Translations under genes and position numbers: made by a program
Virus record (IMG/VR): IMGVR_UViG_3300029288_000059
Location: 225,237-289,236 of that record
DNA length: 64,000 bases
Reading direction: 5' to 3' (one strand)
DNA from: a virus
Taxonomy: Duplodnaviria > Heunggongvirae > Uroviricota > Caudoviricetes
Notes under the pieces: model-generated
The model's database searches: none
What the model was told of the DNA's origin: nothing
The model's input: the letters and a program-made list of their open reading frames with translations, nothing else
Shown here: one piece after another, positions 1 to 64,000 of the stretch
How the letters are laid out: each line of letters begins with the position of its first letter
Position numbering within the stretch: the stretch's first letter is position 1

Positions 1-235
1 TAGTTCGCCGTCATCATTAATATTGTTAATAGTTAATGACATGCCATCTTTAACATTATCATGGATATAACGAATAACATCGTAATGGAAGTTTTCATGT
101 ATTATCCAAGTGAACCGATTATGAATAATATCAAGTTCAAACGACTCAGTCATATATTCAATCAATTTGTTTTCTGTCTTCACTGAAAATAAAAATGATT
201 GTTGATGTGGTGATGTTATATCCATTATATTAACC

Positions 236-640
236 CTAATAACTCAATAATATTTTTTTAACATTTCCAACTTGATAGATAGTAGGTGTTGGTGTGATAT
301 AACTTCTATCCAACTTAACTCTTATATAGATAAGATTGCTACTGAAACTGAATGAATCAGTATATGTAACGTTCGTCATACTATTATCTCTTGGATATTG
401 AACATAATCCGTTGCACCACTTAAATGAAGATTAAACCAATCATCTTCATTGGGATTATCTGCTAATGTGCCTTGGATATATATCCTACCTTTGAAATTG
501 TTTAATCCTAAAGATACAGTCATCATTGGACTAGAATATCCACTCCAACCACTAGCTCTTACTTTATCAGTGGTAAGATTTAGATTACCACCACTATCAC
601 CCATTACTTGTATGCTTAATTTACCCATCTTATCCTCCAA
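236..640 (-). CDS. Hypothetical protein, possibly structural. The C-terminal region (FKGRIYIQGTLADNPNEDDWFNLHLSG) resembles the C-terminus of the 9643..10428 product.
   Basis: ORF of 134 aa. Its C-terminal motif aligns by eye with FSGKVWIQSTLENSIPTQENDWINLLISLTG in the 9643..10428 ORF. Confidence 0.4.
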   Translation of the reverse strand: MEDKMGKLSIQVMGDSGGNLNLTTDKVRASGWSGYSSPMMTVSLGLNNFKGRIYIQGTLADNPNEDDWFNLHLSGATDYVQYPRDNSMTNVTYTDSFSFSSNLIYIRVKLDRSYITPTPTIYQVGNVKKILLSY

Positions 641-1368
641 CTATAAGTTATTTATAGTTTTTAACTTATTGTAAAGATATTAATGTTATAACTTAATTAT
701 AACAATGGAGAATGACAATGTATAAAGAGCTTCAATTATATAATACCATATCAACCATCATTAAGGATAAATTAAAGATGGAGGATGACAATCTAGTTAT
801 TATAAGGGGTGGTATGGAAATAATCATCCAAACACAACAGACTGAAGTTATACATACGTATAATACTGTTGATTTATATGTATGAATTAATGATTTCTTG
901 TATTTTATATGGTTCAAATCTAGCATACTCATAAAATATATCATACAAGAAATCACTCGTACATCTATCAAATGGATAAAGTGGTTGATTGTCTGTTATA
1001 GATACGGGTAATTTGCCGCACTTATGATAGTGATTATCTATCACTGGTATAATTGGGTGATTATTAGCAAGGATGATAATATCATTAAACAATGATTTAT
1101 TATATTTTAACTTGTAATGATGATATGCTAAATAACTTAACTTTTGAAGTTTAAGACTTGATATAGTAGCATTACAGTCTTGATTATCAGTTAAGAAGAT
1201 AAAATAGTTGGTTATATCTAAAACATTCATATAATGCATCCAATAAAAATGGGTTAGTTTGGTGATTCTCCAAAATCTATATCGGCTTTCGGCCAATCGC
1301 TCTAATATATTAAGCTACTACCCATATAACTATAATGTAATAATTTAATTTAAATGTCAATAGAAAAC

Positions 1369-2271
1369 TTAAGATAAATTTTGTATAACCAATGGTATGT
1401 TAGTACCCGGAATACTTAATGTTATATTTGAACTGACAACAGTATTAGAAGCCATAGTTGGTGTGGTATTCGCATATCCCGATGTTGCATTAGGAAGATA
1501 ACTAGCAGTCTGTACGGTTGAACCATTCCATGCAATCTTTACTTTATCAGCAATCTCTTTAGTTATAGGGGAACCTAACACGGGCATATCACCATACGTA
1601 TTACTACCATAGTATCTATTTGTTAAAAATTCATAATCGAATACCATTGTAAATTCCGATGGAGCACTACTCTCTCTATCTCGTGGGTCAAACTCGGCAG
1701 ATTTTAATACTGGATTCTGTAAATTAAACATTGATATTCTATTATCGAAAAACTCATATATGTCTATACGACTTAGTAAATTACCACCTTTATCCCCACC
1801 TCTGGTATGTATAAGACCAAAATTCCAATCTGTACCCGTCAATTGAGATACATCCTTATTTTGGAATTGTGTGAGTTGGGATTCAGACCGTATAGCAAAG
1901 TCATTATATTCACAATGTAACATTTGCATAAACATTGCAACGGATGATGAATCAACCGAATCAATAAACGTGAAACGACATGGATTATAAACCAACTTAC
2001 CTCTTATAATAGTCTTTTTATTATATTGATTCTTAACTTCATTATCTATTTGCATAGACGGTCTATCTGCTAATCGAACTACTTTCGATAGTTGTTCCTG
2101 TATAGTGTTGAAGTTATCACGTGTATATTGTCCCGAAGCTTCTAATTCTTGTTTAACTGTTTCATTTAAAATAAAGTCAACATAAAATAATGGTTTTGGT
2201 TTTGGTCTCAACCAATGTGCAGAATTTAAAGCATATCGTGTTACTGCATCTGTCGTATTGTTATCAGCCAT
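1369..2271 (-). CDS. Paralog of the tail-tube family (gp19/gp54/gp48-like), possibly a baseplate tube initiator or cap.
   Basis: The 300-aa ORF shares YVDFI...DSSSVAMFMQM with FRVDFI...DNSTSVAIMKQ in the tube-like ORF 45781..46380. Confidence 0.3.
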   Translation of the reverse strand: MADNNTTDAVTRYALNSAHWLRPKPKPLFYVDFILNETVKQELEASGQYTRDNFNTIQEQLSKVVRLADRPSMQIDNEVKNQYNKKTIIRGKLVYNPCRFTFIDSVDSSSVAMFMQMLHCEYNDFAIRSESQLTQFQNKDVSQLTGTDWNFGLIHTRGGDKGGNLLSRIDIYEFFDNRISMFNLQNPVLKSAEFDPRDRESSAPSEFTMVFDYEFLTNRYYGSNTYGDMPVLGSPITKEIADKVKIAWNGSTVQTASYLPNATSGYANTTPTMASNTVVSSNITLSIPGTNIPLVIQNLS

Positions 2272-2676
2272 ATTAATACTCCTATATAGAAGTATTTATT
2301 AAAACTTACCAATGCATCTAATATCATACCTATTAGGAACAACCAAATAATCTAACGTTCTATCCGACTCCGTTACAGGTTCTAAATATCGATACATTGC
2401 ATATACCTATTACTAAAACGATAATAGTTGTAACCTTTACCCGTATGTAGAACTAATTTACCATACGTATTGACGCATTTTAAAGAATGATGGTCTGTTC
2501 GTCTATAGAGGAGGGAATGAAATTTACGACAAACAATATTTGTAAATTGTAATGCTTTGCCACAGTAATAAAAGCCATCTATATTATAATCATAATAACC
2601 AGTCAAGGGTTGTTTAAAATATGCACAATACTTCAATGACTTATCTTCTAGTACAGTGGATAACTGACGGTACATA

Positions 2677-2925
2677 CTAGTTATCCGTAATATGGGTTAG
2701 ACTTCTCATCCAATCGGCATTTGATAATCGTTTATTATTACGTTTTAACATTTGGTACCGTTGAGGGGCTTTACGTTTAACATCTTTATCTAGTTCAATA
2801 CCCTTAACATTATTAAGTAACCAAAATATATAACGTGGATTTACATAACATATATAATTAATGCATTTACCGTTATACTTACCAAATGTTAATTTATCTT
2901 TTAAGTTCATAATATTACCATTCAA
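2677..2925 (-). CDS. Small protein with a DUF3820-like motif (FGKYxGK...YIxWLL).
   Basis: The sequence LTFGKYNGKCINYICYVNPRYIFWLLNN matches the pattern recalled for DUF3820. Confidence 0.3.
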   Translation of the reverse strand: MNGNIMNLKDKLTFGKYNGKCINYICYVNPRYIFWLLNNVKGIELDKDVKRKAPQRYQMLKRNNKRLSNADWMRSLTHITDN

Positions 2926-2995
2926 TTATAATCAACAGATCATCGTGTTAATTAACAGTTCGGATTATCTATTTTAGAACCCATTATTTTACCCA

Positions 2996-3355
2996 TTACT
3001 CATTAAAGTGACGATTTAATTCCTTATAAAGTTCTAACATGGAAGCCGTTAAATCTAACTCTTTCATATTAACCGAACCGAGATTGGTATGAATAATTAC
3101 CCCATCAGGAGTAACACTTCCAAATCCATATGATACTGTTTTATTTTCTTTTACTGGCGGGGATTGTGGTTTAATATTTAATTTTACATACCCTTCATCC
3201 GCATTTTCTAACATATAGTCACGTTCACCATTCATAATACGATAAACAGTACGGCGTGATAATTTTGTAGATTTAATAATTGATTCAACGTTTTGTTTTT
3301 TCTGTTCAGCTAAAAACTTAACTGTTTTAATTTGTTCGATTGTTAATCTCGTCAT
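2996..3355 (-). CDS. Protein with a helix-turn-helix domain. It is a paralog of the 63030..63425 product.
   Basis: The N-terminal segment IKSTKLSRRTVYRIMNGERDY looks like an HTH. The motifs GERDY and TNLGSV/TNLGTV are shared with the paralog. Confidence 0.45.
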   Translation of the reverse strand: MTRLTIEQIKTVKFLAEQKKQNVESIIKSTKLSRRTVYRIMNGERDYMLENADEGYVKLNIKPQSPPVKENKTVSYGFGSVTPDGVIIHTNLGSVNMKELDLTASMLELYKELNRHFNE

Positions 3356-3900
3356 CGTTATTCTCCATTGTTAAACATCATATTAATAATTATAGTATAA
3401 TATGATTATTGTTTATGTCAACAAGCAATCAGTACCAAATCTTCTTCGGTATGAACTAATTCATCCAACTCGTTGGAATCACTCCAACCACTGTATATAA
3501 TATCCAATAGGCCAAACTCATTTATATTACCACATACTTTAAATTCTAGTGGGTCTTCATCGTCCATAATTAAAAAATAACTTACTTCAAATTTTCTTTG
3601 TTCTTGACTAATAACGGCTTCATCAAATGTCAACTGACTACTATTAACACCACCACGTTTCATCTCACGTTTAACTAATGCGTGTAGGATGGGTTCATTA
3701 TATTCAAATTGTATGTTGTCATCTAAATATGCAACGAATGATGAACTTTCGCGTTTCACGTATTCCGTCATGTTATATGTCCTTGTTTGAGTTAATGTCC
3801 TTAACAATTATTTGTTATAATATAAAAAATATGTTAAGTCAATACTTGTTATTAAATTATTTTATGTTATACTACAATTATAAACATTAGGGGATATGAC

Positions 3901-4791
3901 ATGAACTCAAGTATCACAAGTACGAGTAATCAACTGTTTAGAGATGGTAAATGGATACAACCAAAAAACTTTACTAATGAGCAAAATACTGATATTCGTA
4001 TTAAAGAATATTGGCATAGTGACATTATATCCCATGATATAAATTGTAAAAAACTAACCATTGACTTGGTAAATAATAGTGATACAAATGGTGATATAAA
4101 CAGTAAAGACAATGTCTGTCTCATAATACATACAGAAAATAAAAGTCTTAGCAAACGCAATGGAATTATTAAATCACGTCGAGTCACATTATCCGGTAGT
4201 GGGGCATTCCAATGTACGGGCATCGTTGCAAATGAAGTTATAATCGAAGAAGGTATTATTCTCAAAAATACCCCCATTACCTGTAAACGACTTCTTATAA
4301 CAATGAATAAATCAACCAATTTATACGAAATATTATCAAATACAAATACAACAACAGTAACTATGACATTATCACGTCCTTATTTACCATTAGGGCAAAC
4401 ACAACATACTACTTGTCCACCGATAATCATTAACAAAATTGACAATCTTATAATTACTAATCAACTCCCTACGAAAGATAGTCAATATGATTTAATAATA
4501 CAAAACTGTAAAAACGTATCATTGAGAACAGTATTTACTTCATCTGTTGATATTAATAACTGTAAAACAGTCACAATTCTAAACTCTAACATACAACAAT
4601 ATAACCGATTAAACGTTGAAGAATTAACAATAAACAACAGCCCCATTAATGAACTTGGTGAATTAGTATGTAAAAAGATTACTATTGAAAAATCATATAT
4701 TTGTGGTGAGGCATTAGAGATGATTAGCAAGTATACTGATGAATTATATTACAATCCGTTTGACTTCGAAGATAATCTAATATCAGTCTAA
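3901..4791 (+). CDS. Hypothetical protein, 296 aa. Its C-terminus (YYNPFDFEDNLISV) is paralogous to that of the next gene.
   Basis: Long ORF. An RBS-like GGGGATATGACATG context lies upstream. Confidence 0.45.
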   Translation: MNSSITSTSNQLFRDGKWIQPKNFTNEQNTDIRIKEYWHSDIISHDINCKKLTIDLVNNSDTNGDINSKDNVCLIIHTENKSLSKRNGIIKSRRVTLSGSGAFQCTGIVANEVIIEEGIILKNTPITCKRLLITMNKSTNLYEILSNTNTTTVTMTLSRPYLPLGQTQHTTCPPIIINKIDNLIITNQLPTKDSQYDLIIQNCKNVSLRTVFTSSVDINNCKTVTILNSNIQQYNRLNVEELTINNSPINELGELVCKKITIEKSYICGEALEMISKYTDELYYNPFDFEDNLISV

Positions 4792-4811
4792 ATAACATAA
4801 GGATACTTAAT

Positions 4812-5402
4812 ATGCAAGCACATTACAACGGTCTCAATTACGGCTATCAAAGAGAAGTGGTGTTGCTTCGTGAGTCGGATGTAAATGGAGGTATTATTGA
4901 TATTTCCAACTATGATACCGTAACAGTAACTAATTGGAGTGAAAGAGAGGATATACCATCACCCGACAATACCACTAAGGATTTATATATTATCGTTTGT
5001 GAAGACCAAGGCAGTCCGGGGACAGTACAAGAACAAATATCACTCCCAATAAGTTTTAATAACATAACAACTGTTAATATAATTAATGGTTGGTTCTGCC
5101 CATTTAAGATATGTGGTGATATTGAATTTAATAATTGTAGTAATATAACGTTCACGAGCGTAGGTATACATAATGGGGTTATACATAATGCATCAACAGT
5201 TACTATTAAATGTTCACGTATTAGACATGGGTTTAAAATATCAACCAATAAGTTAATAGTCGATGGTTGTGGAATGAACGCACAAAACATGAGTGAACTT
5301 AAATGTAAATCATTAGAAATAAAGAATTGTACATTGGATGAAAAAACTATATCGGAAATTCACCAACTCGAACTAGAAGAATTCTATTATGCCCCCATTT
5401 AA
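4812..5402 (+). CDS. Hypothetical protein, paralog of 3901..4791. The C-terminus appears truncated by a +1 frameshift at a C5 run (5392-5396).
   Basis: The ORF ends ...EFYYAPI*. One frame over, PFNFEDTVITV* follows (to 5430), matching the C-terminus of the upstream paralog. Confidence 0.45.
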   Translation: MQAHYNGLNYGYQREVVLLRESDVNGGIIDISNYDTVTVTNWSEREDIPSPDNTTKDLYIIVCEDQGSPGTVQEQISLPISFNNITTVNIINGWFCPFKICGDIEFNNCSNITFTSVGIHNGVIHNASTVTIKCSRIRHGFKISTNKLIVDGCGMNAQNMSELKCKSLEIKNCTLDEKTISEIHQLELEEFYYAPI

Positions 5403-5481
5403 TTTTGAAGATACCGTAATAACAGTCTAAACAATCTCCATATTAAATTATATAAATATACGTGTATTATGGAGGTTCAAC

Positions 5482-5646
5482 ATGGAAACATCTAAAATCT
5501 TTCGAGAAGGGTATATGGCATATACTTGTGGTTTAAATTATAACGACAATCCATATAATCAAAAAGAACAACCATCATTATATAAAGAATGGAAATCTGG
5601 GTGGAAAGCCTGTAAATTTGATGAAGAACATTTGGTGCTAGTATGA
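5482..5646 (+). CDS. Ribosome modulation factor (Rmf)-like small protein, 54 aa. It is absent from the ORF track.
   Basis: GGAGG lies 7 nt upstream. The segment GYMAYTCGLNYNDNPY has the same spacing as E. coli Rmf GYQAGIAGRSKEMCPY, followed by W..GW. An ATGA overlap links it to the next gene. Confidence 0.4.
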   Translation: METSKIFREGYMAYTCGLNYNDNPYNQKEQPSLYKEWKSGWKACKFDEEHLVLV

Positions 5647-6149
5647 AATTAGATGATTTAGAAATAATAGAAGAAACAACTGATGTATCCAAACGTTATT
5701 GGTACAATACAAAAACCAATACATTTATAAAAGTGAATGGGTTACATCATTTATACGATGTATTCGCCCGTCCATCACGTTTTGGAACGACAGAACAAGA
5801 ATTGCATACTAAGTTTCCAAAGGCAGAAACTCGTTATGAAATGGGTAGACCATTATACGATATAGACATGCTTAACTGGATGTTTAAACGTGGTTATGTA
5901 AGAGTTGCGATGATAGATGATGAAGTAACTGTTGAATATAATAATCTACTGATTGCTAAATCGGTTGCAATCATTATTTGTAATAAAGTTAAAATAACAG
6001 ATTTGATTATTAGTGTTCGTGACCCTGAAAGTGATGCGGAAGGTGATGTAGTCGATAAAGAATTCACAACACCCGAATCAATCGCTAAATACTTAGGCTT
6101 AAAAGCACCATTAAAAGAATGTAGACATTTAACAATTAGAACTTATTAA
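5643..6149 (+). CDS. Hypothetical protein.
   Basis: ORF of 168 aa, translationally coupled to the upstream mini-ORF. Confidence 0.45.
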   Translation: MKLDDLEIIEETTDVSKRYWYNTKTNTFIKVNGLHHLYDVFARPSRFGTTEQELHTKFPKAETRYEMGRPLYDIDMLNWMFKRGYVRVAMIDDEVTVEYNNLLIAKSVAIIICNKVKITDLIISVRDPESDAEGDVVDKEFTTPESIAKYLGLKAPLKECRHLTIRTY

Positions 6150-6427
6150 TTATTAATGAATAACGCATCAATATCATGTTCTAATGATTGAATAGTATAT
6201 TTAATATTATCAATCTGTTCAATCATAGAACTAAATGGACGAGCGGGTATTAATTCATTAGCAATAGTATATTCATTTACTTTTTCTGAGAATACATCTA
6301 ATTCACCTTTAAGCATATCAAGATGTTGAACAATAGTATTGTTATATCGTTCTTTTAATTCATCATCAATAACGTTATTTTCTAATAACTTTAATGAATC
6401 ATATAAACTTCTTAAACTATTACTCAT
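6146..6427 (-). CDS. Small helical protein, member of the 'LKLLE' leader family (MSNSLRSLYDSLKLLENN).
   Basis: Part of a tandem array of paralogs. The conserved N-terminal leader ends in LLE. Confidence 0.5.
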   Translation of the reverse strand: MSNSLRSLYDSLKLLENNVIDDELKERYNNTIVQHLDMLKGELDVFSEKVNEYTIANELIPARPFSSMIEQIDNIKYTIQSLEHDIDALFINN

Positions 6428-6444
6428 TGTATAATCCTCTTATA

Positions 6445-6699
6445 TTAATTCCCGAATAACTCAGGATGAACTCTTCTAGCTAACCGTGACATAACCTGTC
6501 GTTGTAATATATGAATATGTTGTGTGAATTCGTCATTATCTTGTGGGTGTTGTTCAGGTAAAGATATAAACTCATTATACGCATCAATTAAATGATTTAA
6601 TATAGTTTGTTCCTCAGTTGTTAATCCAATTGAGTTGTCATTACTGTTGCCCTCTAGTAATTTCAAAGAATGACATAAATCCTTTAAACTGTTGTCCAT
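6445..6699 (-). CDS. Small protein of the 'LKLLE' leader family (MDNSLKDLCHSLKLLEGNSNDN).
   Basis: Tandem paralog. Confidence 0.5.
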   Translation of the reverse strand: MDNSLKDLCHSLKLLEGNSNDNSIGLTTEEQTILNHLIDAYNEFISLPEQHPQDNDEFTQHIHILQRQVMSRLARRVHPELFGN

Positions 6700-6715
6700 T
6701 ACAAATATTCCTTAT

Positions 6716-6973
6716 TTACCAACCATATCTACTGAGTTCTATATAGGCGTTATTTAGTCCATTGGATATAATATTAAAATCAACTAATGTATGTAATGTA
6801 TCCTTAGGTCGTTTCATACTTTCCAACCTAGCTTTTATATCTACACTTTTAGCTATAAGATCATCGATTTGTTTATTAATTTTATCGGGGTTTGGGCTAG
6901 TAGTATTATTAGAATCACCTTCTAATAATTTAAGTGCTTCATTGCATTGTTTCATTATGTTATCATTACTCAT
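6716..6973 (-). CDS. Small protein of the 'MKQCNEALKLLEG' leader family.
   Basis: The N-terminal 20 codons are nearly identical at the DNA level to copies at 7211-7272 and 7561-7618. Confidence 0.5.
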   Translation of the reverse strand: MSNDNIMKQCNEALKLLEGDSNNTTSPNPDKINKQIDDLIAKSVDIKARLESMKRPKDTLHTLVDFNIISNGLNNAYIELSRYGW

Positions 6974-6984
6974 CTTAATAATCC

Positions 6985-7272
6985 TTATATAACCATAGAG
7001 TTCAATTCGTTAGCAATATCACTTAATGCTTCTTCTAAGTCATCACGACATTTCTTAATTGTATTAATATCACCAATACCGTTTGCAATATCATTATCAC
7101 AACTATTTAAAAAACGAGTGGCATCTTTAAATGATTTTTGTAATGTTTCAATTACGTGTCTTGTCATATCGGGAGTAACAATGCCGATACTTTTGTACTG
7201 TTCATCATTAGATTCACCTTCTAATAATCTAAGTGCTTCATTACATTGTTTCATTATGTTATCTTCACTCAT
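6985..7272 (-). CDS. Small protein of the 'MKQCNEALRLLEG' leader family. The start was corrected to the internal Met at 7272.
   Basis: AAGGAA lies 9 nt upstream of the MSEDNIMKQ start. The longer ORF beginning at 7347 lacks the family leader at its start. Confidence 0.45.
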   Translation of the reverse strand: MSEDNIMKQCNEALRLLEGESNDEQYKSIGIVTPDMTRHVIETLQKSFKDATRFLNSCDNDIANGIGDINTIKKCRDDLEEALSDIANELNSMVI

Positions 7273-7285
7273 TTTAATATTTCCT

Positions 7286-7936
7286 TTATATGTTACTATG
7301 TCTGTATGGTTCCAATAAATCACGTACCGCTTCAGTTTCATCTTCACGGTCTAATGCACTACTTAATATGTCGACCGGATGTTGCAATTTTTGGAATTCT
7401 GAGTCATCACCATCACGCCATGCTTTATCCATATACTTGTTTCGTCTCATGTTACATATCTGCAATAATTTAAATGCATTATCATATGCTGTATTTAAGT
7501 CTTTAACAGCTTGTTCTACCTCTACATCGGATGGACCACCATATACTTCACTAGTGTCGCTTTCCAATAATTTAAGTGCTTCATTGCATTGTTTCATTAC
7601 ATTGTCTTCACTCATTTTAATCTCTCCTACAATATCGTTATAATTATCCATACTAAGTGTTTTATTATCAATTAACAAGTCTAAAATGTTTTCAGTTGCA
7701 GTATGTAAATCCATATCAGTCTTTGCATCTTCTTTAGCAAACTCTAACATTCTAATAAACAATGGTACGTCCATTGATATAATATCCATACCATCTAAAT
7801 CCTCATTCATATGTGATTTAGCAAGATACGCATTATATGCTCGTTCAGCTTTTTCTTTTGAATGATACATACATTGACTATTACCGATACGATATTTACC
7901 GTTACTACATTTAATGACTGGCATTTGAAGCACCAA
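7286..7936 (-). CDS. Either a 216-aa protein or two in-frame genes: 7622..7936, and 7286..7618 as a leader-family member starting MSEDNVMKQCNEALKLLESD.
   Basis: An internal GGAGAG RBS and ATG sit at 7618, where the family leader starts. No stop codon separates the two parts. Confidence 0.4.
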   Translation of the reverse strand: MVLQMPVIKCSNGKYRIGNSQCMYHSKEKAERAYNAYLAKSHMNEDLDGMDIISMDVPLFIRMLEFAKEDAKTDMDLHTATENILDLLIDNKTLSMDNYNDIVGEIKMSEDNVMKQCNEALKLLESDTSEVYGGPSDVEVEQAVKDLNTAYDNAFKLLQICNMRRNKYMDKAWRDGDDSEFQKLQHPVDILSSALDREDETEAVRDLLEPYRHSNI

Positions 7937-8078
7937 CTAATTCTTTTTGTTTTTGATATTCAGTATCAGAATTAGCAATATCCATTAATGTCTTATTTAT
8001 CTGTGTTTGCACATTACGTAAGTCTGATTGTAGTGATTTTAAAAACTCTAGTTGTTCTTTACTCATAGTATAAATCCT

Positions 8079-8420
8079 CTAATCATTGCGTTCAACGAAT
8101 TTAAATATGAAACTATCTAACTTGGTTTGTATATTAACCAATGATTGATTAAGTGACATAATACTATTTTCAATAGTTCTATGTTTATATTCTTGATTTT
8201 CTTTGAGTTCATATTTAGATAATTCATCAAACATATCATCATTATTCTTATCTACGATATTATTAAGTTGGTCTTTCACCTTATTAATATCTTTAGATAA
8301 CTCTTCATGTGAGTGTTCGATTTTCTTATATAGATAAGTAATCGTACCAACAAGTGCGGATGCAACTCCCCCAATTACTGTCATTAACGTATGATTATCT
8401 ATTTCCATATTTAACCTCAC
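8079..8420 (-). CDS. Membrane-anchored coiled-coil protein.
   Basis: An N-terminal hydrophobic helix (LMTVIGGVASALVGTITYLY) is followed by a charged helical region. Confidence 0.4.
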   Translation of the reverse strand: MRLNMEIDNHTLMTVIGGVASALVGTITYLYKKIEHSHEELSKDINKVKDQLNNIVDKNNDDMFDELSKYELKENQEYKHRTIENSIMSLNQSLVNIQTKLDSFIFKFVERND

Positions 8421-8499
8421 TCTATTATAAACTATTTATTATTTTTTTTAATTATTACAACAAGTTTTGACTAAATATACTTAACATAGGAGTAATAAG

Positions 8500-8817
8500 A
8501 TGGAACAGTTAGTAGCATGGAAACAAAGATGGCAAGAAATTACATCATACATATATCTAGCTATATGTTTATTTGATTTTTTAATAATGCCATTCTACTA
8601 CGTTGCAACAAAACCATCAACTAAAGTTGCACTTGAAATGTCATTAAAGTTTGATAGTGATAGTTCACGTATTACGGCGTTTCAAATATTACAAGCAGGT
8701 GAAAAGTGGGACCCCGTTACGACTAAAGATGGAAGTATGTTTCATTTAGCATTCGGTGCGATATTAGGGGCTGCATCATTAACAAAAAAAGAACGAATTA
8801 CTAGACCACAAGTTTAA
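8500..8817 (+). CDS. Small membrane protein.
   Basis: The hydrophobic segment ITSYIYLAICLFDFLIMPFYYVA is present. Confidence 0.4.
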   Translation: MEQLVAWKQRWQEITSYIYLAICLFDFLIMPFYYVATKPSTKVALEMSLKFDSDSSRITAFQILQAGEKWDPVTTKDGSMFHLAFGAILGAASLTKKERITRPQV

Positions 8818-8853
8818 AGTAAATAATACATATAAATTATGGAGTTACGTTAA

Positions 8854-9639
8854 ATGTCATACTTAGGTGAAGTTCCAACAGCATTAAAGTCTATATCCGT
8901 CACATCGAATTATACTATATCAAAGAGAGATAATGGATTACTATTGATATGTAATAATTCGAGTGATATAACGCTATCTACTTCAATCGCTATTGCAAAT
9001 CTTAATGGGTTACTATTACAAATATATAATGCTAATACTGGTACTGTTACTTTTGACCCGTATGGTGCAGAATTAGTTGATTCAAATACTTCTATTACTA
9101 TTGTTTCTGGGCAACGAATAATACTATATAGTAATGGTACTAAATGGTGTGAAATATCAGGAATAATCGTTGATTCGACAATTAGTGGGACTAAACTGGT
9201 AGATGGAACGATAACAGGAACAAAACTGGCAGATGGAACGATAACTAATTCTAATATAGCAGACGGCACAATTACACCATCTAAGTTTTCAACCACATAT
9301 CCATTTACTAATTCATTTACATCAACTGCACAAACATTAGAAACATATACTAATTATCCTATTGCACATGGATTGAGTTCAACCCCAAAGTTAATTAACT
9401 CTTATGCCGTATGTATAACCGCTGATGTCAATTTCACGGTTGGTACTAAATTAGAGTTAGGTTCACATCCTGTTAGGATTGAAGGTACAAATTCATATGG
9501 GTATAATGTTACTAGTGACGCTACTAACTTAAATGTTTGTGTTGGTAGGTTTGGTCCAACAACAATAGATAACGGCAATCATAGTCCGGCTGCTTTGGAT
9601 TTAACTAAATGGCAATTCTACTTTCAGGCGTTTGTATAA
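8854..9639 (+). CDS. Tail fiber-like protein with (S/T)GTKL(V/A)DGTIT repeats.
   Basis: The repeats ISGTKLVDGTITGTKLADGTITNSNIADGTITPSKF are typical of phage fiber and collar repeats. Confidence 0.5.
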   Translation: MSYLGEVPTALKSISVTSNYTISKRDNGLLLICNNSSDITLSTSIAIANLNGLLLQIYNANTGTVTFDPYGAELVDSNTSITIVSGQRIILYSNGTKWCEISGIIVDSTISGTKLVDGTITGTKLADGTITNSNIADGTITPSKFSTTYPFTNSFTSTAQTLETYTNYPIAHGLSSTPKLINSYAVCITADVNFTVGTKLELGSHPVRIEGTNSYGYNVTSDATNLNVCVGRFGPTTIDNGNHSPAALDLTKWQFYFQAFV

Positions 9640-9642
9640 CAC

Positions 9643-10428
9643 ATGAAATTAACATTGATACATGAGAGACCAACCATTAACATTACTTTTTCTACTAATG
9701 AGAAAGTGGAGAACATTAATATGATTACAACAAATATTAAAATGTATAGAGGTGCTGCCAGTCATATTGATGTCTTTATTAAGAACTCGGATAGAAAATC
9801 ACTTAATACTCTAGGTAAAACTATCACCGCACATATGACTTTTTTGGAAAATGAAGATTGTGCATTCGTTAAAGTATTAAATGTTATAGACGAAACAAAG
9901 GGACAATACGAATTAGTATTAGAACGTGGTGAAGTTGATAGTTTAACGCCAGGAAGATATAGAATTGTTTTTACAATTAGGGATTTAAATGATACGGAAG
10001 AAATGTTATATAGTGAGAATGAATATTCTACTAATATTAATGTTGAAATAGTTACTAAGGCATTACCCCAATTTCGTCCATCAACGGTTATTAATAACTT
10101 CCAATTATATAACAATAAGTATTATTCTTCCGCTTATCCAGGTGATATGCAACTAGGATTCTTAGATGGATTCCATACGTGTGCCATGTACTGTACAAAT
10201 TTTAGTGGTAAAGTATGGATTCAAAGTACATTAGAAAATAGTATCCCAACACAAGAAAATGACTGGATTAATTTGCTTATATCATTAACTGGTTCATACT
10301 ATGAATTAACTAATTTCACAGGTATAGAACCATTTAACTTCCAAATCCAATGCCAATGGATAAGATTTGTATATGAACCATCCGTTAATAATACTGGTAC
10401 GATTGATAAGATATTGTATCGTAATTAA
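9643..10428 (+). CDS. Hypothetical structural protein. Its C-terminal domain is shared with the 236..640 product.
   Basis: It lies adjacent to the fiber-like gene and has the same 261-aa length. The C-terminal motif is shared. Confidence 0.4.
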   Translation: MKLTLIHERPTINITFSTNEKVENINMITTNIKMYRGAASHIDVFIKNSDRKSLNTLGKTITAHMTFLENEDCAFVKVLNVIDETKGQYELVLERGEVDSLTPGRYRIVFTIRDLNDTEEMLYSENEYSTNINVEIVTKALPQFRPSTVINNFQLYNNKYYSSAYPGDMQLGFLDGFHTCAMYCTNFSGKVWIQSTLENSIPTQENDWINLLISLTGSYYELTNFTGIEPFNFQIQCQWIRFVYEPSVNNTGTIDKILYRN

Positions 10429-10430
10429 AT

Positions 10431-11036
10431 TTAACCATCCCTACTATGTAAATACGGAATGCAGTGATAATGTTCTCTAGGAATACCCCATTGAACCCCC
10501 GATGACAACATTCGTTCGCTTTTATCACCCCCGTCATCAAATTTATAAGTGAATAATTTTTTATCCTTATATTTTTCAATAAATTTGGTTACTATTGAAT
10601 TGCCTATAAACTCTTGAATTGAGTTGAGACTCTTATCATATGAATCTACGTCATCGGCAATTTCATTCCACGACTTTCCACATCGATGCAACATATCTCT
10701 AAGTTGTTCAAATCGTCTATATTGCTGTTTAGTTTGATAATTCGTTCTATCTAATGGATTGTCTAACCATCGTCTAAACGCATCATATGAATAATCTGAA
10801 ATAAGGCGGTTACTGATATGGTAAGTAATAGGGGTCTGCTTATTCATTAATTCCGTTACTACGTCATTTATAGGTGATGCCGTATCAAATGCAATAAACA
10901 TTTCATCCATATATAAATTACTCTTAATATGGTCACACCAATATTCCTGTGTAGGTTCAACATCAACGGCGATGAGAAATGAACTACTAGAACTATTACT
11001 TACAAAACCAGTTCTTATCTTCATTCTTTCCTCCAA
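10431..11036 (-). CDS. Hypothetical protein, 201 aa.
   Basis: Long ORF with a Ser-run near the N-terminus (GFVSNSSSSSF). Confidence 0.45.
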   Translation of the reverse strand: MEERMKIRTGFVSNSSSSSFLIAVDVEPTQEYWCDHIKSNLYMDEMFIAFDTASPINDVVTELMNKQTPITYHISNRLISDYSYDAFRRWLDNPLDRTNYQTKQQYRRFEQLRDMLHRCGKSWNEIADDVDSYDKSLNSIQEFIGNSIVTKFIEKYKDKKLFTYKFDDGGDKSERMLSSGVQWGIPREHYHCIPYLHSRDG

Positions 11037-11326
11037 ACACGAATACCAACACGTGATTCTTTTTTATTGAGACCAAGAACAGGTACAATTTCTTTAACCG
11101 TCGTATCGTCAATTATATCGACCGAATGTGTTGTAAATTTTGAACCATAACGTTTACTATGACTAGCACACGCCGCCGATAATTTACGAAGTGTTGCAAC
11201 ACGGGTTTCTGTTGTACATTCCACAATAAAGGAATCACCAACTTCCATTGTATTAAATGGATATTTAGCTTTTCGTTGTGTTTTTGGTAATTCAACATTT
11301 TTTTCTACTACTAATGTATCAGTCAT
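11021..11326 (-). CDS. Member of the 'RxWK-module' family, one module. It ends IRVWRKE.
   Basis: The motifs YPF..M.VGDSF... and RVW at the C-terminus are present. Confidence 0.5.
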   Translation of the reverse strand: MTDTLVVEKNVELPKTQRKAKYPFNTMEVGDSFIVECTTETRVATLRKLSAACASHSKRYGSKFTTHSVDIIDDTTVKEIVPVLGLNKKESRVGIRVWRKE

Positions 11327-11367
11327 TTATTTTCTCCTATTTAATTTTAAAACATATATAACAACGA

Positions 11368-12066
11368 TTAGAGTTTCCAAGTACGAATCTTGTACTTATC
11401 AATAACGCGAGTAGTTACTTTAATGCCTTCCATCTTGGCAATATAATATAATCTACCAGCTTCCAATTTACTTAATGTAACACTATCACCCGTTTTCATC
11501 TTAAGTAATAATGTACGGAACGGACTGGAAGTTATCCGTTTGACTTCAGGGATAGGAATGTTACTTTCAATTTTAACATTAGCTGGTAGACTGGGTTCCT
11601 CACCAACATATTTTGGAATGATGTGATTACATGGAGTCACTATAACATCCTTACGAGTTACTGTTGCAATATCACCAATCATTGTATAAGTAAATTTGGT
11701 ATTATTAGTTCTACCCCGACGATAGCACATCTTAGTGAAACGTGCCTTAACTTTGTCACCACGTTCACATTGTTTAATGAGTTTAACATTAAATGTTTCA
11801 CCATTTTTTAACTCATTGAAGGGTAAACGGTCATTGCTTGGATATGTAAGCATTGCCGGTGTAGCAACAACTTGTTTGCCTGTATTAGTAACAATGTATT
11901 GTCCGTTACGAGTACACATTGTATATGTTGTATTATTTCGTTTACCACGACTACCACATAAGTTAATTAACTGCCGATATGTGCGTCTATCACTAGCAGT
12001 TATGTAAAATGATTGTCCTGGGCCTAATGCTTCGAATGGATAATCAGTGTTGATACTACGTGACAT
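11368..12066 (-). CDS. Member of the 'RxWK-module' family, three modules. It ends IRTWKL.
   Basis: Repeated YPFE.LGPGQSF...YRQLINLCGSRGKRNNTTY and IPIP...GDS...RTWKL modules are present. Confidence 0.5.
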   Translation of the reverse strand: MSRSINTDYPFEALGPGQSFYITASDRRTYRQLINLCGSRGKRNNTTYTMCTRNGQYIVTNTGKQVVATPAMLTYPSNDRLPFNELKNGETFNVKLIKQCERGDKVKARFTKMCYRRGRTNNTKFTYTMIGDIATVTRKDVIVTPCNHIIPKYVGEEPSLPANVKIESNIPIPEVKRITSSPFRTLLLKMKTGDSVTLSKLEAGRLYYIAKMEGIKVTTRVIDKYKIRTWKL

Positions 12067-12088
12067 TTATAATCTCCAATATTTAAAA

Positions 12089-12547
12089 TTATGACAATTT
12101 CCAAACTCGAATATACTCATTATCAACCTTATGGGATGTTAATACAATATTAGCATGCCATGCGGCACCAAAAACACGTGGCCTATGTGTTGCGGGAATG
12201 AGAATACTATCACCCTTTTTCATCTTATACAATACGTTTCGATATGAACATCGTTCCGTTGGCATGGGAATGTTCTTTTCAATTACTAAGTCATTACTAG
12301 ATGTAGAAACATTAGTTTGTTTCGTTACTTTCTGTGGGGATGTGGTCCCTTTATTGGTAACGACGTATTGTTCACCGACAACATTAAGTGCATACTTAAC
12401 ATTATTTCGTTTCCCACGACGCTGACATAAGTTAATTAACTGCCGATATACACGTTTATCGCCAGTTTTCCCAACATCAACACTAAACGATTGTCCACTC
12501 ATTAGTGTTTCAAATGGATATTGAGTTAATTTTAATTTCCTACTCAT
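12089..12547 (-). CDS. Member of the 'RxWK-module' family, two modules. It ends IRVWKLS.
   Basis: It contains YPFETLMSGQSF...RVYRQLINLCQRRGKRNNVKY and IPMPTE...KKGDSILI...IRVWKLS. Confidence 0.5.
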   Translation of the reverse strand: MSRKLKLTQYPFETLMSGQSFSVDVGKTGDKRVYRQLINLCQRRGKRNNVKYALNVVGEQYVVTNKGTTSPQKVTKQTNVSTSSNDLVIEKNIPMPTERCSYRNVLYKMKKGDSILIPATHRPRVFGAAWHANIVLTSHKVDNEYIRVWKLS

Positions 12548-12559
12548 ATTACATACTCC

Positions 12560-12829
12560 CTATGCTTTCCAAATCCGAAATCCGCCAGGTACCTTGCGTG
12601 TTCTAAGTTTAATACCTGTCTTTTTACCTAAGTTTAAACATAATGTTCGTTCGGCATTAGTTTTTACCAAAAACGAATCACCGGTACGCAATCCAGGTAA
12701 TGCCGTTCGAAACTTTAAACTTTTGGTGTTATAAACACCTGGTGTAATTGGTACACTGTGTTCAATAACAATCGAACTAAAATCAAATTTTGTCTCCATT
12801 GTTTTATACCTTCCAAACCCGAAAACCAT
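12560..12829 (-). CDS. Member of the 'RxWK-module' family, one module. It ends FRIWKA.
   Basis: It contains VPITPGVY...RTGDSFLV...FRIWKA. Confidence 0.5.
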   Translation of the reverse strand: MVFGFGRYKTMETKFDFSSIVIEHSVPITPGVYNTKSLKFRTALPGLRTGDSFLVKTNAERTLCLNLGKKTGIKLRTRKVPGGFRIWKA

Positions 12830-13406
12830 TATCCGCCATTTTAATTTTTATCTTCATAGCATTACGATACGCGACTAAATAGAATTGGCGTGCGAATTTA
12901 TAATCACTAACTACAAACGAGTCACCGATTACCATCTTATTAATAATTGCCAATACCTTATCCGTATCAGTCCGGTTACGTGATGGTGTTGGGACGCCGT
13001 GTTCAATCTTAATATCATCAAAATTAAACGAACCAGTTTGTACTGATTGCACTTTATTACGTTTAACCGATGGTGTTTTATGTGTTTTGATTGCAGGTAA
13101 TGGAATACCTGTCTCAATTACCAATTCACCGACTGAAGGAATATTGTGTGTTGTTGGCACATTCCCAGTACTAATGGCATATTTAGAGGCATTAGCTGTT
13201 GGTTTTGGTTTATTATAATCTTCTACTAAACGAACTTCGACGTGTGTGGGAGTCATCTTATAAGAGAATTTCTTATTCAATGCCTTTCCACGCCGATAAC
13301 AAATATTAGCGAATCGTTGTTCAACTTTGAAACGATTATCATACTCATTAAGGGGAACACTAAATGCTTCCCCTACTGTTAAGTCTTTGAATGGATAATC
13401 TAACAT
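12804..13406 (-). CDS. Member of the 'RxWK-module' family, two modules. It ends FRVWKV.
   Basis: It contains YPFKDLTVGEAF...FANICYRRGKALNKKFSY and VPTPS...IGDSFVV...FRVWKV. Confidence 0.5.
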   Translation of the reverse strand: MLDYPFKDLTVGEAFSVPLNEYDNRFKVEQRFANICYRRGKALNKKFSYKMTPTHVEVRLVEDYNKPKPTANASKYAISTGNVPTTHNIPSVGELVIETGIPLPAIKTHKTPSVKRNKVQSVQTGSFNFDDIKIEHGVPTPSRNRTDTDKVLAIINKMVIGDSFVVSDYKFARQFYLVAYRNAMKIKIKMADNGFRVWKV

Positions 13407-13569
13407 TTTAAAATCTCCTTATTAAGTTATCTACATATATTAAATTATAATAAAATTAACGATATGTCAATAGGGGAATTTATTAAATTATTTTAAAATT
13501 ATACATGGACTTTCAATTAATATATGTTATACTTAACTTATAAACACCATAATAAAGGGGGTAACTCAA

Positions 13570-13830
13570 ATGACAAACGTAAATACGCAAGATAGTATTA
13601 AATTATATAAACAAATTACTAAAATTATCGGTAATACTGCTGATTACCGTAATAAGTATGCCACCTGTGCTACATATAAGTGGTATGCTAAAGGTAAAAG
13701 TAAAAAAGTTGCTAAAAAATTAAAATTTTATATAGATATAGGAGTTGTTAAGATTAACAAAGATTGTATCAATGGATGTAAAAGTATTATTTTACGCGTA
13801 GAACAAGATTTCTACATCAGTAAAAAATAA
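13570..13830 (+). CDS. Small early protein, 86 aa, driven by an early-promoter cassette.
   Basis: A conserved TATACT-TAACTTATAAACA element sits 40 nt upstream. The RBS is AAAGGGGG. Confidence 0.45.
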   Translation: MTNVNTQDSIKLYKQITKIIGNTADYRNKYATCATYKWYAKGKSKKVAKKLKFYIDIGVVKINKDCINGCKSIILRVEQDFYISKK

Positions 13831-13904
13831 TACAAATATAAAATAATGATGAATGGGCATTTAGTATACTCATTCATCATATATAATCTAAATTTTTAAA
13901 TTGG

Positions 13905-14672
13905 TCACAGTTTCCAAATGCGATATTGGTATGGTTCTTTATTGTTAATGCGGCGTGTGGTAATGGCAATGTTGTGACGTCTCAGTAACTTAGTTTGTGC
14001 ATTGTATTTCAACCTGCCTACTATAACATAGGAATCACCGGAATTCATATTTTGTAAAGTATCCAATATTATCTTATTACTAGCCGACCATTTATTCTGT
14101 GTACTGTACACATGATATCCTTTCATGTGTACCACGAGTATATTATGTTCAATTGGGACAATAAACGTATTATTGTCAATTACTTCATCTTTAATATCAG
14201 TTCTTAAGTCTTTAACTTTCCATACTCGAAAATTACCCATATCTAATTTCGTATACGTAATTTTAATATTATTTTTTCGAGTATATACTACAATCCCCAC
14301 CCTGTCCGTATTATTAACAATAATACTATCACCCTCACCCATTTTATTAAATATGTGAATATACTTATTTGGTCTACCTGTACCACGCTTCATTGGTGGG
14401 ATTGGACATTTAGATTCAATCGTTTTCAATAACTGTTCTATTCGTTCCCATTTGTCATATACTGTAATATGTAACCTATTACCTTGCCGTTCATAAGATA
14501 TTTTGTTATAAGTAGAACGCGTAATCGCATATAAACGACGGATTAGTGTTGGTAATTCACTCTCATCATTAAAGATAATATCAAACTCTTTACCAGGAAC
14601 AAATAACTCCATTGGTAATTTCTTTGCATATTCATATTGTACTGGTACTTCCAATAATTCATTAGTCGTCAT
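13905..14672 (-). CDS. Member of the 'RxWK-module' family. It has an N-terminal extra domain plus two modules, and ends YRIWKL.
   Basis: It contains PIPPMKRG...GEGDSIIV...FRVWKV and a second module ending YRIWKL. Confidence 0.5.
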   Translation of the reverse strand: MTTNELLEVPVQYEYAKKLPMELFVPGKEFDIIFNDESELPTLIRRLYAITRSTYNKISYERQGNRLHITVYDKWERIEQLLKTIESKCPIPPMKRGTGRPNKYIHIFNKMGEGDSIIVNNTDRVGIVVYTRKNNIKITYTKLDMGNFRVWKVKDLRTDIKDEVIDNNTFIVPIEHNILVVHMKGYHVYSTQNKWSASNKIILDTLQNMNSGDSYVIVGRLKYNAQTKLLRRHNIAITTRRINNKEPYQYRIWKL

Positions 14673-14923
14673 GTTACGAAAATCCTTATTAATATCTGCT
14701 TACTAAAACTTATAACAGACTACCGTCATAGTCAATATCTAAAATAATCACAACTAAATGGAATAGCATATTATTAAGTTTGAAGATACGTAATATTCAC
14801 TTGTTTGGTAAATATTATGTATCAATCCATCCAGTCACGATTATGTTGTATAGTCGTAATAAAGATGACGACATAAAATATATCGTCATCTTTAATGTCC
14901 CATATATGACTTAGTTAATTAGA

Positions 14924-16078
14924 TTATTCACAAGGACAATAGTCATTAATTAAGTTATTAATGACTGGTAAATTATCAGTATTGAATGTAGAACCAATGG
15001 CAGTTTTAAGCCATTCTGGTTCTATACTTAAGAACTGTCCTGCTGTTTTAACTGGAGTAGATGATACTGTAATCTTAATCTCATACACATTATTACTACA
15101 TTCAATCCCCAATTTACCCATACAATCAACTAATGGTTTATTATAATCCTGTATATAACTAGCAAGATGTCTAATCATGTCATCATCTGTTAAGCCATAA
15201 ACATCTTTTATTGGTTGTACATAATTGTTAATAGATGGAGTATTATCTTGTTGGAATGATTCCTTAAAAGTTGTATAAACTTTTTTATTAGTTAAGGAAT
15301 TGCATTGTTCTCTAATTTGTTTCAACCGTTTTTTACATAATTCACGTAAGAACGTTTTATCACGATTACCACCTAAAAACTTCTTAACTTTAAAGTATTC
15401 TTCCGCCACATCATATAAATGTCTACCTATTGTATCATTTAACGTGCCACTCTCATTTAAATGACGAGTCATTGCTTTCGCAATCATCAAATAATTACAA
15501 GGCATCTTAAAACGTTCTTTACCTTGTTGTATATAGATTTCTTCAATATTACGGGAACGAGCCCCATGTGTTTCTTCTGTAATGGGGATAGTATGTATAA
15601 CAGTTAGTTTGGCATTCTCTAATTCCCATAGTGAGCGTTTCCGTGACTTAGGAATCATAGCTTCCATTAACATCCAATTATTAAGAACTTTATCAAACCC
15701 TTCACTCATTTCCGATTTATCCTTACGAGATATATCTAAGAACTTTTGTTGTGGTGAAGTACGTGAAAATAGTTTAGTTGTAAACTTCAAACCAAATACA
15801 TTTGAGATTAATCTCATACGTTTAATCATATCTAACAACGTACTCTCTTTAATATTAGAAGTCTTATTAAGATACATTAAGACTTCATACTCTTCTGTAT
15901 ATTTCTTAGTTTGTGGGATTCGTATGAGAATATCATTTGGTGTAATATAAAACCAACGTGCATCCTTAGGAGAATATATACCTTTACCGTCCTTATCATA
16001 TAACTTAATACTATTATCAAAGTCTGGTATAGAAGCAATCTCATATAATTGTTCTGCTAGTTGTTCACTTGATGACAT
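14924..16078 (-). CDS. Hypothetical protein, 384 aa, downstream of the large terminase gene.
   Basis: Long ORF with no recognised motif. Confidence 0.45.
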   Translation of the reverse strand: MSSSEQLAEQLYEIASIPDFDNSIKLYDKDGKGIYSPKDARWFYITPNDILIRIPQTKKYTEEYEVLMYLNKTSNIKESTLLDMIKRMRLISNVFGLKFTTKLFSRTSPQQKFLDISRKDKSEMSEGFDKVLNNWMLMEAMIPKSRKRSLWELENAKLTVIHTIPITEETHGARSRNIEEIYIQQGKERFKMPCNYLMIAKAMTRHLNESGTLNDTIGRHLYDVAEEYFKVKKFLGGNRDKTFLRELCKKRLKQIREQCNSLTNKKVYTTFKESFQQDNTPSINNYVQPIKDVYGLTDDDMIRHLASYIQDYNKPLVDCMGKLGIECSNNVYEIKITVSSTPVKTAGQFLSIEPEWLKTAIGSTFNTDNLPVINNLINDYCPCE

Positions 16079-16116
16079 CTCATTATCCTCATTAATAACA
16101 TTTACTATATTTATTG

Positions 16117-17916
16117 TTATCTATTATAACCGTAACTGTTTCCAATAATGAATACGGGTGTATAGTCTTCATCGTCCTCGATTGTTTCCTTGAATTGGAT
16201 ATCAATAGTTTCATCCATCTTCATTAATACACCCAACATTCGAACACATAACAAGGAAGCGGATACTGCATCATCATGTGTACCTGTCTTACCACTATAA
16301 CTAGAGCCATTAACAATATATAAACTTAATTGGCGAGTTAGTTCTTTTGAACTAATAATCAATTTTTGTTTTTCCACCAAACTCTTTAATTGAGCACAGG
16401 CTTCTAACTTAGTTTGATTAGTTGTACAGTAACCACGTCTAAATCTTTTATTTTTCTTTTTAGGCTCAGACATAAATACACCAGGGAAGTTATCTTCTCC
16501 AATTTGTGATATGACAACTAAGGCTGCTTCACCCAATGTATTATTTTCAACTGTCCAATATAATTCCGACGAATCTGTTCGCGTCTTTATCGAATCATGA
16601 ATTTTTAATAGGATTTGTCTTAAGGTTTTAATTTGTGTTGGTATATCTGCATGATTGTTCAACCATTCGGCAACTTGTTTCATACCCGGAACTTCAAATA
16701 CTTGAATACAAGAAAAATCCTCACCCTGTCCCAATGACGGGTCTAATGCTACTAAATACGTCATACCTTGTTTAGGTTCAGAATACCACCTTACTTCGCC
16801 TTGTTTACATATTGGGGATATTTTATCCACGTTTGCAATAATTTGTTTCATACACATATTATCAATTAATGATTTATCTAATCCGACAAATTCACAATTA
16901 TATTCACGTTCAAACTTGGCATCACTACCCATCTTCGCACGTTCTGCAAGTTCCCACTTTTCATCACGGTCAGGATGTACTCTCCATGTCGCTTTGTAAA
17001 ATTTAAACCCATTAATTCCAGGTCCATTATTAGGTATTTCATTACCACTACCATCAATGAAAGCCTGTGATTCTCTACATATCTTAGCAAATAAATCATA
17101 TTCTGTATTAGGGGTGGATGTAATAATCATCTTCCCTCGTGTCGTTGCCAATGTAGGAGTAATTGACATATAGAATTCTTCTTGTAATTGGATAGATTTA
17201 AGAAATGCGAATTCATCACAATAAACGATTGCAGGTGATAAACCACGTCCTGCATCACTAGTAGTAGCACGTGATATTAAGACTGAACCAGTATCGAACC
17301 TCATAGAACTCTTGTTATTCTCAATTAAACCCGCCTTTATAAAATCAGGCATATTTTCATAACAATACTTAATACGTTGCATAATCTCTAATGCTTGATT
17401 TTGCTTATTGGCAACAATTAGTATGTCTTTATCCTTATGAAACATTGCATACCATAATAGATATAAACTGGTTACGGTTGTATTATGACTCAATATACCA
17501 TTGGTATAGTATAAGTGATTATTATGATTGTTTTCATCCAATGTATTCACTTCAACACAATACATATGAACCTTAATATGTAAGGGACTACAACTAACAA
17601 CTTCTTCTATATCACCATCAGTAACAATTAAATCACCCATACATAGAGTATCAACATAAACTTGATGATATGTATTATTAATAACGATATGCTTATCTGC
17701 ACATAGTAATGTATGGTTGGTTGTTTTAAGTTCCCATAAATCATAAGGGACTGTCCTAACTACTTTTGATACTATGCCAAAATCAGATTGAAAATGAACA
17801 TCTTTTACATGGGTGAACTTTTTAACATCATTCGTGATTGTATATGTTTTACGATGGTCTTCATCTAAAATATACAATAGACCTTTAATTAAAGTTCGTA
17901 TATATTGTTTAAACAT
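16117..17916 (-). CDS. Terminase large subunit, C-terminal piece. Roughly 153 aa of the C-terminal intein fragment (IntC, carrying intein blocks B, F and G and ending ...GILSHN) are fused to the C-extein starting TTVTSLYLLWYAMFHKDKD.
   Basis: Walker B and nuclease motifs (IVYCDEFAF) are present. The extein resumes exactly at the Walker A Thr (T4 gp17 has [24 protein letters not shown]). Intein motifs found are block B (LKTTNHTLLCADKHIV), ...LCMGDLIV, and blocks F/G (KVHMYCVEV...NHLYYTNGILSHN). Confidence 0.8.
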   Translation of the reverse strand: MFKQYIRTLIKGLLYILDEDHRKTYTITNDVKKFTHVKDVHFQSDFGIVSKVVRTVPYDLWELKTTNHTLLCADKHIVINNTYHQVYVDTLCMGDLIVTDGDIEEVVSCSPLHIKVHMYCVEVNTLDENNHNNHLYYTNGILSHNTTVTSLYLLWYAMFHKDKDILIVANKQNQALEIMQRIKYCYENMPDFIKAGLIENNKSSMRFDTGSVLISRATTSDAGRGLSPAIVYCDEFAFLKSIQLQEEFYMSITPTLATTRGKMIITSTPNTEYDLFAKICRESQAFIDGSGNEIPNNGPGINGFKFYKATWRVHPDRDEKWELAERAKMGSDAKFEREYNCEFVGLDKSLIDNMCMKQIIANVDKISPICKQGEVRWYSEPKQGMTYLVALDPSLGQGEDFSCIQVFEVPGMKQVAEWLNNHADIPTQIKTLRQILLKIHDSIKTRTDSSELYWTVENNTLGEAALVVISQIGEDNFPGVFMSEPKKKNKRFRRGYCTTNQTKLEACAQLKSLVEKQKLIISSKELTRQLSLYIVNGSSYSGKTGTHDDAVSASLLCVRMLGVLMKMDETIDIQFKETIEDDEDYTPVFIIGNSYGYNR

Positions 17917-17965
17917 TCAACTCAATCCTATTAACTACTTTAATATATTTACAAATTGGGATATT

Positions 17966-18385
17966 ATGTACAGAGCACTAGATCCATATCATGTCAATAT
18001 ACGACAATCATCGGGACTTTCAGATGTTTCAGATGGTATTATACGACGGGGTGAAGTTAGTCTCTTCCATTGTGGGTTAACCAAATTACCCATCTTTAAA
18101 TATATAAGTGGTAATCTTGATATTAATAGCAATCTATTAACCAACCTTAACGGCTGTCCTATTTACGTTGGTGGTAATTTATATTGTAGTGATAATCTAT
18201 TATCTAATTTAGATGGTGGGCCACTCTTTGTTTATGGTAATTACTTCTGTGGGCACAATCAATTAATAAGTTGGGATGGTGGGCCCCAGTACGTGAAAGG
18301 TAAATTAATATGTAATAATAATCGTTCCTGGATACTTCACAACCCCACCAATATTTTTATGGGTAAAGGATGTTCAATTGGTTAG
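17966..18385 (+). CDS. LRR-like repeat family protein (MYRALDPYHV...). It lies inside the gap of the fractured terminase gene.
   Basis: It contains 22-aa repeats (LTNLNGCPIYVGGNLYCSDNLLSNLDGGP...). The start was set at the family-type N-terminus at 17966. The longer track ORF, beginning at 17813, overlaps the terminase gene. Confidence 0.55.
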   Translation: MYRALDPYHVNIRQSSGLSDVSDGIIRRGEVSLFHCGLTKLPIFKYISGNLDINSNLLTNLNGCPIYVGGNLYCSDNLLSNLDGGPLFVYGNYFCGHNQLISWDGGPQYVKGKLICNNNRSWILHNPTNIFMGKGCSIG

Positions 18386-18758
18386 AAATTTAGAACCATA
18401 TATTGAACCATATATTGAACCAACTCCTGAATGGAACACAGACGCAATTCATCTGTTTAATGGATTTACTTATGTAATAAAAAGAGGAGGTTATTGTCTT
18501 GGATGGATGAATTTGGGTGAACTTCCTTCGTCTTTCAAATATGTAAGTAAGACATTTAATTGTAGCAATAATCAACTAACAACGTTAAAGGGATGTCCTA
18601 TTTATGTAGGTGGTAATTTCTGGTGTGAACGTAATCAATTAACCAGTTTAAATAATTGTCCTGTTTATATTGGTAACAATTTTATATGTCGAGACAATAC
18701 ATATAAACTCATCCCACCTAAAGAAGTTACTATAATCGGGGAGTTATATAATGATTAG
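18378..18758 (+). CDS. LRR-like repeat family protein (MVRNLEPYIEPYIEP...).
   Basis: It has the family N-terminus and repeats such as NNQLTTLKGCPIYVGGNFWCERNQLTSLNNCPVYIGNNF. An 8-nt overlap links it to the upstream copy. Confidence 0.55.
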   Translation: MVRNLEPYIEPYIEPTPEWNTDAIHLFNGFTYVIKRGGYCLGWMNLGELPSSFKYVSKTFNCSNNQLTTLKGCPIYVGGNFWCERNQLTSLNNCPVYIGNNFICRDNTYKLIPPKEVTIIGELYND

Positions 18759-18823
18759 AAATTTAGAACCATATATTATTAATCATATCACTTGTATAAT
18801 GGGTCTATATCGATAATTTAATC
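18758..18823 (+). pseudogene. Truncated 5' fragment of an LRR-family gene (MIRNLEPYII...), running into the 108-bp tandem repeat.
   Basis: ATGATTAGAAATTTAGAACCATATATT matches the family N-terminus, then diverges and reaches a stop after 21 codons. Confidence 0.4.
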
Positions 18824-18993
18824 AACAAACGTTCCAAGTAATCTACTACTTTTTGTTTTAAATTTAAGTGAAAGACGTTAGATATTATTAATCATATCAC
18901 TTGTATAATGGGTCTATATCGATAATTTAATCAACAAACGTTCCAAGTAATCTACTACTTTTTGTTTTAAATTTAAGTGAAAGACGTTAGATA
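18778..18993. repeat. Two-copy direct tandem repeat with a 108-bp unit.
   Basis: The unit attaatcatatcacttgtataatgggtctatatcgataatttaatcaacaaacgttccaagtaatctactactttttgttttaaatttaagtgaaagacgttagatatt occurs twice back to back. Copy 2 encodes the last 26 codons and stop of the terminase N-piece ORF. Each unit contains a TGTATAAT extended -10-like element. Confidence 0.85.
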
Positions 18994-19282
18994 TTGTATC
19001 ATACTTCTTATTAATGGTGATTATTGTATTACCAATTACACATTTTCCCAACTGGCGAGCACACATTATGCAACTGTTTTGATTCTTATGTATTACTTCG
19101 ATTAAGTCATGTACATAGTCATAAACTTGATATTTTGTCTTGCCAGCTTTATTAACATAACAATAATTCTTCATAAAATATTCGGGGTCGTTTTTACATC
19201 TTTTAAACTCAATCAATTCCTCTTGAGACATAGGAGTAGACGAGTATGGTGGTTTAACCTTAGAAACTATTGGTTCATCCAT
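18914..19282 (-). CDS. Terminase large subunit, N-terminal piece. An 80-aa N-extein ending ...CARQLGK (Walker A) is fused to a short N-terminal intein fragment (IntN) starting CVIGNTIITINKKYDTISNVFHLNL.
   Basis: The extein matches T4 gp17 (PEYFMKNYCYV, then RQLGK). Residue Cys+1 followed by V-I-G-N-T-I-I forms intein block A. The remainder of the ORF is encoded by the 108-bp repeat. Confidence 0.75.
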   Translation of the reverse strand: MDEPIVSKVKPPYSSTPMSQEELIEFKRCKNDPEYFMKNYCYVNKAGKTKYQVYDYVHDLIEVIHKNQNSCIMCARQLGKCVIGNTIITINKKYDTISNVFHLNLKQKVVDYLERLLIKLSI

Positions 19283-19529
19283 TATATTTCACCTTGAGTT
19301 CTTTAATCATCTTATTAAATTTTCTCTTATCTTTACGTCTTACAGTAGAATAGAATTGTTTTTTAACTTCTTCTGCTTCATCTTGTGGTAATGCTTTATC
19401 CACCAAATCAAAATAATTTATCAATGAATCAAGTAAATGGTCTGATAAACTTTCTATTAGTCTAATATCATTCTTTTCTGCGTATACAGAATCTAACTCT
19501 GTTAATAAGCTACGATAACTAGACATCAA
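19275..19529 (-). CDS. Hypothetical protein, 84 aa, immediately upstream of the terminase N-piece.
   Basis: It overlaps the terminase N-piece start by 8 nt. Because of its position it could be a small terminase-associated protein, but no motif supports this. Confidence 0.35.
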   Translation of the reverse strand: MMSSYRSLLTELDSVYAEKNDIRLIESLSDHLLDSLINYFDLVDKALPQDEAEEVKKQFYSTVRRKDKRKFNKMIKELKVKYNG

Positions 19530-19615
19530 ATTACCCCTTAAATTAACTATTATATTATTTATGTATTTGTGAATTAGGATAAATTATAATAAATAGTTTA
19601 AAGGGGATTACTTGG

Positions 19616-20104
19616 ATGACTGATACAAAACAAGAACTAACAAAATTAATGTCAAAGTTAAAAACCAATGCTAAAAAGTTGGAAGACTATAACTATGAAC
19701 ATAAGCATGCTATCATATCCAAAAATGAAAAAAAGATTAATGAGTTAAGAACCAAGATTTCCAAACTAACTATTAAGAACAAGAAACTTACAAATAAGAT
19801 TGAAGAATTATTATTAGTAGTAACGATTGATGGTACTAATATTAATGAAGTAATCTATCAAATATGGAAATCAGACGAGCATTTGTTTGTATGGTCCAAT
19901 GAACTCGGATTACATATATGGACAAGTGATACATCTAAAGTTACCAATGAAGCAACAGATGACCCTACCTCTTCTAAAATATTATTACCCCAAAATGATA
20001 TTTCAATTGAGAATGCAGAAATTATCATGCAAGGATGTTTAGATTTTTTAAGCAAATCAAACATAACCGTTAAGATGAGAAACGGTAAATTAATTTTTAA
20101 ATAA
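19616..20104 (+). CDS. Hypothetical coiled-coil protein.
   Basis: The RBS is AGGGGATTACTTGGATG. The N-terminal half is lysine-rich and helical. Confidence 0.45.
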   Translation: MTDTKQELTKLMSKLKTNAKKLEDYNYEHKHAIISKNEKKINELRTKISKLTIKNKKLTNKIEELLLVVTIDGTNINEVIYQIWKSDEHLFVWSNELGLHIWTSDTSKVTNEATDDPTSSKILLPQNDISIENAEIIMQGCLDFLSKSNITVKMRNGKLIFK

Positions 20105-20548
20105 TATAGTATTCAAAACGTTGATATTAACGTCTCCTAGGTGGGTACCGTAATACCTGTACCAATTTAACTTCATTTGTATTCTATCTACTATGCGTGC
20201 TTGTATGACGTTAAAATCGGTAGTTGTTGGAGCCCATAGTCTAAAGAACTGTGAATCCAAATCCTCAGTATCATGTAATAATGAAAAAGGTTTAAAATTA
20301 TAATGACGATTAACTAATTCAATTTGTATATCTCTATGTCGTTCTGATAAGTATAGAAGTTTATTATACCAAAACTTCATATGCCCTTTACCAAGAGTAA
20401 AGGTTAGTGGGATATCACTTAGTACTTCATCCACGGTATGCGTTTTAAGACTACGTCTAAGTGCCGGGACAATCATCTTCAATTCACGAAATTCAGCGAA
20501 TAGATGTTGGTCTGTTAATAACTTCGGTGATACTAAATTACATCTCAT
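20090..20548 (-). CDS. denV: Endonuclease V, a pyrimidine-dimer DNA glycosylase (T4 DenV family).
   Basis: The motifs CNLVSPKLLTDQHLFAEFRELK, FTLGKGHMKFWYNKL and WYRYYG match T4 endoV ([42 protein letters not shown]). Confidence 0.85.
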   Translation of the reverse strand: MRCNLVSPKLLTDQHLFAEFRELKMIVPALRRSLKTHTVDEVLSDIPLTFTLGKGHMKFWYNKLLYLSERHRDIQIELVNRHYNFKPFSLLHDTEDLDSQFFRLWAPTTTDFNVIQARIVDRIQMKLNWYRYYGTHLGDVNINVLNTILFKN

Positions 20549-20717
20549 GTTTGATTCTTTTACATTTTGTTAATTTGGTCAGTGTGATACACTAACAGGG
20601 AAATTGATTGTTGTAAATGGTGAAATAAGACCGTAATTATACTATTTCCAATTACTATTACATTCAATGGGTGGCAATCCATATCAATACTGTGATAGTT
20701 AGTGGATAACTCAATAG

Positions 20718-21194
20718 TTATCGATTAAAGAAACAACCACCTATCTTAATTCCTTTAGGACGTGGTAATTTTATTTTATTATCACTACAATATAAACTAC
20801 CACCAACATATATTGGACAACCTTTTAAACTGGTTAGTTGGTTATTCTGACAAATTAAATTTCCACCTATACGGGTAGTACATCCTTTTAGACTGGTTAA
20901 TTGGTTATAACCACAATTTAAACCACCACCTATATAAGTAGCACAACCCTTCAAATTTGTTAATTGGTTATCACCACAAATTAAATCACGACCTATATAT
21001 GTAGGACAACCTTTTAAACTTGTTAATTGGTTATAACTACAATCTAATCCACCACCTATATACTTGAAATGTGGTAACATTAGTAACCCAGTAGATAAAT
21101 CTACATCACCACGTACGATGATATTTCTATTAAATATACGAAAAACATCAGCTCTATATGGTTTATATTCAATTGGTTCCAAAGTCCTATACAT
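20718..21194 (-). CDS. LRR-like repeat family protein (MYRTLEPIEY...), four or five repeats.
   Basis: It contains LDCSYNQLTSLKGCPTYIGRDLICGDNQLTNLKGCATYIGGGLNCGYNQLTSLKGC... Confidence 0.55.
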   Translation of the reverse strand: MYRTLEPIEYKPYRADVFRIFNRNIIVRGDVDLSTGLLMLPHFKYIGGGLDCSYNQLTSLKGCPTYIGRDLICGDNQLTNLKGCATYIGGGLNCGYNQLTSLKGCTTRIGGNLICQNNQLTSLKGCPIYVGGSLYCSDNKIKLPRPKGIKIGGCFFNR

Positions 21195-21786
21195 TCATCG
21201 TCACCATCGTATTATTATGTTGTTCGAGTAGTATTAAATTTAACTGTACTACGATTGTTTTTGCATAGCTATATGCGTGAGCTTTTTTAAAAAAGTACGA
21301 ATTATCACACGGCTTAATCCATATCTCTTTTTCTACATCACACCATTGTTTTCCAATTAGATGTTTCTTACCTGGGCGTATTATAGCTAAGAACATTGCC
21401 ATTTGGCCTATATTAGTAACTACCATTCGTTGTAATAAATCATAATGTTTATTAATTTGTGTTAGTTTCAATACATAATCCTTATTTTTTAACAACGTCC
21501 AATCGGGTTCATTATCCGCTAATACCCGTAATACTTCTCTATCTGTTATATCTTTATAGATAGTGTTATGTAATAAATCAATCTTTATATGACCTAACTC
21601 TTCAGCTTTTTTATAATCTAATGAACATAACCCCGTTATTGGGTCGGTGGGGACATTATGAAAGTATACACCCGATATATGTCGTTCTATATCATTATTA
21701 AACATTGACGCATTGATATGTTGTAATTTACTTAATAAGTCTTCTCTATTTTTCATATCAATATCAATATCTGGTAGATGTGACAT
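21187..21786 (-). CDS. Miniaturised DnaE (DNA polymerase III alpha)-like protein, 199 aa. It retains PDIDID, H.GGV...P, G.IKIDLL, ALFRPG-like and KAHAYSYA motifs in DnaE order but lacks the intervening segments.
   Basis: Segment alignment by eye to E. coli DnaE: PDFDVDF / HAGGVVIAPTKITDFAPL / GLVKFDFLGLRTLT / IALVALFRPGP / [25 protein letters not shown]. Confidence 0.45.
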   Translation of the reverse strand: MSHLPDIDIDMKNREDLLSKLQHINASMFNNDIERHISGVYFHNVPTDPITGLCSLDYKKAEELGHIKIDLLHNTIYKDITDREVLRVLADNEPDWTLLKNKDYVLKLTQINKHYDLLQRMVVTNIGQMAMFLAIIRPGKKHLIGKQWCDVEKEIWIKPCDNSYFFKKAHAYSYAKTIVVQLNLILLEQHNNTMVTMNV

Positions 21787-22499
21787 TATATACTCCTCAA
21801 TAAAGAAGCTATATCACCGAAAGATGGCGTACATTTAATCTTCACACCCCATGCCGCGTCATTAAGATAATCCCGAAGATAATACTTAAAATCTTCCGAT
21901 AGATTGGCTATCATAGTATTACCTAACTTAGTCGTGTATAAAAACCACGGACTAATGCGTCCCATCTTAACAAGATTACCTAAGTACATACCATATACTA
22001 CCGTATACACTTTATCCACTTCGATATTATTTTTAGTAGCTATCTTCTGTAATGTTTCCAATGAGCGAATTATTGCATCAGTAGGAAGTTCTTTATATAT
22101 GTAATCTAATAACCATTCTTTATAACAATCGTCATTACACCAAGTCTTATACTTAAAATGATTATCCATTGCCCAGTTTATATATTGCATTATGTCGGGA
22201 CAATGAATATTGAATAAGTATTCTGCTACTTTTGTATAGTGAGTATATTCTCTACCTTTTATAAACTTATCTAACAAGTCCACATCAAACTTATAATGCA
22301 TATAGACCTTTTTATTTGATTCTTGCCACATATAAAATGCGAGTTTGGCAACATTAGTATCCTTATTATCATACCGTGTCTTATACATACAAGTATGATT
22401 TAAGAACGACTTCTCCCTCGTGAATTTTTTACCACAGAACTTACAGACATTCTTTATATTGTTTTCTGAGTTTGACTCTGTCTTTATCATCGATTGCAT
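21786..22499 (-). CDS. Hypothetical protein with an N-terminal C2H2-like zinc finger (CKFCGKKFTREKSFLNHTC).
   Basis: Cys/His spacing. Confidence 0.45.
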   Translation of the reverse strand: MQSMIKTESNSENNIKNVCKFCGKKFTREKSFLNHTCMYKTRYDNKDTNVAKLAFYMWQESNKKVYMHYKFDVDLLDKFIKGREYTHYTKVAEYLFNIHCPDIMQYINWAMDNHFKYKTWCNDDCYKEWLLDYIYKELPTDAIIRSLETLQKIATKNNIEVDKVYTVVYGMYLGNLVKMGRISPWFLYTTKLGNTMIANLSEDFKYYLRDYLNDAAWGVKIKCTPSFGDIASLLRSI

Positions 22500-22920
22500 A
22501 CGACCTCATTAACTCTTCCAAATTCTCTAACGTTAACTGTCTAAACAATAACTTAGTTTCAGTATCGTTTAAATTTGGATAAACAGTATCTATAAATTGT
22601 TCTAATGGTGTTTTGGCTTTCTTATTGGTGCCTTTAATCCATTGATGTTTTACTACTTTGCCAGTACCCAACATCGCCATCAATTTAGCTACTAACTCTG
22701 GGTGTTTATACTTATCCCAAAAGTTTTTATTGACTAACTCATTAGTCATCATTAGGAAATAAGCGTGTTGGTTATTATTATCGGGTGCGTTACTCATCCA
22801 TCTCATAATAACGAGTGGGACAAACGCTTTCTTCTGTTCTACTGTTAGATTGTCATAGAAAGAATAATTACGTTTGTCCATATTATTTAGAACATCGAAT
22901 ATGTCTAGTTTTTCACTCAT
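22441..22920 (-). CDS. Hypothetical protein. It weakly resembles a clamp-loader small subunit (T4 gp62).
   Basis: Loose similarity only: VPLVIMRWMS...QHAYFLMM versus gp62 MPAVYAMNLIG...EAHFNYLMA. Confidence 0.3.
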   Translation of the reverse strand: MSEKLDIFDVLNNMDKRNYSFYDNLTVEQKKAFVPLVIMRWMSNAPDNNNQHAYFLMMTNELVNKNFWDKYKHPELVAKLMAMLGTGKVVKHQWIKGTNKKAKTPLEQFIDTVYPNLNDTETKLLFRQLTLENLEELMRSYAIDDKDRVKLRKQYKECL

Positions 22921-22934
22921 TATATAATCCTAAA

Positions 22935-23633
22935 TTAACAAGTATGTTTAGATTTAGGACGACCAGGTTTCTTCTTAGTATTAACAGGTTCACTATCTTT
23001 TACAACTGTTGGTGTGTCCTGTGTTGGTTTTAATGATGGACATATACTATATGCTTCATTTTCATAACGAAGTACATCCTGTTTAGCCATTTCTGCTTGC
23101 ATTAATAAATTCTTCGCTGTTACTAATGCTTCTCCAGGTGTTACTACTTTTGGTGGAATCGGAGCATCATAAAATGATTGTTCTGTTCTTGCATTAGCAA
23201 CCGCCAATGGAAGATTATCAATAGTTGATTCCATAGGTGTAAACGTCGAAGGAGGTGCAACTTGTGGGGTAATACTATTTCCCTTATCAGATGTAGTCTT
23301 TAATCTAGTATTCAATTCATCCAATGCAATACTCATACCCGGACCAGCCGTCATTGTAATATCAGAAGTTTTAACCTTCTTAAGTAATCCTCTATTATGC
23401 AACGCCATAATCATATTTTCGCCATTAGAAATAACTTGACGACCTAAATAATCTTGTAAGTTTGTTAAACTCTGTGCATTGTTTGATTCCACAGCATACA
23501 TTACTGCATCATTCAAAATATTTGGCAATGTTTCACTCTCAATGACAAGTGCATAATCTTCTGCATTTGGAATCGACATGCGTACAATTATTAGTTTTGA
23601 CGCTGTCTTATTATTAAAACCGATATGTCTCAT
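22935..23633 (-). CDS. Hypothetical protein with a C-terminal AT-hook-like tail (KKKPGRPKSK).
   Basis: ORF of 232 aa with a basic C-terminus. Confidence 0.45.
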   Translation of the reverse strand: MRHIGFNNKTASKLIIVRMSIPNAEDYALVIESETLPNILNDAVMYAVESNNAQSLTNLQDYLGRQVISNGENMIMALHNRGLLKKVKTSDITMTAGPGMSIALDELNTRLKTTSDKGNSITPQVAPPSTFTPMESTIDNLPLAVANARTEQSFYDAPIPPKVVTPGEALVTAKNLLMQAEMAKQDVLRYENEAYSICPSLKPTQDTPTVVKDSEPVNTKKKPGRPKSKHTC

Positions 23634-23673
23634 TTAACTAGTTCCTCTGTATTATTAATAACTATTAAAGAAT

Positions 23674-23982
23674 TTAACGTGATTCTTTACTAATGTCAAA
23701 ATCATTTATTGATTTTATTGCACTTTCCATTCGTTCTCTTGCAACAGGGTTAGCACTATGAACTTTCATAATTGGTGGTTTATAATTATTGAAATGAACT
23801 TCGCGTTCAATCCAGGTAAGAACATCGTATCCTGTAATTTTATCATTACCCAAATCATGGTCAAGTGATATTTCATCTACTTCCATGGTTTTAAGACATT
23901 CAATTACATCCTTCGGCCATCTACATAGGGTCCAACCAACTGGTGGGGTACGCATATCATCTAAATATAACTTCATATTCAT
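23674..23982 (-). CDS. Small conserved-domain protein (LDDMRTP...ISLDHDLG...TGYDV..WI...VHSANP).
   Basis: The motif pattern suggests a Rossmann-like or receiver-like domain of unknown function. Confidence 0.35.
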   Translation of the reverse strand: MNMKLYLDDMRTPPVGWTLCRWPKDVIECLKTMEVDEISLDHDLGNDKITGYDVLTWIEREVHFNNYKPPIMKVHSANPVARERMESAIKSINDFDISKESR

Positions 23983-24027
23983 GAATCCTACTTACCAATA
24001 TTAATATATTACAACGGTTGTGAGTAG

Positions 24028-24507
24028 TTAACTACTGAATTTGCCAATAATATTAACCCCATCAGGACGAAGTAATTTTATTTTATTATTCTTACAATAT
24101 AATCTACCACCTATATATGTAGCACAACCATCTAAACTAGTTAATTTGTTATCGTTACAATATAAACCACCACCCACACTAGTAGCACAATATCTTAAAC
24201 TAGTTAATTTGTTATTACCACAATATAAATCACCACCAACATATATAGGACAACCTTCTAAACTTGTTAGTCGGTTATAATGACAATATAAATCACCACC
24301 AACATATATAGGACAACCTTTTAAACTTGTTAATTGTTTGTTACAAATACTTAAGCTATGACTTATATACTTGAAATTTGGTAATGTTTTTAATGGTAAC
24401 ATATCCAAATCTATATCTATATAACCACGTACGATGGTATTTCTATCAGTCAATCTAACAGTTAAATTAGCTTCAACAATGTTATATGGTTCTAAATTCC
24501 TAACCAT
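24028..24507 (-). CDS. LRR-like repeat family protein (MVRNLEPYNIVEANLTV...).
   Basis: Five repeats. The start overlaps the stop of the topoisomerase subunit gene. Confidence 0.55.
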   Translation of the reverse strand: MVRNLEPYNIVEANLTVRLTDRNTIVRGYIDIDLDMLPLKTLPNFKYISHSLSICNKQLTSLKGCPIYVGGDLYCHYNRLTSLEGCPIYVGGDLYCGNNKLTSLRYCATSVGGGLYCNDNKLTSLDGCATYIGGRLYCKNNKIKLLRPDGVNIIGKFSS

Positions 24508-25874
24508 TACTTCACCAGTTTACGTAACTTAACTAATTCAGACTTATATATATCACGTTGTTTGTCCTCTGAATTATATATATCAGTATACGAAGTTATT
24601 GTATTCTTTAACTCCACAATCTTATTAGTTACGACTGTATACTCATCACGTGACCATTTATATAATGGTAATGATTCAATTTTAATACAGTTTTCGTCAC
24701 TAATATTAGGACACGTTAATCTTATAATATCAGTTAGTTCTTGTCTCGATTGTATATTTTTTAATTTAGCATATATACCATTATCATGACACTTCTTAAG
24801 ACATTCCCAATATACTAATTCAGTAGAGGTGACATCCAATAACTGTTTATACCGTAATTTATAATAAGTTAAACGTTTAGTTACAAACTCCGTTACTATA
24901 TCTATAGCACTATTCATCTTTCGAATAGTCTTGCCATCCCAATCAATTACTACCAATCTATCTGTTTTACGAGTGACCAATTTTAACATAGATAAAAGTT
25001 GTTCATCTGTTTTTTCAGCTAATGTACCACGTGGGAGTTTAATTTCTATGTTGGTAGTCTTTGAAGAACGGTCAGTAAAATCCAATATTACTTTATTATT
25101 TTCCAGTTCGATTAAACGTTCTTTAATAACTTCACAATCAACTTCTGGTGGCAAGTCAGTGACATATATTGTATCATACGTACTTCTTGTTAACCTACCA
25201 TAAAATTCCCATACATCATCTGATATCTTCTTAGTAACTACATTTAAATATGTATAATCGGGTTGTAAATCTGTTAGTTTTTTACCATCTAAAACTTTAA
25301 TAGAAGCATCAATTAAACTATGTAAACTACGTGGTAGGATATCAGTTGACCAACCAACTGCAATACCACTAGTACTATTTAATAATACAGTTGGGATGAT
25401 TGGTAAAAAATGGGCAGGTTGTAAGCGTGAACCATCATAGTTTTCCTTCATTGGTACAATGTCATTATCAACATACATAATCTCTTCTAATATATGTGAT
25501 TTCTTAACATAAGTATAACGTGGGGATGCAATTTCCTTTGGAAACGTCTTAGTACCAAAAGTACCAATACCATCTAACCAACATACGTTATTATCATAAG
25601 GGGCTGCCATACCACTAATTGCACCAGCAGCACTAACATCACCATGTAAGTATAAATTAGAACTAATCATTTCCCCTGCTAATGATATAGTTTTAATCTT
25701 ACCTTGTATTGGTTTAATAACATATAATGCCTTACGTTGTGAATCCTTCAATCCATCAGCGATATTGGGTATCGCACGATATTCACACGTATAAATTGAA
25801 AAATCCTTCGATGATTCATTTATATGTTTTGATGGGTCAATTTTAACTACAATTTCAGACATCGAACTCTCCAC
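24507..25874 (-). CDS. DNA topoisomerase II medium subunit (T4 gp52-like, equivalent to the GyrA breakage-reunion domain).
   Basis: The GyrA/ParC N-terminal motif IPNIADGLKDSQRKALYV is present. The gene overlaps the upstream GyrB-like gene by 20 nt. Confidence 0.85.
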   Translation of the reverse strand: MESSMSEIVVKIDPSKHINESSKDFSIYTCEYRAIPNIADGLKDSQRKALYVIKPIQGKIKTISLAGEMISSNLYLHGDVSAAGAISGMAAPYDNNVCWLDGIGTFGTKTFPKEIASPRYTYVKKSHILEEIMYVDNDIVPMKENYDGSRLQPAHFLPIIPTVLLNSTSGIAVGWSTDILPRSLHSLIDASIKVLDGKKLTDLQPDYTYLNVVTKKISDDVWEFYGRLTRSTYDTIYVTDLPPEVDCEVIKERLIELENNKVILDFTDRSSKTTNIEIKLPRGTLAEKTDEQLLSMLKLVTRKTDRLVVIDWDGKTIRKMNSAIDIVTEFVTKRLTYYKLRYKQLLDVTSTELVYWECLKKCHDNGIYAKLKNIQSRQELTDIIRLTCPNISDENCIKIESLPLYKWSRDEYTVVTNKIVELKNTITSYTDIYNSEDKQRDIYKSELVKLRKLVK

Positions 25875-27774
25875 TCATCCATAATTTTCTATCATCCGCT
25901 CGTTTATTATTAAATATCAAATCCAATGTTGCTTTCATTTTACCATCATCAAATATTTGTATTACTCGTGGATTAGTTAAAGCATATTCCCAATCTACGG
26001 GCAATAACGTCCCTAACCCTTTAGCTCTAGTAATAGCCCATCCTTTAGAATCAAAACTATCAAACTCGTGTACATCATTACCATACCAATATTTCCGTGT
26101 CTTACCCTTTTCTGCAATAATAAACGGGGTTAAGAATATATGAAAGAATGGTGGTTCCTTTGGGTCAAATAAATCGGGGAAGAACTTATAGAAAAAGTTA
26201 ATTAACAATGCGGCAATATTAGACCCGTCTTGGTCCATATCTGTTGCAATATAAACTTTACCATATCTCAAATTTGCTCTTATTGGTTTTTGTCCTATTA
26301 CTAATCCAATGGAGTTCATAATAGAACATAACTCTTCATTTTCCAATACACGTTTAGGAGTTAAATCACTTACATTCATAACTTTACCACGTAAGGGCAA
26401 ACCGCCATGCACTTCAGGATTGCGGGCATCCGATAAACCAGCTAGTGCAGAATTACCTTCTGCAATTAATAAAATACAATCTTTTCTAAAACGGGCAGTT
26501 GCATCCATCAATTTAGGAATCTTTAAACGAAGATTCTTCTTTGCCATTTTAGCAACTTCATCCGTATCTTTTTTAAATGTTCGTTCCCGTGTTCGTTCTA
26601 GTATTCTTTCTACCCATTCTTTATTCTTTTTAATTATATTCTTATAAATCTCACTATCACTTAAATTATTACGGATAAGTGGTTTAACTTCTTCATTAAT
26701 TAATTTAGTCTTTGCTTGATTGGCAAAGTATGGAGCTTTCATATTCGTTATATTAAAAATTAACAATTCCTCTTGTATGTCTTGCTTAATAGGAGTTAAT
26801 TTTTGTTTTGATGCTTCTTTAGTAATGGCTTCTAATATGCCACTATAAAATACACGTTTAAACTCGTCTACGTGTTCACCACCCTCAAAGGTTGGTACAT
26901 TATTAACAATGGAGTGAGTATAGTCTGTAACACCGTTAAAATCGGTCACAACATAGAATGTTGATTTAAAATTGGGTTGGTCTATTGCCAATTCTAAACC
27001 ACTAAAGTTATTAAACAATGTATTGATTGGTGTTTTATTGACTTTAATACGTTGTCCATTCATAATCACTTTAATAGTTGGATTACAGGTAGCAATCTCA
27101 ATCAATCTACTTTTTAATAATTCCATTGGCAATGTTAAATGTTCGAATACTTTCTTTGATGGTTTAAAAGAAATCTTTGTACCTGATTTTGATTTACTGG
27201 GAGTAATGACTGGTTTTTTAATAACCAATTCATCCATTACAACATTACCTTCATGGAATTCTTGTATAAACTTCTTACCATCTCTATGTATTTCAACATT
27301 GAACCATTCACTACAATAGTTAGTAACTGCTGCACCTAATCCATTTAGTCCTGCACCAGTACGTTCATCATCATTAAAGTTACGACCTGCTTGTTTATGT
27401 GACAATGCCAAAGTAGCCATATGACATTCATACTCGTCCGACCAAGTAATTGGGATACCACGTCCATTATCACTAACAGACATTTCCATTGTTTCTTCGT
27501 TATAATCAAATGTTAATGTATCACCAAATCCTTTACCGACAATCTCATCTAATGCGTTATCTAATATTTCCCTAGTATAAGTTAATAATGCAGGCACCCA
27601 TGTTAATTCTTTAACTTGTGCTTGTCCCGTTTCATCAAACAATAATATAGATTGAGTATGTCTTGCTCTGGAACCTAAGTACATTTCAGTACGTTGGCGA
27701 CTATGAGAATAGTCCGATAATTTAGTGATTATATCATCAGTATGTTTATTCATTATAACAAAATCCTTAAACAA
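25855..27774 (-). CDS. DNA topoisomerase II large subunit (T4 gp39+gp60-like fused protein, with GyrB-like ATPase and TOPRIM domains).
   Basis: GHKL motifs (ILDNALDEIV, DNGRGIP) and TOPRIM (LIAEGNSALAGLSDARNP...LRGKVMNV) are present. The protein is 639 aa. Confidence 0.9.
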   Translation of the reverse strand: MFKDFVIMNKHTDDIITKLSDYSHSRQRTEMYLGSRARHTQSILLFDETGQAQVKELTWVPALLTYTREILDNALDEIVGKGFGDTLTFDYNEETMEMSVSDNGRGIPITWSDEYECHMATLALSHKQAGRNFNDDERTGAGLNGLGAAVTNYCSEWFNVEIHRDGKKFIQEFHEGNVVMDELVIKKPVITPSKSKSGTKISFKPSKKVFEHLTLPMELLKSRLIEIATCNPTIKVIMNGQRIKVNKTPINTLFNNFSGLELAIDQPNFKSTFYVVTDFNGVTDYTHSIVNNVPTFEGGEHVDEFKRVFYSGILEAITKEASKQKLTPIKQDIQEELLIFNITNMKAPYFANQAKTKLINEEVKPLIRNNLSDSEIYKNIIKKNKEWVERILERTRERTFKKDTDEVAKMAKKNLRLKIPKLMDATARFRKDCILLIAEGNSALAGLSDARNPEVHGGLPLRGKVMNVSDLTPKRVLENEELCSIMNSIGLVIGQKPIRANLRYGKVYIATDMDQDGSNIAALLINFFYKFFPDLFDPKEPPFFHIFLTPFIIAEKGKTRKYWYGNDVHEFDSFDSKGWAITRAKGLGTLLPVDWEYALTNPRVIQIFDDGKMKATLDLIFNNKRADDRKLWMSGEFDV

Positions 27775-27785
27775 ATTATATGTAT

Positions 27786-27814
27786 TATATATACAATTTT
27801 TCCATACTTGTCAA
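27786..27814 (-). promoter_or_regulatory. Sigma70-like promoter (TTGACA-N17-TATATA on the minus strand), upstream of the topoisomerase II large-subunit gene.
   Basis: The reverse complement reads TTTGACAAGTATGGAAAAATTGTATATATAAT. A near-identical copy sits at 29218-29246. Confidence 0.35.
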
Positions 27815-27838
27815 ACTATAAGTTATAAATTAAGTTGC

Positions 27839-28129
27839 CTAGGAGTTCATAAATCCACCCCGAATCTTAACTCTTTTAGGGCGAGATAATTTAACTTTGT
27901 TATTATAACATTTTAAATTACTACCTATATAAGTAGCACAACCTTCTAAACTAGTTAATTGGTTATCAAAACAATATAAATCACCACCTACATACTTGAA
28001 ATGTGGTAACTTGAGTAAATTCATCCTACCATAATAAACATCACCACGTACTATAATATTTCTATCGAATATACGAACGTTACCAACATTATATAATTCA
28101 TATTCAATCGGTTCCAAGGTTCTATACAT
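27839..28129 (-). CDS. LRR-like repeat family protein (MYRTLEPIEYELY...), two repeats.
   Basis: It has the family N-terminus and C-terminus (NKVKLSRPKRVKIRGGF). Confidence 0.55.
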   Translation of the reverse strand: MYRTLEPIEYELYNVGNVRIFDRNIIVRGDVYYGRMNLLKLPHFKYVGGDLYCFDNQLTSLEGCATYIGSNLKCYNNKVKLSRPKRVKIRGGFMNS

Positions 28130-28532
28130 TTATAAATTCACCACCTATCTTAACTCCTTTAGGACGAGATAATTTAACTTTGTTACCATAACAATATAAA
28201 CTATCACCTATATATGTAGCACACCCATCTAAACTGGTTAATTGATTATACCTACAATATAAAGTACTACCTATATAAGTAGGACAATATTCTAAACTTG
28301 TTAGGCAATTACGGTCACAAACTAACCTACCTACATATATAGGGCAACCTTTTAAACTCGTTAGTTTGTTATTACGACAATTAAAATACCTACCTACATA
28401 CTTGAAATGAGGTAACGTGGTTAGTTTCCTGTTAAATAAATCTACATTGCCCCTAGTAATTATATTGCTATCAGTCAATCTAACAGTTAAATTAGATTTA
28501 ACAATGTTATATGGTTCTAAATTTCTATTCAT
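28122..28532 (-). CDS. LRR-like repeat family protein (MNRNLEPYNIVKSNLTV...).
   Basis: Four repeats. An 8-nt overlap links it to its neighbours. Confidence 0.55.
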   Translation of the reverse strand: MNRNLEPYNIVKSNLTVRLTDSNIITRGNVDLFNRKLTTLPHFKYVGRYFNCRNNKLTSLKGCPIYVGRLVCDRNCLTSLEYCPTYIGSTLYCRYNQLTSLDGCATYIGDSLYCYGNKVKLSRPKGVKIGGEFINV

Positions 28533-29193
28533 TTATAAATTCACCCCGAATCTTAATTCCTTTAGGACGCGATAATTTAAGGTTGCTGTGATTACAATCT
28601 AGATAACCACCTATACTAGTAGCACATCCTTCTAAATTTGTTAATTGGTTATAACGACAATATAAATCACCATTTATACGGACAGGACAACCCTTTAAAC
28701 TGGTTAATTGGTTATAACTACAATCAAAAACTCCACCTATACTAGTAGCACAACCCTTTAAACTTGTTAATTGATTATGACTACAATCTAGATTACCACC
28801 TATACTAGTAGCACAATATTTTAAACTAGTTAGTTGGTTATTATAACAATATAAACCACCACCTATATATGTAGCACAACCCTTTAAACTAGTTAATTGG
28901 TTATTACCACAATCTAACCTACCACCTATATAAGTAGCACAACACTCTAAACTTGTTAAATGGTTCTTATTACACCATAAATAACCACCTATATATGTAG
29001 GACATCCTTCTAAACTTGTTAATTGGTTAAAACTACAATCGAAATCGCCACTTACATACTTGAAATGAGGTAATGTATGTAGGTTACTGTCAGATAAACG
29101 TGCATTACCTCTTATAATAATATTATTATAAGTAGACTGAATCCTAATGCACCAATCATCATTCGTATTATAGGGTTCTAAACTACGATACAT
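28525..29193 (-). CDS. LRR-like repeat family protein (MYRSLEPYNT...), eight repeats. It is the longest copy.
   Basis: It contains tandem xxNQLTSLKGCATxIGGxLxCxx repeats. Confidence 0.55.
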   Translation of the reverse strand: MYRSLEPYNTNDDWCIRIQSTYNNIIIRGNARLSDSNLHTLPHFKYVSGDFDCSFNQLTSLEGCPTYIGGYLWCNKNHLTSLECCATYIGGRLDCGNNQLTSLKGCATYIGGGLYCYNNQLTSLKYCATSIGGNLDCSHNQLTSLKGCATSIGGVFDCSYNQLTSLKGCPVRINGDLYCRYNQLTNLEGCATSIGGYLDCNHSNLKLSRPKGIKIRGEFINE

Positions 29194-29217
29194 CTAAATA
29201 TCCTCAAACAAATTTGC

Positions 29218-29246
29218 GACATATACAATTTCCCCATACTTGACAA
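29218..29246 (-). promoter_or_regulatory. Promoter-like element, a paralogous copy of the 27786-27814 element, upstream of the LRR gene cluster.
   Basis: The reverse complement reads TTGTCAAGTATGGGGAAATTGTATATGTC...AATTTGTTTGAGGATATTTAGATG. Confidence 0.3.
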
Positions 29247-29248
29247 AT

Positions 29249-29713
29249 CTAACTTATAATGTACCCAATTTTACTCCACTCAAACAATAAATGTCTTAAC
29301 ATTATAACGGTTCGAACTACAATATTATGAATTGTATCAAATATGGGAGTGATGTAATGACTACTTCCGAATTCTAACCCATTTATAATTACATTCTTAG
29401 GTAGTTCTAATATGAGAGTATTGCACAAATATATAAAATTACCACCCACATATATAGGACAACCCTTTAAACTCATTAGTTGATTCCAACCACAATTAAA
29501 ATGTCCACCTACATACAATGGGCATCCTTTTAAACTAGTTAAATTACGATGTCTGCATATTAAATCTTTAGTTATATACTTAAAATTAGGCAACTTATTA
29601 ATAAGTAACTCAAAACCACCCCTACATATAATATTATTGGTGAAATAGTGCCAATCACCAAACTCTGGATTGACATATTGTTCCATATTATATGGTTCTA
29701 ATTTTCGATACAT
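29249..29713 (-). CDS. LRR-like repeat family protein (MYRKLEPYNMEQY...) with a divergent C-terminus.
   Basis: It carries the family N-terminus and two or three repeats. Confidence 0.5.
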   Translation of the reverse strand: MYRKLEPYNMEQYVNPEFGDWHYFTNNIICRGGFELLINKLPNFKYITKDLICRHRNLTSLKGCPLYVGGHFNCGWNQLMSLKGCPIYVGGNFIYLCNTLILELPKNVIINGLEFGSSHYITPIFDTIHNIVVRTVIMLRHLLFEWSKIGYIIS

Positions 29714-29742
29714 TAAGAATGTCCCAATAAGAGAATATATTA

Positions 29743-30075
29743 TTACTCATCCAAAAATACTTGTGCGGACTTCAACTCAGGCTGATTAAATATATCATCA
29801 ATACGCCCCTCACTATCAGTAACTTTTATCTTGTCTTCACAATCGGAACATAATCCAACTTTACCAAAAAATAATAGTTTCCCACATCTATCACAAACGT
29901 GGTCATTTAATGTTCGTTCTAATAATGATAGGAATAATGTTCGTTCATAGATTGACATTACTTGTATGTTATCTATAGAACTTCTAATTAATTCATTCGT
30001 AGAACGTCTGTGAGGTTCATCACTTTCTTCCTTAAACATATTATTAGATGTAAAGTCGATATTACGGGTTACCAT
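29743..30075 (-). CDS. Zinc-ribbon protein (CDRCGKLLFFGKVGLCSDCE).
   Basis: A CxxC...CxxC pattern is present. Confidence 0.4.
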   Translation of the reverse strand: MVTRNIDFTSNNMFKEESDEPHRRSTNELIRSSIDNIQVMSIYERTLFLSLLERTLNDHVCDRCGKLLFFGKVGLCSDCEDKIKVTDSEGRIDDIFNQPELKSAQVFLDE

Positions 30076-30851
30076 TTAATGACCGTCCGTATCTTATCAA
30101 AGAAACTACGTTTATTAACCTTATCTCTAATACTCTGTGATTCATTAATAGCGGTACGTATATCCGAACGGGCATCTAAAAACGCATCGACCTTATATCC
30201 GTTCAATTTATCCCGAAGTTCATCCAATGTAAGATTAACTTTAATTTCTTGTACTGGATTCTGATTAGTATGTTGTTTGAAGTTAGTAATAAACTTATCT
30301 AATGTTAAATCACAATACTCATCCGCCCAATCACCCAAGTAATATAATCGTTCGTATAATTCAGTTGAGTTGGTTCTTATAAAGGCACCAAACAAAATTG
30401 GGTCTTTTTCACGAAGTTCCCTTTTAACTTGACGTTCGACTTTACCCGTATAATCAGTAAAGAGAACATAGTAGTTATCGAATATTCCTTTTGTCTTTGT
30501 AATTGTATCTACTAATTCATCAGGAATCTCTCTTGGATAACGATTAAGTTCGATAATTTTAACTTCTTTATTTCCAATATGATTTATATACATCGTGATG
30601 TCATCGGAGTATACATATTTTGTAATACCCATTTCTAATAACTTATATTCACGTTCTATACATTCAATGAAGAATGTCTTCATCTTTATTAGTTGTTCGG
30701 TTTGCCCTGTCTTATAGGCTTTATCCGCCAAATAGTTAATATTCTGTAATATATCATTTAACTTATAATCCGACATTTCTTCTGTCTTGCTTTTGACATA
30801 ATCAAAATAAGTTAAAGGGTCAATTGTTTCATTATCTAACTTCGTTACCAT
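30069..30851 (-). CDS. Hypothetical protein, 260 aa.
   Basis: Long ORF. It overlaps the downstream gene by 7 nt. Confidence 0.45.
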   Translation of the reverse strand: MVTKLDNETIDPLTYFDYVKSKTEEMSDYKLNDILQNINYLADKAYKTGQTEQLIKMKTFFIECIEREYKLLEMGITKYVYSDDITMYINHIGNKEVKIIELNRYPREIPDELVDTITKTKGIFDNYYVLFTDYTGKVERQVKRELREKDPILFGAFIRTNSTELYERLYYLGDWADEYCDLTLDKFITNFKQHTNQNPVQEIKVNLTLDELRDKLNGYKVDAFLDARSDIRTAINESQSIRDKVNKRSFFDKIRTVIKW

Positions 30852-30925
30852 AATAGTTTCCTTTCGTTATGAACTCGTTGAATTATATGTGACTTAATTA
30901 TAATTGTCAAACCGTAAAATAATCG

Positions 30926-30953
30926 TTGACATTTATATATAATATGTTATACT
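30926..30953 (+). promoter_or_regulatory. Early sigma70-type promoter cassette (TTGACA-N16-TATACT followed by TAAATTATAAACA).
   Basis: One of six near-identical copies. AGGAG and ATG follow at 30989. Confidence 0.6.
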
Positions 30954-30988
30954 TAAATTATAAACAACACAAACAAGGAGAGAAAACA

Positions 30989-31246
30989 ATGTTAAGTAAA
31001 TCAGATGCAAAATTGTTAAAGAAAGAGAAATTCGTTGTTACTACTAATAACGATTTAATTACAGCAGTACATACTGCCCCTGCAAGTACAGGACTTCCAC
31101 CATATGTAATAAAAGAAAGAAAAGAAAATAATAAATCAGTATATGATAGTTATTTTGCGTTTCATACAGAGACCAACGATAATAGTATAATCACGTATGA
31201 TACAATTAAACAATGTATTCCCGAAGTTAATGAGTACGATGATTAA
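30989..31246 (+). CDS. Small early protein, 85 aa.
   Basis: The RBS is AAGGAGAGAAAACAATG, downstream of the promoter cassette. The longer track ORF beginning at 30926 merely translates the promoter. Confidence 0.5.
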   Translation: MLSKSDAKLLKKEKFVVTTNNDLITAVHTAPASTGLPPYVIKERKENNKSVYDSYFAFHTETNDNSIITYDTIKQCIPEVNEYDD

Positions 31247-31254
31247 GTTAAATA

Positions 31255-31288
31255 AAATAGTGGGAGTTTTTAATTCCCACTATTTTTA
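31255..31288. terminator. Bidirectional rho-independent terminator (stem AAATAGTGGGA with its reverse complement TCCCACTATTT, loop GTTTTTAAT). It is an exact copy of 43223-43256.
   Basis: An 11-bp stem is flanked by A and T runs, between convergent genes. Confidence 0.7.
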
Positions 31289-31292
31289 TGAC

Positions 31293-32681
31293 TTACTTCT
31301 TAGTTTTAGGTTGAGTTACGTCTAATACTTTAGACATAACCTGTTGTCCAACATCCGTATTAACGAATGATTCCAACATAGCACCCATCTTTTGTCCACC
31401 GTTAGTAGAAAACAAATCCATTACCTTTGTTATTCCTTCTGTTGGCGTACCCGTATTTGATATTACTTTAACGTTTGCATTACTTAATGCTTTAGCTTGT
31501 TCGATACCAACTATCTCATCAGCTTCGATTTGACGTATACTAACCAAGTATTGTTGATATCCAACGTTCGTACCAATCTCATTCGCCAATGTAATTTGAG
31601 TAGTTACTGGTACTAATTGAATAGCACGTTCGGCATCTGCTTGTGCTAAACCAGTAACAGTAATGGCTTTAGCTTCTAATTCTTTTGATGTTAAAGAACC
31701 TTCAGCTACAATGATGGAAGATTGTTTATTACTTTCCGCATTAATAATTGCAGTTTGTTTGTTACCATCCGCCATAATAATGGAAGTCTGTTTAGCTTTT
31801 TCTGCATTAATAATTGAAACTTGTTTCTCAATTTCGGCAGAACGTTCGTTTTGTACTTTAATAACTTCCATTTCTTTATTTTTAGTAATGGCAGATTGTA
31901 CAATAATATCTTGTTGTGCTTGTTCTTTAGCAACGCCAATAGCCTTATTCTTTGCCGTCTCACGTACTTTAACAGTTTCTTCCGATAACTGCTTTTGCAT
32001 ATCTACATCTTGTGATGCAGATACTTCCGCTATTTGGGCGGCTTTAAGATTTGAGGCAACCGTAACGCGACTATCCATCTCGATATGTGATTTACGTTTT
32101 TCCATAATATTATGGATTACTTTACCATTTGGAACGTCACGTATATCCATTAATTCAATTGCCTTAACTGGTATAACGCCCCAAGATTTTAATTGTTCTT
32201 CAACTTCTTTGGTGAACTGTTGACCAAATTTAGAACGTTCAACCATAATTGAATTAATTTCATGTGCCGCCAATACAGTACGAATACTGCCTTGTACGAT
32301 AGAATGCAATTGTTGTAATAGTTCATTAAATGAACCAATACGTTGAGCTGCCAAATTAGTATCCGTAATTCTAAAGAATGCAATTACATCAACTACAAAC
32401 GGAACTCGTCCCTCATCGTATGCTTCATAATCAGCTAGTTTAACATCAAATACTGATACTGGTAATATAACTTTCGTTACGCCTATAATTGGAATCCAAC
32501 TAGGCCATTCATAATAAACATTCCCATTAGGCGTATCTTTGCCGTATGAAGTTGTTTCTTTACCCGATTGTACAATATGTACTTCATTTGATGATACTAC
32601 TCGTCGTAACATCATCATAGAAATAATCGTTAAAATAGCAATCACTGCTAATGGTGCAACCCACATCGTCATAGTAATCAT
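31293..32681 (-). CDS. SPFH/Band-7 (flotillin/YqiK-like) membrane protein.
   Basis: An N-terminal TM helix is followed by an SPFH core (FDVKLADYEAYDEGRVPFVVDVIAFFRITD) and C-terminal flotillin-like repeats (QVSIINAEKAKQTSIIMADGNKQTAIINAESNKQSSIIVAEG). Confidence 0.75.
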   Translation of the reverse strand: MITMTMWVAPLAVIAILTIISMMMLRRVVSSNEVHIVQSGKETTSYGKDTPNGNVYYEWPSWIPIIGVTKVILPVSVFDVKLADYEAYDEGRVPFVVDVIAFFRITDTNLAAQRIGSFNELLQQLHSIVQGSIRTVLAAHEINSIMVERSKFGQQFTKEVEEQLKSWGVIPVKAIELMDIRDVPNGKVIHNIMEKRKSHIEMDSRVTVASNLKAAQIAEVSASQDVDMQKQLSEETVKVRETAKNKAIGVAKEQAQQDIIVQSAITKNKEMEVIKVQNERSAEIEKQVSIINAEKAKQTSIIMADGNKQTAIINAESNKQSSIIVAEGSLTSKELEAKAITVTGLAQADAERAIQLVPVTTQITLANEIGTNVGYQQYLVSIRQIEADEIVGIEQAKALSNANVKVISNTGTPTEGITKVMDLFSTNGGQKMGAMLESFVNTDVGQQVMSKVLDVTQPKTKK

Positions 32682-32694
32682 AGTATATCTCCTG

Positions 32695-33513
32695 TTAAGA
32701 TTGTTTTATAAACCGACCACGTGCATCACGTTTAGGTTTAACTTTAGATTTAACATTACCTTTTTCACTAGTAACAACCAGTTTAGATAATGTATCAAAC
32801 GTCTGTCCACCAATATGTTCCATTAAAACTTCATACTGGCAACAACGACCTTTAGCATTATTATAATCTTTAGGAATTGATACAACATCCCGTGGATTAA
32901 TTTTAATAATGATAACTTTATAATCTGTTTCATTATTAGTACCGTAGTTTGGTAAGTATTCTAATGAAGCGAAATGTAATCCCGTTGAGCAAGTAGCTTC
33001 TCTATCATCGTCAACAAATGACCGTTTCATCTTTGGTTTTAAACCAATACTATTATCAACAGAATTAGTATAGATATCCTTAAAATTGGAAGTAACTTTC
33101 TTGTAGGCAAGAAAATATCCATCAGAAGTTATAGGTAAATTATTTTGTTCCAAGAACAAGTATAATTCATCAATGGCACGTTTAGATGGATTAGTTAATA
33201 AGTTCGTTAAAAACTTAATCATTGGTTCAACATCGAACTCATCATTCATCATTTTAATAATTCGTTTGGTTAATGCGTTATTAACCTTTTCCTTATCAAA
33301 ATAGAATTCACCATCAATCAATTTAATCTTTCCATTAGCAAATGTTTGGATTGATTGTTTGATATTATGTAATGACGTAATTTCACACTCACTTAGTGAG
33401 TCTAACCCCTTTTTCACTTTATTGAAGTTAGGATGATTCTTACCGAATAACAATGGTGCTCCATTACAGAATACCATAATAGAATCATCTTTAATTATAT
33501 ACGCTTTTGTCAT
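32695..33513 (-). CDS. rIIB: rIIB lysis-inhibition and anti-exclusion protein.
   Basis: The segment FLTNLLTNPSKRAIDELYLFLEQNNLPITSDGYFLAYKKV...DDDREATCSTGLH...PRDVVSIPKDYNNAKGRCCQYEV closely matches T4 rIIB. Confidence 0.85.
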   Translation of the reverse strand: MTKAYIIKDDSIMVFCNGAPLLFGKNHPNFNKVKKGLDSLSECEITSLHNIKQSIQTFANGKIKLIDGEFYFDKEKVNNALTKRIIKMMNDEFDVEPMIKFLTNLLTNPSKRAIDELYLFLEQNNLPITSDGYFLAYKKVTSNFKDIYTNSVDNSIGLKPKMKRSFVDDDREATCSTGLHFASLEYLPNYGTNNETDYKVIIIKINPRDVVSIPKDYNNAKGRCCQYEVLMEHIGGQTFDTLSKLVVTSEKGNVKSKVKPKRDARGRFIKQS

Positions 33514-35670
33514 TTACTTAACTCCTCTTTCATATCTCACGTTGCACATATTAATAATATCAGTAAAGTTTTCTAAGTCCGGTGGGGTACTATAACGACT
33601 GAAGTTAATATTTTCAAATAACTTATATCGTTTTTTGAGTAATTCACCCCGTTCATGCCACAAATCATATAACTTCTTTATTGTATTGGACGTATCCAAT
33701 ACTTCGAGTTGTTTGTGATAGTATTGTATAGAACTACGTTTTACGGCATATTGCTGTGATTTAAAAAATTGCTTCAACAAAGGGTCCTTTATAGTATCTA
33801 ATACGTGTTCATATTCGGGTGTTAACTTCTCAAACCAACAACATGAGGATAATGTACTAAATCCATAATGATTACAAACTGCTTCCCGATGCGTACTTAA
33901 CAACACACTGGGTAACTTAATATACGCTGCAATTTCGGCATCAAGAATAGTATTAATATCAATCCATTTATCGACATCATCTAACTTTTTAAACTTTTGA
34001 AAATTAGTTTTGGCAATTCCTAATGAATTAGTTAAAAGTTTATACAAGTTAGACGACGTATCTATATAACGAATAATACTCATTAACGTGGATAATTTAC
34101 TATATTCATCCGTCAATCTACTACCAATAGTCAAATAATAATAACCACCACCCTCAATCTTATTTTTAACAGCAAACGCATTAGTAACTCTATTAATTTT
34201 ACCTTGGTAAAAACTATATAATGATAATTCGGACGGGTTAACAGAAGTTCGTTCTTTGCGTTGACGTATTGCAGTTGTTATCGACTTATACTCGTCTAAA
34301 TCTTGTGCCATAGTAAACTGATATGGGGCTATTAATTTTCTTACTTCATCCACGTCAGTATGTTCTGTGGCAAGTATCATATAAGTTAATTTGTCATACG
34401 CTCGTAATGTACTAATTAACTTTACTTTATGTTTGAGTTTCTCTTCTATATATACAAAACGAGGTAATGTGTCGTAATGACATAATGTGAGTCCGACATC
34501 GTATACATCCCATGAAAATTCAGCTAAAGGTTTACTACTATCTCTTTTGAGATTAGAACGCCAAAATGTAGTTGAACATGGTGTTAAATCAATACGTTTA
34601 TTAATTAGTAATGAACACCGTTGATATACTGTTTTATCAACTAAATCGACATAGTATCTCAAACTCGTACGTTTTATTGCTACGAGTGATTCAATCTTTT
34701 CAATAGTAGGTTTATTACTATTCAATATGTCAGATAACATATTGGTAAAGTAATCTTTCATTTCGGTAATCGAGTATAGGATACTATTAACAGTTACATT
34801 ATTATAAATTAATTCCTCTCTACTTGGTTGAGGTATAACATCACCCAATTCAAGATTTAATACGGTACGATAACTACCAAATATTGAATCATATGCTGTT
34901 TGGACAACTGTACTAGGATTATGAAATGTTGCTTCTTTAATTTGTTCATTTGATGTGTCAATGGAGTACAGAACACCACCCATCAATGCGTATAATCCTT
35001 TTTCACCATAACAACCACGATATATGGAAAATGTAGGAGTAGATAATATTACCTCTTCGCGTTCAATATATACATCAGTTCCAATAAACTTCGGTACTTT
35101 CAACCATTTGTATATACTACGTGCATGAATTCTAAATGCTTCAAATTTATCGGTTGGTATAGTTATTTTAACCCCATTACGTTCATTTGTAGGAGTAGTT
35201 GCTAAATGAGTTAAACAAGGAACTCCGTTATTTAAGAACGCCGTATATAGATAATATTCACCATTAAAGTATGATTCAATGGTATACTGTGATACTATTG
35301 AGAATGGAGTTTTACAGCCCAAACCATAAGCACCAATTTGTTTATTATCATTCGTCTTTGTGGAGTTAAAAAACTGGGTATATACAGTTTCAATCGTTTC
35401 TCGTGACATACCAGTACCATAGTCGCGGATGTAGAACCAAGGTTCCATCATTACGGGTAAATGTACATCGTAATCAAGTTCCTGTGTACCCGCGACGATA
35501 TGCGCGTCTATCGCATTACAAGATAATTCACGTAATACCGCCAATACACCATCTTTATATAATCTAGTTGATAATACACTGAATGCAAAATCACTAGACT
35601 CGATTGAGAACTGTTTTATGTCGTCAATCCCTGATGTTTCTAATACATCATCGGCTTGTGCAATCTCCAT
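33514..35670 (-). CDS. rIIA: rIIA protein (N-terminal GHKL-type ATPase-like domain).
   Basis: It is 718 aa and sits immediately upstream of rIIB. GHKL-like motifs (LRELSCNAIDAH, IRDYGTGMS) are present. Confidence 0.85.
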   Translation of the reverse strand: MEIAQADDVLETSGIDDIKQFSIESSDFAFSVLSTRLYKDGVLAVLRELSCNAIDAHIVAGTQELDYDVHLPVMMEPWFYIRDYGTGMSRETIETVYTQFFNSTKTNDNKQIGAYGLGCKTPFSIVSQYTIESYFNGEYYLYTAFLNNGVPCLTHLATTPTNERNGVKITIPTDKFEAFRIHARSIYKWLKVPKFIGTDVYIEREEVILSTPTFSIYRGCYGEKGLYALMGGVLYSIDTSNEQIKEATFHNPSTVVQTAYDSIFGSYRTVLNLELGDVIPQPSREELIYNNVTVNSILYSITEMKDYFTNMLSDILNSNKPTIEKIESLVAIKRTSLRYYVDLVDKTVYQRCSLLINKRIDLTPCSTTFWRSNLKRDSSKPLAEFSWDVYDVGLTLCHYDTLPRFVYIEEKLKHKVKLISTLRAYDKLTYMILATEHTDVDEVRKLIAPYQFTMAQDLDEYKSITTAIRQRKERTSVNPSELSLYSFYQGKINRVTNAFAVKNKIEGGGYYYLTIGSRLTDEYSKLSTLMSIIRYIDTSSNLYKLLTNSLGIAKTNFQKFKKLDDVDKWIDINTILDAEIAAYIKLPSVLLSTHREAVCNHYGFSTLSSCCWFEKLTPEYEHVLDTIKDPLLKQFFKSQQYAVKRSSIQYYHKQLEVLDTSNTIKKLYDLWHERGELLKKRYKLFENINFSRYSTPPDLENFTDIINMCNVRYERGVK

Positions 35671-35746
35671 AATACTTAAACTCCATATTAAGTTATATAT
35701 ACGTTATAACATTATATGAAGTTAAAAGTCAATAGTGGTTATGAAT

Positions 35747-36013
35747 TTATTTTGTCGTACGAGGGATAACTTTAATACCTAACATGGGTAATGTCTCATT
35801 ACCTATCATATTAAGTGTTATTTCGAATACTTTCTGTTCGATATATTGAAAATCGGAATGAAATAAAACAACACTACCTTCTAATTTTAAGAGATTAAAT
35901 TTTTCTTCCATAACGCCATGTGACATCACGTTAGCAAACAACCGATTGAATGTTGTTCGTGTTATAGAACTTCTATTTAATATTAAGGTGAACTGTTTAT
36001 ATCTCTTTTTCAT
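35747..36013 (-). CDS. Hypothetical small protein.
   Basis: ORF of 88 aa. Confidence 0.4.
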   Translation of the reverse strand: MKKRYKQFTLILNRSSITRTTFNRLFANVMSHGVMEEKFNLLKLEGSVVLFHSDFQYIEQKVFEITLNMIGNETLPMLGIKVIPRTTK

Positions 36014-36096
36014 ATCATCAACAAAAAAATTAAACTAACTATAATATATTTAGTTTTTTAGATTTTGTTAATTTTGTTGATTTTATGTTCAAAAAA

Positions 36097-36120
36097 AGAC
36101 CCTGTATTTTTACAGGGTCT
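36097..36120. terminator. Stem-loop (AGACCCTGTA-TTTT-TACAGGGTCT) with an A-run upstream. It works as a terminator mainly on the minus strand.
   Basis: A 10-bp GC-containing stem. A T-run follows only on the minus strand. Confidence 0.4.
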
Positions 36121-36290
36121 AAGTTTACAACGGAGATTAAACTATGAATAATAACATTCACAATAGTTACTATAATGAAGTCTCATTAACTAATCAATAA
36201 GAATTATATGATTATTTTGAAAATTCTTTTTGATTAAAGTTAAAGTACAGTTTATAATAACTTTAAATTAAACAAAGGGATTATGTAGTA

Positions 36291-36809
36291 ATGAAATTTT
36301 TAACAGCCGATAATACTTCAGTTGATTTTAATAATGAAGCCAGTCCAGCAAGTATAGGTATATCAATACTAGACTATACTGATATGGAGAATGTAGATTA
36401 TTACATCAAAAACTTTTTCTTCTTTAGTGAATACGACTCCCCAGTAGTTCATTTAAAGATTGGTAACTCATTCATTGATGTACCATTAAATTGGAAAATC
36501 TTAACGGGTGACCCGAATACAGGTGAATTAGAGTTAGTCGAAGTTGAAGAATTATCAATGTTTGATTATAATGCATTCGTTTTAAACCCATATAAAAGCT
36601 ATATACCAAAATACGAACCGATTGAAGTTACTAATGTTTATCTTTCGGGTATAAAACTATTTGTTCCTAAGTCATATAAGAAATCACTATTTCTTGTATC
36701 ACTTGAAAATAAAGTTAATCATTTAGAAGGACCATATTCCGATTGTGTATTTCTTTGTGATGATATAGATAGAACGAATGATATATTAAGTGTAGACCAA
36801 TTATTTTAA
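36291..36809 (+). CDS. Hypothetical protein, 172 aa.
   Basis: A TTGATT-N17-TATAAT promoter-like element lies upstream (about 36226-36254). Confidence 0.45.
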   Translation: MKFLTADNTSVDFNNEASPASIGISILDYTDMENVDYYIKNFFFFSEYDSPVVHLKIGNSFIDVPLNWKILTGDPNTGELELVEVEELSMFDYNAFVLNPYKSYIPKYEPIEVTNVYLSGIKLFVPKSYKKSLFLVSLENKVNHLEGPYSDCVFLCDDIDRTNDILSVDQLF

Positions 36810-36821
36810 AGGATTATTAAT

Positions 36822-37385
36822 ATGTATGGTACATTAACTGTTATTGCTAGTGGTATGTTTGCAGGTAAGACATCAGAATTACTAATGCAATACTGGAGAG
36901 AAACAAACTTAAATAAAAAGACTGCAATATGTTTTAAGCCACATATTGATGTAAGATATGATTCTTACTTTGATGTTCCAAAAATTAGTACTCATAATTT
37001 GGCGGCTATTGACGCACAAATGGTAACTACACTAGATGATAATTTATTAGAACTCGCTCTTAGTAAAGATGTTTCAATATTCGACGAATGTCAATTCTTT
37101 ACGAATGAAATTGTAACTGGAGACATATATGAATTTATTGAAAAATTACTCGTTAATGGTAAGACTGTTATACTAGCAGGACTTGATATGGATTATAAGG
37201 GTAAACCATTTCCGGTTACTGCATACTTCCTCGCTAAAGCGGATACTGTTATTAAACCAAAAGCACGTTGTTCGGTTTGTGGTAAACCCGCAACTAAAAC
37301 CTTTAAATATAAAGGTGATATGGATAATACTATTGACGTTGGTAATGGGGACAAGTACGAACCAAGATGTAATGATTGTTGGTAA
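36822..37385 (+). CDS. tk: Thymidine kinase.
   Basis: The P-loop GMFAGKTSELL and the C-terminal zinc-binding CSVCGKPA...C are present. It is 187 aa. Confidence 0.9.
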   Translation: MYGTLTVIASGMFAGKTSELLMQYWRETNLNKKTAICFKPHIDVRYDSYFDVPKISTHNLAAIDAQMVTTLDDNLLELALSKDVSIFDECQFFTNEIVTGDIYEFIEKLLVNGKTVILAGLDMDYKGKPFPVTAYFLAKADTVIKPKARCSVCGKPATKTFKYKGDMDNTIDVGNGDKYEPRCNDCW

Positions 37386-37403
37386 ATTTAATAGTTACGT
37401 ACT

Positions 37404-37733
37404 CTATGATTGAGGGATGATATTTAGACGTGAATTACCTGCACTCCACGAAAATATCTCACCCACATACAAAGGACGATATCTTAAATATATTAATAGA
37501 TTATACGTACAATTAAAACTACATCCGACATACATTGGACTTCCTTTGAGACTCGTTAGATGATTATTAGAACAATCAAAATCACCATCTACATACTTAT
37601 AATGAGGTAACTTCTTTAGACATAAATCATTTAAATTTACATCACCCCTAGTGATTATATTGACATCCTCAAATCGGGCTATACAACGACAATAACTATT
37701 ATTAATATATGGGTTCAAGTCCCTATACATCAT
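37404..37733 (-). CDS. LRR-like repeat family protein (MMYRDLNPYINN...), partly degenerate.
   Basis: It contains DCSNNHLTSLKGSPMYVGCSFNC. Confidence 0.45.
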   Translation of the reverse strand: MMYRDLNPYINNSYCRCIARFEDVNIITRGDVNLNDLCLKKLPHYKYVDGDFDCSNNHLTSLKGSPMYVGCSFNCTYNLLIYLRYRPLYVGEIFSWSAGNSRLNIIPQS

Positions 37734-38020
37734 TTACTCCTATACTCAGTACCAAAAACCATCAATGGTCCTATGGCTGAGCACAAACATAGTTGATATG
37801 GTGGGAACATCCCGCGAACGTACTTAATATCGGGCAAGTAAGAAATACCCACTAAATCACGATGTCGTAGTATTAATTTAATAGTATTGGAATCCTCATT
37901 CCAATATGATGGTAAACGTGAAGACGATGAATATATAAATTTATTAATATATGGTTCTAATGCTCTAGCAACCAAATGTAACTCCACAGTATAAATTACC
38001 TATATATGTAGGATAACCAG
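37730..38020 (-). pseudogene. Decayed LRR-family copy. It keeps an N-terminal '..ALEPYINK..' remnant and out-of-frame repeat remnants.
   Basis: The ORF 37730..37987 carries a family-like N-terminus. The 37988-38020 region encodes LAGYPTYIGNLYCG in another frame. Confidence 0.4.
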
Positions 38021-46526: not shown

Positions 46527-48044
46527 ATGAAATCAGTACTAAAAAGAAATTACTCATTAAATCCATTAAAGATTGGTGAATTACCTGAATATGAAGACGT
46601 TAAGTATCTATACTTGACATTACTATTACCACTAAATGAAGTAATGGAAATATTTGGAATTAAACGGTCTAAATTAGATGATACCATTAAAAAGTATAAT
46701 TTAAGAAGAACATGGGAACAAAGAGTATATGTCACCCAACGCACCAATATGCAAAAGTATGGTTGTCTTAATCCATCAGGAACTCCTGAATTTAAAGAAC
46801 GAGTAAGACAAACCAGTTTAGAAAAGTATGGGGTTGATAACGTATCCAAATCAAAAGAAGTATTGGATAAAATTAAACAAACCAATTTAGAAAGGTTTGG
46901 GGTAGAATACGTAATGCAATCTAACGTTAATAAATTAAAAGCCAAACAAACATTTAAAGATAAGTATGGAGTCGCATCGCCGTTTCAAATTAAAGAAGTA
47001 CAGAACAAATATAAGGCTCAATGGGTTGAAACGTATGGTTGTTCACATCCCATGAAAAACAAAGAAGTTCAAAATAAATTAAAACAAACGTTCATTGAGA
47101 TATATGGAGTTGATAACCCAAATAAGAATGAAATAATTAAACAAAAAACTCATAATACTCGATGGCCATCTTACTTCAAACAAGTTAAAGATAGATGTAC
47201 TGATGTTGAATTTATGTTTAGTATTGATGATTATAAAGGGGTTAGTTATACTTATCCATTCAAATGCAATAAATGCGAAACTGAATTTACCAATACATTA
47301 GATGATGGAAGAACGCCCCAATGTCCAATTTGTCATCCTAAAGAACCCTATATTGCTAGCAAGCCTCAATTAGAAGTAATGAATTATGTTCAATCTTTAA
47401 TTCCTAATGTAGAAATTATTAAAGATACGAGAAAAGTAATCAGCCCATTAGAGTTAGATATTTACATACCAAGTATGAATATCGCTATTGAGTTTTGTGG
47501 TTTATTTTGGCACAGTAATAGAAATCTTCCTTATAATTACCATTATGAAAAGTATAAAATTTGTAAAGATATGGGTATTAGATTAATTACTTTATTTGAA
47601 GACGAATGGACTTATAATCAAGAAGTAGTTAAACATAAATTAAAAGAAGTTTTAAATTTATTACCTATCGTTGACGTATCTAATTGTACTATCATTAAAG
47701 ATATACTTGTTAATTCGTTCCTACAACGTCATTCATTTAATTCAAGTACATATACTAGTAATATAAGTATCCTACTGTATGGTGAAATAATAGGGGTTAT
47801 GTGGATAGATAACGGATACGTCTATTATTGTTCGAATTATAATATTATTGGATATGAAAAATTATATCATCAATTTAAGGGACATAATATAATAGTAGAC
47901 AATAGATGGGATATAGTACCGTCTAATAGTAAATTGCTATGTGAAGAAATTACGTTCGATTATACGAATTGTAATATAAGAACCTACATAGAATGTGAAT
48001 ATAGAATTTATAATTGTGGTATTCAAATCAGAAGTCTTGTTTAG
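46527..48044 (+). CDS. Hef-like homing endonuclease with N-terminal KYGV repeats and a Vsr-like PD-(D/E)xK core.
   Basis: Repeats such as QTSLEKYGVDNVSKSKEVLDKIKQTNLERFGVEY are present. The core reads PLELDIYIPSMNIAIEFCGLFWHS. It is a paralog of the 54849..56663 product. Confidence 0.6.
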   Translation: MKSVLKRNYSLNPLKIGELPEYEDVKYLYLTLLLPLNEVMEIFGIKRSKLDDTIKKYNLRRTWEQRVYVTQRTNMQKYGCLNPSGTPEFKERVRQTSLEKYGVDNVSKSKEVLDKIKQTNLERFGVEYVMQSNVNKLKAKQTFKDKYGVASPFQIKEVQNKYKAQWVETYGCSHPMKNKEVQNKLKQTFIEIYGVDNPNKNEIIKQKTHNTRWPSYFKQVKDRCTDVEFMFSIDDYKGVSYTYPFKCNKCETEFTNTLDDGRTPQCPICHPKEPYIASKPQLEVMNYVQSLIPNVEIIKDTRKVISPLELDIYIPSMNIAIEFCGLFWHSNRNLPYNYHYEKYKICKDMGIRLITLFEDEWTYNQEVVKHKLKEVLNLLPIVDVSNCTIIKDILVNSFLQRHSFNSSTYTSNISILLYGEIIGVMWIDNGYVYYCSNYNIIGYEKLYHQFKGHNIIVDNRWDIVPSNSKLLCEEITFDYTNCNIRTYIECEYRIYNCGIQIRSLV

Positions 48045-48081
48045 TCCAAATTCCTTGTAAATATACAGGGGAGGACATAAC

Positions 48082-48714
48082 ATGAATATAATTGATATAA
48101 CAGTTCCAGTTCAAACTGGAATGACTAATTGGCCGAATGTAATTGAACCCGAACTAACCATGATAAGTAAAATATCAAACGGTAGTTCTTGTAATTGTTC
48201 ATATCTATCTACGTTAGTACATAGTGGTACGCACATCGATGCCCCATTACATTGTATTGATAATAAATCATCTATAGACCAATTAGATTTAAATACATTA
48301 ATAGGTGAGGTATGGGTAGCGGATATTGGTGATGTACCAATGATTACCAAACAAGTATTAATAGATTCTAAACTCCCATCTAACGTTGAACGTATCTTAT
48401 TTAAAACCAATAATTCTAGTCTATGGAGTAATCCAAAACATGAGTTTAATAAATCATTTGTTGCCTTAACAAAAGATGCATCATCATACATAGTAGAACT
48501 GGGTATTAAATTGGTTGGAATAGATTATCTATCGATTCAATCGTATTATGATAGTAGCGGTATCCCTCATGAAATATTACTAGGGGCTAATGTCGTTATA
48601 TTAGAATGCATCAATCTACATGGAATAAAACAAGGATGGTACAAATTAATCTGTTTACCATTGCGGTTAGTTAATAGTGATGGAGCCCCAGCTAGGGCAA
48701 TATTGAGTTGGTGA
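48082..48714 (+). CDS. Cyclase-family protein (kynurenine formamidase-like).
   Basis: It contains the cyclase signature HSGTHIDAPLH. The RBS is GGGGAGGACATAACATG. Confidence 0.65.
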   Translation: MNIIDITVPVQTGMTNWPNVIEPELTMISKISNGSSCNCSYLSTLVHSGTHIDAPLHCIDNKSSIDQLDLNTLIGEVWVADIGDVPMITKQVLIDSKLPSNVERILFKTNNSSLWSNPKHEFNKSFVALTKDASSYIVELGIKLVGIDYLSIQSYYDSSGIPHEILLGANVVILECINLHGIKQGWYKLICLPLRLVNSDGAPARAILSW

Positions 48715-48716
48715 AG

Positions 48717-49004
48717 TTACAAAGTGAATGATGCTATCTGTTCACCAATATAATCCCAATCATCGTCCGTTAAATACTCATCGTTAATATTATTTGATAA
48801 TTCATTATAGGCAGCTGTAATCATGCCATTTCGTAAGTAGGTTATTAATGTATCTAACTTTTTTAACTCTATTGATATTTTTGAATCCGTTAAATTACTT
48901 TCATTTAAACGTGATAATATATAACAAACAACTCGTTCACCAAAACGAATTTTTCTTAATTCATTACTCATCTTTGTTTCGCGTGATACAATTTCATCTG
49001 TCAT
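48717..49004 (-). CDS. Hypothetical small protein.
   Basis: ORF of 95 aa. Confidence 0.4.
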   Translation of the reverse strand: MTDEIVSRETKMSNELRKIRFGERVVCYILSRLNESNLTDSKISIELKKLDTLITYLRNGMITAAYNELSNNINDEYLTDDDWDYIGEQIASFTL

Positions 49005-49005
49005 A

Positions 49006-49764
49006 TTAAAGTTCCGTAAATGTTAAACAAATAAGTGGATTACTTAATTGTGATATTTGTCCTGCTTGTGATACATCATTTTTAAATTGGACTCCAAAAA
49101 CAGTTCCTTGTCCAAAACTATTAGTACCAGTAACAATAGAAAAATTACTCGAATTAACAGGATATGAATATGTGGCGGGGTATGCGGTAGTACCAGTAAA
49201 CGTTGTATCCATCGGGATATTAAACTTTATTGTTTCTGTACTTCCACTATAAGTATGATTATAAAATCCTAATTCAATATATATAGCTCCTGCTGTTGGT
49301 CGATTAGTAAAAGTAGCACCACTAAAGATTATATTAGCAGTTGTTAATGCACAAGTATATGGTATAATACTTGGATAAACAGCAGAACTACTAAATCCTG
49401 AATAACTTCCACTCGGTGATGTACCCGGAAATGCATATAAAAATCCGGGTGTAAAAGCGGCTGATGCCTGTGAATGTACCATTATATTAAAACTTCGTTT
49501 AGTTGAAATTGTTGTCCAACCAGTATCATAATCAGTAGAACTATTCTTTATTAATACCTGTCCTGTTGTGCCACCAATCGGGACACCAACACCCGTATCA
49601 CCTTTACTAGCAGTATATGGCAAACTATTCCAATAAGTAATGCCATCACCCACCTTCATCTTATTAGTATTAGTTTCTACTCCTGCTTCACCCTTAGCCA
49701 ATAATGGATTAGCAGCAGTCCATTCTGTTGATGTACCATTACGTAATTGTATCTGTTGTGCCAT
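49006..49764 (-). CDS. Tail fiber protein with the conserved fiber N-terminus.
   Basis: IQLRNGTSTEWTAANPLLAKGEAGVETNTNKMKVGDGITYWNSLPY, followed by KGDTGVGVPIGGTTGQVLIKNSSTDYDTGW, is the classic prophage tail-fiber N-terminal motif. Confidence 0.6.
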   Translation of the reverse strand: MAQQIQLRNGTSTEWTAANPLLAKGEAGVETNTNKMKVGDGITYWNSLPYTASKGDTGVGVPIGGTTGQVLIKNSSTDYDTGWTTISTKRSFNIMVHSQASAAFTPGFLYAFPGTSPSGSYSGFSSSAVYPSIIPYTCALTTANIIFSGATFTNRPTAGAIYIELGFYNHTYSGSTETIKFNIPMDTTFTGTTAYPATYSYPVNSSNFSIVTGTNSFGQGTVFGVQFKNDVSQAGQISQLSNPLICLTFTEL

Positions 49765-50027
49765 TATGGAGTACCCCCATTAATACTAGTTGTTCCACCA
49801 TATACAGATACAGGAGTACCACCATCAATATTTTCAATAACAAGATTTGTTATCCATTCACCATTTACTTTTTGATATACTTTTGCGTCACTCGCCTTTA
49901 GTATAAACAAATCCCCATCATTACCTATAATTGATGTCGGTAGAATAGTTGATGTAATTATAGATGGCCCTTTTTTACCAATCTGAAATATATGGGACAA
50001 CGTACTTTTTATATTATATTTTTCCAT
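49764..50027 (-). CDS. Hypothetical small structural protein.
   Basis: A TAATG overlap links it to the fiber gene. Confidence 0.4.
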   Translation of the reverse strand: MEKYNIKSTLSHIFQIGKKGPSIITSTILPTSIIGNDGDLFILKASDAKVYQKVNGEWITNLVIENIDGGTPVSVYGGTTSINGGTP

Positions 50028-50086
50028 AACTAGTCCTATTTTAAAAATATATTTATACTTTAGGATTAAGTTACAGAATACTCAAT

Positions 50087-50117
50087 AAAAAAGGGTGGAA
50101 TTTAACCACCCTTTTTA
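50087..50117. terminator. Bidirectional terminator (stem AAAAAGGGTGG with its reverse complement CCACCCTTTTT, loop AATTTAA).
   Basis: It lies directly downstream of the sheath gene. Confidence 0.65.
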
Positions 50118-50120
50118 TTA

Positions 50121-53100
50121 TTAACTATTTGTCGTACTAGTAGTTAAACGCATTGGTATATAAATGTAATTAATCGATATACCTGGTGAGATTGCTAAGT
50201 CAATCCAAAGTTCATTCTTTTGGATTCGAGCCGAAGTATTATTAGTTGTATCTACCTGTACAACATAATCATATATGGCTTCTTTTTGAATTAAATCAAC
50301 CATAAATGAATCAATAGCGGCTTTAACATTATCGCGAGTACGTTTGTTATTAATTTCGAAGTAGTATGGTTCAACAATCTTTTCCAATCTACGTCTAATA
50401 TAACAAACCAATCGCCCAACGTTTTCTCTACTTAACGCTGAAGTCGAAGTAGATAACGACTTATCACCAAATATAACAATACCACTATCAGGAGAAGTTA
50501 TAATTGGATTAATACTTAAATCATACAATGTATCTTGTAAACCCGAACGTAATGCAACAGCTTTATATTCACCTTCGTCTGTCAAATAACCAACACTCGA
50601 TGCATTACTAACAATACCACGTCTAACACCTGCTGCACTTTTCCATGGATATGAAACAGAATCAGAATAGGCAATAGTACGTAATTTCATTGTAGATGGA
50701 GGAATCATTACATTATTACCACTGGTATCAGTCCCTAAACCCCAAAGATAACACATAGATGAATAATCATTGCGTGTAACACGCCCTACTTCACCATTTG
50801 AACTAGCTTCATAATAGTTATTTGCCCATTTAGTAATGGCAGTTGCGTCAGGTTTTAATCTACATGGTGTTTCAGTAATAGCAAATGATTGTTGTTTTCT
50901 ATCAATCTGTAATTCTACTAATTCATCAAACAGTTCTACATAACCAGGTGCAGCAAGTAAATCCATTTGATAGTATAATGAACGTATATCTTCATTATTA
51001 GTAATAACAGCGGACATAGCTTTTACTACCATTGCACGTTGTGCTTTACGATTCATATAAGCAGAACCATCTTCTGCATTACCACTTGCGTTAATCCATC
51101 TTGAAACAACGGGATTATTAGCCGTACCTGGATATGCAAATGTAGCAGAACTACCAACAGTAAAAGTAGAAGTTGTTGGTGTGAAATAATTACTATTATA
51201 TTTTTTAACATTCTGCGTAGAATAACGAGTATTGAACAATAATGTACCACTTGCATAAACACGTGGGTCAGGAGCATCAGGGTCAACATAATTCGAAATA
51301 ATTAAATCATCTGCTTTTGTTGAAAATGCAGTATGTGTTGAATTTGTATAGCTAGGACCTGAGTTAGAACGTGCATCGGCAAACACAATACCAAAAGGTG
51401 AAGTTTGGTCTGTCTTATTAATTGATTCCCAACTTGTAGACGAAGTAGAATAACGATATAACGCTGGATAGTTTTCTAAATCATCAGTATCAATCCATAA
51501 ATCACCATTTACTAGTGGTGTTCCATCCGATTGAGTTGTTGGTATGCTACTAGTTAATTGAACACCTACTGGGTCAATATTAGTATTATTGTTCTTTAAT
51601 GATTTCCATTCATTACCGTCATTAACCATTATATCTACTAAGTAGTCTGTGTTATACCATAATGTATCATTAACTGGTGGATTAACTGGGGCACTAATTG
51701 AATAAGTAGTATCCAATATTGTCCAATTCGAATACTCACCCGCTGAAATACCCAAACTTGATAATGGGGTTCCTGCTACGTTACTAAATCTAATAGCAGT
51801 ACCATCAGCTCGTTGGAACTGTATAGCCCCATTAGATTGTGCAACTACCAATCCACTAATATTAGCATCCTCAATATCATTAATAACACTATTAAGTGAT
51901 GTACCAGTAAAGGGAACATTCGTAGTAGTTACCACACCATTGACGGCAACTGTGATACCAATAGTATTACCAATCGACACTGTTGGGTTGGTTGTAGTGC
52001 CAGTAACCGTGAATGCACCATTAGTAGAATGTTTCAATATATACAAGTTCGCAATAGGTGAAGCAGAACCATCATACTGTACGAACAAACTATCTAATGA
52101 TAATGCAGTACCGTAATTAATTTCTGCTTCTATTGCACCTTTATATAAAGGAGTTGTTAATATTTTCCATTGTGATGCTTCAGTTGAATATTGTTTAACA
52201 ACATAATTTACACCAGAATTAACATCGGTTGTTTTTAACCATATTGAACCAACGGTTGTGCCAACTGGAATATTATAATGTTCTGCACAAAATAATTGAA
52301 CCCCACTAGTAGTTCCTTCTGTTAATCCCAACGAAGTTAATGCAGTACCACTAACATCAGCTAATACAATATTACCACCATCAGGATTAGTAATCTTTAA
52401 CGCCCCACCTGAATTAGATGCTACTATATTAAGAATACTTGCAGTATTAATATCAGTAACTGCAGATGCTACGTTAGTACCAGTTGACAATGTAACTGCT
52501 ATACCATTAATACTAATTACTGAACCACTACTATATGTGGCGGATGCCGTACCAGTAATAACAGTAGGTTTTGCGTCTGACCATTCATTACTACCAATTA
52601 AGTACCATGAACCACTTATTTTTTCATATAATTTTAATACGTTACTAACAACAACTAATGCAACATTACTATTAGAACCAAAACTTGCATTAGGGACATT
52701 AGATGTTAAATCTGATGTCGTTGGTATAACAACTGTTGCTTCGTCCCATGCCAGACCAGGAGTTGAATTACCATTAGCTCTAAAGATACCATAACTTGTA
52801 TTTGTTTCATCAAACCAATATGTACCGTTTGAAACGTTAGAACTTGGTTCAGTTGCTGATGCTTTTAATTGTTTAAGGTCAATATCACCACGAATAACAT
52901 AAGCAGTTGATGCTAAACCTAAATATGAATGTAATGCATGTAATCCATACTCATTTAATTCATCACCTTGTTTAATGGTTGAATTTTCTGTTTGGAATAT
53001 AGCAGTACCAAACTTTGTAATTGAATCCTTTTGTCCTGATACAACCATTAAGGTGTTTGAATTAGCCTTTGTTGTACCTTCAGCTACCGTACCATCGGAC

Positions 53101-53210
53101 AATAACTTATCTTGTTCGGTACATAATACAATTAAAGGAATAGTAGATGAACCACCTTCCGTTGTTGTAGTTTCGTCTGTTACCGTAATTTTTACATTAG
53201 GTGCGCTCAT
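50121..53210 (-). CDS. Tail sheath protein, gp18 family.
   Basis: Two regions match T4 gp18: the C-terminal ...ISPGISINYIYIPMRL (T4 has QPARSINYITLNFV), and GIVIFGDKSLS...ENVGRLVCYIRRRLE (T4 has GYVLYGDKTAT...FDRINVRRLFNML). It is 1029 aa. Confidence 0.8.
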   Translation of the reverse strand: MSAPNVKITVTDETTTTEGGSSTIPLIVLCTEQDKLLSDGTVAEGTTKANSNTLMVVSGQKDSITKFGTAIFQTENSTIKQGDELNEYGLHALHSYLGLASTAYVIRGDIDLKQLKASATEPSSNVSNGTYWFDETNTSYGIFRANGNSTPGLAWDEATVVIPTTSDLTSNVPNASFGSNSNVALVVVSNVLKLYEKISGSWYLIGSNEWSDAKPTVITGTASATYSSGSVISINGIAVTLSTGTNVASAVTDINTASILNIVASNSGGALKITNPDGGNIVLADVSGTALTSLGLTEGTTSGVQLFCAEHYNIPVGTTVGSIWLKTTDVNSGVNYVVKQYSTEASQWKILTTPLYKGAIEAEINYGTALSLDSLFVQYDGSASPIANLYILKHSTNGAFTVTGTTTNPTVSIGNTIGITVAVNGVVTTTNVPFTGTSLNSVINDIEDANISGLVVAQSNGAIQFQRADGTAIRFSNVAGTPLSSLGISAGEYSNWTILDTTYSISAPVNPPVNDTLWYNTDYLVDIMVNDGNEWKSLKNNNTNIDPVGVQLTSSIPTTQSDGTPLVNGDLWIDTDDLENYPALYRYSTSSTSWESINKTDQTSPFGIVFADARSNSGPSYTNSTHTAFSTKADDLIISNYVDPDAPDPRVYASGTLLFNTRYSTQNVKKYNSNYFTPTTSTFTVGSSATFAYPGTANNPVVSRWINASGNAEDGSAYMNRKAQRAMVVKAMSAVITNNEDIRSLYYQMDLLAAPGYVELFDELVELQIDRKQQSFAITETPCRLKPDATAITKWANNYYEASSNGEVGRVTRNDYSSMCYLWGLGTDTSGNNVMIPPSTMKLRTIAYSDSVSYPWKSAAGVRRGIVSNASSVGYLTDEGEYKAVALRSGLQDTLYDLSINPIITSPDSGIVIFGDKSLSTSTSALSRENVGRLVCYIRRRLEKIVEPYYFEINNKRTRDNVKAAIDSFMVDLIQKEAIYDYVVQVDTTNNTSARIQKNELWIDLAISPGISINYIYIPMRLTTSTTNS

Positions 53211-53250
53211 TATTAAACTCCTATTTAAAATATCTTAATACGTTATAGGA

Positions 53251-53258
53251 TATTTATA
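53251..53258 (-). promoter_or_regulatory. T4-type late promoter TATAAATA, about 40 nt upstream of the sheath gene.
   Basis: The reverse complement of tatttata gives TATAAATA. Confidence 0.5.
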
Positions 53259-53333
53259 GATTTAGTTTAATAATGAGGTTCAAATCAGTATTTTTATAAA
53301 TATAACAAATGTTTTTCTTTTGGAGTTTATATC

Positions 53334-53831
53334 ATGTCTAATAATAATTTTGTTAAATTACTTGAATCAAATTTGGAAAAATCCGAAATTGTATTAGCAG
53401 TTCAAAACATTGCAGATGAAATACAAAAGATGATTAAAAAATTAGGTGAAATTAAACTAGAAAACATCTCACCATTATCAGATAGAATTAAAGCGGTATA
53501 TGGTGTTAAGAGTGCCGAACAATTTACATCTTCTATATCAACTAATCTTGCTCAAGCCATCGAACAGTTATCATCAGTACGTGAAGAGATTAATACTAAA
53601 TCATTAGTATTATCGGGTGACGTTGCCGAATCAGATATGGAATCAGATTTAACTGAGCCAAGAGAAGATGAACATACAGATACTATACAACCAGAAGATA
53701 GAATTAGAAAAGAATCATTAGCCTATATATTAGATGGTAAAAAATACAAACGTTTATTTGAAACTGTTGATGAGATGAATCATTTTATTCTAAAGAACAA
53801 AATCACTAAATTTGTTGTAATAAAGGATTAA
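53334..53831 (+). CDS. Hypothetical acidic protein.
   Basis: ORF of 165 aa. Confidence 0.45.
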   Translation: MSNNNFVKLLESNLEKSEIVLAVQNIADEIQKMIKKLGEIKLENISPLSDRIKAVYGVKSAEQFTSSISTNLAQAIEQLSSVREEINTKSLVLSGDVAESDMESDLTEPREDEHTDTIQPEDRIRKESLAYILDGKKYKRLFETVDEMNHFILKNKITKFVVIKD

Positions 53832-53835
53832 TTTA

Positions 53836-54162
53836 ATGAATCTAGATTCCTTATTCGAAGATATTGATAATACTGTATCGCCAGAAATACAAATTATGTT
53901 GACGGATTATTTTATGATGTCGATGGAAAACGGAATGTCTACTATTCCATTAGATTCGGTTATAGAAGAAGTTAAGAAGAATACTAATATTGATATTAGA
54001 CCATCCGACTTAATCAATATACTATCTCATATACCAACAGTTAGTGATGTTAATAGTGAAGAAGTTACTTTATCCGACCAACGTCAAGATGATAACCCAA
54101 TAGCTAATAGTAAAGATAAAGTAACTGATATGGCTAAACAAAGAGCTAAGAAAATTGGTTGA
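53836..54162 (+). CDS. Hypothetical protein.
   Basis: ORF of 108 aa, coupled to the upstream gene. Confidence 0.45.
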   Translation: MNLDSLFEDIDNTVSPEIQIMLTDYFMMSMENGMSTIPLDSVIEEVKKNTNIDIRPSDLINILSHIPTVSDVNSEEVTLSDQRQDDNPIANSKDKVTDMAKQRAKKIG

Positions 54163-54303
54163 TATTTAACTTGAATAATAAGTAACGAACTTAAATTCAC
54201 CATTATCTTTCATTTCTCTAGACTTACCCGTTGAATGCTCTCCTTTACTAATTGTGTTAATTAACACGTGAATACTGGATAATAAGGGTTCGTCGTATAT
54301 AGC

Positions 54304-54786
54304 TCAATATACCGTTTCACGATTACCACTCCTATGAAATTCATACCACGCATTGGCTAATCTTGGTAATTTATTATTACCTAACAATAATAATTCGTAA
54401 GCAAATTTAATTACATTATATTCATCACTACTATTATATGAACCCTTAAATAATACGTCATGTTCGAATATATTATTCTGATATCTATGTAATAGGTAAT
54501 GTGCGATTCCTACTGCTATTGAAAACGACTTATATTCAATAGATTTATTTGAATTAATAGTTAATACCCAATTAGTATAATCATTTACTAACCGCAAACA
54601 TAAGTCATTACATGGTTCTAATTCTAATTTAATATTCAATATATCAACTAGTTTATATAAGTCAAGAATCCCATTAGTAAAACAATGTTCCGTATGTGCT
54701 AAATTAATAACATCAGTGGGACATGATAAACTCATATCATTATTTAGATTACTTGGTCGTTTCATACCCACTCTAATAGTTGCCAT
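54304..54786 (-). CDS. Hypothetical protein, 160 aa.
   Basis: No clear motif. A degenerate ImmA-like HxxxH (VGIAHYLLH) is present but lacks the glutamate. Confidence 0.4.
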   Translation of the reverse strand: MATIRVGMKRPSNLNNDMSLSCPTDVINLAHTEHCFTNGILDLYKLVDILNIKLELEPCNDLCLRLVNDYTNWVLTINSNKSIEYKSFSIAVGIAHYLLHRYQNNIFEHDVLFKGSYNSSDEYNVIKFAYELLLLGNNKLPRLANAWYEFHRSGNRETVY

Positions 54787-54848
54787 AATTTAATCCTTAC
54801 TAACCGGGTTAACGAGTTAACCCAGTATAATTAAATTAAACCAATATG

Positions 54849-56663
54849 TCAATGAGTAGCATATATGTACTTACTCTGTCCACAATCATAAATTTTAACA
54901 AAACTTTCATCTAGTTGTTTCCCTATTGAATACTGACGTGGATATCGATTATTAAGATTAGTCCAGTAAAACCCAAGACTACAACTCACATACTCAAACC
55001 CTAATTTGTTATATAAATCACCCGTACCCCATCTATTATCACAGTAACTCACTATTTCTTTTTCATTTGTTTGTTTTAGGAAATGTTTGAATAATTTACT
55101 AGCACCACCTATTACTGATGTACTACTACAAAATCTTAACAATTCAAAATACTTATATCTCTTACCAAATGACATAACTGCTACTAACTTATCATCAAAC
55201 ATCAATCCATAACAATATTGGCTAGATACATACCCTTGAATGTGATTCGTATTAATGAATGACTTTTCTTGCTCAACATCAACCCCAACAATCGTACATT
55301 TACGTGCATATACTTTATTTGATTTTTGTAATATATGTAATAGTCTTTGTTTAACAATATTCTGTTTATAAATCCATTCATCTTCAAATATAGTAATAAG
55401 TCTAATTCCTTTCTCTTTACATAGGTTATGTTTGTTTATGTGATAATTCTTATCCTTTTGTGGGATACTATGCCAATATAATCCACAATATTCTATTGCT
55501 ATATTCATACTAGGGATATAAATGTCTAACTCTAACGGTTTAATTTGTATCCTATCACTTTGAATGACTTCTATATTAACCAGTAGGGATTGGACGTAAT
55601 CATATACTTCGTTCTCGCCGTGACTTCTCATTAATGGATAACAATTATAACAACGTGGTAATTTTCCATCTTCTAAACTGGACATAAACTCATTACCGCA
55701 TTTCTTACATTTAAATGGATGTAAATTATAAACACCAGTATATTCATCTATTGTGAATAAGAAATCAACATTACTACAACGATTCTTTACTTGTTCAAAT
55801 AGTAATGGTTCACTTGTAATACGAACTTTGTTTTTGACTTCATCATTCTGCATTGGATGAATCGTACCATACTTTTCCATATTGGTTAAATTAGACTTGG
55901 ATTTTATACCTTCATTCTGTAATAGACATTCAGTCCCATACTTTTCTAAATTCGTATGTATCTTTTTATTATGTATTGCTTCATTTTGCATTGGATACTC
56001 ACAACCATACTTTACCATATTAGTACGTTTGATTTGTTCCTTGATATCTTCCCGTTGTAAGGAATATTCAACTCCATACTTTTCTATATTGGTTTGTTTA
56101 ATTCGGTCTTTAATTTTATCATTTTGTAATGGCGTATTCGTACCATATTTCGCATTACAGGTACGTTCTACCTTTTCCCTTATAATTGTAGCCTTACTAG
56201 GGTTATCCACGCCATACAACGTTATAAGCGTTTGTTTGCCCTTATCCCTTACTACTTGAGAGCTTAGTGATGATTCAACCCCATAATGTAATAAAGTAGT
56301 TTGTTTCTTTTTCTCTTTAATTGAAATAGATTGACTTGGATTATCCACTCCATATCGTTCTATATTAGTTTGTTTGATTTGTTCCTTAACTTCATCTGAT
56401 TTAAATGGATTATCTACACCATACTTTTTGATATTAGTTAGACGAGTGGATTCTAATACTTGCTCATTAGTTCTCTTTAAGCTATATGCCTTTATATAAC
56501 CACGTACCGTTCCCGTATCCCTTTTATTGAATATAATGCACATTTCCTGTACTGATAATAGTACATCAATGTAAAGATATTTAACATCTTCATATGTAGG
56601 CCATTCTCCATATTTTAATGGATATAAATCATAATCACGACTTAATTTATTTTTATCACACAT
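54849..56663 (-). CDS. Hef-like homing endonuclease, 604 aa, with KYGV repeats and a Vsr-like core.
   Basis: At least nine (K/R)..T..EKYGV.NP.Q repeats are present. The core reads PLELDIYIPSMNIAIEYCGLYWHS. Confidence 0.6.
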   Translation of the reverse strand: MCDKNKLSRDYDLYPLKYGEWPTYEDVKYLYIDVLLSVQEMCIIFNKRDTGTVRGYIKAYSLKRTNEQVLESTRLTNIKKYGVDNPFKSDEVKEQIKQTNIERYGVDNPSQSISIKEKKKQTTLLHYGVESSLSSQVVRDKGKQTLITLYGVDNPSKATIIREKVERTCNAKYGTNTPLQNDKIKDRIKQTNIEKYGVEYSLQREDIKEQIKRTNMVKYGCEYPMQNEAIHNKKIHTNLEKYGTECLLQNEGIKSKSNLTNMEKYGTIHPMQNDEVKNKVRITSEPLLFEQVKNRCSNVDFLFTIDEYTGVYNLHPFKCKKCGNEFMSSLEDGKLPRCYNCYPLMRSHGENEVYDYVQSLLVNIEVIQSDRIQIKPLELDIYIPSMNIAIEYCGLYWHSIPQKDKNYHINKHNLCKEKGIRLITIFEDEWIYKQNIVKQRLLHILQKSNKVYARKCTIVGVDVEQEKSFINTNHIQGYVSSQYCYGLMFDDKLVAVMSFGKRYKYFELLRFCSSTSVIGGASKLFKHFLKQTNEKEIVSYCDNRWGTGDLYNKLGFEYVSCSLGFYWTNLNNRYPRQYSIGKQLDESFVKIYDCGQSKYIYATH

Positions 56664-56719
56664 AATAGTGCCTTAAATTTATAACTAAATTACAGTATTA
56701 TAATTTTAAATTTTAGTCA

Positions 56720-56747
56720 ATAAAAAACCCTGTACGAATACAGGGTT
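56720..56747 (-). terminator. Rho-independent terminator downstream of the major capsid gene (AACCCTGTA-ttcg-TACAGGGTT followed by TTTTTTA on the minus strand).
   Basis: A 9-bp stem followed by a T-run on the coding strand. Confidence 0.7.
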
Positions 56748-56773
56748 CTCTATTTGTAGTAATACTTCTAATA

Positions 56774-64000: not shown

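Follow-up and report, generated by a model that had tools for sequence, protein, structure and literature searches.

What would lead a jumbo phage to carry, one after another, a set of small genes whose products begin with much the same few residues and then diverge completely? The question is raised by one end of a 64,000-nucleotide stretch of viral DNA, hereafter the window. The source is an uncultured, T4-related jumbo myovirus of the RaK2/GAP32 type with a genome of ~270-290 kb, and the capsid protein encoded in the window shares 68% identity with its counterpart in Vibrio phage 2.275.O and 66% with those of GAP32, CBB and similar phages. Pfam detects a T4-type terminase, an S77 protease and a gp23-like capsid protein in the window, and the array of small genes lies ~50 kb away from this head-gene module (Table 1). 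A megablast search with 5600-8500 against 50,697 phage records returned no match. We consider it probable that the array is a hyperplastic form of a T4-style internal-protein locus in a RaK2/GAP32-like jumbo myovirus, a variant not previously known.

Table 1 Features of the window on which the argument draws. Arrows mark the bond after the Glu of the motif.
Feature	Positions	Strand	Remarks
g1	6146-6427	-	class-B leader MSNSLRSLYDSLKLLE↓N at 6380-6427; 77-aa acidic helical cargo
g2	6445-6699	-	class-B leader MDNSLKDLCHSLKLLE↓G at 6652-6699; 68-aa cargo
g3	6716-6973	-	class-A leader MSNDNIMKQCNEALKLLE↓G at 6920-6973; 67-aa cargo
g4	6985-7272	-	class-A leader MSEDNIMKQCNEALRLLE↓G at 7219-7272; 77-aa cargo
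g5	7286-7615	-	class-A leader MSEDNVMKQCNEALKLLE↓S at 7562-7615; 91-aa cargo
Upstream ORF	7616-7924	-	in frame with g5, no stop codon between; gene caller gives one 212-aa product
Candidate promoter region	8409-8499	-	sole one possible for operon 8408->6146
RaK2 gp135 homolog	53334-53831	+	MSNNNFVKLLE↓SNLEK; phrog_14154 'virion structural protein', E=4.5e-18
gp23-like major capsid protein	56774-57952	-	Pfam Gp23, E=1.5e-88; LLE at 5-7, 33-35 and 41-43
gp22-like coiled-coil scaffold	57973-59205	-	position between protease and capsid protein; phrog_10922; MAEENKELLE↓NS
gp21-type prohead protease (Peptidase_S77)	59215-59859	-	PF03420, E=1e-25; own N-terminus has LTE-6

Open reading frames and their translations gave five consecutive leader-bearing genes on the minus strand, g1 to g5, at 6146-7615. 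The leaders are 16 or 18 residues long, end in (S/A)L(K/R)LLE and all finish in L-L-E; they fall into two classes, A (g3-g5, 18 residues) and B (g1-g2, 16 residues). A separate Shine-Dalgarno sequence stands 7-10 nt 5' of each ATG, for example AGAGGA 7 nt before the start codon in g1, and g5 has AGGAGA together with an ATG of its own. An earlier note on this DNA had counted five to seven such genes, with unrelated or hypervariable sequence after the leader; the number settles at five, because the 51-aa ORF at 7911-8066 and the membrane protein at 8079-8408 are without the leader, while the second part of the claim stands, as no pair of cargos beyond LLE showed significant similarity in BLASTP. 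The mature cargos are predicted to be 7.6-10.5 kDa in size and mostly acidic and helical, with a pI of 4.3-5.1 (4.3 for g1). In the AF2 models the leader forms a separate helix, and LLE opens a low-confidence linker that precedes the folded cargo. The linker is polar and flexible in all copies. Sequence searches with the g1 and g3-g5 cargos gave no significant match in PADLOC, Pfam, PHROGs or PDB. A weak similarity of g1 to Csm2 (Pfam E=0.0019, short of the cut-off) was put down to helical composition and discarded as noise.

Leader DNA and ribosome-binding site together make up a family of 87-nt direct repeats at 6905-6991, 7204-7290 and 7547-7633 with 75-87% identity, in agreement with the earlier note, which had described the leader DNA as nearly identical between copies and had placed it correctly to within a few bases. 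Such a repeat could mean that the leader is conserved as nucleic acid only, as a mobile translation-initiation or recombination cassette whose peptide has no role: it takes in the ribosome-binding site, recombination breakpoints map to it, and T4-type phages are reported to have regulatory cassettes mediating modular shuffling (PMC2839356). This explanation is nevertheless very unlikely, since SLKLLE is identical in g1 and g2 despite 5 synonymous differences, against 0 non-synonymous ones, across 6 codons, the two leader classes have the peptide motif in common but not the DNA, and in a related contig, L012, an N-module of unrelated DNA still keeps a hydrophobic-hydrophobic-Glu junction. Judged from these codons, LKLLE is under protein-level selection.

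The boundary between leader and cargo can be located precisely in related metagenomic contigs. The window and contig L002 are 91% identical as far as 7562, where the Glu codon of the g5 leader has its last base. Past this codon L002 runs into the g4 cargo (79% identity with the C-terminal portion of its protein P0002) and, after the next leader, into a novel 150-aa cargo; the g3 cargo is missing from it. Orthologs of the g1 cargo are present in L012, L013 and L014, of which the first two share it at 97% nucleotide identity with homology beginning at the GAA Glu codon, and the unrelated N-module of L012 ends in FIE↓D where LLE↓D otherwise stands. In all, a homology break exactly at the Glu codon, with cargos exchanged, was seen in three related metagenomic contigs. 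The L002 breakpoint supports recombination at the leader repeats, in line with the gene conversion or duplication proposed before, and the comparison across related phages, proposed at the same time, found cargo content in L002, L012 and L013 to differ from that of the window. By these alignments leader and cargo are shown to be separable modules whose cassettes turn over between relatives.

Homologous recombination between leaders would add, delete and swap cargo cassettes with reading frames left intact, because the leaders share one frame and are nearly identical in DNA, and it would explain both the differing cargo sets of close relatives and an in-frame fusion with the upstream gene. [quoted passage not shown] The same in-frame fusion is present in L002, and in a further locus, L015, the MDVPLFIRMLEFAKEDAKTDMDLH module serves as cargo of another leader, of the MKKSELRQ type. 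A tblastn search with the 212-aa ORF against the 50,697 phage records found only LR756501 and LR756503, two records of one 735-kb uncultured phage, which match the upstream module alone, and when the 212-aa model was compared with BFVD by Foldseek, all matches were uncharacterised proteins of uncultured phages.

Searches of cultured relatives, GAP32 and 2.275.O among them, showed no array with this leader, and neither the syntenic region of GAP32 nor the capsid-gene neighbourhoods of both phages held a comparable array. For wider searches a leader-only profile was too short, and a 47-residue profile brought up 5 candidates, none of which was a match, with a word index that is insensitive to short queries. 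Degenerate patterns of the leader DNA had 0 matches in IMG/VR and JGI metagenome contigs, where the JGI scan missed even L002, and scans with the flanking proteins found no relatives.

Does the phage possess an enzyme that could cut such a leader? The gp21 homolog that the earlier note had recognised is confirmed at 34% identity to T4 gp21 (BLASTP E=3e-22) besides its Pfam match, with 'NHP' and 'GVSSRG' of T4 aligned with 'DHP' and 'GVSSRG', and it is the presumed enzyme cutting after LLE. The window and its relatives 2.275.O and GAP32 have (L/I)-x-E, with S or N next to it, at aligned positions of their head proteins. The maturation site of the capsid protein, predicted by alignment to T4 gp23, is YLLE43↓SATMG, 9 residues ahead of the conserved core, and LLE↓SAT of the window is LME↓SAT and LRE↓SAT in 2.275.O and GAP32, respectively. 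The scaffold N-terminus similarly has ELLE↓NS in the window, LLKE↓SN in 2.275.O and FLNE↓SS in GAP32, and that of the protease has LTE, IRE and IRE in the same order. Parallel sites in T4 are FLTE↓AEIGG (gp23), LIAE↓A (gp22) and, at the N-terminus of gp21, LIE-9 (PMC9026906). ORF 53334 has tblastn homologs in RaK2 and GAP32 with the aligned sites INE↓SNIEK and LTE↓SNIEK, and mass spectrometry had found the RaK2 protein, gp135, in virions at 36% coverage. Papers on RaK2, phiKp24 and phAPEC6 yielded no cleavage-site data. The (L/I)-x-E motif itself is short and frequent by chance.

The promoters lead to a different reading, in which the array encodes small cytoplasmic host-takeover proteins whose N-terminal helix binds a common host or phage partner; these would never be packaged, and LLE would be coincidental. 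Exact late-promoter motifs, TATAAATA, precede the sheath gene, ORF 53334 (32 nt upstream) and ORF 59873, and no exact T4-type late promoter TATAAATA was found before the array operon. The candidate region at 8409-8499 holds a sigma70-like TTAAAA-16-TATAAT, with a perfect TATAAT, and a late motif with one mismatch, AATAAATA, such near-matches occurring at 2.8 per kb per strand in the promoter analysis. The distance of the array from the head module and the commonness of short L-x-E motifs likewise favour it. On the other hand, the unrelated N-module of L012 keeps hydrophobic-hydrophobic-Glu precisely at the junction, LLE↓S/N recurs in the capsid and scaffold proteins and in the gp135-like protein, the analogous array of L015 directly adjoins the protease gene, and the linker after LLE is polar and flexible throughout, so that we regard this reading as unlikely.

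The cargo of g2 is the one with a recognisable family. It matches phrog_13916 (E=2.6e-15; aa 23-82 on profile positions 3-62 of 67) and belongs to a widespread family of ~60-aa helical-hairpin domains; 866 representatives were found at E<=0.001, mostly stand-alone proteins of 60-90 aa, and nearly all matches begin at query residue ~18-26, that is, without the leader. The AF2 model agrees with this division, showing a leader helix at 4-13, a linker at 14-27 and a hairpin at 28-77 with pLDDT >90. Foldseek of this model against PDB gave nothing at E<=0.001, and a sequence search through the word index, insensitive for short queries, retrieved g2 itself alone. The 'DNA ligase' label given in the source is unsupported, as Pfam gives no match. 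Siphoviruses and other phages that lack S77 proteases also have members of the family, situated in a replication context or among unrelated genes.

This distribution bears on a third possibility, that the array products are directed to the prohead and cleaved there but serve as disposable core proteins, scaffold accessories or DNA-spacing fillers, after the model of T4 gp67, gp68 and the internal peptides, rather than injected effectors. The array leader does resemble the scaffold N-terminus, the small cargos are acidic and helical, and PADLOC, Pfam and PDB showed no similarity of the cargos to anti-defence or defence-related families. However, cargos differ sharply between relatives with 91% DNA identity, a turnover unexpected for structural fillers, and the g2 family would have to be explained in phages and gene contexts of the kind just described; we therefore think such a role rather improbable.

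A short leader with G, S or N as the next residue is also reminiscent of secreted or bacteriocin-like precursors, from which an export peptidase would remove the leader, and weak, sub-threshold matches to bacteriocin-leader models were obtained, for a neighbouring protein only. This idea is disfavoured and hardly credible: unlike double-glycine bacteriocins, the array has no GG after the leader, nor do the leaders contain a hydrophobic signal segment or lipobox, a Pfam scan of window proteins gave no ABC-transporter or C39-peptidase match, and the cargos are folded helical proteins of 70-150 aa.

For the internal-protein reading, which we prefer, the following course can be considered. The short amphipathic N-terminal leader would dock the protein on the gp22-like scaffolding core during prohead assembly, and its terminal L-L-E, with the flexible polar linker next to it, would offer an (L/I)-x-E site to the gp21-type protease of the phage. 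Once the shell is assembled, the protease would cut after the Glu, the leader peptide would exit, and the small mature cargo would remain in the head with the DNA, presumably to be delivered to the next host cell. Docking, cleavage, head retention, injection and an effector function of g1-g5 are what we infer from sequence, and an anti-restriction or anti-defence role of the cargos is conceivable. The capsid-targeting propeptide proposed in the earlier note is favoured by the conservation of the motif, the selection on LKLLE, the junctions at the Glu codon, the leaderless g2 homologs and a second leader family; the junctions point indirectly to cleavage, and the virion detection of the RaK2 homolog of ORF 53334 points indirectly to a place in the capsid. 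The acidic cargos and the missing exact late promoter speak against it, as do the distance from the head module, the chance frequency of so short a motif, the internal position of the g5 leader in the 212-aa fusion and the failure to find such an array in GAP32, 2.275.O and the like.

The second leader family was seen at L015, where at least 7 genes begin with MKKSELRQxIREE..KL(N/T)E, continue into unrelated cargo and adjoin the genes for a T4-type portal and an S77 protease. The MKKSELRQxIREE..LNE leader occurs in 63 IMG/VR stretches, which with L015 make 64 loci of uncultured T4-like phages; T4-type head or tail genes lie at 32 of them. These loci encode 121 distinct proteins with the leader, each of at least 45 aa, and 108 of the 121 have a further site downstream of the leader's own IRE. 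The 113 cargos long enough for the purpose formed 99 clusters. Like the leader of the window, this one (~19 residues) ends in L/I-x-E, precedes hyperdiverse small cargo, is present in several copies per genome and occurs with S77-protease phages; unlike it, its arrays often lie within the head-gene module beside the protease, its sequence is unrelated, and it is much more widespread. We found no description of this family in the literature searched, no MKKSELRQ array near the protease of Microcystis phage Mel-JY01, which among cultured phages comes closest to L015 in its protease, and no match of the 20-aa leader in cultured phages by tblastn.

It is quite possible, though we propose it tentatively, that lineage-specific (L/I)-x-E leaders are a general and largely unrecognised means in gp21/S77-protease phages, extending far outside the T-even group, of tagging open-ended, recombining sets of small cargo for encapsidation and injection. 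The MS(N/E)DNIMKQCNEALKLLE family of the RaK2-like jumbo phage and the MKKSELRQxIREE..LNE family would then be two instances, and injected cargo would include the g2 hairpin domain as well as the widespread MDVPLFIRMLEYAKEDAKTDMDLH module. To our knowledge, the leader-plus-cargo logic has so far been documented mainly for T-even phages. If it is general, the packaged effector repertoire of uncultured phages would be readable directly from sequence: a shared N-terminal leader, (L/I)-x-E, unrelated cargo and a genome with an S77 protease would form a rule for mining metagenomes that yields candidate injected effectors. It would also provide new targeting tags for loading foreign proteins into large capsids, and in-frame leader repeats would explain how phages swap effector cassettes rapidly. 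Proteins injected with phage DNA act ahead of any phage gene expression, and those of T4 are specific inhibitors of host restriction systems according to published work (PMC12373910).

Among known systems, T4 IPI, IPII, IPIII and Alt resemble the array in that a short N-terminal leader is common to otherwise unrelated small proteins, and the phages have a gp21/S77 protease, a scaffold in the gp22 position and a gp23-type capsid protein in common. T4 IPI* has 76 residues, similar to the mature cargos of 7.6-10.5 kDa. The array leader has 16-18 residues in two classes, whereas the T4 capsid-targeting sequence has 10, MKTYQEFIAE, and is unrelated to it. Homology to the T4 internal proteins or their targeting sequence was not detected either, as neither Pfam nor PHROG gave a match to internal-protein families and tblastn of g2 and the 212-aa ORF against the 50,697 phage records found no T4 match. 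The leaders of the T4 internal proteins likewise end in (L/I)-x-E, and their genes also stand in tandem (PMC9026906, PMC12373910, PMC5694885); in Ip1-3 the N-terminal packaging leader is the sole common part and the genes lie in hotspots (PMC12373910, PMC3012670). The array cargos are acidic and those of T4 are described as basic (PMC9026906), one array leader is internal to a fusion ORF whereas the tested capsid-targeting sequences of T4 are N-terminal, and the array is known from the sequence of an uncultured phage, the T4 proteins from experiment. Polymorphic ip loci of T-even phages carry differing cargo genes per phage at one hotspot behind a conserved leader (Repoila et al. 1994, as cited in PMC3012670 and PMC12373910), and to go by these citations related phages differ in cargo at one locus with the leader conserved, as in the array; mapping of breakpoints to the leader Glu codon and leader-leader recombination giving in-frame fusions set the array apart. 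In the same clade, internal proteins give 121Q a bubblegram signal (PMC7247149). The giant phages phiKZ, 201phi2-1 and SPN3US, whose inner-head and ejection proteins bear propeptides, also use a gp21-related protease that cuts after Glu, and families of paralogous head proteins in them conserve the N-terminus, as in SPN3US gp53 and gp54, identical in their first 15 residues (PMC5694885). In the phiKZ type, however, the motif is (S/A/G)-x-E, propeptides often exceed 100 residues and the paralogs are large, whereas the array has the T4-type motif L-x-E, short leaders and unrelated cargos.

Five adjacent minus-strand genes (g1-g5) each carry, behind their own Shine-Dalgarno sequence, a short N-terminal leader that ends in LLE, confirming the leader array proposed in the earlier note. 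Of the five to seven leader genes counted there, however, only these five stood; a 51-aa ORF and a membrane/coiled-coil protein lack the leader. The leaders fall into class A (g3-g5), MS(N/E)DN(I/V)MKQCNEAL(K/R)LLE, and class B (g1 and g2), M(S/D)NSL(R/K)(S/D)L(Y/C)(D/H)SLKLLE. In g3-g5 the ribosome-binding site and leader DNA form an 87-nt repeat with 75-87% identity. Directly after LLE the array genes have a polar stretch (GDSNN, GESND, SDTSE, GNSND and NNVID), and the cargos that follow (67-91 residues; pI 4.3-5.1, except 6.8 in g3) show no significant pairwise similarity. Conservation of the leader purely as nucleic acid is argued against, because the hexapeptide SLKLLE is identical in g1 and g2 over five synonymous and zero non-synonymous codon differences, and because the peptide motif is common to both classes whereas the DNA is not.

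Coordinates of features in the window
Feature	Position (nt)	Strand	Remark
g1	6146-6427	minus	class B leader, own Shine-Dalgarno
g2	6445-6699	minus	class B leader, own Shine-Dalgarno
g3	6716-6973	minus	class A leader, own Shine-Dalgarno
g4	6985-7272	minus	class A leader, own Shine-Dalgarno
g5	7286-7615	minus	class A leader, own Shine-Dalgarno
212-aa ORF	7286-7924	minus	upstream module in frame with g5
Upstream module	7616-7924	minus	~55 residues
51-aa ORF	7911-8066		no leader
Membrane/coiled-coil protein	8079-8408		no leader
Array promoter region	8409-8499
Array-flanking genes	3901-5402; 8854-9639	plus
54-aa ORF	5482-5646	plus
TATAAATA positions	53251-53302; 60749-60767; 62970-62991; 63990-63997; 5451-5458; 649-656		T4 late-promoter motif
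ORF 53334	53334-53831	plus	RaK2 gp135 homolog
604-aa ORF	54849-56663	minus	DUF7487 repeats
Major capsid protein	56774-57952		gp23-like
Scaffold	57973-59205		coiled-coil protein at gp22 position
Prohead protease	59215-59859		Peptidase_S77 (gp21-type)

Residues ~24-84 of g2, its cargo, place it in a large and widespread family of ~60-residue helical hairpins (consensus LT..E..L..A.N.F..LP.QHP.D..EF...IH.LQ..M.R.ARR.HPE.F). Of the 866 family representatives at E<=0.001, most are stand-alone proteins of 60-90 aa; almost no match covers the leader. In the AF2 model of g2, a weakly predicted leader helix (4-13) is followed by an unstructured linker including LLE↓G (the arrow marks the predicted cut) and by a confidently modelled hairpin (pLDDT above 90). 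The family carries a "DNA ligase" label in PHROG 13916 and several GenBank phage records; this looks like an annotation error, because we found no support for it in Pfam or PDB. g1 weakly matches Csm2, the small subunit of type III-A CRISPR systems, below threshold in both Pfam (E=0.0019; 19.4 bits, cut-off 24.8) and PADLOC (E=0.0046); these matches are probably noise from helical composition.

The window (G+C about 31%) lies within a 272-kb contig of the ENA metagenome assembly ERZ27247363, a 290-kb contig being also recorded; no near match at DNA level turned up in 50,697 phage records. Its major capsid protein shares 68% identity with the Vibrio phage 2.275.O protein and ~66% with those of GAP32, CBB, Serratia phage BF and related ~350-kb jumbo myoviruses. 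Also encoded are a T4-type terminase and a tail sheath. The gp21 homolog reported earlier is indeed a Peptidase_S77, in which "DHP" and "GVSSRG" align with the T4 gp21 motifs "NHP" and "GVSSRG". The major capsid gene is immediately followed by a 604-aa ORF with DUF7487 repeats, which has no counterpart at this place in 2.275.O or GAP32 and may have entered the head module as a mobile or homing-endonuclease-like element.

Within their first 45 residues, the window counterparts of T4 gp21 substrates, namely the capsid protein and the scaffold, have LLE with S, N or G next after it: MADMLLE↓S and YLLE43↓SATMG in the former, MAEENKELLE↓NS in the latter. At the capsid protein site, LLE↓SAT of the window corresponds to LME↓SAT in 2.275.O, LRE↓SAT in GAP32 and FLTE↓AEIGG in T4; at the scaffold N-terminus, ELLE↓NS corresponds to LLKE↓SN, FLNE↓SS and LIAE↓A; and at the protease N-terminus, LTE corresponds to IRE, IRE and LIE-9 (T4 sites, PMC9026906). 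In the alignment the three sites stay in register among the window, 2.275.O and GAP32. ORF 53334 also bears such a site (MSNNNFVKLLE↓SNLEK), aligned with INE↓SNIEK in RaK2 and LTE↓SNIEK in GAP32, and its RaK2 homolog, gp135, was found in virions by mass spectrometry with 36% coverage. Since the sites are conserved in relatives, the RaK2/GAP32-like clade, for which we found no cleavage data in the literature searched, has very likely kept a T4-type (L/I)-x-E specificity.

A check proposed in the earlier note, comparison of the array across related phages, revealed that cargo content differs. Between 11025 and 7562, where the Glu codon of the g5 leader has its last base, the window shares 91% identity with a 6-kb JGI contig (L002). 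Past this codon the contig continues directly into the g4 cargo, so that the g5 cargo is missing; the next leader is followed by a novel 150-aa cargo and then a 243-aa gene without a leader, and the g3 and g2 cargos are missing. In two other contigs (L013 and L014) the g1 ortholog has a class B leader (…SLKLLE↓DNEIEDE) and a different upstream gene. The g1 cargo also occurs in L012 with 97% nucleotide identity, but there the homology starts at the GAA Glu codon, upstream of which lies an unrelated longer N-terminal module ending in …HREFIE↓DNEIEDE; the hydrophobic-hydrophobic-Glu junction is thus retained despite the swapped module. In three independent comparisons, then, the modules meet at the predicted cleavage site.

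Unmentioned in the earlier note, an upstream ORF starting at 7924 is in frame with g5 without a stop codon, making possible a 212-aa product, which the gene caller of the source assembly also called; its model has the same layout as g2 (leader helix 106-121, coil 122-132). The same in-frame fusion, onto a g4-type cargo, is present in L002 (3995-4591). As the upstream gene runs in frame into the leader in both, leader-leader recombination keeps frames open and can create polyprotein-like ORFs. The upstream module (MDVPLFIRMLEFAKEDAKTDMDLH..DNYNDIVG), which has no Pfam family, recurs, beside many different partner domains, in >200 proteins of metagenomic phages and is often preceded by L-N-E or L-T-E. 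In one of them (P0014), located on a 41.6-kb contig (L015), the module is the cargo of another leader, MKKSELRQ.

On that contig, T4-type portal and S77 protease genes are flanked by at least seven genes (3032-7984), all of which open with MKKSELRQxIREE..KL(N/T)E and then carry unrelated cargo. Searching IMG/VR with a degenerate DNA version of the leader matched 63 stretches, with up to six copies per locus, and together with L015 these gave 121 distinct proteins of >=45 aa (median leader length, 19 residues). In 108 of the 121, a site lies downstream of the leader's own IRE (LNE 31, LKE 18, LTE 9, and others), and the 113 cargos long enough to score formed 99 clusters. T4-type protease, portal, capsid, terminase or sheath genes are present in half of the loci (32/64); the arrays, carried by uncultured T4-like phages, often adjoin the S77 protease and portal genes, and in these phages the maturation position of the capsid protein reads …QLI(D/R)E↓(S/A)S…. 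We found no prior description of this family in the literature searched. The survey shows that a design of leader, putative (L/I)xE site and variable cargo recurs with unrelated leaders in S77-protease phages.

The T4 late-promoter motif TATAAATA is under-represented in the window (11 copies against about 27 expected), and most copies lie between genes, with the sheath gene and ORFs 53334, 59873, 63501 and 5482 beginning 24-57 nt downstream. This rarity, with placement mostly just upstream of structural genes, suggests T4-type late transcription. The only promoter region of the array operon contains a one-mismatch TATAAATA and a sigma70-like TTAAAA-16-TATAAT, neither above background. The 54-aa ORF that follows one TATAAATA copy by 24 nt is conserved in L012-L014; its resemblance to ribosome modulation factor stays below threshold (Pfam RMF, E=1.2e-4; 22.5 bits, cut-off 27.9). 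One of the array-flanking genes encodes a protein with DGTITxxKLADGTIT repeats and a tail-fibre PHROG match, and two other ORFs are repetitive without a family match.

The architecture of g1-g5 is the same as that of the T4 internal proteins, whose capsid-targeting sequence of 10 residues attaches them to the scaffolding core until gp21 cuts it off; Ip1-3 have the leader alone in common, each Ip inhibits one specific GmrSD restriction enzyme, and the same hotspots hold different leader-bearing genes in related T-even phages (PMC9026906, PMC12373910, PMC3012670, PMC5694885). By sequence, g1-g5 belong to no Ip family. Capsid targeting and cleavage are the best-supported explanation of the leaders, and a moderately probable one; by analogy, the cargos may be anti-defence effectors. 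Unlike the T4 leader, the window leader is unrelated, longer, of two classes and in one case internal to a fusion ORF; its cargos are acidic, whereas T4 internal proteins are described as basic (PMC9026906); and the array lies in a RaK2-like jumbo phage, far from the head module. In coliphage 121Q, of the same clade, a bubblegram signal indicates internal proteins (PMC7247149), and the MKKSELRQ family suggests that the leader-cargo principle extends much further than the T-even phages.

Follow-up and report, generated by a model that had tools for sequence, protein, structure and literature searches.

What occupies the space between the two halves of a terminase gene that has been broken at an intein, and how did the occupants come to be there? 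The window analysed here, 64 kb (64,000 nucleotides) of a 272-kb phage genome, encodes its terminase large subunit (TerL) as two ORFs broken at an intein, one for the N-extein and IntN (122 aa) and one for IntC and the C-extein (599 aa). The initial annotation had described a spacer of about 1 kb between the intein halves at 17917-18993, and such a spacer was borne out, at 17917-18913. We consider it probable that the locus as a whole is best explained as the gap inside a 'fractured' large-terminase gene, in which LRR-family genes ride as passengers and a tandem duplication was produced by slippage. The coordinates of the features are collected in Table 1.

Table 1. Features of the terminase gap and of the gene halves on either side of it (positions in the window).
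Feature	Position	Strand	Basis or remark
TerL C-extein, 454 aa + stop	16117..17481	-	Pfam Terminase_6N 4.5e-10; tblastn 44-45% identity to Rak2/121Q-type jumbo phage TerL
IntC, 145 aa, ...ILSHN then Thr+1	17482..17916	-	ORF list; spliced alignment
Divergent spacer, 49 bp, g1 start to IntC start	17917..17965	.	Carries TAAATATA on the - strand
g1, LRR-family gene, 139 aa, most diverged member, several motif cysteines replaced	17966..18385	+	ORF list, family HMM
g2, LRR-family gene, 126 aa, TTG start; 12-nt x 2.5 micro-repeat at 18393-18422	18378..18758	+	ORF list, family HMM, AlphaFold
Stub of a third LRR-family gene, 5' end, 27 nt, ATGATTAGAAATTTAGAACCATATATT	18751..18777	+	Joined to the preceding gene by the family's 8-nt stop/start overlap
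Copy 1 of the 109-nt unit, non-coding duplicate	18773..18881	.	Absent from an otherwise identical ENA contig
Copy 2 of the 109-nt unit: 3' end of the IntN CDS, stop and 32 nt downstream	18882..18990	.	TRF, sequence
Third ATATT, bounding microhomology (others at 18773-18777 and 18882-18886)	18991..18995	.	TRF array reaches 18995
IntN, 42 aa, first residue Cys; TAG stop at 18914-18916	18914..19042	-	ORF list; homologous IntN tails of L002, L086 and L089 have the same end point
TerL N-extein, 80 aa, final residues RQLGK (Walker A)	19043..19282	-	ORF list; colinear with contiguous TerLs once spliced in silico

When the N-extein (80 aa) and the C-extein (454 aa) were spliced in silico, a TerL of 534 aa was obtained that is colinear with contiguous TerLs across RQLGK/TT, the slash marking the junction. 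The intein is split near its N terminus into a short IntN (42 aa) and a long IntC (145 aa), and a TxxH-like stretch, TTNHTLL, is present in the IntC ORF. This ORF, which continues into the C-extein, is 49% identical to the homologous ORF of the related locus L002. The IntC ORF had no intein match in Pfam and a sequence search of solved structures returned no significant match for the intein; the assignment is made because of the boundary residues, the colinearity of the exteins and the homology to other split TerL loci. Judged from its sequence, the atypically split intein, which lies in the Walker A loop, is predicted to rejoin both TerL polypeptides by trans-splicing.

The two intact LRR-family genes that had been annotated on the opposite strand were confirmed by the ORF list, by independent gene-calling pipelines and by an HMM of the 11-member family of the window, which matched g1 at 6e-48 and g2 at 1e-45. 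Proteins of this family are about 100-220 aa long and are built from 21-residue repeats with the Cys-rich motif LTSLKGCPxYVGGxLxC. Two of the paralogs passed the Pfam LRR_4 cut-off of 27 bits (20718..21194 at 29.8 bits and 28525..29193 at 40.8 bits); g1 had no match to this model and g2 only one with E = 1, and both are tied to the LRR_4-positive paralogs through the family HMM. The AlphaFold model of g2 (pLDDT 83, pTM 0.76) has short strands at regular spacing, and all of its top Foldseek matches in the PDB were LRR domains (IpaH, YopM, SspH1), with probabilities up to 1.0 and weak E-values of 0.035-0.3. In these matches and in the 21-residue repeat the family resembles the short bacterial LRR proteins IpaH, SspH and YopM, but its members are very small, lack an E3 ligase or other effector domain, have a Cys-rich repeat and are phage-encoded in tandem arrays. 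The proteins are likely small solenoids that bind other proteins. Searches of PHROGs with g1 and g2, and of PADLOC with these two and a 222-aa paralog, were without match, a literature search on the function of the family gave nothing useful and no promoter was identified for the LRR genes.

A 5' stub of a third copy had also been proposed and was confirmed: positions 18752-18777 are identical to the 5' end of g2 (18379-18404) at 25/26 nt. Other paralogs carry the stub motif at their 5' ends as well (7 matches, with 0.03 expected by chance), and stop/start overlaps of the form ATGnnTAG were found at 28122-28129, 28525-28532, 18378-18385 and 18751-18758. The shared overlap and the match to the g2 start indicate that the stub is the beginning of a further array unit. 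In all, 11 paralogs occur in the window together with degenerate copies, and a ten-gene array of the same family was found on another viral contig, a pattern that points to evolution of the family by birth and death. The copies in the gap are the only members on the + strand. They are also the most diverged of the 11, with 41-54% amino acid identity to the other nine and, within the 64 kb of the 272-kb genome, DNA identities of at most 77% in local alignments of 129-278 nt.

The initial annotation had proposed comparing the locus with related phages to see whether TerL is contiguous there and what the site holds, and this proved informative. Among 80 relatives in IMG/VR, TerL was contiguous in 75, 4 had no N-terminal match in the DNA examined, and the split was common only to L001 and L002. 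The gap of L002 contains a Vsr-like homing endonuclease (DUF559/Vsr-like at 21.8 bits with a cut-off of 20.6; PHROG homing endonuclease at 1.3e-7) and a gene without known function. In some relatives the gap is empty (36-79 bp) and in others it spans 2 to 3.5 kb and holds numerous unrelated genes; contents seen among the relatives include a nucleotidyltransferase alongside a candidate defence ATPase (PDC-S06), an unannotated same-strand ORF, and a block in which an RNA-ligase gene and a weak deaminase-like match were noted. A 365-aa ORF in the gap of L100 looked GIY-YIG or T5orf172-like by eye; it had no support in Pfam or PHROGs and was not called a nuclease. Relatives P0018-P0022 have a second split intein at Walker B (LLY/C ... 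/CDE), a site that is uninterrupted in the window. The gap of the window itself contained no endonuclease or remnant of one, the best hit in a tblastn search with the gap ORFs of relatives being at E = 0.19, and six neighbouring ORFs gave nothing significant in Pfam. Given that the content of the gap varies among relatives, its description as a cargo hotspot is supported; the earlier suggestion of a recombination hotspot also agrees with the shared ATATT microhomology and the copy-number difference described below.

These data suggest how the arrangement could have arisen. A free-standing homing endonuclease gene would first have split the intein; it survives in a relative and would have been lost in the window phage. 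A fragment of the phage's tandem LRR array, two genes and 27 nt of a third, now appears inverted within the gap, and was probably joined there by illegitimate recombination at the ATATT microhomology, which the junction between stub and repeat has in common with the duplication. The LRR genes would then be passengers, and given the age and divergence of g1 and g2, their insertion could long predate the deletion that formed the stub. The order and age of these events are tentative, because no close relative was found: blastn against 50,697 phage records gave only a 127-nt TerL match, the best TerL identity in IMG/VR was 49% and the best identity in the protein database was 59% (IntC).

An unlikely alternative is that nothing was inserted into a small gap and that the TerL halves are instead being uncoupled by larger rearrangements, with an LRR array that happened to lie beside one breakpoint. 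Such genomic uncoupling, once the endonuclease is lost, is step IV in the model of Dassa et al. (PMC2677866), LRR paralogs are found nearby (20718..21194 and 24028..24507), and the 2 to 3.5 kb gaps of relatives with their many unrelated genes would fit as well. The TerL halves, however, are only about 1 kb apart, and the junction is marked by a short microhomology and not by paralog homology. Had inverted paralogs recombined in a single inversion, one TerL half would moreover have been flipped, but both remain on the - strand in their original order; this origin was rejected on geometry.

Passenger genes and a slippage duplication remain our preferred reading. The repeat had been annotated as an exact two-copy repeat of 108 bp at 18778-18993. 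Its exactness held (100% identity, TRF score 446), while the period was corrected to 109 nt and the span to 18773-18995 (2.04 copies). The last 26 codons of the IntN ORF and its stop (18914-18916) lie within copy 2, so that the earlier statement that they are duplicated was correct. All three unit boundaries (18773, 18882 and 18991) carry ATATT. Copies of this pentanucleotide flank a 104-nt segment with the 3' end of the IntN ORF, and replication slippage between them would give a duplication of 109 bp. The exact head-to-tail copies, the 5-nt direct repeat and the variable copy number are those of a microhomology-mediated (slippage) tandem duplication, and nothing sets this case apart from an ordinary one except that the 3' end of an ORF is duplicated, with the protein unchanged, at a rearrangement junction.

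A single copy would read ...CCATATATT, one unit and GTATCATAC, and at least two copies would read ...GACGTTAG followed directly by ATATTATTAATC with unique flanks, GTTAG followed by ATATTATTAATC being the copy-to-copy junction. The ENA contig k141_2513218, which is 100% identical to the window over 21.8 kb, has one copy of the unit, the window has two, and two Logan k=31 contigs (SRR8542065) end at the repeat edges, at 18802 and 18966, the branch points expected of a copy-to-copy junction. The copy number therefore differs between assemblies; the evidence is at the level of contigs, ERZ27247363 and SRR8542065, the latter mentioned in no paper found, are possibly the same sample, and the one-copy contig may represent a minority or a majority haplotype. 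The contig end at 18966 had been predicted ahead of the look-up. In the public contig search g1 was carried only by the ENA and Logan contigs; a third large contig hinted at by early searches was not reproduced later and was probably an index duplicate.

It is improbable that the second copy is an assembly artefact of the source record and that the genome really contains a single unit. The one public full-length contig from this phage is indeed one-copy, a search of IMG/VR did not recover the copy-to-copy junction, and a 30-nt piece of the unit's interior had no match in JGI metagenome contigs. A pure one-copy population, however, would not produce the branching seen in the Logan contigs, which is expected where junction reads are present. 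Junction k-mers cannot be invented by a de Bruijn assembler, and a 5-nt boundary microhomology is not an expected outcome of joining overlapping contigs untrimmed. A genuine duplication would have no effect on the IntN protein and would not be fixed, the phage existing both with one copy and with two; it offers a small, clean population marker.

The genes on the two strands converge on the repeat, with the stops of the LRR genes and of TerL-N/IntN 155 bp apart (46 bp in the one-copy contig), and the LRR genes or the duplicated IntN tail, or both, might be imagined to regulate TerL, either by a promoter within the repeat or by antisense or convergent transcription setting the timing or the balance of expression of the two halves. 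We regard this as very improbable. Each repeat unit does contain one perfect TATAAT, and the initial annotation had noted an extended -10-like element, but TGTATAAT reads TTGTATAAT in each unit and the TG is therefore one base off the TGnTATAAT pattern. Given that the window has 240 occurrences of TATAAT and that promoter-like sites were not enriched (33 found, 26.8 +/- 4.2 expected), the element was judged to be a chance match. The repeat unit had no terminator and its RNA structure was no better than that of shuffled controls (z about 0). In addition, relatives manage with gaps of 36-79 bp, and a version of the locus with one copy exists.

Expression of the terminase halves may instead depend on elements outside the repeat. 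A T4-late-like motif, TAAATA[TA], starts 35 nt upstream of a 384-aa gene, of IntC/TerL-C and of the operon of an 83-aa ORF with TerL-N; the IntC element, TAAATATA at 17944-17951 on the - strand, begins 35 nt upstream of the IntC ATG, and its counterpart for the TerL-N operon lies at about 19554-19561. Of all 76 matches to this motif, 22 were intergenic and at most 150 nt upstream of a same-strand start, with intergenic DNA making up about 9% of the window; the enrichment is only about 3-fold and concerns AT-rich intergenic DNA. Each TerL half may thus have its own candidate late-type promoter, and we propose that because of this the content of the gap would be irrelevant to TerL expression.

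The initial annotation had suggested that the LRR family is itself mobile or invasive. That these genes aim at the gap and fill the niche of the homing endonuclease is the least probable of the readings considered: the family has grown to at least 11 copies in 64 kb, its only + strand copies are those in the gap and the junction carries a truncated copy, but g1 and g2 have no nuclease, recombinase or transposase domain (Pfam, PHROGs, PADLOC), the gap genes have no terminal repeats, target-site duplication or flanking direct or inverted repeats other than the 109-nt duplication, the window contains no near-identical donor for these two most diverged paralogs, the DNA examined around other fractured TerL genes (L002, L086-L093, L099-L102) yielded no LRR genes, and the arrays resemble ordinary tandem duplication with translational coupling. 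That annotation had held its idea open to doubt if relatives shared the spacer content and the family showed no sign of mobility elsewhere; the content was found to differ, and the mobility signal to be absent.

The locus is a new form of the 'fractured gene' described by Dassa et al. (2009, NAR; PMC2677866). In the published cases a same-strand, free-standing endonuclease of the GIY-YIG or Vsr-like type lies between the halves of a split intein, so that the earlier remark that such gaps usually hold a homing endonuclease was right. As in those cases, which include one terminase locus, a conserved phage gene is cut by a split intein and its halves are close together; the published terminase likewise has an unusually placed split that leaves a long C-terminal portion of the intein (PMC2677866), and the relative L002 has the canonical Vsr-like endonuclease in its gap. 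In contrast, the gap of the window has no endonuclease and is occupied by opposite-strand members of an LRR multigene family, whereas all coding regions of the published loci are on one strand (PMC2677866). In the model of that study the endonuclease is lost in step III (as in gp41-7) and the halves are uncoupled in step IV, and the state of the locus described here lies between the two. It would represent a stage for which little evidence exists, in which a gap that has lost its endonuclease takes up unrelated genes, even on the opposite strand, and the essential gene keeps its function.

Together with its relatives, the window suggests that split-intein gaps are hotspots for accessory genes within a core phage gene, which bears on genome plasticity. 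A tentative extension is that in this jumbo phage clade a homing endonuclease could have seeded the TerL gap as a general landing pad for accessory genes, one with fast turnover and still unstable, the last point being based on the copy-number-variable microhomology duplication. If true, split inteins would both tolerate and promote gene gain within an essential gene. Annotation pipelines would otherwise report such a TerL as truncated or missing.

The intein itself is comparable to those of GOS-TerL and AceL-TerL, which have an IntN of 25-37 aa, an IntC of 104-115 aa and Cys+1 (PMC11766414). It shares with them the terminase large subunit as host, a very short IntN and a long IntC, but going by published descriptions it is set apart by Thr+1; it sits in Walker A (GK/T). 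The Cys+1 type of GOS-TerL and AceL-TerL resembles instead the Walker B split intein of P0018-P0022. The present locus thus adds an atypically split TerL intein with Thr+1 at the Walker A site to a class that is prized for protein labelling.

The large terminase gene (TerL) in this AT-rich window (32% GC) was nearest to the TerL of Rak2/121Q-type jumbo phages (44-45% identity). When residue 80 of the 122-aa ORF was fused in silico to residue 146 of the 599-aa ORF, a 534-aa protein was obtained that aligned without gaps across the junction with contiguous TerLs (ARQLGK followed by TTVTSLYLLWYAMF versus GRQLGKTTLAAGYLLWYAMF). Given this alignment, the premise that TerL is split by a split intein holds, and the intein is of an atypical kind in which IntN is short and IntC is long. 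Two genes upstream of TerL-N there is a Pyr_excise gene (T4 endonuclease V/DenV-like pyrimidine-dimer glycosylase; Pfam 8.6e-12; 20090-20548, - strand), with a 162-aa coiled-coil-like ORF between the two on the opposite strand.

Features of the split terminase locus (window coordinates)
Feature	Position	Strand	Remarks
IntC and TerL-C ORF, 599 aa	16117..17916	-	First 145 residues end in ...ILSHN, followed by Thr and the remainder of TerL
TAAATA[TA] motif of IntC/TerL-C	17944-17951	-	Inside the 49-bp g1/IntC spacer
g1, LRR-family ORF, 139 aa	17966..18385	+	8-nt overlap with g2
g2, LRR-family ORF, 126 aa	18378..18758	+	8-nt overlap with g1
Stub ATGATTAGAAATTTAGAACCATATATT	18751-18777	+	25/26 nt identical to the start of g2
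Tandem repeat, period 109 nt	18773-18995		2.04 copies, exact (100% identity)
TerL N-terminus and IntN ORF, 122 aa	18914..19282	-	N-extein ends in Walker A residues RQLGK, followed by 42 residues with Cys first

The spacer between the halves (17917-18913, 997 bp) contains, as stated in the initial annotation, two intact LRR-family genes on the opposite strand, here called g1 and g2 and recovered by an HMM of the family (6e-48 and 1e-45, respectively), and the 5' stub of a third copy. The tandem repeat described there as 108 bp at 18778-18993 is indeed exact and duplicates the final 26 codons of the IntN ORF together with its stop codon, but its period is 109 nt and its span is wider. These codons belong to repeat copy 2, copy 1 being a non-coding duplicate, and the IntN protein is unaltered because the first stop codon is kept. 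The sequence ATATT is present at 18773, 18882 and 18991, that is, at all three unit boundaries, a mark typical of slippage between short direct repeats. An exact 12-nt x 2.5 micro-repeat in the 5' end of g2 (GAACCATATATT, 18393-18422, encoding EPYIEPYIEP), built on the CCATATATT that also forms the junction of stub and repeat, is another slippage product.

With one indel as the only difference, the window was 100% identical to a metagenome contig of 272,293 bp (ENA ERZ27247363, k141_2513218), and two short contigs in the Logan assembly of run SRR8542065 were identical to it. The ENA contig carries a single 109-nt unit with a 100% match on either side (positions 1-9144 of the fetched stretch correspond to window 28025-18882 and 9031-21800 to 18886-6117), and this one-copy MEGAHIT k141 contig implies reads spanning the stub, one unit and the sequence upstream of IntN, a 116-nt stretch. 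The Logan contig from the LRR side stops at 18802, exactly 30 nt into repeat copy 1, in an assembly for which we take k to be 31. From this end it was predicted that a contig from the TerL-N side should end at 18966, 30 nt before the first base past the array, and the contig retrieved via the 83-aa neighbour gene ended exactly there. Such unitig ends are expected when reads contain the copy-to-copy junction, whereas a branch at the repeat is not expected from a pure one-copy population, and no other copy of the unit was found elsewhere in the window. Molecules with one copy and with two or more copies therefore both appear to exist. That the duplication is an artefact of joining overlapping contigs is argued against by the 5-nt ATATT at the boundaries. 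The other end of one Logan contig is at 20954, inside the LRR gene 20718..21194; assembly of this genome at short k appears to be interrupted by the internal LRR repeats themselves.

Eleven intact LRR-family paralogs were found in the window, all on the - strand except g1 and g2. Members share an N-terminal domain (MYRxLEPY...LPHFKYVGG), two to nine 21-residue repeats (NQLTSLKGCPxYVGGxLxC) and a C-terminal tail (KLSRPKGxKIGGxFxN), and two of them scored above the Pfam LRR_4 cut-off (29.8 and 40.8 bits; cut-off 27). The AlphaFold model of g2 (pLDDT 83) gave as best Foldseek matches the short-repeat LRR domains of IpaH, YopM and SspH1, with weak E-values of 0.035-0.3. Tandem members are joined by an 8-nt ATGnnTAG stop/start overlap (18378-18385, 18751-18758, 28122-28129 and 28525-28532), and since the stub begins with the same overlap it is simply the start of the following array unit; a ten-gene array of the family is present on another viral contig. 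At least two degenerate copies, near 37745-37975 and 38340-38650 (both - strand), show that truncated members of the family also occur outside the TerL gap; one is the N-terminal domain alone without ATG and the other keeps an SRSLEPY N-terminus with decayed repeats. An unannotated 199-aa ORF (21187..21786) shares at its end the same ATGTATAG overlap (21187-21194) with the LRR gene 20718..21194, which suggests either translational coupling or a 3' end derived from an LRR array junction.

The initial annotation had suggested that the LRR family is itself mobile, and of this we found no sign. Of all the paralogs, g1 and g2 have diverged the furthest (41-54% amino-acid identity over the N-terminal 75 residues; DNA identity to other paralogs at most 77%, in local alignments of 129-278 nt); several motif cysteines are lost from g1, and the start codon of g2 is TTG. 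Searches of Pfam, PHROGs and PADLOC revealed no nuclease or recombinase domain in either gene, no terminal inverted or direct repeats bounding the insert were found, and the DNA retrieved from the other loci with a fractured TerL (L002, L086-L093 and L099-L102) contained no family member. In the reading favoured here, the LRR genes are passengers, and no role for them in splicing or in moving themselves could be demonstrated.

The alternative proposal of a recombination hotspot was supported by comparison with relatives. TerL proved contiguous in 75 of 80 IMG/VR relatives, four had no N-terminal match in the DNA examined, and only one 457-kb phage (L001/L002) was split as in the window. Further relatives were found by an IntC search and their contexts fetched. 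The 2.1-kb gap of L002 contains a same-strand 352-aa DUF559/Vsr-like ORF (21.8 bits, cut-off 20.6; PHROG homing endonuclease 1.3e-7) and an opposite-strand 306-aa ORF of unknown function; gaps of 36-79 bp in L086, L089 and L099 are empty; and in L100-L102 a gap of about 1.05 kb holds an unannotated same-strand 365-aa ORF overlapping the IntC start. The contigs L092 and L093, from another phage lineage, end within gaps of at least 3.5 kb that carry a same-strand AAA_13 ATPase (2e-107; PADLOC candidate defence PDC-S06, 8.9e-129) and an opposite-strand NTP_transf_8 nucleotidyltransferase (3.5e-56), a module located at 2-3363 in L092 and also present at 6192-7792 in L091, where the gap is about 2 kb and the ATPase has decayed to fragments of 45 and 77 aa. 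Given these differences from locus to locus, the gap content is no ancient fixed arrangement, and the gap is a highly variable cargo site.

Several relatives have TerL in three pieces (L086 4323-10527; L091 5654-10714; proteins P0018-P0022): Walker B is cut (LLY/C ... THQ/CDE) by a second intein, also atypically split, whose IntN is short (~30 aa) and whose +1 residue is Cys; this site is unbroken in the window (IVYCDEFAF). The Walker B gap of L086 is 3.5 kb long; a single ORF in it lies on the same strand and eleven genes lie on the opposite one, among them an RNA ligase gene and a gene whose deaminase-family match is weak.

Folding of the 109-nt unit was no better than that of shuffled sequence on either strand (z about 0), and the unit contained no terminator-like site. 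The extended -10-like element noted earlier in each unit (TGTATAAT, in the context TTGTATAAT) was rejected as a promoter and taken as chance, given that its TG is one base off the pattern, that the window contains TATAAT 240 times and that sigma-70-like sites were not enriched (33 observed versus 26.8 +/- 4.2 expected). The T4 late promoter is TATAAATA, and 8-mers around the similar TAAATATA cluster upstream of genes, with ATAAATAT found in 10 upstream regions (12 occurrences overall). Of 76 TAAATA[TA] matches, 22 are intergenic and precede a start on the same strand by at most 150 nt, in a window with about 9% intergenic DNA. In each of three consecutive units of the packaging region (the 384-aa gene, IntC/TerL-C and the 83-aa/TerL-N operon), the first base of the motif lies exactly 35 nt upstream of the start codon; on the - strand these motifs start at 16113, 17951 and 19561, and there are 19 other sites. 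This makes TAAATA[TA] a candidate late promoter and suggests that each TerL half may have its own, which would explain the freedom of the intervening DNA to vary.

The history that we consider moderately probable combines splitting by an endonuclease, its loss, LRR passengers and duplication by slippage. A free-standing endonuclease would have split the intein in Walker A of TerL, a state surviving in L002, and would then have been lost in the lineage of the window. A tandem-array fragment (two LRR genes and 27 nt of a third) would have arrived in the gap in inverted orientation, either inserted at the ATATT of its right junction or belonging to a longer array truncated there by deletion. Finally, slippage between two ATATT 109 nt apart would have duplicated the 3' end of IntN in some members of the population. 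We infer both the order of these four steps and their age.

Opposite-strand occupants are not unique to the window, as they are also found in L002, L092/L093 and the second gap of L086. The cargo seen across the clade in multiply fractured terminase genes, a candidate defence gene among it, is the more interesting lead. The published inteins AceL and GOS-TerL are, by their Cys+1 type, closer to the Walker B intein of the relatives than to the Walker A intein of the window. Dassa et al. 2009 (PMC2677866) proposed a model in which an invading endonuclease splits the intein and may then be lost (gp41-7 locus), and the halves may later uncouple. The gap contents of the relatives fit this model, and the window locus represents a state between endonuclease loss and uncoupling of the halves and is a known fractured-gene arrangement in a new form.

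What the first reader, a model, noticed from the sequence alone, without database searches (positions are those of the whole stretch)
21187..21786. Miniature DnaE-like ORF retaining Pol III alpha motifs in the correct order
The 199-aa protein contains, in DnaE order:
- PDIDIDM (the catalytic PDxDxDF);
- HISGVYFHNVPTDPITGL (DnaE has HAGGVVIAPTKITDFAPL);
- LGHIKIDLLHNT (GLVKFDFLGLRT);
- MAMFLAIIRPG (MIALVALFRPGP);
- YFFKKAHAYSYAKTIVVQLNLILLEQH ([26 protein letters not shown]).

The roughly 90-250-aa segments between these motifs in real DnaE are missing.

It could be a decaying remnant of an acquired dnaE with multiple in-frame deletions. It could also be a domesticated mini-protein, for example a regulator or decoy binding host replisome partners. 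T4-like phages use a B-family polymerase, so any DnaE-related gene here is unexpected.
Basis: seen in the sequence. Interest (0 to 1): 0.55.

Follow-up and report, generated by a model that had tools for sequence, protein, structure and literature searches.

The report
Half of a split mini-polymerase

Summary

It is not a decaying remnant. The family has at least 4,600 members of about 190 aa and dN/dS is about 0.11.

It belongs to phrog_11778. This is the C-terminal unit of the "minimal split DNA polymerase III alpha" that Iyer et al. (2021) described in group 2.2 jumbo phages. The partner N-terminal unit (about 175 aa, Pfam PF07733, GxGRGS motif) ends exactly where this ORF begins. It co-occurs with the C-half in cultured jumbo phages. 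I could not find it in this window or in the 10 kb to its left.

Two further observations, which I did not find in the parts of Iyer et al. that I read:
- The C-half nearly always follows a C2H2-type zinc-finger gene and a gene annotated as clamp-loader small subunit.

Polymerase activity is inferred, not shown.

The parts
21187..21786 (-). Coding sequence for the C-terminal (Mg2+-binding and template-binding) unit of the split minimal Pol III alpha-like polymerase, 199 aa.
21757..21771 (-). Codons for D6-I-D8-I-D10. These correspond to E. coli DnaE D401, D403 and D405, which include the two catalytic aspartates of the palm.
   Evidence: Translation. Mapping to E. coli. D6 and D8 are each present in 110 of 112 diverged relatives. 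D401 and D403 are named as active-site residues in PMC8485763.
21577..21585 (-). Codons for K68-I-D70. These correspond to E. coli K553 and D555, the third catalytic aspartate.
   Evidence: Translation. K68 and D70 are present in 112 of 112 relatives. Mapping to E. coli. D555 is named as an active-site residue in PMC8485763.
21370..21378 (-). Codons for R137-P138-G139, the finger-domain RPG motif (E. coli R639-P640-G641).
   Evidence: Translation. Profile alignment to E. coli residues 596-641. R137 is present in 109 of 112 relatives and P138 in 111 of 112.
21277..21288 (-). Codons for K167-K168-A169-H170, the finger 'O-helix' motif (E. coli N757-K758-S759-H760). H760 is the proposed steric gate against ribonucleotides.
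   Evidence: Translation. Alignment to E. coli residues 752-767. H170 is present in 105 of 112 relatives. H760 is described as the steric gate in PMC8485763.
21793..21798 (-). Shine-Dalgarno sequence GAGGAG, 6 nt upstream of the ATG. The ATG overlaps the stop codon of the upstream gene (TAATG).
   Evidence: Sequence read directly.
21786..22499 (-). Conserved upstream partner gene, 237 aa (phrog_11058). It has an N-terminal C2H2-type zinc finger (C-x2-C-x12-H-x-C) followed by a helical domain. Its stop codon overlaps the C-half start codon, which suggests translational coupling.
   Evidence: PHROG match, E 6e-40. Homologues lie upstream of the C-half in Turkey3, Atu_ph07, PA5oct and a 219-kb metagenomic scaffold. 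A homologue lies within 700 nt upstream in 41 of 43 IMG/VR loci. Zinc-finger match, E 1.2e-4.
22441..22920 (-). Conserved second upstream gene, 159 aa (phrog_11758). Its homologue in Escherichia phage Turkey3 is annotated as sliding-clamp-loader small subunit. I could not verify that identity.
   Evidence: PHROG match, E 2.9e-31. Homologues in the same position in four other genomes. Present within 2 kb upstream in 42 of 43 loci. A profile search of the PDB gave no informative hit.

Best explanation
The ORF encodes the C-terminal subunit of a two-piece, stripped-down C-family (Pol III alpha-like) nucleotidyltransferase found in RaK2/PA5oct/Atu_ph07-like jumbo phages with a T4-like core.

**What this half contributes (shown):**
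- the beta-strands that carry the three metal-binding aspartates (D6, D8, D70) and the adjacent lysine (K68);
- the two finger helices that in Pol III alpha contact the incoming dNTP (the RPG motif and the K-x-H motif with the steric-gate histidine).

**What it lacks (shown):**
- the PHP domain;
- the thumb;
- most of the fingers;
- the beta-clamp-binding, OB and tau-binding domains.

**The partner (shown in relatives, inferred for this genome):**
- The missing first part of the palm carries the GxGRGS nucleotide-binding loop. A separate gene of about 175 aa supplies it, normally tens of kilobases or more away, next to a GroES-like gene and the gp44 clamp-loader gene.
- The two polypeptides are inferred to associate non-covalently. 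There is no room for intein fragments. The assembled domain is inferred to have the same geometry as the Pol III alpha palm and fingers.

**Inferred function:** the complex is a metal-dependent, dNTP-selective, template-directed DNA polymerase of low intrinsic processivity. It would work as a second, accessory polymerase beside the phage's family B replicase, for example in primer extension, gap filling or repair.

**Inferred expression:** in this window the gene is probably translationally coupled to a conserved zinc-finger protein, which may supply DNA binding.
For: **Family membership**
- Match to phrog_11778, E 3.6e-61.
- Iyer et al. 2021 describe exactly this split minimal Pol III alpha in group 2.2 jumbo phages.

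**Fold**
- The AF2 model has pLDDT 88.3.
- Foldseek agrees.

**Active site kept**
- D6, D8, K68, D70, H36, R137, P138 and H170 are present in 105-112 of 112 representatives that share at most 50% identity.
- They map to E. coli D401, D403, K553, D555, H511, R639, P640 and H760.

**Selection**
- Median dN/dS is 0.11 over 117 pairs.

**The partner half**
- Atu_ph07 gp316 and its relatives pass Pfam PF07733 (37 bits against a cutoff of 23.9) over profile positions 16-94.
- They end ...GxGRGS...DLDxxEFLK, which is just where this ORF starts with PDIDID.
- Each half is found in 96 phage records, with almost the same genus counts. At least 14 records appear in both printed lists.
- Both halves lie on one 218,918-bp metagenomic scaffold.

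**Natural fusions**
- Three independent 375-376-aa proteins join the N-half and the C-half through a 10-residue linker.
- The fused gene sits at the C-half locus.
- BLASTP of the fusion against E. coli DnaE aligns residues 68-205 with DnaE 292-417, across the split point (E 2.7e-10).

**Context in the window**
- The ORF lies in a tight minus-strand cluster with the topoisomerase II subunits. A primase and a DnaB helicase lie further downstream.
- It has a strong ribosome-binding site and a TAATG stop/start overlap.
Against: - No biochemical or genetic data exist for any member of the family. I found only genome descriptions and the computational paper.
- The partner N-half of this particular genome was not found. 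It is absent from the 64-kb window and from the 10 kb to its left. It was not among the listed hits of two database searches.
- The C-half does not reach Pfam's threshold. Sequence-only E-values against solved Pol III alpha chains are weak, 0.09-2.6.
- Without a thumb or a clamp-binding domain, it is unclear how the enzyme holds a primer-template. Templated DNA synthesis is therefore an inference from conserved residues.
- Expression has not been shown.
Confidence: 0.78

Rival explanations
1. A nucleotidyltransferase that is not a templated DNA polymerase. The split mini-enzyme would use the Pol-beta-type active site for another reaction, such as untemplated 3' tailing, primer or RNA synthesis, nucleotide-signal synthesis, or a counter-defence modification.
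For: - The thumb, the clamp-binding domain and most of the DNA-binding surface are missing.
- These phages already carry a family B replicase.
Against: - The finger elements specific to C-family polymerases are retained and conserved. These are the RPG motif and the K-x-H helix with the dNTP sugar-sensing histidine. They would not be needed for small-molecule chemistry.
- Both halves sit in replication gene clusters, near the clamp loader, primase, DnaB, UvsW and topoisomerase II genes.
Confidence: 0.13
2. A catalytically inert decoy or regulator. The mini-protein would mimic DnaE in order to bind host replisome partners.
For: - It is small and has lost most domains.
- The phage has its own family B polymerase.
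Against: - The catalytic aspartates and lysine are invariant or nearly so in 112 diverged relatives.
- The regions of DnaE that bind epsilon (PHP domain), the beta clamp and tau (C-terminal domains) are precisely the ones that are absent.
- The family spans phages of Proteobacteria and many aquatic metagenomes. Such host diversity is hard to reconcile with mimicry of one host's partners.
Confidence: 0.04
3. A decaying remnant of an acquired dnaE gene with several in-frame deletions.
For: Only the reduced length and the absence of a Pfam hit.
Against: - The same length and architecture occur in 4,635 clusters and in 96 cultured phages.
- dN/dS is about 0.11.
- The gene has a strong ribosome-binding site and sits in a tight operon.
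- The model is confidently folded.
- The gene order around it is conserved in 41-42 of 43 loci.
Confidence: 0.01
4. In this genome the C-half works alone, or with a partner other than the canonical N-half, because the N-half has been lost.
For: - No N-half was found in the window or in the 10 kb to its left.
- Gene order here differs from RaK2/121Q-like phages. The topoisomerase II genes sit just upstream of the C-half module, whereas in Turkey3, RaK2 and XbC2 they sit upstream of the N-half.
Against: - About 200 kb of the contig was not examined.
- In cultured phages the halves lie about 32-44 kb apart (RaK2, Turkey3, PA5oct relatives). They are 136 kb apart on the metagenomic scaffold and about 180 kb apart in Atu_ph07. 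Absence from 74 kb therefore says little.
- Without the GS-loop half the palm is incomplete. The C-half model alone has pTM 0.74, against 0.86 for the fusion.
Confidence: 0.04

Closest known systems
[quoted passage not shown]
   Same: - About 190 aa, starting a few residues before the DxDxD motif.
- Carries the Mg2+-binding and template-binding part of the catalytic module.
- Found in a myovirus genome with a T4-like core: gp23-type capsid protein, tail sheath, rIIA/rIIB and topoisomerase II.
- Profile match E 3.6e-61.
   Different: - Only 35-47% identical to the proteins of cultured phages and at most 55% identical (typically 46-53%) to metagenomic ones.
- It sits directly after the zinc-finger gene, with the topoisomerase II genes about 3 kb upstream. 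This order is also seen in part in PA5oct, but not in 121Q-like phages.
- The partner N-terminal unit of this genome was not located.
Bacterial DnaE and PolC (C-family replicative polymerases; Pfam PF07733 and PF02811; structures 2HNH, 2HPI, 3F2B)
   Same: - Pol-beta-type palm with D401, D403 and D555 equivalents and a K553 equivalent.
- Finger RPG motif and K-S-H 'O-helix' motif.
   Different: - No PHP domain, no thumb (E. coli about 418-505) and no finger segment at about 645-750.
- Nothing after about residue 780, so no beta-binding, HhH, OB or tau-binding regions.
- The palm is divided between two genes.
- The C-half fails Pfam's PF07733 threshold.
Cyanobacterial split dnaE joined by a split intein
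   Same: The C-family polymerase catalytic subunit is encoded by two separate genes far apart in the genome.
   Different: - Here the break lies inside the palm, just before PDxDxD.
- Only 5 residues precede the motif and the N-half ends at ...EFLK. No intein fragments can be present.
- Assembly must therefore be non-covalent.
Bacillus subtilis DnaE working beside PolC (a two-polymerase replisome)
   Same: Functional analogy only. A second, less processive C-family enzyme assists the main replicase, for example by extending primers (PMC5627055 abstract).
   Different: - B. subtilis DnaE is a full-length enzyme.
- In the phage the main replicase is a family B enzyme.
- No experiment links the phage mini-enzyme to primer extension.

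Membership tests
Split minimal Pol III alpha, C-terminal unit (phrog_11778; Iyer et al. 2021) | Significant full-length match to the family profile | tested here: met
   phrog_11778 E 3.6e-61, residues 6-185 against profile positions 8-191 of 197. 4,635 homologues of 186-214 aa.
Split minimal Pol III alpha, C-terminal unit (phrog_11778; Iyer et al. 2021) | Stand-alone protein of about 190 aa that begins at the DxDxD motif and carries the third Asp and the finger helices | tested here: met
   PDIDID at residues 5-10, K68/D70, the RPG motif and K-x-H170.
Split minimal Pol III alpha, C-terminal unit (phrog_11778; Iyer et al. 2021) | Host genome is a group 2.2-type jumbo myovirus with a T4-like core | tested here: met
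   The contig is 272-290 kb. It carries a gp23-type capsid protein, tail sheath, large terminase, rIIA/rIIB, topoisomerase II, DnaB and primase.
Split minimal Pol III alpha, C-terminal unit (phrog_11778; Iyer et al. 2021) | A separate N-terminal (GxGRGS, PF07733) unit encoded elsewhere in the same genome | tested here: inconclusive
   Not present in the window or in 10 kb beyond its left end. Not recovered from database searches. About 200 kb of the contig could not be read. Co-occurrence is shown in relatives.
Split minimal Pol III alpha, C-terminal unit (phrog_11778; Iyer et al. 2021) | Accompanied by a family B DNA polymerase in the genome | tested here: inconclusive
   No family B polymerase was found among the window ORFs I scanned. 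Only part of the window's ORFs and a quarter of the genome were examined. Relatives have one.
C-family DNA polymerase (DnaE/PolC) | Pol-beta-type palm with three catalytic acidic residues in the DnaE arrangement | tested here: met
C-family DNA polymerase (DnaE/PolC) | GS nucleotide-binding loop in the same polypeptide | tested here: not met
   No G-R-G-S motif occurs in the ORF or anywhere in the window. In the family the motif lies on the separate N-half.
C-family DNA polymerase (DnaE/PolC) | Reaches the Pfam PF07733 (DNA_pol3_alpha) gathering score | tested here: not met
   No PF07733 hit even at E of 10 or below. The N-half relatives do pass, with 35-37 bits against a cutoff of 23.9.
C-family DNA polymerase (DnaE/PolC) | N-terminal PHP domain, thumb domain, and C-terminal beta-binding, OB and tau-binding domains | tested here: not met
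   The protein is 199 aa. The collinear alignment leaves no room for E. coli residues 1-399, about 418-505, about 645-750 or beyond about 780.
C-family DNA polymerase (DnaE/PolC) | Template-directed DNA polymerase activity | not testable with these tools
   I found no biochemical data for any member of the mini family.

The most novel reading that the evidence does not exclude
The split mini-Pol III would be the catalytic core of a previously unrecognised multi-subunit second polymerase in jumbo-phage replisomes. The conserved C2H2-type zinc-finger protein encoded immediately upstream would replace the missing thumb and DNA-binding domains. The two halves, each encoded next to a clamp-loader subunit gene (a gp62-like gene beside the C-half, gp44 beside the N-half), would be tethered to the clamp loader or clamp. 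These phages would then replicate with a mixed replisome of a family B polymerase and a family C polymerase. The natural 375-aa fusions would be the smallest self-contained C-family polymerases known.
Probability: 0.2. Interest if true: 0.7.

Novelty: new member of a known kind. Interest (0 to 1): 0.35.

Why it matters
**For annotation.** Many cultured-phage records label this gene "hypothetical protein" or even "putative membrane protein". The correct label is the C-terminal subunit of a split Pol III alpha-like polymerase.

**For biology.** The family is abundant: hundreds of clusters at 50% identity, in phages of Proteobacteria and in many marine and freshwater metagenomes. It is strongly conserved and completely uncharacterised experimentally.

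If the roughly 370 residues spread over two chains, or the natural single-chain fusions found here, do polymerise DNA, they would define the minimal functional core of the bacterial replicative polymerase family. They would also show that large T4-like phages run two unrelated polymerase families side by side. Iyer et al. additionally proposed the mini-enzyme as a model of the ancestral state of Pol III.

The conserved gene trio (a gene annotated as clamp-loader small subunit, a zinc-finger protein, then the C-half) gives concrete candidates for interaction tests.

Tried and rejected
**Searches with the ORF itself**
- Pfam scan of the ORF: no polymerase hit.
- Single-sequence search of the PDB: no hit.
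- Nucleotide search against cultured phages: no near relative.

**Search for the partner N-half**
- phmmer with Atu_ph07 gp316, a GRGS motif scan, and a 7-sequence HMM over all six frames of the window and of locus L050 (window about -9.7 kb to +10.6 kb): nothing convincing. The one E 0.009 hit is a P-loop protein.
- Looking up the rightmost window gene showed that the ENA contig ends about 0.5 kb beyond the window's right end.
- The window's own contig is not in IMG/VR.
- The N-half profile search listed only the best 120 of at least 7,914 hits. None came from a contig of 289,811 or 272,293 bp.
- The single metagenome scan kept the best 80 of more than 574 hits, again without this contig.

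**Technical failures**
- Two mixed alignments (A3, A5) placed the N-halves on the C-half region and were discarded. Alignment A4 was checked and used.

**Uninformative results**
- The promoter and terminator scan found fewer sites than expected by chance.
- Rfam found nothing in the window.
- A profile of the gene annotated as clamp-loader small subunit found no solved relative, so that label stays unverified.
- The PA5oct omics paper and the Sharanji and CBB genome papers give no expression or functional data for this gene.

**Idea rejected**
- Intein-mediated trans-splicing is ruled out on length grounds.

Full report
**1. The observation**

The minus-strand ORF at 21187-21786 encodes 199 aa. 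I re-translated the key codons:
- DIDID at 21757-21771
- KID at 21577-21585
- RPG at 21370-21378
- KKAH at 21277-21288

They map as follows:

| Window residues | E. coli DnaE residues |
|---|---|
| D6, D8, D10 | D401, D403, D405 |
| H36, G39 | H511, G514 |
| G65, K68, D70 | G550, K553, D555 |
| R137, P138, G139 | R639, P640, G641 |
| K168, H170 | K758, H760 |

D401, D403 and D555 are the active-site aspartates. H760 is the proposed steric gate against ribonucleotides and is said to be invariant in Pol III alpha (PMC8485763).

Between the motifs, two segments of about 80-90 aa are absent: the thumb (about 418-505) and a finger segment (about 645-750). The other two spacings are only 11 and 16 aa shorter. 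The main losses are the first roughly 400 and the last roughly 380 residues of DnaE.

**2. Is the resemblance more than chance?**

Sequence methods alone are weak:
- Pfam finds nothing.
- A single-sequence PDB search finds nothing.
- A 56-sequence family profile ranks Pol III alpha chains first, but only at E 0.09-2.6, in collinear pieces.

Structure settles the question:
- An AlphaFold2 model built on that alignment has mean pLDDT 88.3.
- Foldseek independently puts 4iqj and 2hpi first, with probability 0.97-1.00.

The homology is real.

**3. It is a conserved family, not a remnant**

- The ORF matches PHROG family phrog_11778 ("DNA polymerase") at E 3.6e-61 over its whole length.
- It has 4,635 relatives in the 5.8-billion-protein collection. 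All listed relatives are 186-214 aa.
- It has 572 relatives among 50%-identity representatives.
- It is present in 96 cultured jumbo-phage records at 35-47% identity. These include RaK2, K64-1, PA5oct, Atu_ph07, XacN1, 121Q/PBECO4-like phages, GAP32 and CBB.
- In 112 full-length representatives that share at most 50% identity, the key residues are kept as follows:
  - D6 and D8 in 110
  - K68 and D70 in 112
  - H36 and R137 in 109
  - P138 in 111
  - H170 in 105
- Pairwise dN/dS among metagenomic relatives has a median of 0.11 over 117 pairs.

These data exclude a decaying pseudogene. They also argue strongly against an inert decoy.

**4. What it is: half of a split enzyme**

Iyer et al. [quoted passage not shown] They describe it as split into separate proteins encoded by distant genes. 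One is an N-terminal NTP-binding unit and the other a C-terminal Mg2+- and template-binding unit.

I reconstructed this independently:
- Atu_ph07 gp316 was called "DNA polymerase III alpha subunit" in that phage's paper. It is a 177-aa protein ending ...GVGRGSCVSS...DLDFSEFLE.
- In E. coli the same stretch (G-R-G-S at 361, FERFLN at 388) is followed directly by PDFDVDF at 400. The N-half therefore stops exactly where the window ORF begins (MSHLPDIDID).
- N-half relatives pass Pfam PF07733 over profile positions 16-94 of 260.
- N-halves occur in 96 phage records with almost the same genus counts as the C-half. At least 14 accessions appear in both printed lists.
- One 218,918-bp metagenomic scaffold carries both halves, 136 kb apart.
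- Only five residues precede the DxDxD motif. No intein fragment can be present, so any assembly must be non-covalent.

**5. Natural fusions**

The profile search of 1.84 billion representatives returned one protein of 375 aa whose match lay at residues 189-372.
- Its sequence is an N-half (...GVGRGSSSAS...KLNIKEFIK), a 10-residue linker, then a C-half (DFDIDTKNRE...).
- Two further versions, 78-81% identical and from independent assemblies, exist.
- The fused gene sits at the C-half locus, followed by the same two conserved downstream genes.
- BLASTP of the fusion against E. coli DnaE aligns residues 68-205 with DnaE 292-417, running straight across the split point (E 2.7e-10 for the pair).
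- An AlphaFold2 model of the fusion has pLDDT 87.4 and pTM 0.86.

**6. Genomic context**

The window comes from a jumbo-phage contig of 272-290 kb with 31.8% G+C and a T4-like core:
- gp23-type capsid protein
- prohead protease
- tail sheath and tail tube
- large terminase
- rIIA and rIIB
- topoisomerase II subunits
- endonuclease V

A primase and a DnaB helicase lie just beyond the left end of the window.

The C-half lies in a tight minus-strand gene run. Its ATG overlaps the stop codon of the upstream gene (TAATG), and a GAGGAG Shine-Dalgarno sequence lies 6 nt upstream.

That upstream gene (21786-22499, phrog_11058) encodes a 237-aa protein with a conserved C-x2-C-x12-H-x-C finger that matches C2H2-type zinc fingers (E 1.2e-4). 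The gene before it (22441-22920, phrog_11758) is homologous to a gene annotated as clamp-loader small subunit in phage Turkey3. I could not verify that label.

This trio is conserved:
- It occurs in Turkey3, Atu_ph07, PA5oct and the 219-kb scaffold.
- The zinc-finger gene lies within 700 nt upstream in 41 of 43 IMG/VR loci with enough upstream sequence.
- The clamp-loader-like gene lies within 2 kb upstream in 42 of those 43 loci.

The N-half has its own conserved neighbourhood. It is followed by a short ORF, a GroES-like gene and, in most of the genomes examined, the gp44 clamp-loader gene. Each half is therefore encoded beside a clamp-loader subunit gene.

**7. What I could not show**

- The N-half of this genome was not found. 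It is absent from the window and from 10 kb beyond the left end. The ENA contig ends about 0.5 kb beyond the right end. The database searches did not list the copy from this contig.
- In relatives the two genes lie 32 kb to about 180 kb apart, so this absence is uninformative.
- I found no experimental work on any family member. Polymerase activity, the non-covalent assembly and the role beside the family B polymerase are inferences.

**8. Verdict**

"DnaE-related and unexpected" is right in spirit, but already published.
- The best explanation is that the ORF is the C-terminal, metal-binding subunit of a split, minimal C-family polymerase, probably active as an accessory DNA polymerase.
- It is a new, fairly divergent member of a known kind.
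- The natural fusions and the conserved zinc-finger and clamp-loader neighbourhood are modest additions that make the family easier to test experimentally.

Noticed in passing
window 16117-19282 (-): The large terminase gene appears to be in two pieces. ORF 18914-19282 matches the N-terminal part of the terminase profiles (phrog_36964 positions 15-110 of 890). ORF 16117-17916 matches positions 418-877. About 1 kb separates them and holds two plus-strand ORFs (17966-18385 and 18507-18758) with no family match for the first. Rfam finds no intron there. This could be an intervening mobile element or a genuinely split terminase.
   Followed up: partly
window 21786-22499 (-); also L002:4942-5652, L001:4446-5198, L061:4838-5641, L064:4274-4981: A conserved 235-267-aa protein (phrog_11058, function unknown) with a single N-terminal C2H2-type zinc finger and a GRISPW motif. 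It is encoded immediately upstream of the C-half in nearly all loci examined (41 of 43). It is a candidate accessory subunit of the mini-polymerase.
   Followed up: partly
L063:519-1649 (+); proteins P0287, P0391, P0392: Natural single-chain fusions of the N-half and C-half (375-376 aa) on three independent metagenomic contigs of low G+C content (27% for L063). I did not find them mentioned in the parts of the 2021 description of the family that I read.
   Followed up: yes
window 20718-21194, 24028-24507, 28122-28532, 28525-29193 (all -): Four paralogous small proteins made of leucine-rich-repeat-like units ('N-x-L-T-S-L-x-G-C'). They match phrog_7816 and phrog_21719, and the first also matches Pfam LRR_4. 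They are scattered through the replication gene cluster. The first two are closely related to each other (E 1.7e-49), and the first overlaps the 3' end of the C-half gene by 8 nt.
   Followed up: no
window 23674-23982 (-): A 102-aa protein with a strong match to Pfam PF20274 (cREC_REC, cyclic-phosphate processing receiver domain), E 7e-31. It lies between the topoisomerase II genes and the mini-polymerase module.
   Followed up: no
window 46527-48044 (+) and 54849-56663 (-): Two large ORFs (505 and 604 aa) resembling homing or HNH endonucleases (phrog_3339; the second carries Pfam DUF7487). The second lies directly beside the major capsid protein gene (56774-57952).
   Followed up: no
window 30069-30851 (-): A 260-aa protein with a full-length match to phrog_10081, annotated as transposase (E 9e-69). 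It lies between the rII genes and the topoisomerase genes.
   Followed up: no
window 24507-27753 (-) compared with L051, L055 and L056: Gene order differs from RaK2/121Q-like phages. There the topoisomerase II genes are followed by a large structural protein and then the N-half. Here they are followed within 3 kb by the C-half module, and a roughly 20-kb block with terminase and tail genes separates the C-half from the primase and DnaB genes.
   Followed up: partly

What the first reader, a model, noticed from the sequence alone, without database searches (positions are those of the whole stretch)
31293..35670. Flotillin/SPFH membrane scaffold protein encoded next to rIIB-rIIA
A 462-aa SPFH/Band-7 protein has an N-terminal TM helix and flotillin-type repeats. 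It lies immediately downstream of the rIIA-rIIB pair, which are membrane-associated factors that counter prophage-encoded exclusion.

SPFH proteins are common in bacterial defence islands. A phage-borne flotillin adjacent to rII suggests a joint membrane-integrity or anti-abortive-infection function.
Basis: partly seen in the sequence, partly recalled or inferred. Interest (0 to 1): 0.6.

Follow-up and report, generated by a model that had tools for sequence, protein, structure and literature searches.

The report
Phage flotillin-like gene beside rII
An uncultured jumbo phage carries an intact, selectively maintained flotillin-like membrane-scaffold gene directly after its rIIA-rIIB genes, but this pairing is seen only in this phage's own lineage, so it is weak evidence for a shared function.

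Summary
On the minus strand lie rIIA (33514-35670, 718 aa), rIIB (32695-33513, 272 aa) and a 462-aa SPFH/Band-7 protein (31293-32681). The SPFH protein has an N-terminal membrane helix and a predicted helix of about 180 residues holding 11-residue repeats. The three genes are packed 0 and 13 nt apart. They end in a strong terminator hairpin and have no T4-type late promoter, so they are probably one pre-late transcript.

The proposed joint rII/anti-abortive-infection function is not supported by comparison:
- The only close relative (87% nt identity) keeps the order, and the gene is under purifying selection (dN/dS 0.05).
- None of 43 other phage loci with this SPFH family has rII next to it; two have it 5-8 kb away.
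- One complete T5-like phage genome carries the gene and has no detectable rII.
- None of the 80 closest rIIB loci has an SPFH gene within 7 kb.
- The slot after rIIB is hypervariable.

The family is also a stable chromosomal gene in many Proteobacteria and Bdellovibrionota. It matches no model of a known defence system.

Best reading: a mobile, cellular-type flotillin-like scaffold gene that landed in a variable slot. Its function in phages is unknown, and such phage genes are already annotated.

The parts
33514..35670 (-). rIIA homologue, 718 aa, with an N-terminal GHKL/HATPase-like domain
   Evidence: PHROG 612 E 2.9e-102 over residues 1-710. Pfam HATPase_c_3 1.8e-6. tblastn hits to annotated rIIA genes of T4-like and jumbo phages at 30-36% identity.
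32695..33513 (-). rIIB homologue, 272 aa; its start abuts the rIIA stop (0 nt gap)
   Evidence: PHROG 609 E 3.1e-74. PF26926 Phage_T4_rIIB on the identical product. 2348 homologues found.
31293..32681 (-). Flotillin-like SPFH/Band-7 membrane protein, 462 aa; starts 13 nt after the rIIB stop, behind an AGGAG ribosome-binding site
   Evidence: Pfam Band_7 E 2e-14. Family of at least 2353 homologues at about 55% identity. Fold matches to flotillin, stomatin, prohibitin, HflK/C and QmcA. dN/dS 0.05 against the close relative.
32613..32678 (-). Codons for the N-terminal membrane helix (residues 2-23), followed by the invariant L-R and near-invariant R
   Evidence: AlphaFold helix 2-23. Alignment A1 shows a hydrophobic, uncharged or acidic N-terminus followed by LRR. 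The positive-inside rule therefore places the SPFH body in the cytoplasm (inference).
32055..32600 (-). SPFH/Band-7 domain (residues 28-209)
   Evidence: Pfam match coordinates. pLDDT 80-91 across this part.
31710..31794 (-). 33-nt tandem repeat, 2.6 copies, encoding 11-residue repeats (AEKAKQTSIIM / ADGNKQTAIIN / AESNKQSSIIV) inside the long helix
   Evidence: Tandem Repeats Finder, period 33, score 100. Homologues differ by 11- and 22-residue gaps here (A1 columns about 320-342). This stretch aligns to the QmcA repeat region.
31246..31286 (-). Intrinsic-terminator-like hairpin (12-bp stem, 9-nt loop, then a U-rich tract) starting 7 nt after the SPFH stop; it also faces the convergent plus-strand ORF
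   Evidence: RNA fold -17 kcal/mol, z -4.68, 0 of 200 shuffles as stable. Sequence. The scanner missed it because its loop limit is 8. A near copy lies at 43218-43254.
35747..36013 (-). 88-aa ORF of unknown function just upstream of rIIA, possibly the first gene of the same transcription unit
   Evidence: ORF list. No Pfam or PHROG match.
36043..36120 (-). Terminator-like hairpin (36120-36097), then a sigma-70-like site (36071-36043, 10 of 12 matches), marking the likely upstream boundary of the unit
   Evidence: Consensus scan. Promoter-like sites are not enriched over shuffles, so the promoter assignment is tentative.

Best explanation
The 462-aa gene encodes a genuine, functional flotillin-like SPFH membrane scaffold of a cellular type. 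This family moves horizontally between bacteria and large virulent phages. In this phage lineage it sits in the hypervariable slot directly after rIIB and is probably transcribed before the late phase on the rIIA-rIIB message.

**Inferred mechanism, by analogy with solved SPFH assemblies**
- The N-terminal helix anchors the protein in the host inner membrane, with the body in the cytoplasm.
- The SPFH domains sit on the membrane.
- The helix of about 180 residues packs with neighbouring copies into a large homo-oligomeric dome that fences off a membrane patch.
- The phage would use this to stabilise or partition the host membrane during infection.

The protein acts on its own. Being next to rII reflects where the gene landed, not a dedicated rII-SPFH machine.

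**Shown:** gene identity, fold, purifying selection, operon-like packing, and lack of conserved linkage. **Inferred:** topology, oligomeric dome, and the membrane-stabilising role.
For: **Identity and fold**
- Band_7 domain.
- Flotillin complex is the top fold hit, followed by stomatin, prohibitin, HflK/C and QmcA.
- Family profile hits QmcA at 5e-12 and flotillin-1 at 7e-10.

**Functional gene**
- dN/dS is 0.05 over 326 codons and 0.20 over the N-terminal 82 codons against the 87-92% identical relative.

**Cellular-type, mobile family**
- 294 species-level bacterial genomes carry it.
- It sits in a syntenic pdxS-pdxT-SPFH-thrC context in 7-9 alphaproteobacterial genomes.
- It occurs in 52 phage records from Xanthomonas, Vibrio (T5-like), Brevundimonas and Ralstonia phages and in 41 IMG/VR contigs.
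- The window protein is about 55-57% identical to both bacterial and phage copies.

**No dedicated partner**
- No neighbour is shared by more than 6 of 43 phage loci.
- rII is never adjacent; only L020 (8 kb away) and L040 (weak match, 5-7 kb away) have it within 10 kb.
- Vibrio phage Cody has the SPFH gene and no detectable rII.
- None of 80 rIIB loci has an SPFH gene within 7 kb.
- The first ORF after rIIB falls into 44 clusters among 74 loci.

**Pre-late co-transcription**
- Gaps of 0 and 13 nt, a terminator after the SPFH gene, and no late promoter motif in the unit.
Against: - The close relative conserves the tight rIIA-rIIB-SPFH packing. Co-expression with two membrane-associated proteins could reflect a real local partnership that evolved only in this lineage.
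- No intermediate relatives exist in the databases: rIIB identity drops from 94% to 53%. The age of the linkage therefore cannot be measured.
- The membrane-stabilising role is analogy only. No experiment on any phage SPFH protein was found.
- Oligomerisation and topology were not modelled.
Confidence: 0.55

Rival explanations
1. rIIA, rIIB and the SPFH protein form one functional membrane module. The scaffold would recruit or organise the rII proteins at the inner membrane to block membrane-depolarising abortive-infection effectors of the RexAB type, or to control lysis timing.
For: - Operon-like packing and a shared terminator.
- The order is kept in the close relative, under purifying selection.
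- The rII locus protects T4 from RexAB, and its mechanism is still poorly understood (PMC8594841).
- Both L020 and L040 have rII in the same gene cluster as the SPFH gene, within 5-8 kb.
Against: - Adjacency is found in 0 of 43 other SPFH phage loci and 0 of 80 rIIB loci.
- The SPFH family is present in a complete phage genome without rII and in hundreds of bacteria without rII.
- The slot after rIIB is hypervariable.
- No PADLOC or anti-defence annotation applies.
Confidence: 0.15
2. The protein works like HflK/C or QmcA. Its cage encloses or regulates a host membrane protease such as FtsH, or other membrane-protein quality control. This would protect phage membrane proteins or change host membrane proteostasis.
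For: - The best sequence match among solved structures is E. coli QmcA (E 1.6e-12; profile 5e-12).
- The fold matches HflK/C-FtsH complexes (7vhq, 9cz2, 7wi3).
- It is established that HflK/C cages FtsH and that QmcA pairs with the NfeD protein YbbJ (descriptions of those PDB entries).
Against: - No NfeD-type partner or protease gene lies next to it in the phage, in other phage loci or in bacterial loci.
- The architecture, with its much longer helix, is closer to flotillin than to HflK/C or QmcA.
- HflK/C faces the periplasm, whereas the inferred topology here is cytoplasmic.
Confidence: 0.15
3. The protein is a superinfection-exclusion or entry-blocking factor. It would alter the inner membrane so that later-arriving phages cannot deliver their DNA.
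For: - It is a probably pre-late membrane protein of a lytic phage.
- In the Vi01-like phage PhiSH19, a different and shorter SPFH gene lies directly beside a gene annotated as a superinfection exclusion protein (PMC3220722).
- The authors of one phage paper guess at a role in adsorption or DNA entry (PMC13239085).
Against: - There is no experimental evidence.
- Conservation at about 50-57% identity between phage copies and chromosomal bacterial copies in housekeeping contexts fits a general cellular membrane function better than a phage-specific exclusion device.
Confidence: 0.1
4. The gene is a decaying passenger with no function, or the ORF is a chance product.
For: - It has no PHROG, NCBIfam or PADLOC family.
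- A related contig (L045) starts the gene at residue 137.
Against: - dN/dS is 0.05.
- The full-length protein is about 55% identical to thousands of homologues, with 120 invariant columns.
- The L045 truncation coincides with a jump to high-GC sequence that matches nothing in the window. It is most likely an assembly chimera.
Confidence: 0.02

Closest known systems
Eukaryotic flotillin-1/2 (PDB 9bq2, 9l3g) and bacterial flotillin-like proteins
   Same: It has an SPFH domain followed by a very long helix and a helical C-terminal part, and its overall length is about 420-470 residues. It is the top fold match over about 440 aligned columns and a profile hit across residues 78-356. JGI pipelines label homologues 'flotillin'.
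   Different: Identity is only 16-21%. Pfam's flotillin C-terminal model is not matched. The protein is anchored by a true N-terminal transmembrane helix rather than by acylation or a hairpin. Its 11-residue AEG/NKQ repeats resemble QmcA more than the flotillin Ala-Glu repeats.
E. coli QmcA (PDB 8z5g) and stomatin-type SPFH proteins
   Same: It is the best sequence match among solved structures. Both the SPFH domain and the 'AEGxxQxxI' repeat helix align. QmcA also has an N-terminal membrane helix and a cytoplasmic body.
   Different: QmcA is 305 aa and works with the NfeD partner YbbJ. The phage protein is 462 aa with a much longer helix, and no NfeD gene is nearby.
Homologues already deposited in phage genomes (Xanthomonas phages X1 and BUDD, Vibrio Thalassavirus phages such as Cody, Brevundimonas jumbo phages, Ralstonia RP13)
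   Same: They belong to the same family at 43-53% identity over 94-98% of the length. They are annotated 'SPFH domain-containing protein', 'flotillin' or 'hypothetical protein'.
   Different: In these phages the gene lies among tRNA genes, small early ORFs or auxiliary genes, not next to rII. Cody has no detectable rII at all.
Other virus-encoded SPFH/Band-7 proteins (T4-like 44RR, Aeh1, RB43; Vi01-like phages; giant viruses)
   Same: These are virus-borne SPFH-domain membrane proteins of unknown function, noted since 2006 (PMC1524935; PMC3220722; BFVD hits).
   Different: They are shorter (about 260-340 aa) and belong to different subfamilies. None was found by tblastn with this protein at E<=1e-5.
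T4 rIIA-rIIB locus
   Same: The gene order is rIIA then rIIB on one strand, with abutting genes. The locus lies near the topoisomerase genes.
   Different: From general knowledge of the T4 map, T4 has small ORFs, denB and ndd after rIIB. Here an SPFH gene fills that position.

Membership tests
SPFH / Band-7 superfamily | SPFH (Band 7) alpha/beta domain | tested here: met
   Pfam PF01145 E 2e-14, 54.5 bits against a cutoff of 23.6. Foldseek hits to stomatin SPFH domains with TM-score 0.8-0.9 normalised to the target.
SPFH / Band-7 superfamily | Membrane anchor at the N-terminus | tested here: met
   Hydrophobic residues 2-23 are modelled as a helix and are conserved as a hydrophobic segment in all 27 aligned homologues.
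SPFH / Band-7 superfamily | Long C-terminal helix that builds the wall of a homo-oligomeric cage | tested here: inconclusive
   A single helix at 188-371 is predicted, with pLDDT falling from 90 to about 50. Oligomerisation could not be modelled with the tools available.
Flotillin family (sensu stricto) | Flotillin C-terminal domain recognised by the curated Pfam flotillin model | tested here: not met
   Only Band_7 is reported, even at E<=10.
Flotillin family (sensu stricto) | Full-length similarity to solved flotillin chains | tested here: met
   Profile hit to flotillin-1 at E 7.2e-10 over residues 78-356. Foldseek rank 1, E 8.6e-13, 436 columns, 20% identity.
SPFH-NfeD two-gene operon (QmcA-YbbJ, YqiK-YqiJ type) | Adjacent NfeD-family membrane protein gene | tested here: not met
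   The flanking ORFs have no NfeD or other Pfam match. No conserved neighbour was found in 43 phage loci or 83 bacterial loci.
rIIA | Full-length match to the rIIA family, with an N-terminal GHKL-type ATPase-like domain | tested here: met
   PHROG 612 E 2.9e-102, residues 1-710 against profile positions 1-723. HATPase_c_3 1.8e-6.
rIIB | Match to the rIIB family, located directly downstream of rIIA | tested here: met
   PHROG 609 E 3.1e-74. PF26926. 0-nt gap to rIIA.
rIIA/rIIB | Protects the phage from prophage-encoded exclusion (RexAB-type), or gives a rapid-lysis phenotype when mutated | not testable with these tools
   The phage is uncultured and the host unknown. The function is known only for T4 (PMC8594841).
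Known anti-phage defence or candidate defence proteins (PADLOC-DB) | Match to a model of a defence-system component | tested here: not met
   No PADLOC family at E<=0.01 for the SPFH protein, rIIA, rIIB or the 260-aa neighbour.

The most novel reading that the evidence does not exclude
In this jumbo-phage lineage the flotillin-like scaffold has been recruited as a third component of the rII system. It would build a membrane platform on which rIIA/rIIB counter membrane-targeting abortive-infection effectors or set lysis timing. If so, it would give a structural handle on the still unexplained mechanism of rII.
Probability: 0.12. Interest if true: 0.7.

Novelty: new member of a known kind. Interest (0 to 1): 0.3.

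Why it matters
The mechanism of rIIA/rIIB is still unknown after seventy years, so a real third partner would be valuable. The data here argue that the SPFH gene is not that partner in general.

What remains of interest:
- This is a sharply delimited, highly conserved flotillin-like family. It has 164 clusters (50% identity) at E<=1e-30, and about 50-57% identity across phyla and between bacteria and phages.
- Many unrelated large lytic phages have acquired it and keep it under selection.
- No function has been tested for it in any phage.

Cultured carriers such as the Vibrio Thalassavirus phages and Xanthomonas phage X1 make the question directly testable. The window phage itself is uncultured.

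Tried and rejected
**Searches that gave nothing**
- Megablast of the locus against cultured phages found no match.
- Back-translated single-protein scans of IMG/VR with the SPFH protein found nothing. With rIIB they found one distant locus. Alignment-based scans were needed instead.
- The PHROG, NCBIfam and PADLOC libraries have no family for the SPFH protein.
- Literature searches for a function of phage SPFH or flotillin, or for a link to defence islands, gave only passing mentions in genome annotations.

**Lines of evidence set aside**
- Contig L045 seemed to show a truncated SPFH gene without rIIB upstream. I rejected it as evidence because its first 702 bases are high-GC sequence that matches nothing in the window, so it is most likely an assembly chimera.
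- I tried to define the promoter of the unit by sigma-70 consensus. Promoter-like sites are not enriched over shuffles, so only the terminators and the absence of the late motif are used. A TTGACT-18-TATAAC site at 35732-35703 was read by eye and is not relied on.
- A nearest-neighbour analysis to find the donor of the gene showed the window protein about equally distant from bacterial and phage copies. No donor or host can be named.


Full report
**1. What is in the window**

The region 31293-35670 holds three minus-strand ORFs.

- The 718-aa product (33514-35670) aligns end to end with PHROG 612 'RIIA lysis inhibitor' (E 2.9e-102). It carries the N-terminal GHKL-type ATPase-like domain (Pfam HATPase_c_3, 1.8e-6).
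- The 272-aa product (32695-33513) matches PHROG 609 'RIIB' (E 3.1e-74). The identical protein carries PF26926 Phage_T4_rIIB in the precomputed annotation.
- The 462-aa product (31293-32681) matches Pfam Band_7/SPFH over residues 28-209 (E 2e-14, well above the gathering score).

The window belongs to a 272-kb metagenomic contig (ENA ERZ27247363). The phage has 31% GC. Its tail sheath is about 41% identical to those of Atu_ph07 and PA5oct-like jumbo phages. It has no near relative among cultured phages.

**2. Anatomy of the SPFH protein**

An AlphaFold model built on 27 homologues (pLDDT 72) shows four parts:

- a helix over the hydrophobic N-terminus (residues 2-23);
- an alpha/beta SPFH domain (26-182, pLDDT 80-91);
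- one uninterrupted helix from 188 to 371;
- shorter C-terminal helices.

The family alignment shows an uncharged or acidic N-terminal tail. It is followed by the hydrophobic segment and then the invariant Leu-Arg and near-invariant Arg. By the positive-inside rule, the body of the protein should therefore be cytoplasmic. This is an inference.

Within the long helix lies a 33-nt tandem repeat of 2.6 copies (31710-31794). It encodes 11-residue units. Homologues differ here by clean 11- or 22-residue gaps, so the helix length is variable.

By sequence, the closest solved structure is E. coli QmcA, followed by stomatins. A family profile also reaches flotillin-1 (E 7e-10) and flotillin-2. By fold, the flotillin complex ranks first over about 440 columns, followed by stomatin, prohibitin, HflK/C, QmcA and erlin.

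Pfam's flotillin C-terminal model is not matched. 'Flotillin-like SPFH protein' is therefore a fair description, but strict flotillin membership is not shown.

**3. Transcription context**

- rIIB starts at the base after the rIIA stop. The SPFH gene starts 13 nt after the rIIB stop, behind an AGGAG site.
- Seven bases after the SPFH stop lies a 12-bp hairpin with a U-rich tail (-17 kcal/mol, z -4.7). It also faces a convergent plus-strand ORF.
- Upstream, a terminator-like hairpin (36120-36097) precedes an 88-aa ORF and rIIA.
- The T4 late-promoter motif TATAAATA occurs 11 times in the window. One copy lies 48 nt upstream of the tail-sheath gene. None lies between 5451 and 39645.

The three genes therefore look like one pre-late transcription unit. 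The promoter itself cannot be assigned, because sigma-70-like matches are no more frequent than in shuffled sequence.

**4. Is the rII-SPFH linkage conserved?**

*Close relative.* Contig L048 comes from another metagenome and is 87% identical in DNA. It has rIIA (C-terminal part), rIIB and the first 83 codons of the SPFH gene in the same order. Between the two phages the SPFH gene shows dN/dS of 0.05 over 326 codons and 0.20 over the N-terminal 82 codons. This is similar to rIIB (0.06) and lower than the rIIA C-terminal part (0.25). The gene is functional in this lineage.

*Beyond that lineage, the linkage disappears.*

From the SPFH side:
- I examined 43 phage loci carrying the family: 41 IMG/VR contigs with +/-10 kb flanks, plus Xanthomonas phage X1 and Vibrio phage Cody. 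rII is never adjacent.
- An rIIB profile and tblastn find rII only in L020 (8 kb away, with about 20 small ORFs between) and weakly in L040 (5-7 kb away).
- Xanthomonas phage PhiXhv-12 shows no rII within 20 kb.
- The complete genome of the T5-like Vibrio phage Cody has the SPFH gene among its tRNA genes. It has no detectable rIIA or rIIB.
- No other gene is a conserved neighbour either. The most widespread neighbour cluster occurs in 6 of 43 loci. The neighbours are ordinary early or auxiliary genes such as clamp, clamp loader, ligases, NAMPT and macro-domain proteins. These labels were read from the sequences and not scanned against family libraries.

From the rII side:
- The next-closest rIIB genes (53% and 48% identity) are followed by unrelated ORFs.
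- None of the 80 best rIIB loci in IMG/VR has an SPFH-domain ORF within 7 kb, at E<=1 with the family profile. Of these, 72 have at least 1.5 kb of sequence downstream.
- The first ORF after rIIB falls into 44 different sequence clusters among 74 loci. This position is a variable slot.

**5. Where the family lives**

- The protein has at least 2353 homologues, the best at about 55% identity.
- It has 164 clusters (50% identity) at E<=1e-30 in a library of 1.84 billion representatives.
- It is found in 294 species-level bacterial genomes. These include Alphaproteobacteria (among them Micavibrio), Bdellovibrionota, Lysobacterales (Arenimonas, Lysobacter) and Methylophilaceae, and they include isolate genomes.
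- In one group of Alphaproteobacteria it sits in a conserved pdxS-pdxT-SPFH-thrC neighbourhood. In another genome it lies between FecR-domain and OGG genes. These are chromosomal housekeeping contexts, not prophages or defence islands, and no rII is nearby.
- No NfeD partner is present in any context examined.
- The window protein is equally distant (55-57%) from the bacterial and phage copies, so neither donor nor host can be named.

The family is thus a cellular-type membrane protein that has repeatedly entered large virulent phages.

**6. What is already known**

- SPFH ORFs have been listed in T4-like phages since 2006 (44RR, Aeh1, RB43; PMC1524935).
- They are also listed in Vi01-like phages (PMC3220722), in other phages where authors say the role is unclear (PMC13239085), and in Xanthomonas phage X1 (PMC13384950). 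X1 carries a member of this same family.
- BFVD lists many Band-7 proteins in phages and giant viruses.
- I found no experimental work on any of them. I also found no literature linking SPFH proteins to defence islands, and there is no PADLOC match.
- rIIA/rIIB protect T4 from RexAB and remain poorly understood (PMC8594841).

**7. Interpretation**

The best-supported reading is an autonomous, horizontally mobile flotillin-like scaffold gene placed in the variable slot after rIIB and co-transcribed with it.

Its likely action, by analogy with solved SPFH assemblies, is to form a membrane-anchored homo-oligomeric dome on the cytoplasmic face of the host inner membrane. The dome would stabilise or partition the membrane during infection. 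That mechanism is inferred, not shown.

I give it about 0.12-0.15. Other rivals are regulation of a host membrane protease in the manner of HflK/C or QmcA, and superinfection exclusion. A dead passenger gene is refuted by the selection data.

**8. Verdict**

The identity calls are right, but the functional inference is weak. This is a new member of an already annotated kind of phage gene. Interest is modest (0.3). It comes mainly from the fact that a widespread, strongly conserved phage-borne flotillin-like family still has no tested function.

Noticed in passing
window 17966-18755 (+), 20730-21194, 24037-24507, 27845-29713, 37422-37730, 38027-38329, 39653-40000 (all -): A paralogous gene family of at least 11 short ORFs, found in 9 intervals by tblastn. 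They share an N-terminal 'M.R.LEPY' motif and 'NQLTSL(E/K)GC.TYIGG' leucine-rich-type repeats (Pfam LRR_4 2.3e-10 for 28525-29193). Several copies flank the rII-SPFH unit.
   Followed up: partly
window 30923-31246 (+ strand ORF 30926/30944-31246): A small plus-strand ORF of about 100 aa, convergent with the SPFH gene. It sits between the terminator hairpin and two back-to-back near-perfect sigma-70 promoters (30910-30882 with 12 of 12 matches on the minus strand; 30926-30953 with 11 of 12 on the plus strand). It is absent from the 92%-identical relative L045, so it is an insertion or deletion of a self-contained gene. It has no family match.
   Followed up: partly
window 30069-30851 (-): A 260-aa protein matches PHROG 10081, labelled 'transposase' (E 9.4e-69), but has no Pfam, NCBIfam or PADLOC match. 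It is conserved in relative L045. The label looks doubtful.
   Followed up: no
window 31244-31286 and 43218-43254: The terminator hairpin after the SPFH gene has a near copy 12 kb away, matched through the L045 contig at 91-95% identity. This suggests a reused terminator cassette.
   Followed up: no
window 656, 5451, 39645, 50057, 53258, 53295, 60756, 60767, 62970, 62991, 63997: Eleven copies of the T4 late-promoter motif TATAAATA. Several lie just upstream of ORF starts, for example 48 nt before the tail-sheath gene at 53210 and before the ORFs starting at 53334, 60703, 63030 and 640. This suggests the phage uses T4-type late transcription.
   Followed up: partly
L045 1-702: The JGI contig that carries the 97%-identical partial SPFH gene switches abruptly to high-GC sequence that matches nothing in the window. 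It is most likely an assembly chimera. The '317-aa flotillin' called on it is a truncation artefact.
   Followed up: yes
L058 19649-19948 (Xanthomonas phage PhiXhv-12) and phage 44RR ORF097c/098c: In PhiXhv-12 the gene directly upstream of the SPFH gene is annotated 'type IV pilus subunit'. In the T4-like phage 44RR, an ORF with an N-terminal methylation (pilin-type) motif has the number next to the SPFH ORF. This may be a recurring pilin-like/SPFH pairing.
   Followed up: no

Follow-up and report, generated by a model that had tools for sequence, protein, structure and literature searches.

In homing by the free-standing endonucleases of phage T4, a gene lying between the endonuclease gene and the cut site or flanking homology is co-converted. 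The original Hef of the T-even phages was reportedly put to experimental test by Sandegren in 2005, and the endonuclease considered below is linked to it via annotation only. Endonuclease genes have also been described as marking the boundaries of genetic exchange, which led to the concept of 'HEG islands' (Barth, Dunham and Seed 2023, PMC10448857). An opposite-strand endonuclease between the tail sheath and tail tube genes is not new either, since this arrangement has already been described for F-LimVIII in the Dickeya phage LIMEstone1 (PMC3296691), a member of a different family (Ackermannviridae, 152 kb). A second Hef-like gene, EST35_0196 of the Pseudomonas jumbo phage PA5oct, lies between the sheath and a tube-like structural protein, on the same strand as both and with no cargo gene. 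For the cyclase-family enzymes, the signature motif HxGTHxDxPxH has been defined (PMC5341072, PMC4243253), and in KynB the residues acting as two-metal ligands, as general base/acid and as substrate contacts have been assigned, and a 365-nm assay of N-formylkynurenine hydrolysis has been described (PMC4243253).

The locus analysed here belongs to an uncultured jumbo phage and lies in a window (the whole 64-kb stretch of DNA under analysis) with a GC content of 31.8%. It shares both site and orientation with LIMEstone1, namely sheath (-), endonuclease (+) and tube (-), with the endonuclease divergent from the tube, and the two endonucleases are members of one family (31% identical across 65% of the query). 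Unlike the present locus, the sheath–tube gap of LIMEstone1 contains the endonuclease and a terminator only, with no cargo gene. The PA5oct counterpart is 30.6% identical over 196 aa, and the PA5oct sheath is 38% identical to that of the present phage.

A 3.74-kb insertion at the sheath/tube junction

The conserved genes bordering the insertion are those of the gp19-like tail tube protein (45781–46380, minus strand; PF06841, E 1.9e-07; phrog_4542, E 6e-48) and of the tail sheath (50121–53210, minus strand; PF17482, E 2.5e-12; phrog_10581, E 1.1e-214), the latter being 35–41% identical to the sheaths of Atu_ph07, PA5oct and 121Q. Between them, two plus-strand open reading frames were confirmed where the first-pass annotation had placed them, at 46527–48044 (505 aa, a Hef-like free-standing homing endonuclease) and 48082–48714 (210 aa, a cyclase-family protein), with the flanking genes as claimed. 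Neither frame is due to chance, given a Pfam Cyclase match at E 5.5e-19, a phrog_3339 match at E 1e-58, an AF2 pLDDT of 96 and a dN/dS of 0.04. The annotation was right that an island splits the sheath from the tube, but the pair does not do so alone: the separation amounts to 3.74 kb and five genes, three of which are on the minus strand. These are p95 (48717–49004, no family match), convergent with the cyclase gene across a 2-nt gap, a gene for a fibre-like protein with an Mtd_N N-terminal domain (49006–49764; PF18454, E 1.7e-13, and many tail-fibre PHROGs) and p87 (49764–50027, no family match). The endonuclease and cyclase genes are thus the sole plus-strand genes of the inserted block. 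A second Hef-like endonuclease, a paralogue with 36% identity, is encoded on the minus strand (54849–56663) between an M78-like gene and the major capsid gene, so that two Hef-like copies bracket the sheath block. Further short plus-strand insertions occur close by (44693–44968 and 53334–54162).

The arrangement of the locus recurs in independently assembled contigs (272 kb from ENA, ERZ27247363:k141_2513218, and 21 kb from Logan) and in a relative that is 86% identical. This sole close relative, L035 (86% at the nucleotide level; run SRR23702512), has the cyclase gene and, of the endonuclease gene, the 3′ end. As for synteny, most relatives have the sheath gene next to the tube gene: the gap measures 67–390 bp in 30 relative loci versus 3740 bp here, and the island, far from sitting at this position in all relatives, is missing from these 30. 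In the closest relative without the block, L037 (tube 53% and sheath 56% identical), the whole 3.74 kb is missing. Ancestrally, the sheath gene of this phage group was followed directly by the tube gene, and the 3.74 kb was inserted in the present lineage. Close phage relatives were not recovered by megablast of 8.3 kb against 50,697 phage records. Scans for intermediate genomes with the tube protein, in IMG/VR and JGI metagenomes, gave relatives of at most 42% identity, and among 5.8 billion proteins the closest match, apart from the phage itself, was a single relative at 53% (run SRR28147566). No genome having just one of the pair, be it the endonuclease or the cyclase, was returned by these searches.

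The tube/endonuclease divergent intergenic region (46381–46526) contains the sigma-70-like sequence TTGATT-N16-TATAAT that had been read as the endonuclease's own promoter. The sequence is present on the plus strand, at 46476–46503 and not at 46468–46495, but it is no evidence for a promoter because such sites are not enriched over shuffled sequence (32 found versus 40.4 expected). The same region carries, on the minus strand upstream of the tube gene, the putative signals AAGGAG (at about 46389–46394) and AATAAATA (at about 46410–46417). Two further candidate signals were read on the minus strand, a hairpin GGGTGG-N7-CCACCC followed by a T run, 3′ of the sheath stop (50087–50111), and TATAAATA upstream of p87 (50050–50057). 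The latter occurs 11 times in the window versus roughly 20 expected by an estimate from base composition, and only its positions upstream of the sheath gene and of p87 are suggestive. The 37-nt endonuclease/cyclase spacer (48045–48081, plus strand) carries a strong Shine-Dalgarno sequence, GGGGAGGA, for the cyclase gene. It is 91% identical in the 86%-identical relative, which is higher than the flanking coding DNA, and no plus-strand terminator-like site was found between the two genes, which are probably transcribed together from the tube–endonuclease intergenic region. A search for transposon-like boundaries gave short chance-level repeats only, Rfam had no match between 44000 and 54500, and no tRNA was found in the 64-kb window.

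The Hef-like endonuclease

The first plus-strand gene does encode a Hef/Vsr-like homing endonuclease, as proposed, according to its phrog_3339 match (E 1e-58; PF24308, E 1.7e-26), to tblastn matches with the Campylobacter phage 'Hef', F-LimVIII of LIMEstone1 and the Hef-like gene of PA5oct, and to a core with a Vsr/I-Bth0305I-like fold. The protein comprises helical DUF7487 repeats (aa ~60–225), a zinc ribbon CNKC...CPIC (aa ~246–270), the nuclease core (aa ~298–363) and a C-terminal GNAT-like domain (aa ~380–505). The predicted core superposes on I-Bth0305I (3r3p; Foldseek TM 0.77 of target, probability 1.00) and on Vsr (1cw0/1vsr), with Foldseek E-values of only 5e-3 to 4e-2; compared with these two enzymes, the DUF7487 repeats, the zinc ribbon and the GNAT-like tail are extra. 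No sequence match to any PDB chain was detectable, and PF18741 matches were weak (E 0.027). Residues E309, D311, E322, G325, W328, H329, Y338, H339, K342 and E358 are conserved, which, together with the fold match, indicates an intact core.

The C-terminal domain (47664–48041) is a degenerate copy in which seven near-invariant residues are replaced (R386N, H403S, Q405N, R433Y, G441I, Y472C and D496N). Among 40 sequences, this endonuclease is the only one altered at those positions, and the paralogue at 54849–56663 retains all seven; part of the domain (residues 465–490) also has low pLDDT. Given this degeneration, the endonuclease may no longer be homing. The gene is free-standing between conserved genes and absent from the sheath/tube junction in the 30 relative loci. 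The Hef-like family is polymorphic elsewhere too, with a homologue in UE-S1 and none at the same place in 121Q, a phage of the same genus.

A KynB-fold enzyme rare among viruses

The assignment of the second gene (48082–48714) to the cyclase family holds, with a KynB fold and a full metal site. In the PF04199 profile search, the protein scores 69.2 bits against a gathering cut-off of 23.1 bits (E 5.5e-19) and covers 140 of the 142 profile positions; the motif HSGTHIDAPLH is found at H47–H57. The catalytic His/Asp/Glu residues, on which the hydrolase call depended, are kept on alignment. In full, W20, H50, H54, D56, H60, S149, H161 and E173 of BaKynB map to W17, H47, H51, D53, H57, S151, H163 and E175, and the phage counterparts comprise the metal ligands H47, H51, D53, H163 and E175, the general base/acid H57 and the substrate contacts W17 and S151. 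The protein also agrees with the subfamily at each of its 30 invariant columns. The predicted structure (pLDDT 96.2) adopts the KynB/isatin-hydrolase fold, with Foldseek TM values of 0.84–0.89 to 8hmo, 1r61 and 4cog/4co9/4cob. Sequence and model together suggest an active metal-dependent amidohydrolase, which would act on a small amide, formamide or ester, N-formylkynurenine being one possible substrate.

Compared with L035, the cyclase gene has a dN/dS of 0.042 (0.048 for the fibre-like gene) and is thus under strong purifying selection. The L035 copy carries an in-frame TAA at codon 36, which is either an assembly error or a recent inactivation. Since the best cellular identity is about 50% and the GC content of the gene (33.0%, versus 31.8% for the window) matches that of the phage, it would have been acquired long ago from a cellular source.

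That such an enzyme is unusual in a phage, as the first-pass annotation had remarked, is borne out by its having no PHROG family and no BFVD fold match. Only two distant matches were found among 2.9 million IMG/VR contigs. One of these lies beyond two serine recombinases and is probably host flank. Two other apparent precedents were set aside: the 'Microcystis phage MaAM05 kynB', whose neighbourhood (rplA, pgi, ilvD, queG) looks bacterial, and a human-faecal 'Bacteriophage sp.' scaffold with no phage genes around the cyclase match. The fold is thus essentially absent from catalogued viral proteins, while the present copy is intact and strongly constrained by purifying selection. Such selection on an intact gene implies a benefit to the phage from an activity so far not associated with infection.

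Function of the enzyme and origin of the pair

The role suggested earlier in the tryptophan/kynurenine pathway is doubtful. A true KynB would hydrolyse N-formylkynurenine and thereby raise the host's breakdown of tryptophan or its de novo supply of NAD in the course of infection, and we consider this unlikely even though each of the eight residues that KynB uses for catalysis or substrate contact has its counterpart (the aromatic W17 and S151 among them), the TM to three KynB structures reaches 0.89 and many database homologues are labelled arylformamidase. These residues are invariant across the whole 1r61-like subfamily and do not discriminate, whereas the score on the KynB equivalog model TIGR03035 (EC 3.5.1.9) is 127.4 bits, below the cut-off of 223.05, and identity to validated KynBs is 24–29%. 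Nor is there a pathway partner: no tryptophan 2,3-dioxygenase or kynureninase (kynA/kynU-like) appears among the Pfam matches of open reading frames within the 64-kb window, and no recurrent kynA/kynU-like neighbour among the top neighbour clusters of 84 cellular loci. The ten nearest homologues also score below the cut-off (137–167 bits), and the nearest cellular homologues, which often sit in glycan-synthesis cassettes, hint at a different role. Contigs were examined for four top-scoring metagenomic homologues, and three of them have a conserved cassette in the order glycosyl- or methyltransferase, Cyclase, CTP_transf_3 and 2-Hacid_dh, as do two of the three best genome matches, all 47–51% identical; the phage protein shares three of the four residues separating cassette-type from Chloroflexota-type members. 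The enzyme might then act on a sugar or nucleotide-sugar intermediate, so that the phage alters the host surface glycan. This we regard as quite improbable: the neighbour-joining tree is star-like, mean identity to cassette-type versus other members does not differ significantly (p = 0.24), the KynB substrate-contact residues are all retained, the window yielded no partner of the cytidylyltransferase, dehydrogenase or glycosyltransferase kinds, and no publication describing the Cyclase–cytidylyltransferase cassette was found. Hydrolysis of cyclic nucleotides or other defence signals, also raised in the annotation, lacks support and seems to have been drawn from the family name, which does not denote nucleotide cyclases; those members that have been characterised act as amidohydrolases, esterases or phosphotriesterases. 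One of them, 8f9x, is a phosphotriesterase and makes phosphoester chemistry not impossible for the fold, but the phage protein is 18–19% identical to 8f9x versus 27–32% to KynB-like structures, and a PADLOC defence search of five proteins gave no match, so that a defence function is extremely improbable. The boldest reading is that this would be the first genuine, selected phage KynB-fold gene, carried among jumbo phages as cargo of a Hef-like homing endonuclease targeting the sheath/tube junction, and with a role new for the fold, either deformylation/deacylation of a host surface-glycan precursor, at which the cassettes of the nearest cellular homologues hint, or destruction of a small amide on which the host depends or which it turns against the phage; we hold it to be a long shot. 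Beyond the phage, thousands of genes in the subfamily are labelled 'arylformamidase' while scoring well below the KynB equivalog threshold, many of them in glycan-synthesis cassettes. On account of these scores and cassettes, the label may be wrong for the subfamily.

As to how the enzyme reached the junction, the Hef-like endonuclease gene is part of the DNA inserted there, on the opposite strand and divergent from the tube gene. A related endonuclease-free phage would then be cut at its sheath/tube junction and repaired by recombination, and the cyclase gene would be copied along with the endonuclease during repair, as hitch-hiking cargo, because it is positioned between the endonuclease gene and the next conserved gene. 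Hitch-hiking, which the annotation had proposed, is a plausible hypothesis. The alternative is an independent moron, that is, a cyclase gene acquired apart from the endonuclease, neighbouring it because the junction tolerates insertions, and owing it nothing in mobility. In keeping with this, other phages have unrelated DNA inserted at the junction (in Atu_ph07 four genes, one of them Clp-protease-like, and in PA5oct and LIMEstone1 an endonuclease alone), three more genes (p87, the Mtd_N protein and p95) are inserted here on the other strand, and the cyclase has its own strong ribosome-binding site. Endonuclease homologues also exist elsewhere without the cyclase: none of the three close ones examined (34–38% identity) carries it, and of 1484 homologues essentially none can, because the cyclase is near-absent from viral collections. 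What speaks against independent acquisition is that the two genes share a strand, lie 37 nt apart without a terminator-like site between them and are alone on the plus strand in the block, and that a gene between an endonuclease and its cut site or flanking homology gets co-converted (concept in PMC10448857). Independent acquisition therefore appears somewhat unlikely. We favour, as fairly probable, the account that combines insertion at the junction, a Hef-like endonuclease, an active amidohydrolase and hitch-hiking cargo. If the cyclase gene does travel with the endonuclease, the locus would offer a clear-cut example of a metabolic gene being spread from phage to phage by a selfish nuclease.

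When set against known systems, the enzyme shares with bacterial KynB (4co9, 4cog, 4cob; PMC4243253) the fold (TM 0.89) and all eight residues of the active site, but it differs by its low identity, its score on TIGR03035, its lack of kynA/kynU context and its being phage-encoded. Its best PDB matches in both sequence and fold are the Bacillus 'metal-dependent hydrolases' 1r61/3krv and 8hmo (E ~1e-27, 31–33% identity), and 1r61 nests within the subfamily in the tree. These are cellular proteins without established function, which allows no functional transfer to the phage enzyme; a search for literature on the 8hmo protein found nothing. In comparison with HEG islands (PMC10448857), no high-identity or mosaic tract shared with another phage, such as defines the islands, was found here, but the layout is alike: the sheath, an essential structural block, is flanked by paralogous endonuclease genes, one on each side, and an accessory gene lies beside one of them. 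The endonuclease differs from F-LimVIII by its degenerate C-terminal domain and is otherwise another example of a known pattern; the enzyme is the component that matters more. The recurrence of Hef-like genes at the sheath/tube junction of unrelated myoviruses suggests an endonuclease lineage specialised for that site.

Gene order at the sheath–tube junction

Two neighbouring plus-strand ORFs, a Hef-like homing endonuclease of 505 aa (46527-48044) and a cyclase-family enzyme of 210 aa (48082-48714), lie amid minus-strand structural genes, as the first-pass annotation had described. They are followed on the minus strand by a 95-aa ORF (48717-49004), a 252-aa protein with an Mtd_N fibre-type N-terminus (49006-49764) and an 87-aa ORF (49764-50027), and these five genes occupy the 3740 bp between the genes of the tail tube (45781-46380, minus strand; PF06841; phrog_4542, 6e-48) and the 1029-aa tail sheath (50121-53210, minus strand; phrog_10581, 1e-214). 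The window comes from a 272-kb metagenomic contig, and an identical gene arrangement is found in an independent 21-kb Logan assembly. A search of 50,697 deposited phage genomes gave no nucleotide-level match; the sheath shares 35-41% identity with its counterparts in the jumbo phages Atu_ph07, PA5oct, Vibrio phage 2.275.O and the 121Q group. The window also encodes topoisomerase II, thymidine kinase, prohead protease, a gp23-like capsid protein and terminase, as is usual in large myoviruses of the T4-like or jumbo type. The ORFs of 1-42520 and 57973-63935 further include one protein with a cREC_REC ‘cyclic-phosphate processing receiver’ domain (7e-31), four with LRR_4 leucine-rich repeats, a Band_7 protein and a pyrimidine-dimer glycosylase.

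Sheath and tube are adjacent in most relatives, being 67-390 bp apart in 30 relative loci with both genes visible, many from one marine clade yet representing at least six distinct lineages, including Vibrio phage 2.275.O, the 121Q group and L037, the closest relative without the inserted block (tube 53% and sheath 56% identity). Presence of the plus-strand pair at this position in every relative, which would have spoken against mobility, was looked for and not found, the pair being absent from these 30 loci; insertion at the junction is supported as the derived state. The same interval holds four unrelated genes in Atu_ph07 and a Hef-like endonuclease on the same strand in PA5oct.

Expression signals are of several kinds. 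The promoter-like sequence TTGATT-N16-TATAAT attributed to the endonuclease exists, but at 46476-46503, 8 nt from where it had been placed, and sites of this type are rarer in the window than in shuffled sequence. Inspection of the sequence shows a GC-rich, terminator-like hairpin and its T run after the sheath stop (50087-50111, minus strand), which is not among the hits of the terminator scan. Beyond it, ahead of the 87-aa gene, stands TATAAATA (50050-50057, minus strand), a T4-late-type motif also present upstream of the sheath (53251-53258, minus strand). The tube is preceded by AATAAATA and AAGGAG, which suggests that, since being cut off from the sheath, it may have its own late-type promoter. 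Between the stops of the cyclase and of the 95-aa gene converging on it lie only 2 nt and no terminator, so that their transcripts would overlap.

A rare phage enzyme of the cyclase family

Membership of the cyclase family is clear, with 69 bits for Pfam Cyclase (PF04199) against a 23-bit cut-off. The nearest PDB chains are the Bacillus ‘metal-dependent hydrolases’ 1r61 and 8hmo and three validated kynurenine formamidases (E 1e-27 to 1e-15), and the AF2 model (pLDDT 96.2) fits 1r61, 8hmo and kynurenine formamidase structures with TM 0.84-0.89; isatin hydrolases, a cyclase-phosphotriesterase and a cyclase-like esterase are lower-scoring fold matches. The functions of the active-site residues were defined in the structure paper on KynB, the bacterial kynurenine formamidase (PMC4243253). 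By alignment, the phage protein has all eight key KynB residues (as W17, H47, H51, D53, H57, S151, H163 and E175 in its own numbering) and agrees with its subfamily at each of the 30 invariant columns; loss of the His/Asp/Glu site was looked for and not found, in agreement with the metal-dependent hydrolase call. Measured against L035, an 86%-identical relative from another sequencing run (Logan SRR23702512), dN/dS is 0.042, the value for the neighbouring fibre-like gene being 0.048. The cyclase is predicted, very probably, to be an active enzyme. In L035 itself, codon 36 of the cyclase reads TAA in frame (L035:179-181; two changes from TCT) and one nucleotide is missing from a T run of the 95-aa gene (about L035:750), differences that could be assembly errors or very recent inactivation; the remainder of the L035 cyclase is under strong purifying selection.

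That such an enzyme is unusual phage cargo is borne out by its rarity. No PHROG family matched, Foldseek against the BFVD viral structures gave no match (best E 0.097, TM 0.24), and a motif-based scan of 2.9 million IMG/VR contigs using the subfamily alignment returned two distant matches (31-32%), just one of which adjoins phage head genes; the same kind of scan in cellular genomes gave more than 579. By tblastn, 2 of 50,697 phage records matched. One is ‘Microcystis phage MaAM05’, where the match is flanked by rplA, pgi, ilvD and queG and the DNA resembles that of bacteria; kdgK and a kynB-labelled gene are also found there (MW495066.1, 39546-52193), and the locus looks like bacterial chromosome and not phage. 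The other match lies on an unverified 4-kb scaffold and has no phage genes around it. As the best cellular identity is about 50% and the GC content (33.0%) matches that of the window (31.8%), the acquisition appears to be old.

Concerning the substrate, the family and fold of the kynurenine-formamidase-like call hold, but the kynurenine role is doubtful. The arylformamidase equivalog model gives 127 bits against a cut-off of 223 (137-167 bits for the ten nearest homologues), and the Pfam matches of the window include no tryptophan- or NAD-pathway partner. The KynB-type residues do not discriminate, because they are invariant throughout the subfamily; PF04199 also contains isatin hydrolases and metal-dependent esterases (PMC5341072). 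The proposal of cyclic-signal hydrolysis found no support, no PADLOC model being matched.

A cellular gene group was found around the top-scoring metagenomic homologues, with the order methyl-/glycosyltransferase, cyclase, CMP-sugar-synthetase-type cytidylyltransferase (CTP_transf_3) and 2-hydroxyacid dehydrogenase (2-Hacid_dh) in three of the four contigs examined and not in the fourth. Such cassettes lie at L036:9131-15314, L038:6747-13286, L039:7048-11778, L043 and other loci; some add an MptE-like protein, an epimerase or an FkbM methyltransferase, their carriers are bacteria and a Methanosarcinales archaeon, and their cyclases are labelled arylformamidase yet score far under the KynB cut-off. 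No publication on the cyclase/cytidylyltransferase cassette was found in a literature search. Neighbours were clustered for 79 loci (80 species-representative genome loci plus the four contigs, minus five without a called cyclase ORF), and the cytidylyltransferase follows the cyclase in 10-12 of them. The most numerous carriers are Chloroflexota, where a large conserved protein of no assigned family lies upstream and an enolase-superfamily racemase and a short-chain dehydrogenase are also present. The five best-scoring cassette-bearing homologues are 47-51% identical to the phage cyclase, which has three of the four residues separating the cassette type from the Chloroflexota type; the tree is star-like, and the difference in mean identity to cassette-type and other members is not significant (p = 0.24). 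As a lead, not a result, these cellular neighbourhoods point away from a kynurenine role.

The endonuclease and the arrival of the cyclase

The endonuclease matches PF24308 (DUF7487; 1.7e-26), phrog_3339 ‘homing endonuclease’ (1e-58) and, weakly, the restriction-endonuclease-like family PF18741, and tblastn retrieves genes annotated Hef, ‘Hef-like’ or F-LimVIII in Campylobacter, Dickeya, Klebsiella and Escherichia phages. Alignment with 39 homologues defines an architecture of helical DUF7487 repeats, zinc ribbon, nuclease core and C-terminal domain, and the invariant or near-invariant core residues E309, D311, E322, H329, H339 and K342 are all kept. Its sequence has no match in the PDB; in the AF2 model (pLDDT 79.6) the core superposes on the catalytic domain of the homing endonuclease I-Bth0305I (TM 0.77 of target, probability 1.00) and also on Vsr, and the tail weakly resembles GNAT-fold proteins. 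Homology to Hef genes together with these superpositions therefore supports the label ‘Hef/Vsr-like’. A second Hef-like homing endonuclease (54849-56663, minus strand; 604 aa, 36% identical to the first, all conserved residues kept) is flanked by genes for the gp23-like capsid protein (56774-57952) and an M78-like peptidase (54304-54786), and together the two copies bracket the sheath block (48045-54848). Of the 40 aligned sequences, the first copy alone deviates at seven near-invariant positions of the C-terminal domain (47664-48041, plus strand), all retained by the second; the first copy may thus be decaying or specialised. The window has a third nuclease gene of mobile-element type, an HNH endonuclease (38647-39225, minus strand; PF01844, PF14279).

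Mobility of the family is directly visible in the genus Asteriusvirus as a clean presence/absence polymorphism: UE-S1 has a Hef-like homologue after the neck gene (L125:6704-8698), where 121Q has only a 77-bp spacer (L126:3903-3980). In an unrelated phage contig (L132:1376-4699), a homologous endonuclease directly follows the prohead protease gene, and an intein lies within the T4-type portal gene (Portal_T4, Intein_splicing).

Whether the cyclase hitch-hiked with the endonuclease, as the first-pass annotation suggested, can be weighed from this context. Both genes lie on the plus strand, and the 37-nt spacer between them holds no terminator-like site and is 91% conserved in L035, above the coding DNA on both sides. 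Repair is expected to co-convert a gene that lies between a free-standing endonuclease and flanking homology, and for T4-type free-standing endonucleases co-conversion of an intervening gene is established. The concept has been developed in PMC10448857. However, the C-terminal domain of this endonuclease is degenerate, three unrelated genes on the other strand were inserted at the same junction, and three close endonuclease homologues, free-standing beside genes for DNA polymerase or prohead protease, have no cyclase near them. The sole cyclase-bearing relative, L035, also has the 3′ end of the endonuclease and the next relative lacks all five genes, so these data do not separate joint from separate acquisition. 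Hitch-hiking is a reasonable idea but less likely than not, and the fuller proposal of a phage enzyme of KynB fold that is under selection, serves a new role and is spread by the endonuclease is unlikely.

Set against known systems, the enzyme adds a phage-borne member to an established fold, and the endonuclease adds one to a known family at a site already recorded. The sheath–tube interval of Dickeya phage LIMEstone1 reads sheath (minus), Hef-like F-LimVIII (plus), tube (minus), in the same orientation as in the window; an opposite-strand endonuclease at this junction is therefore an arrangement already described.
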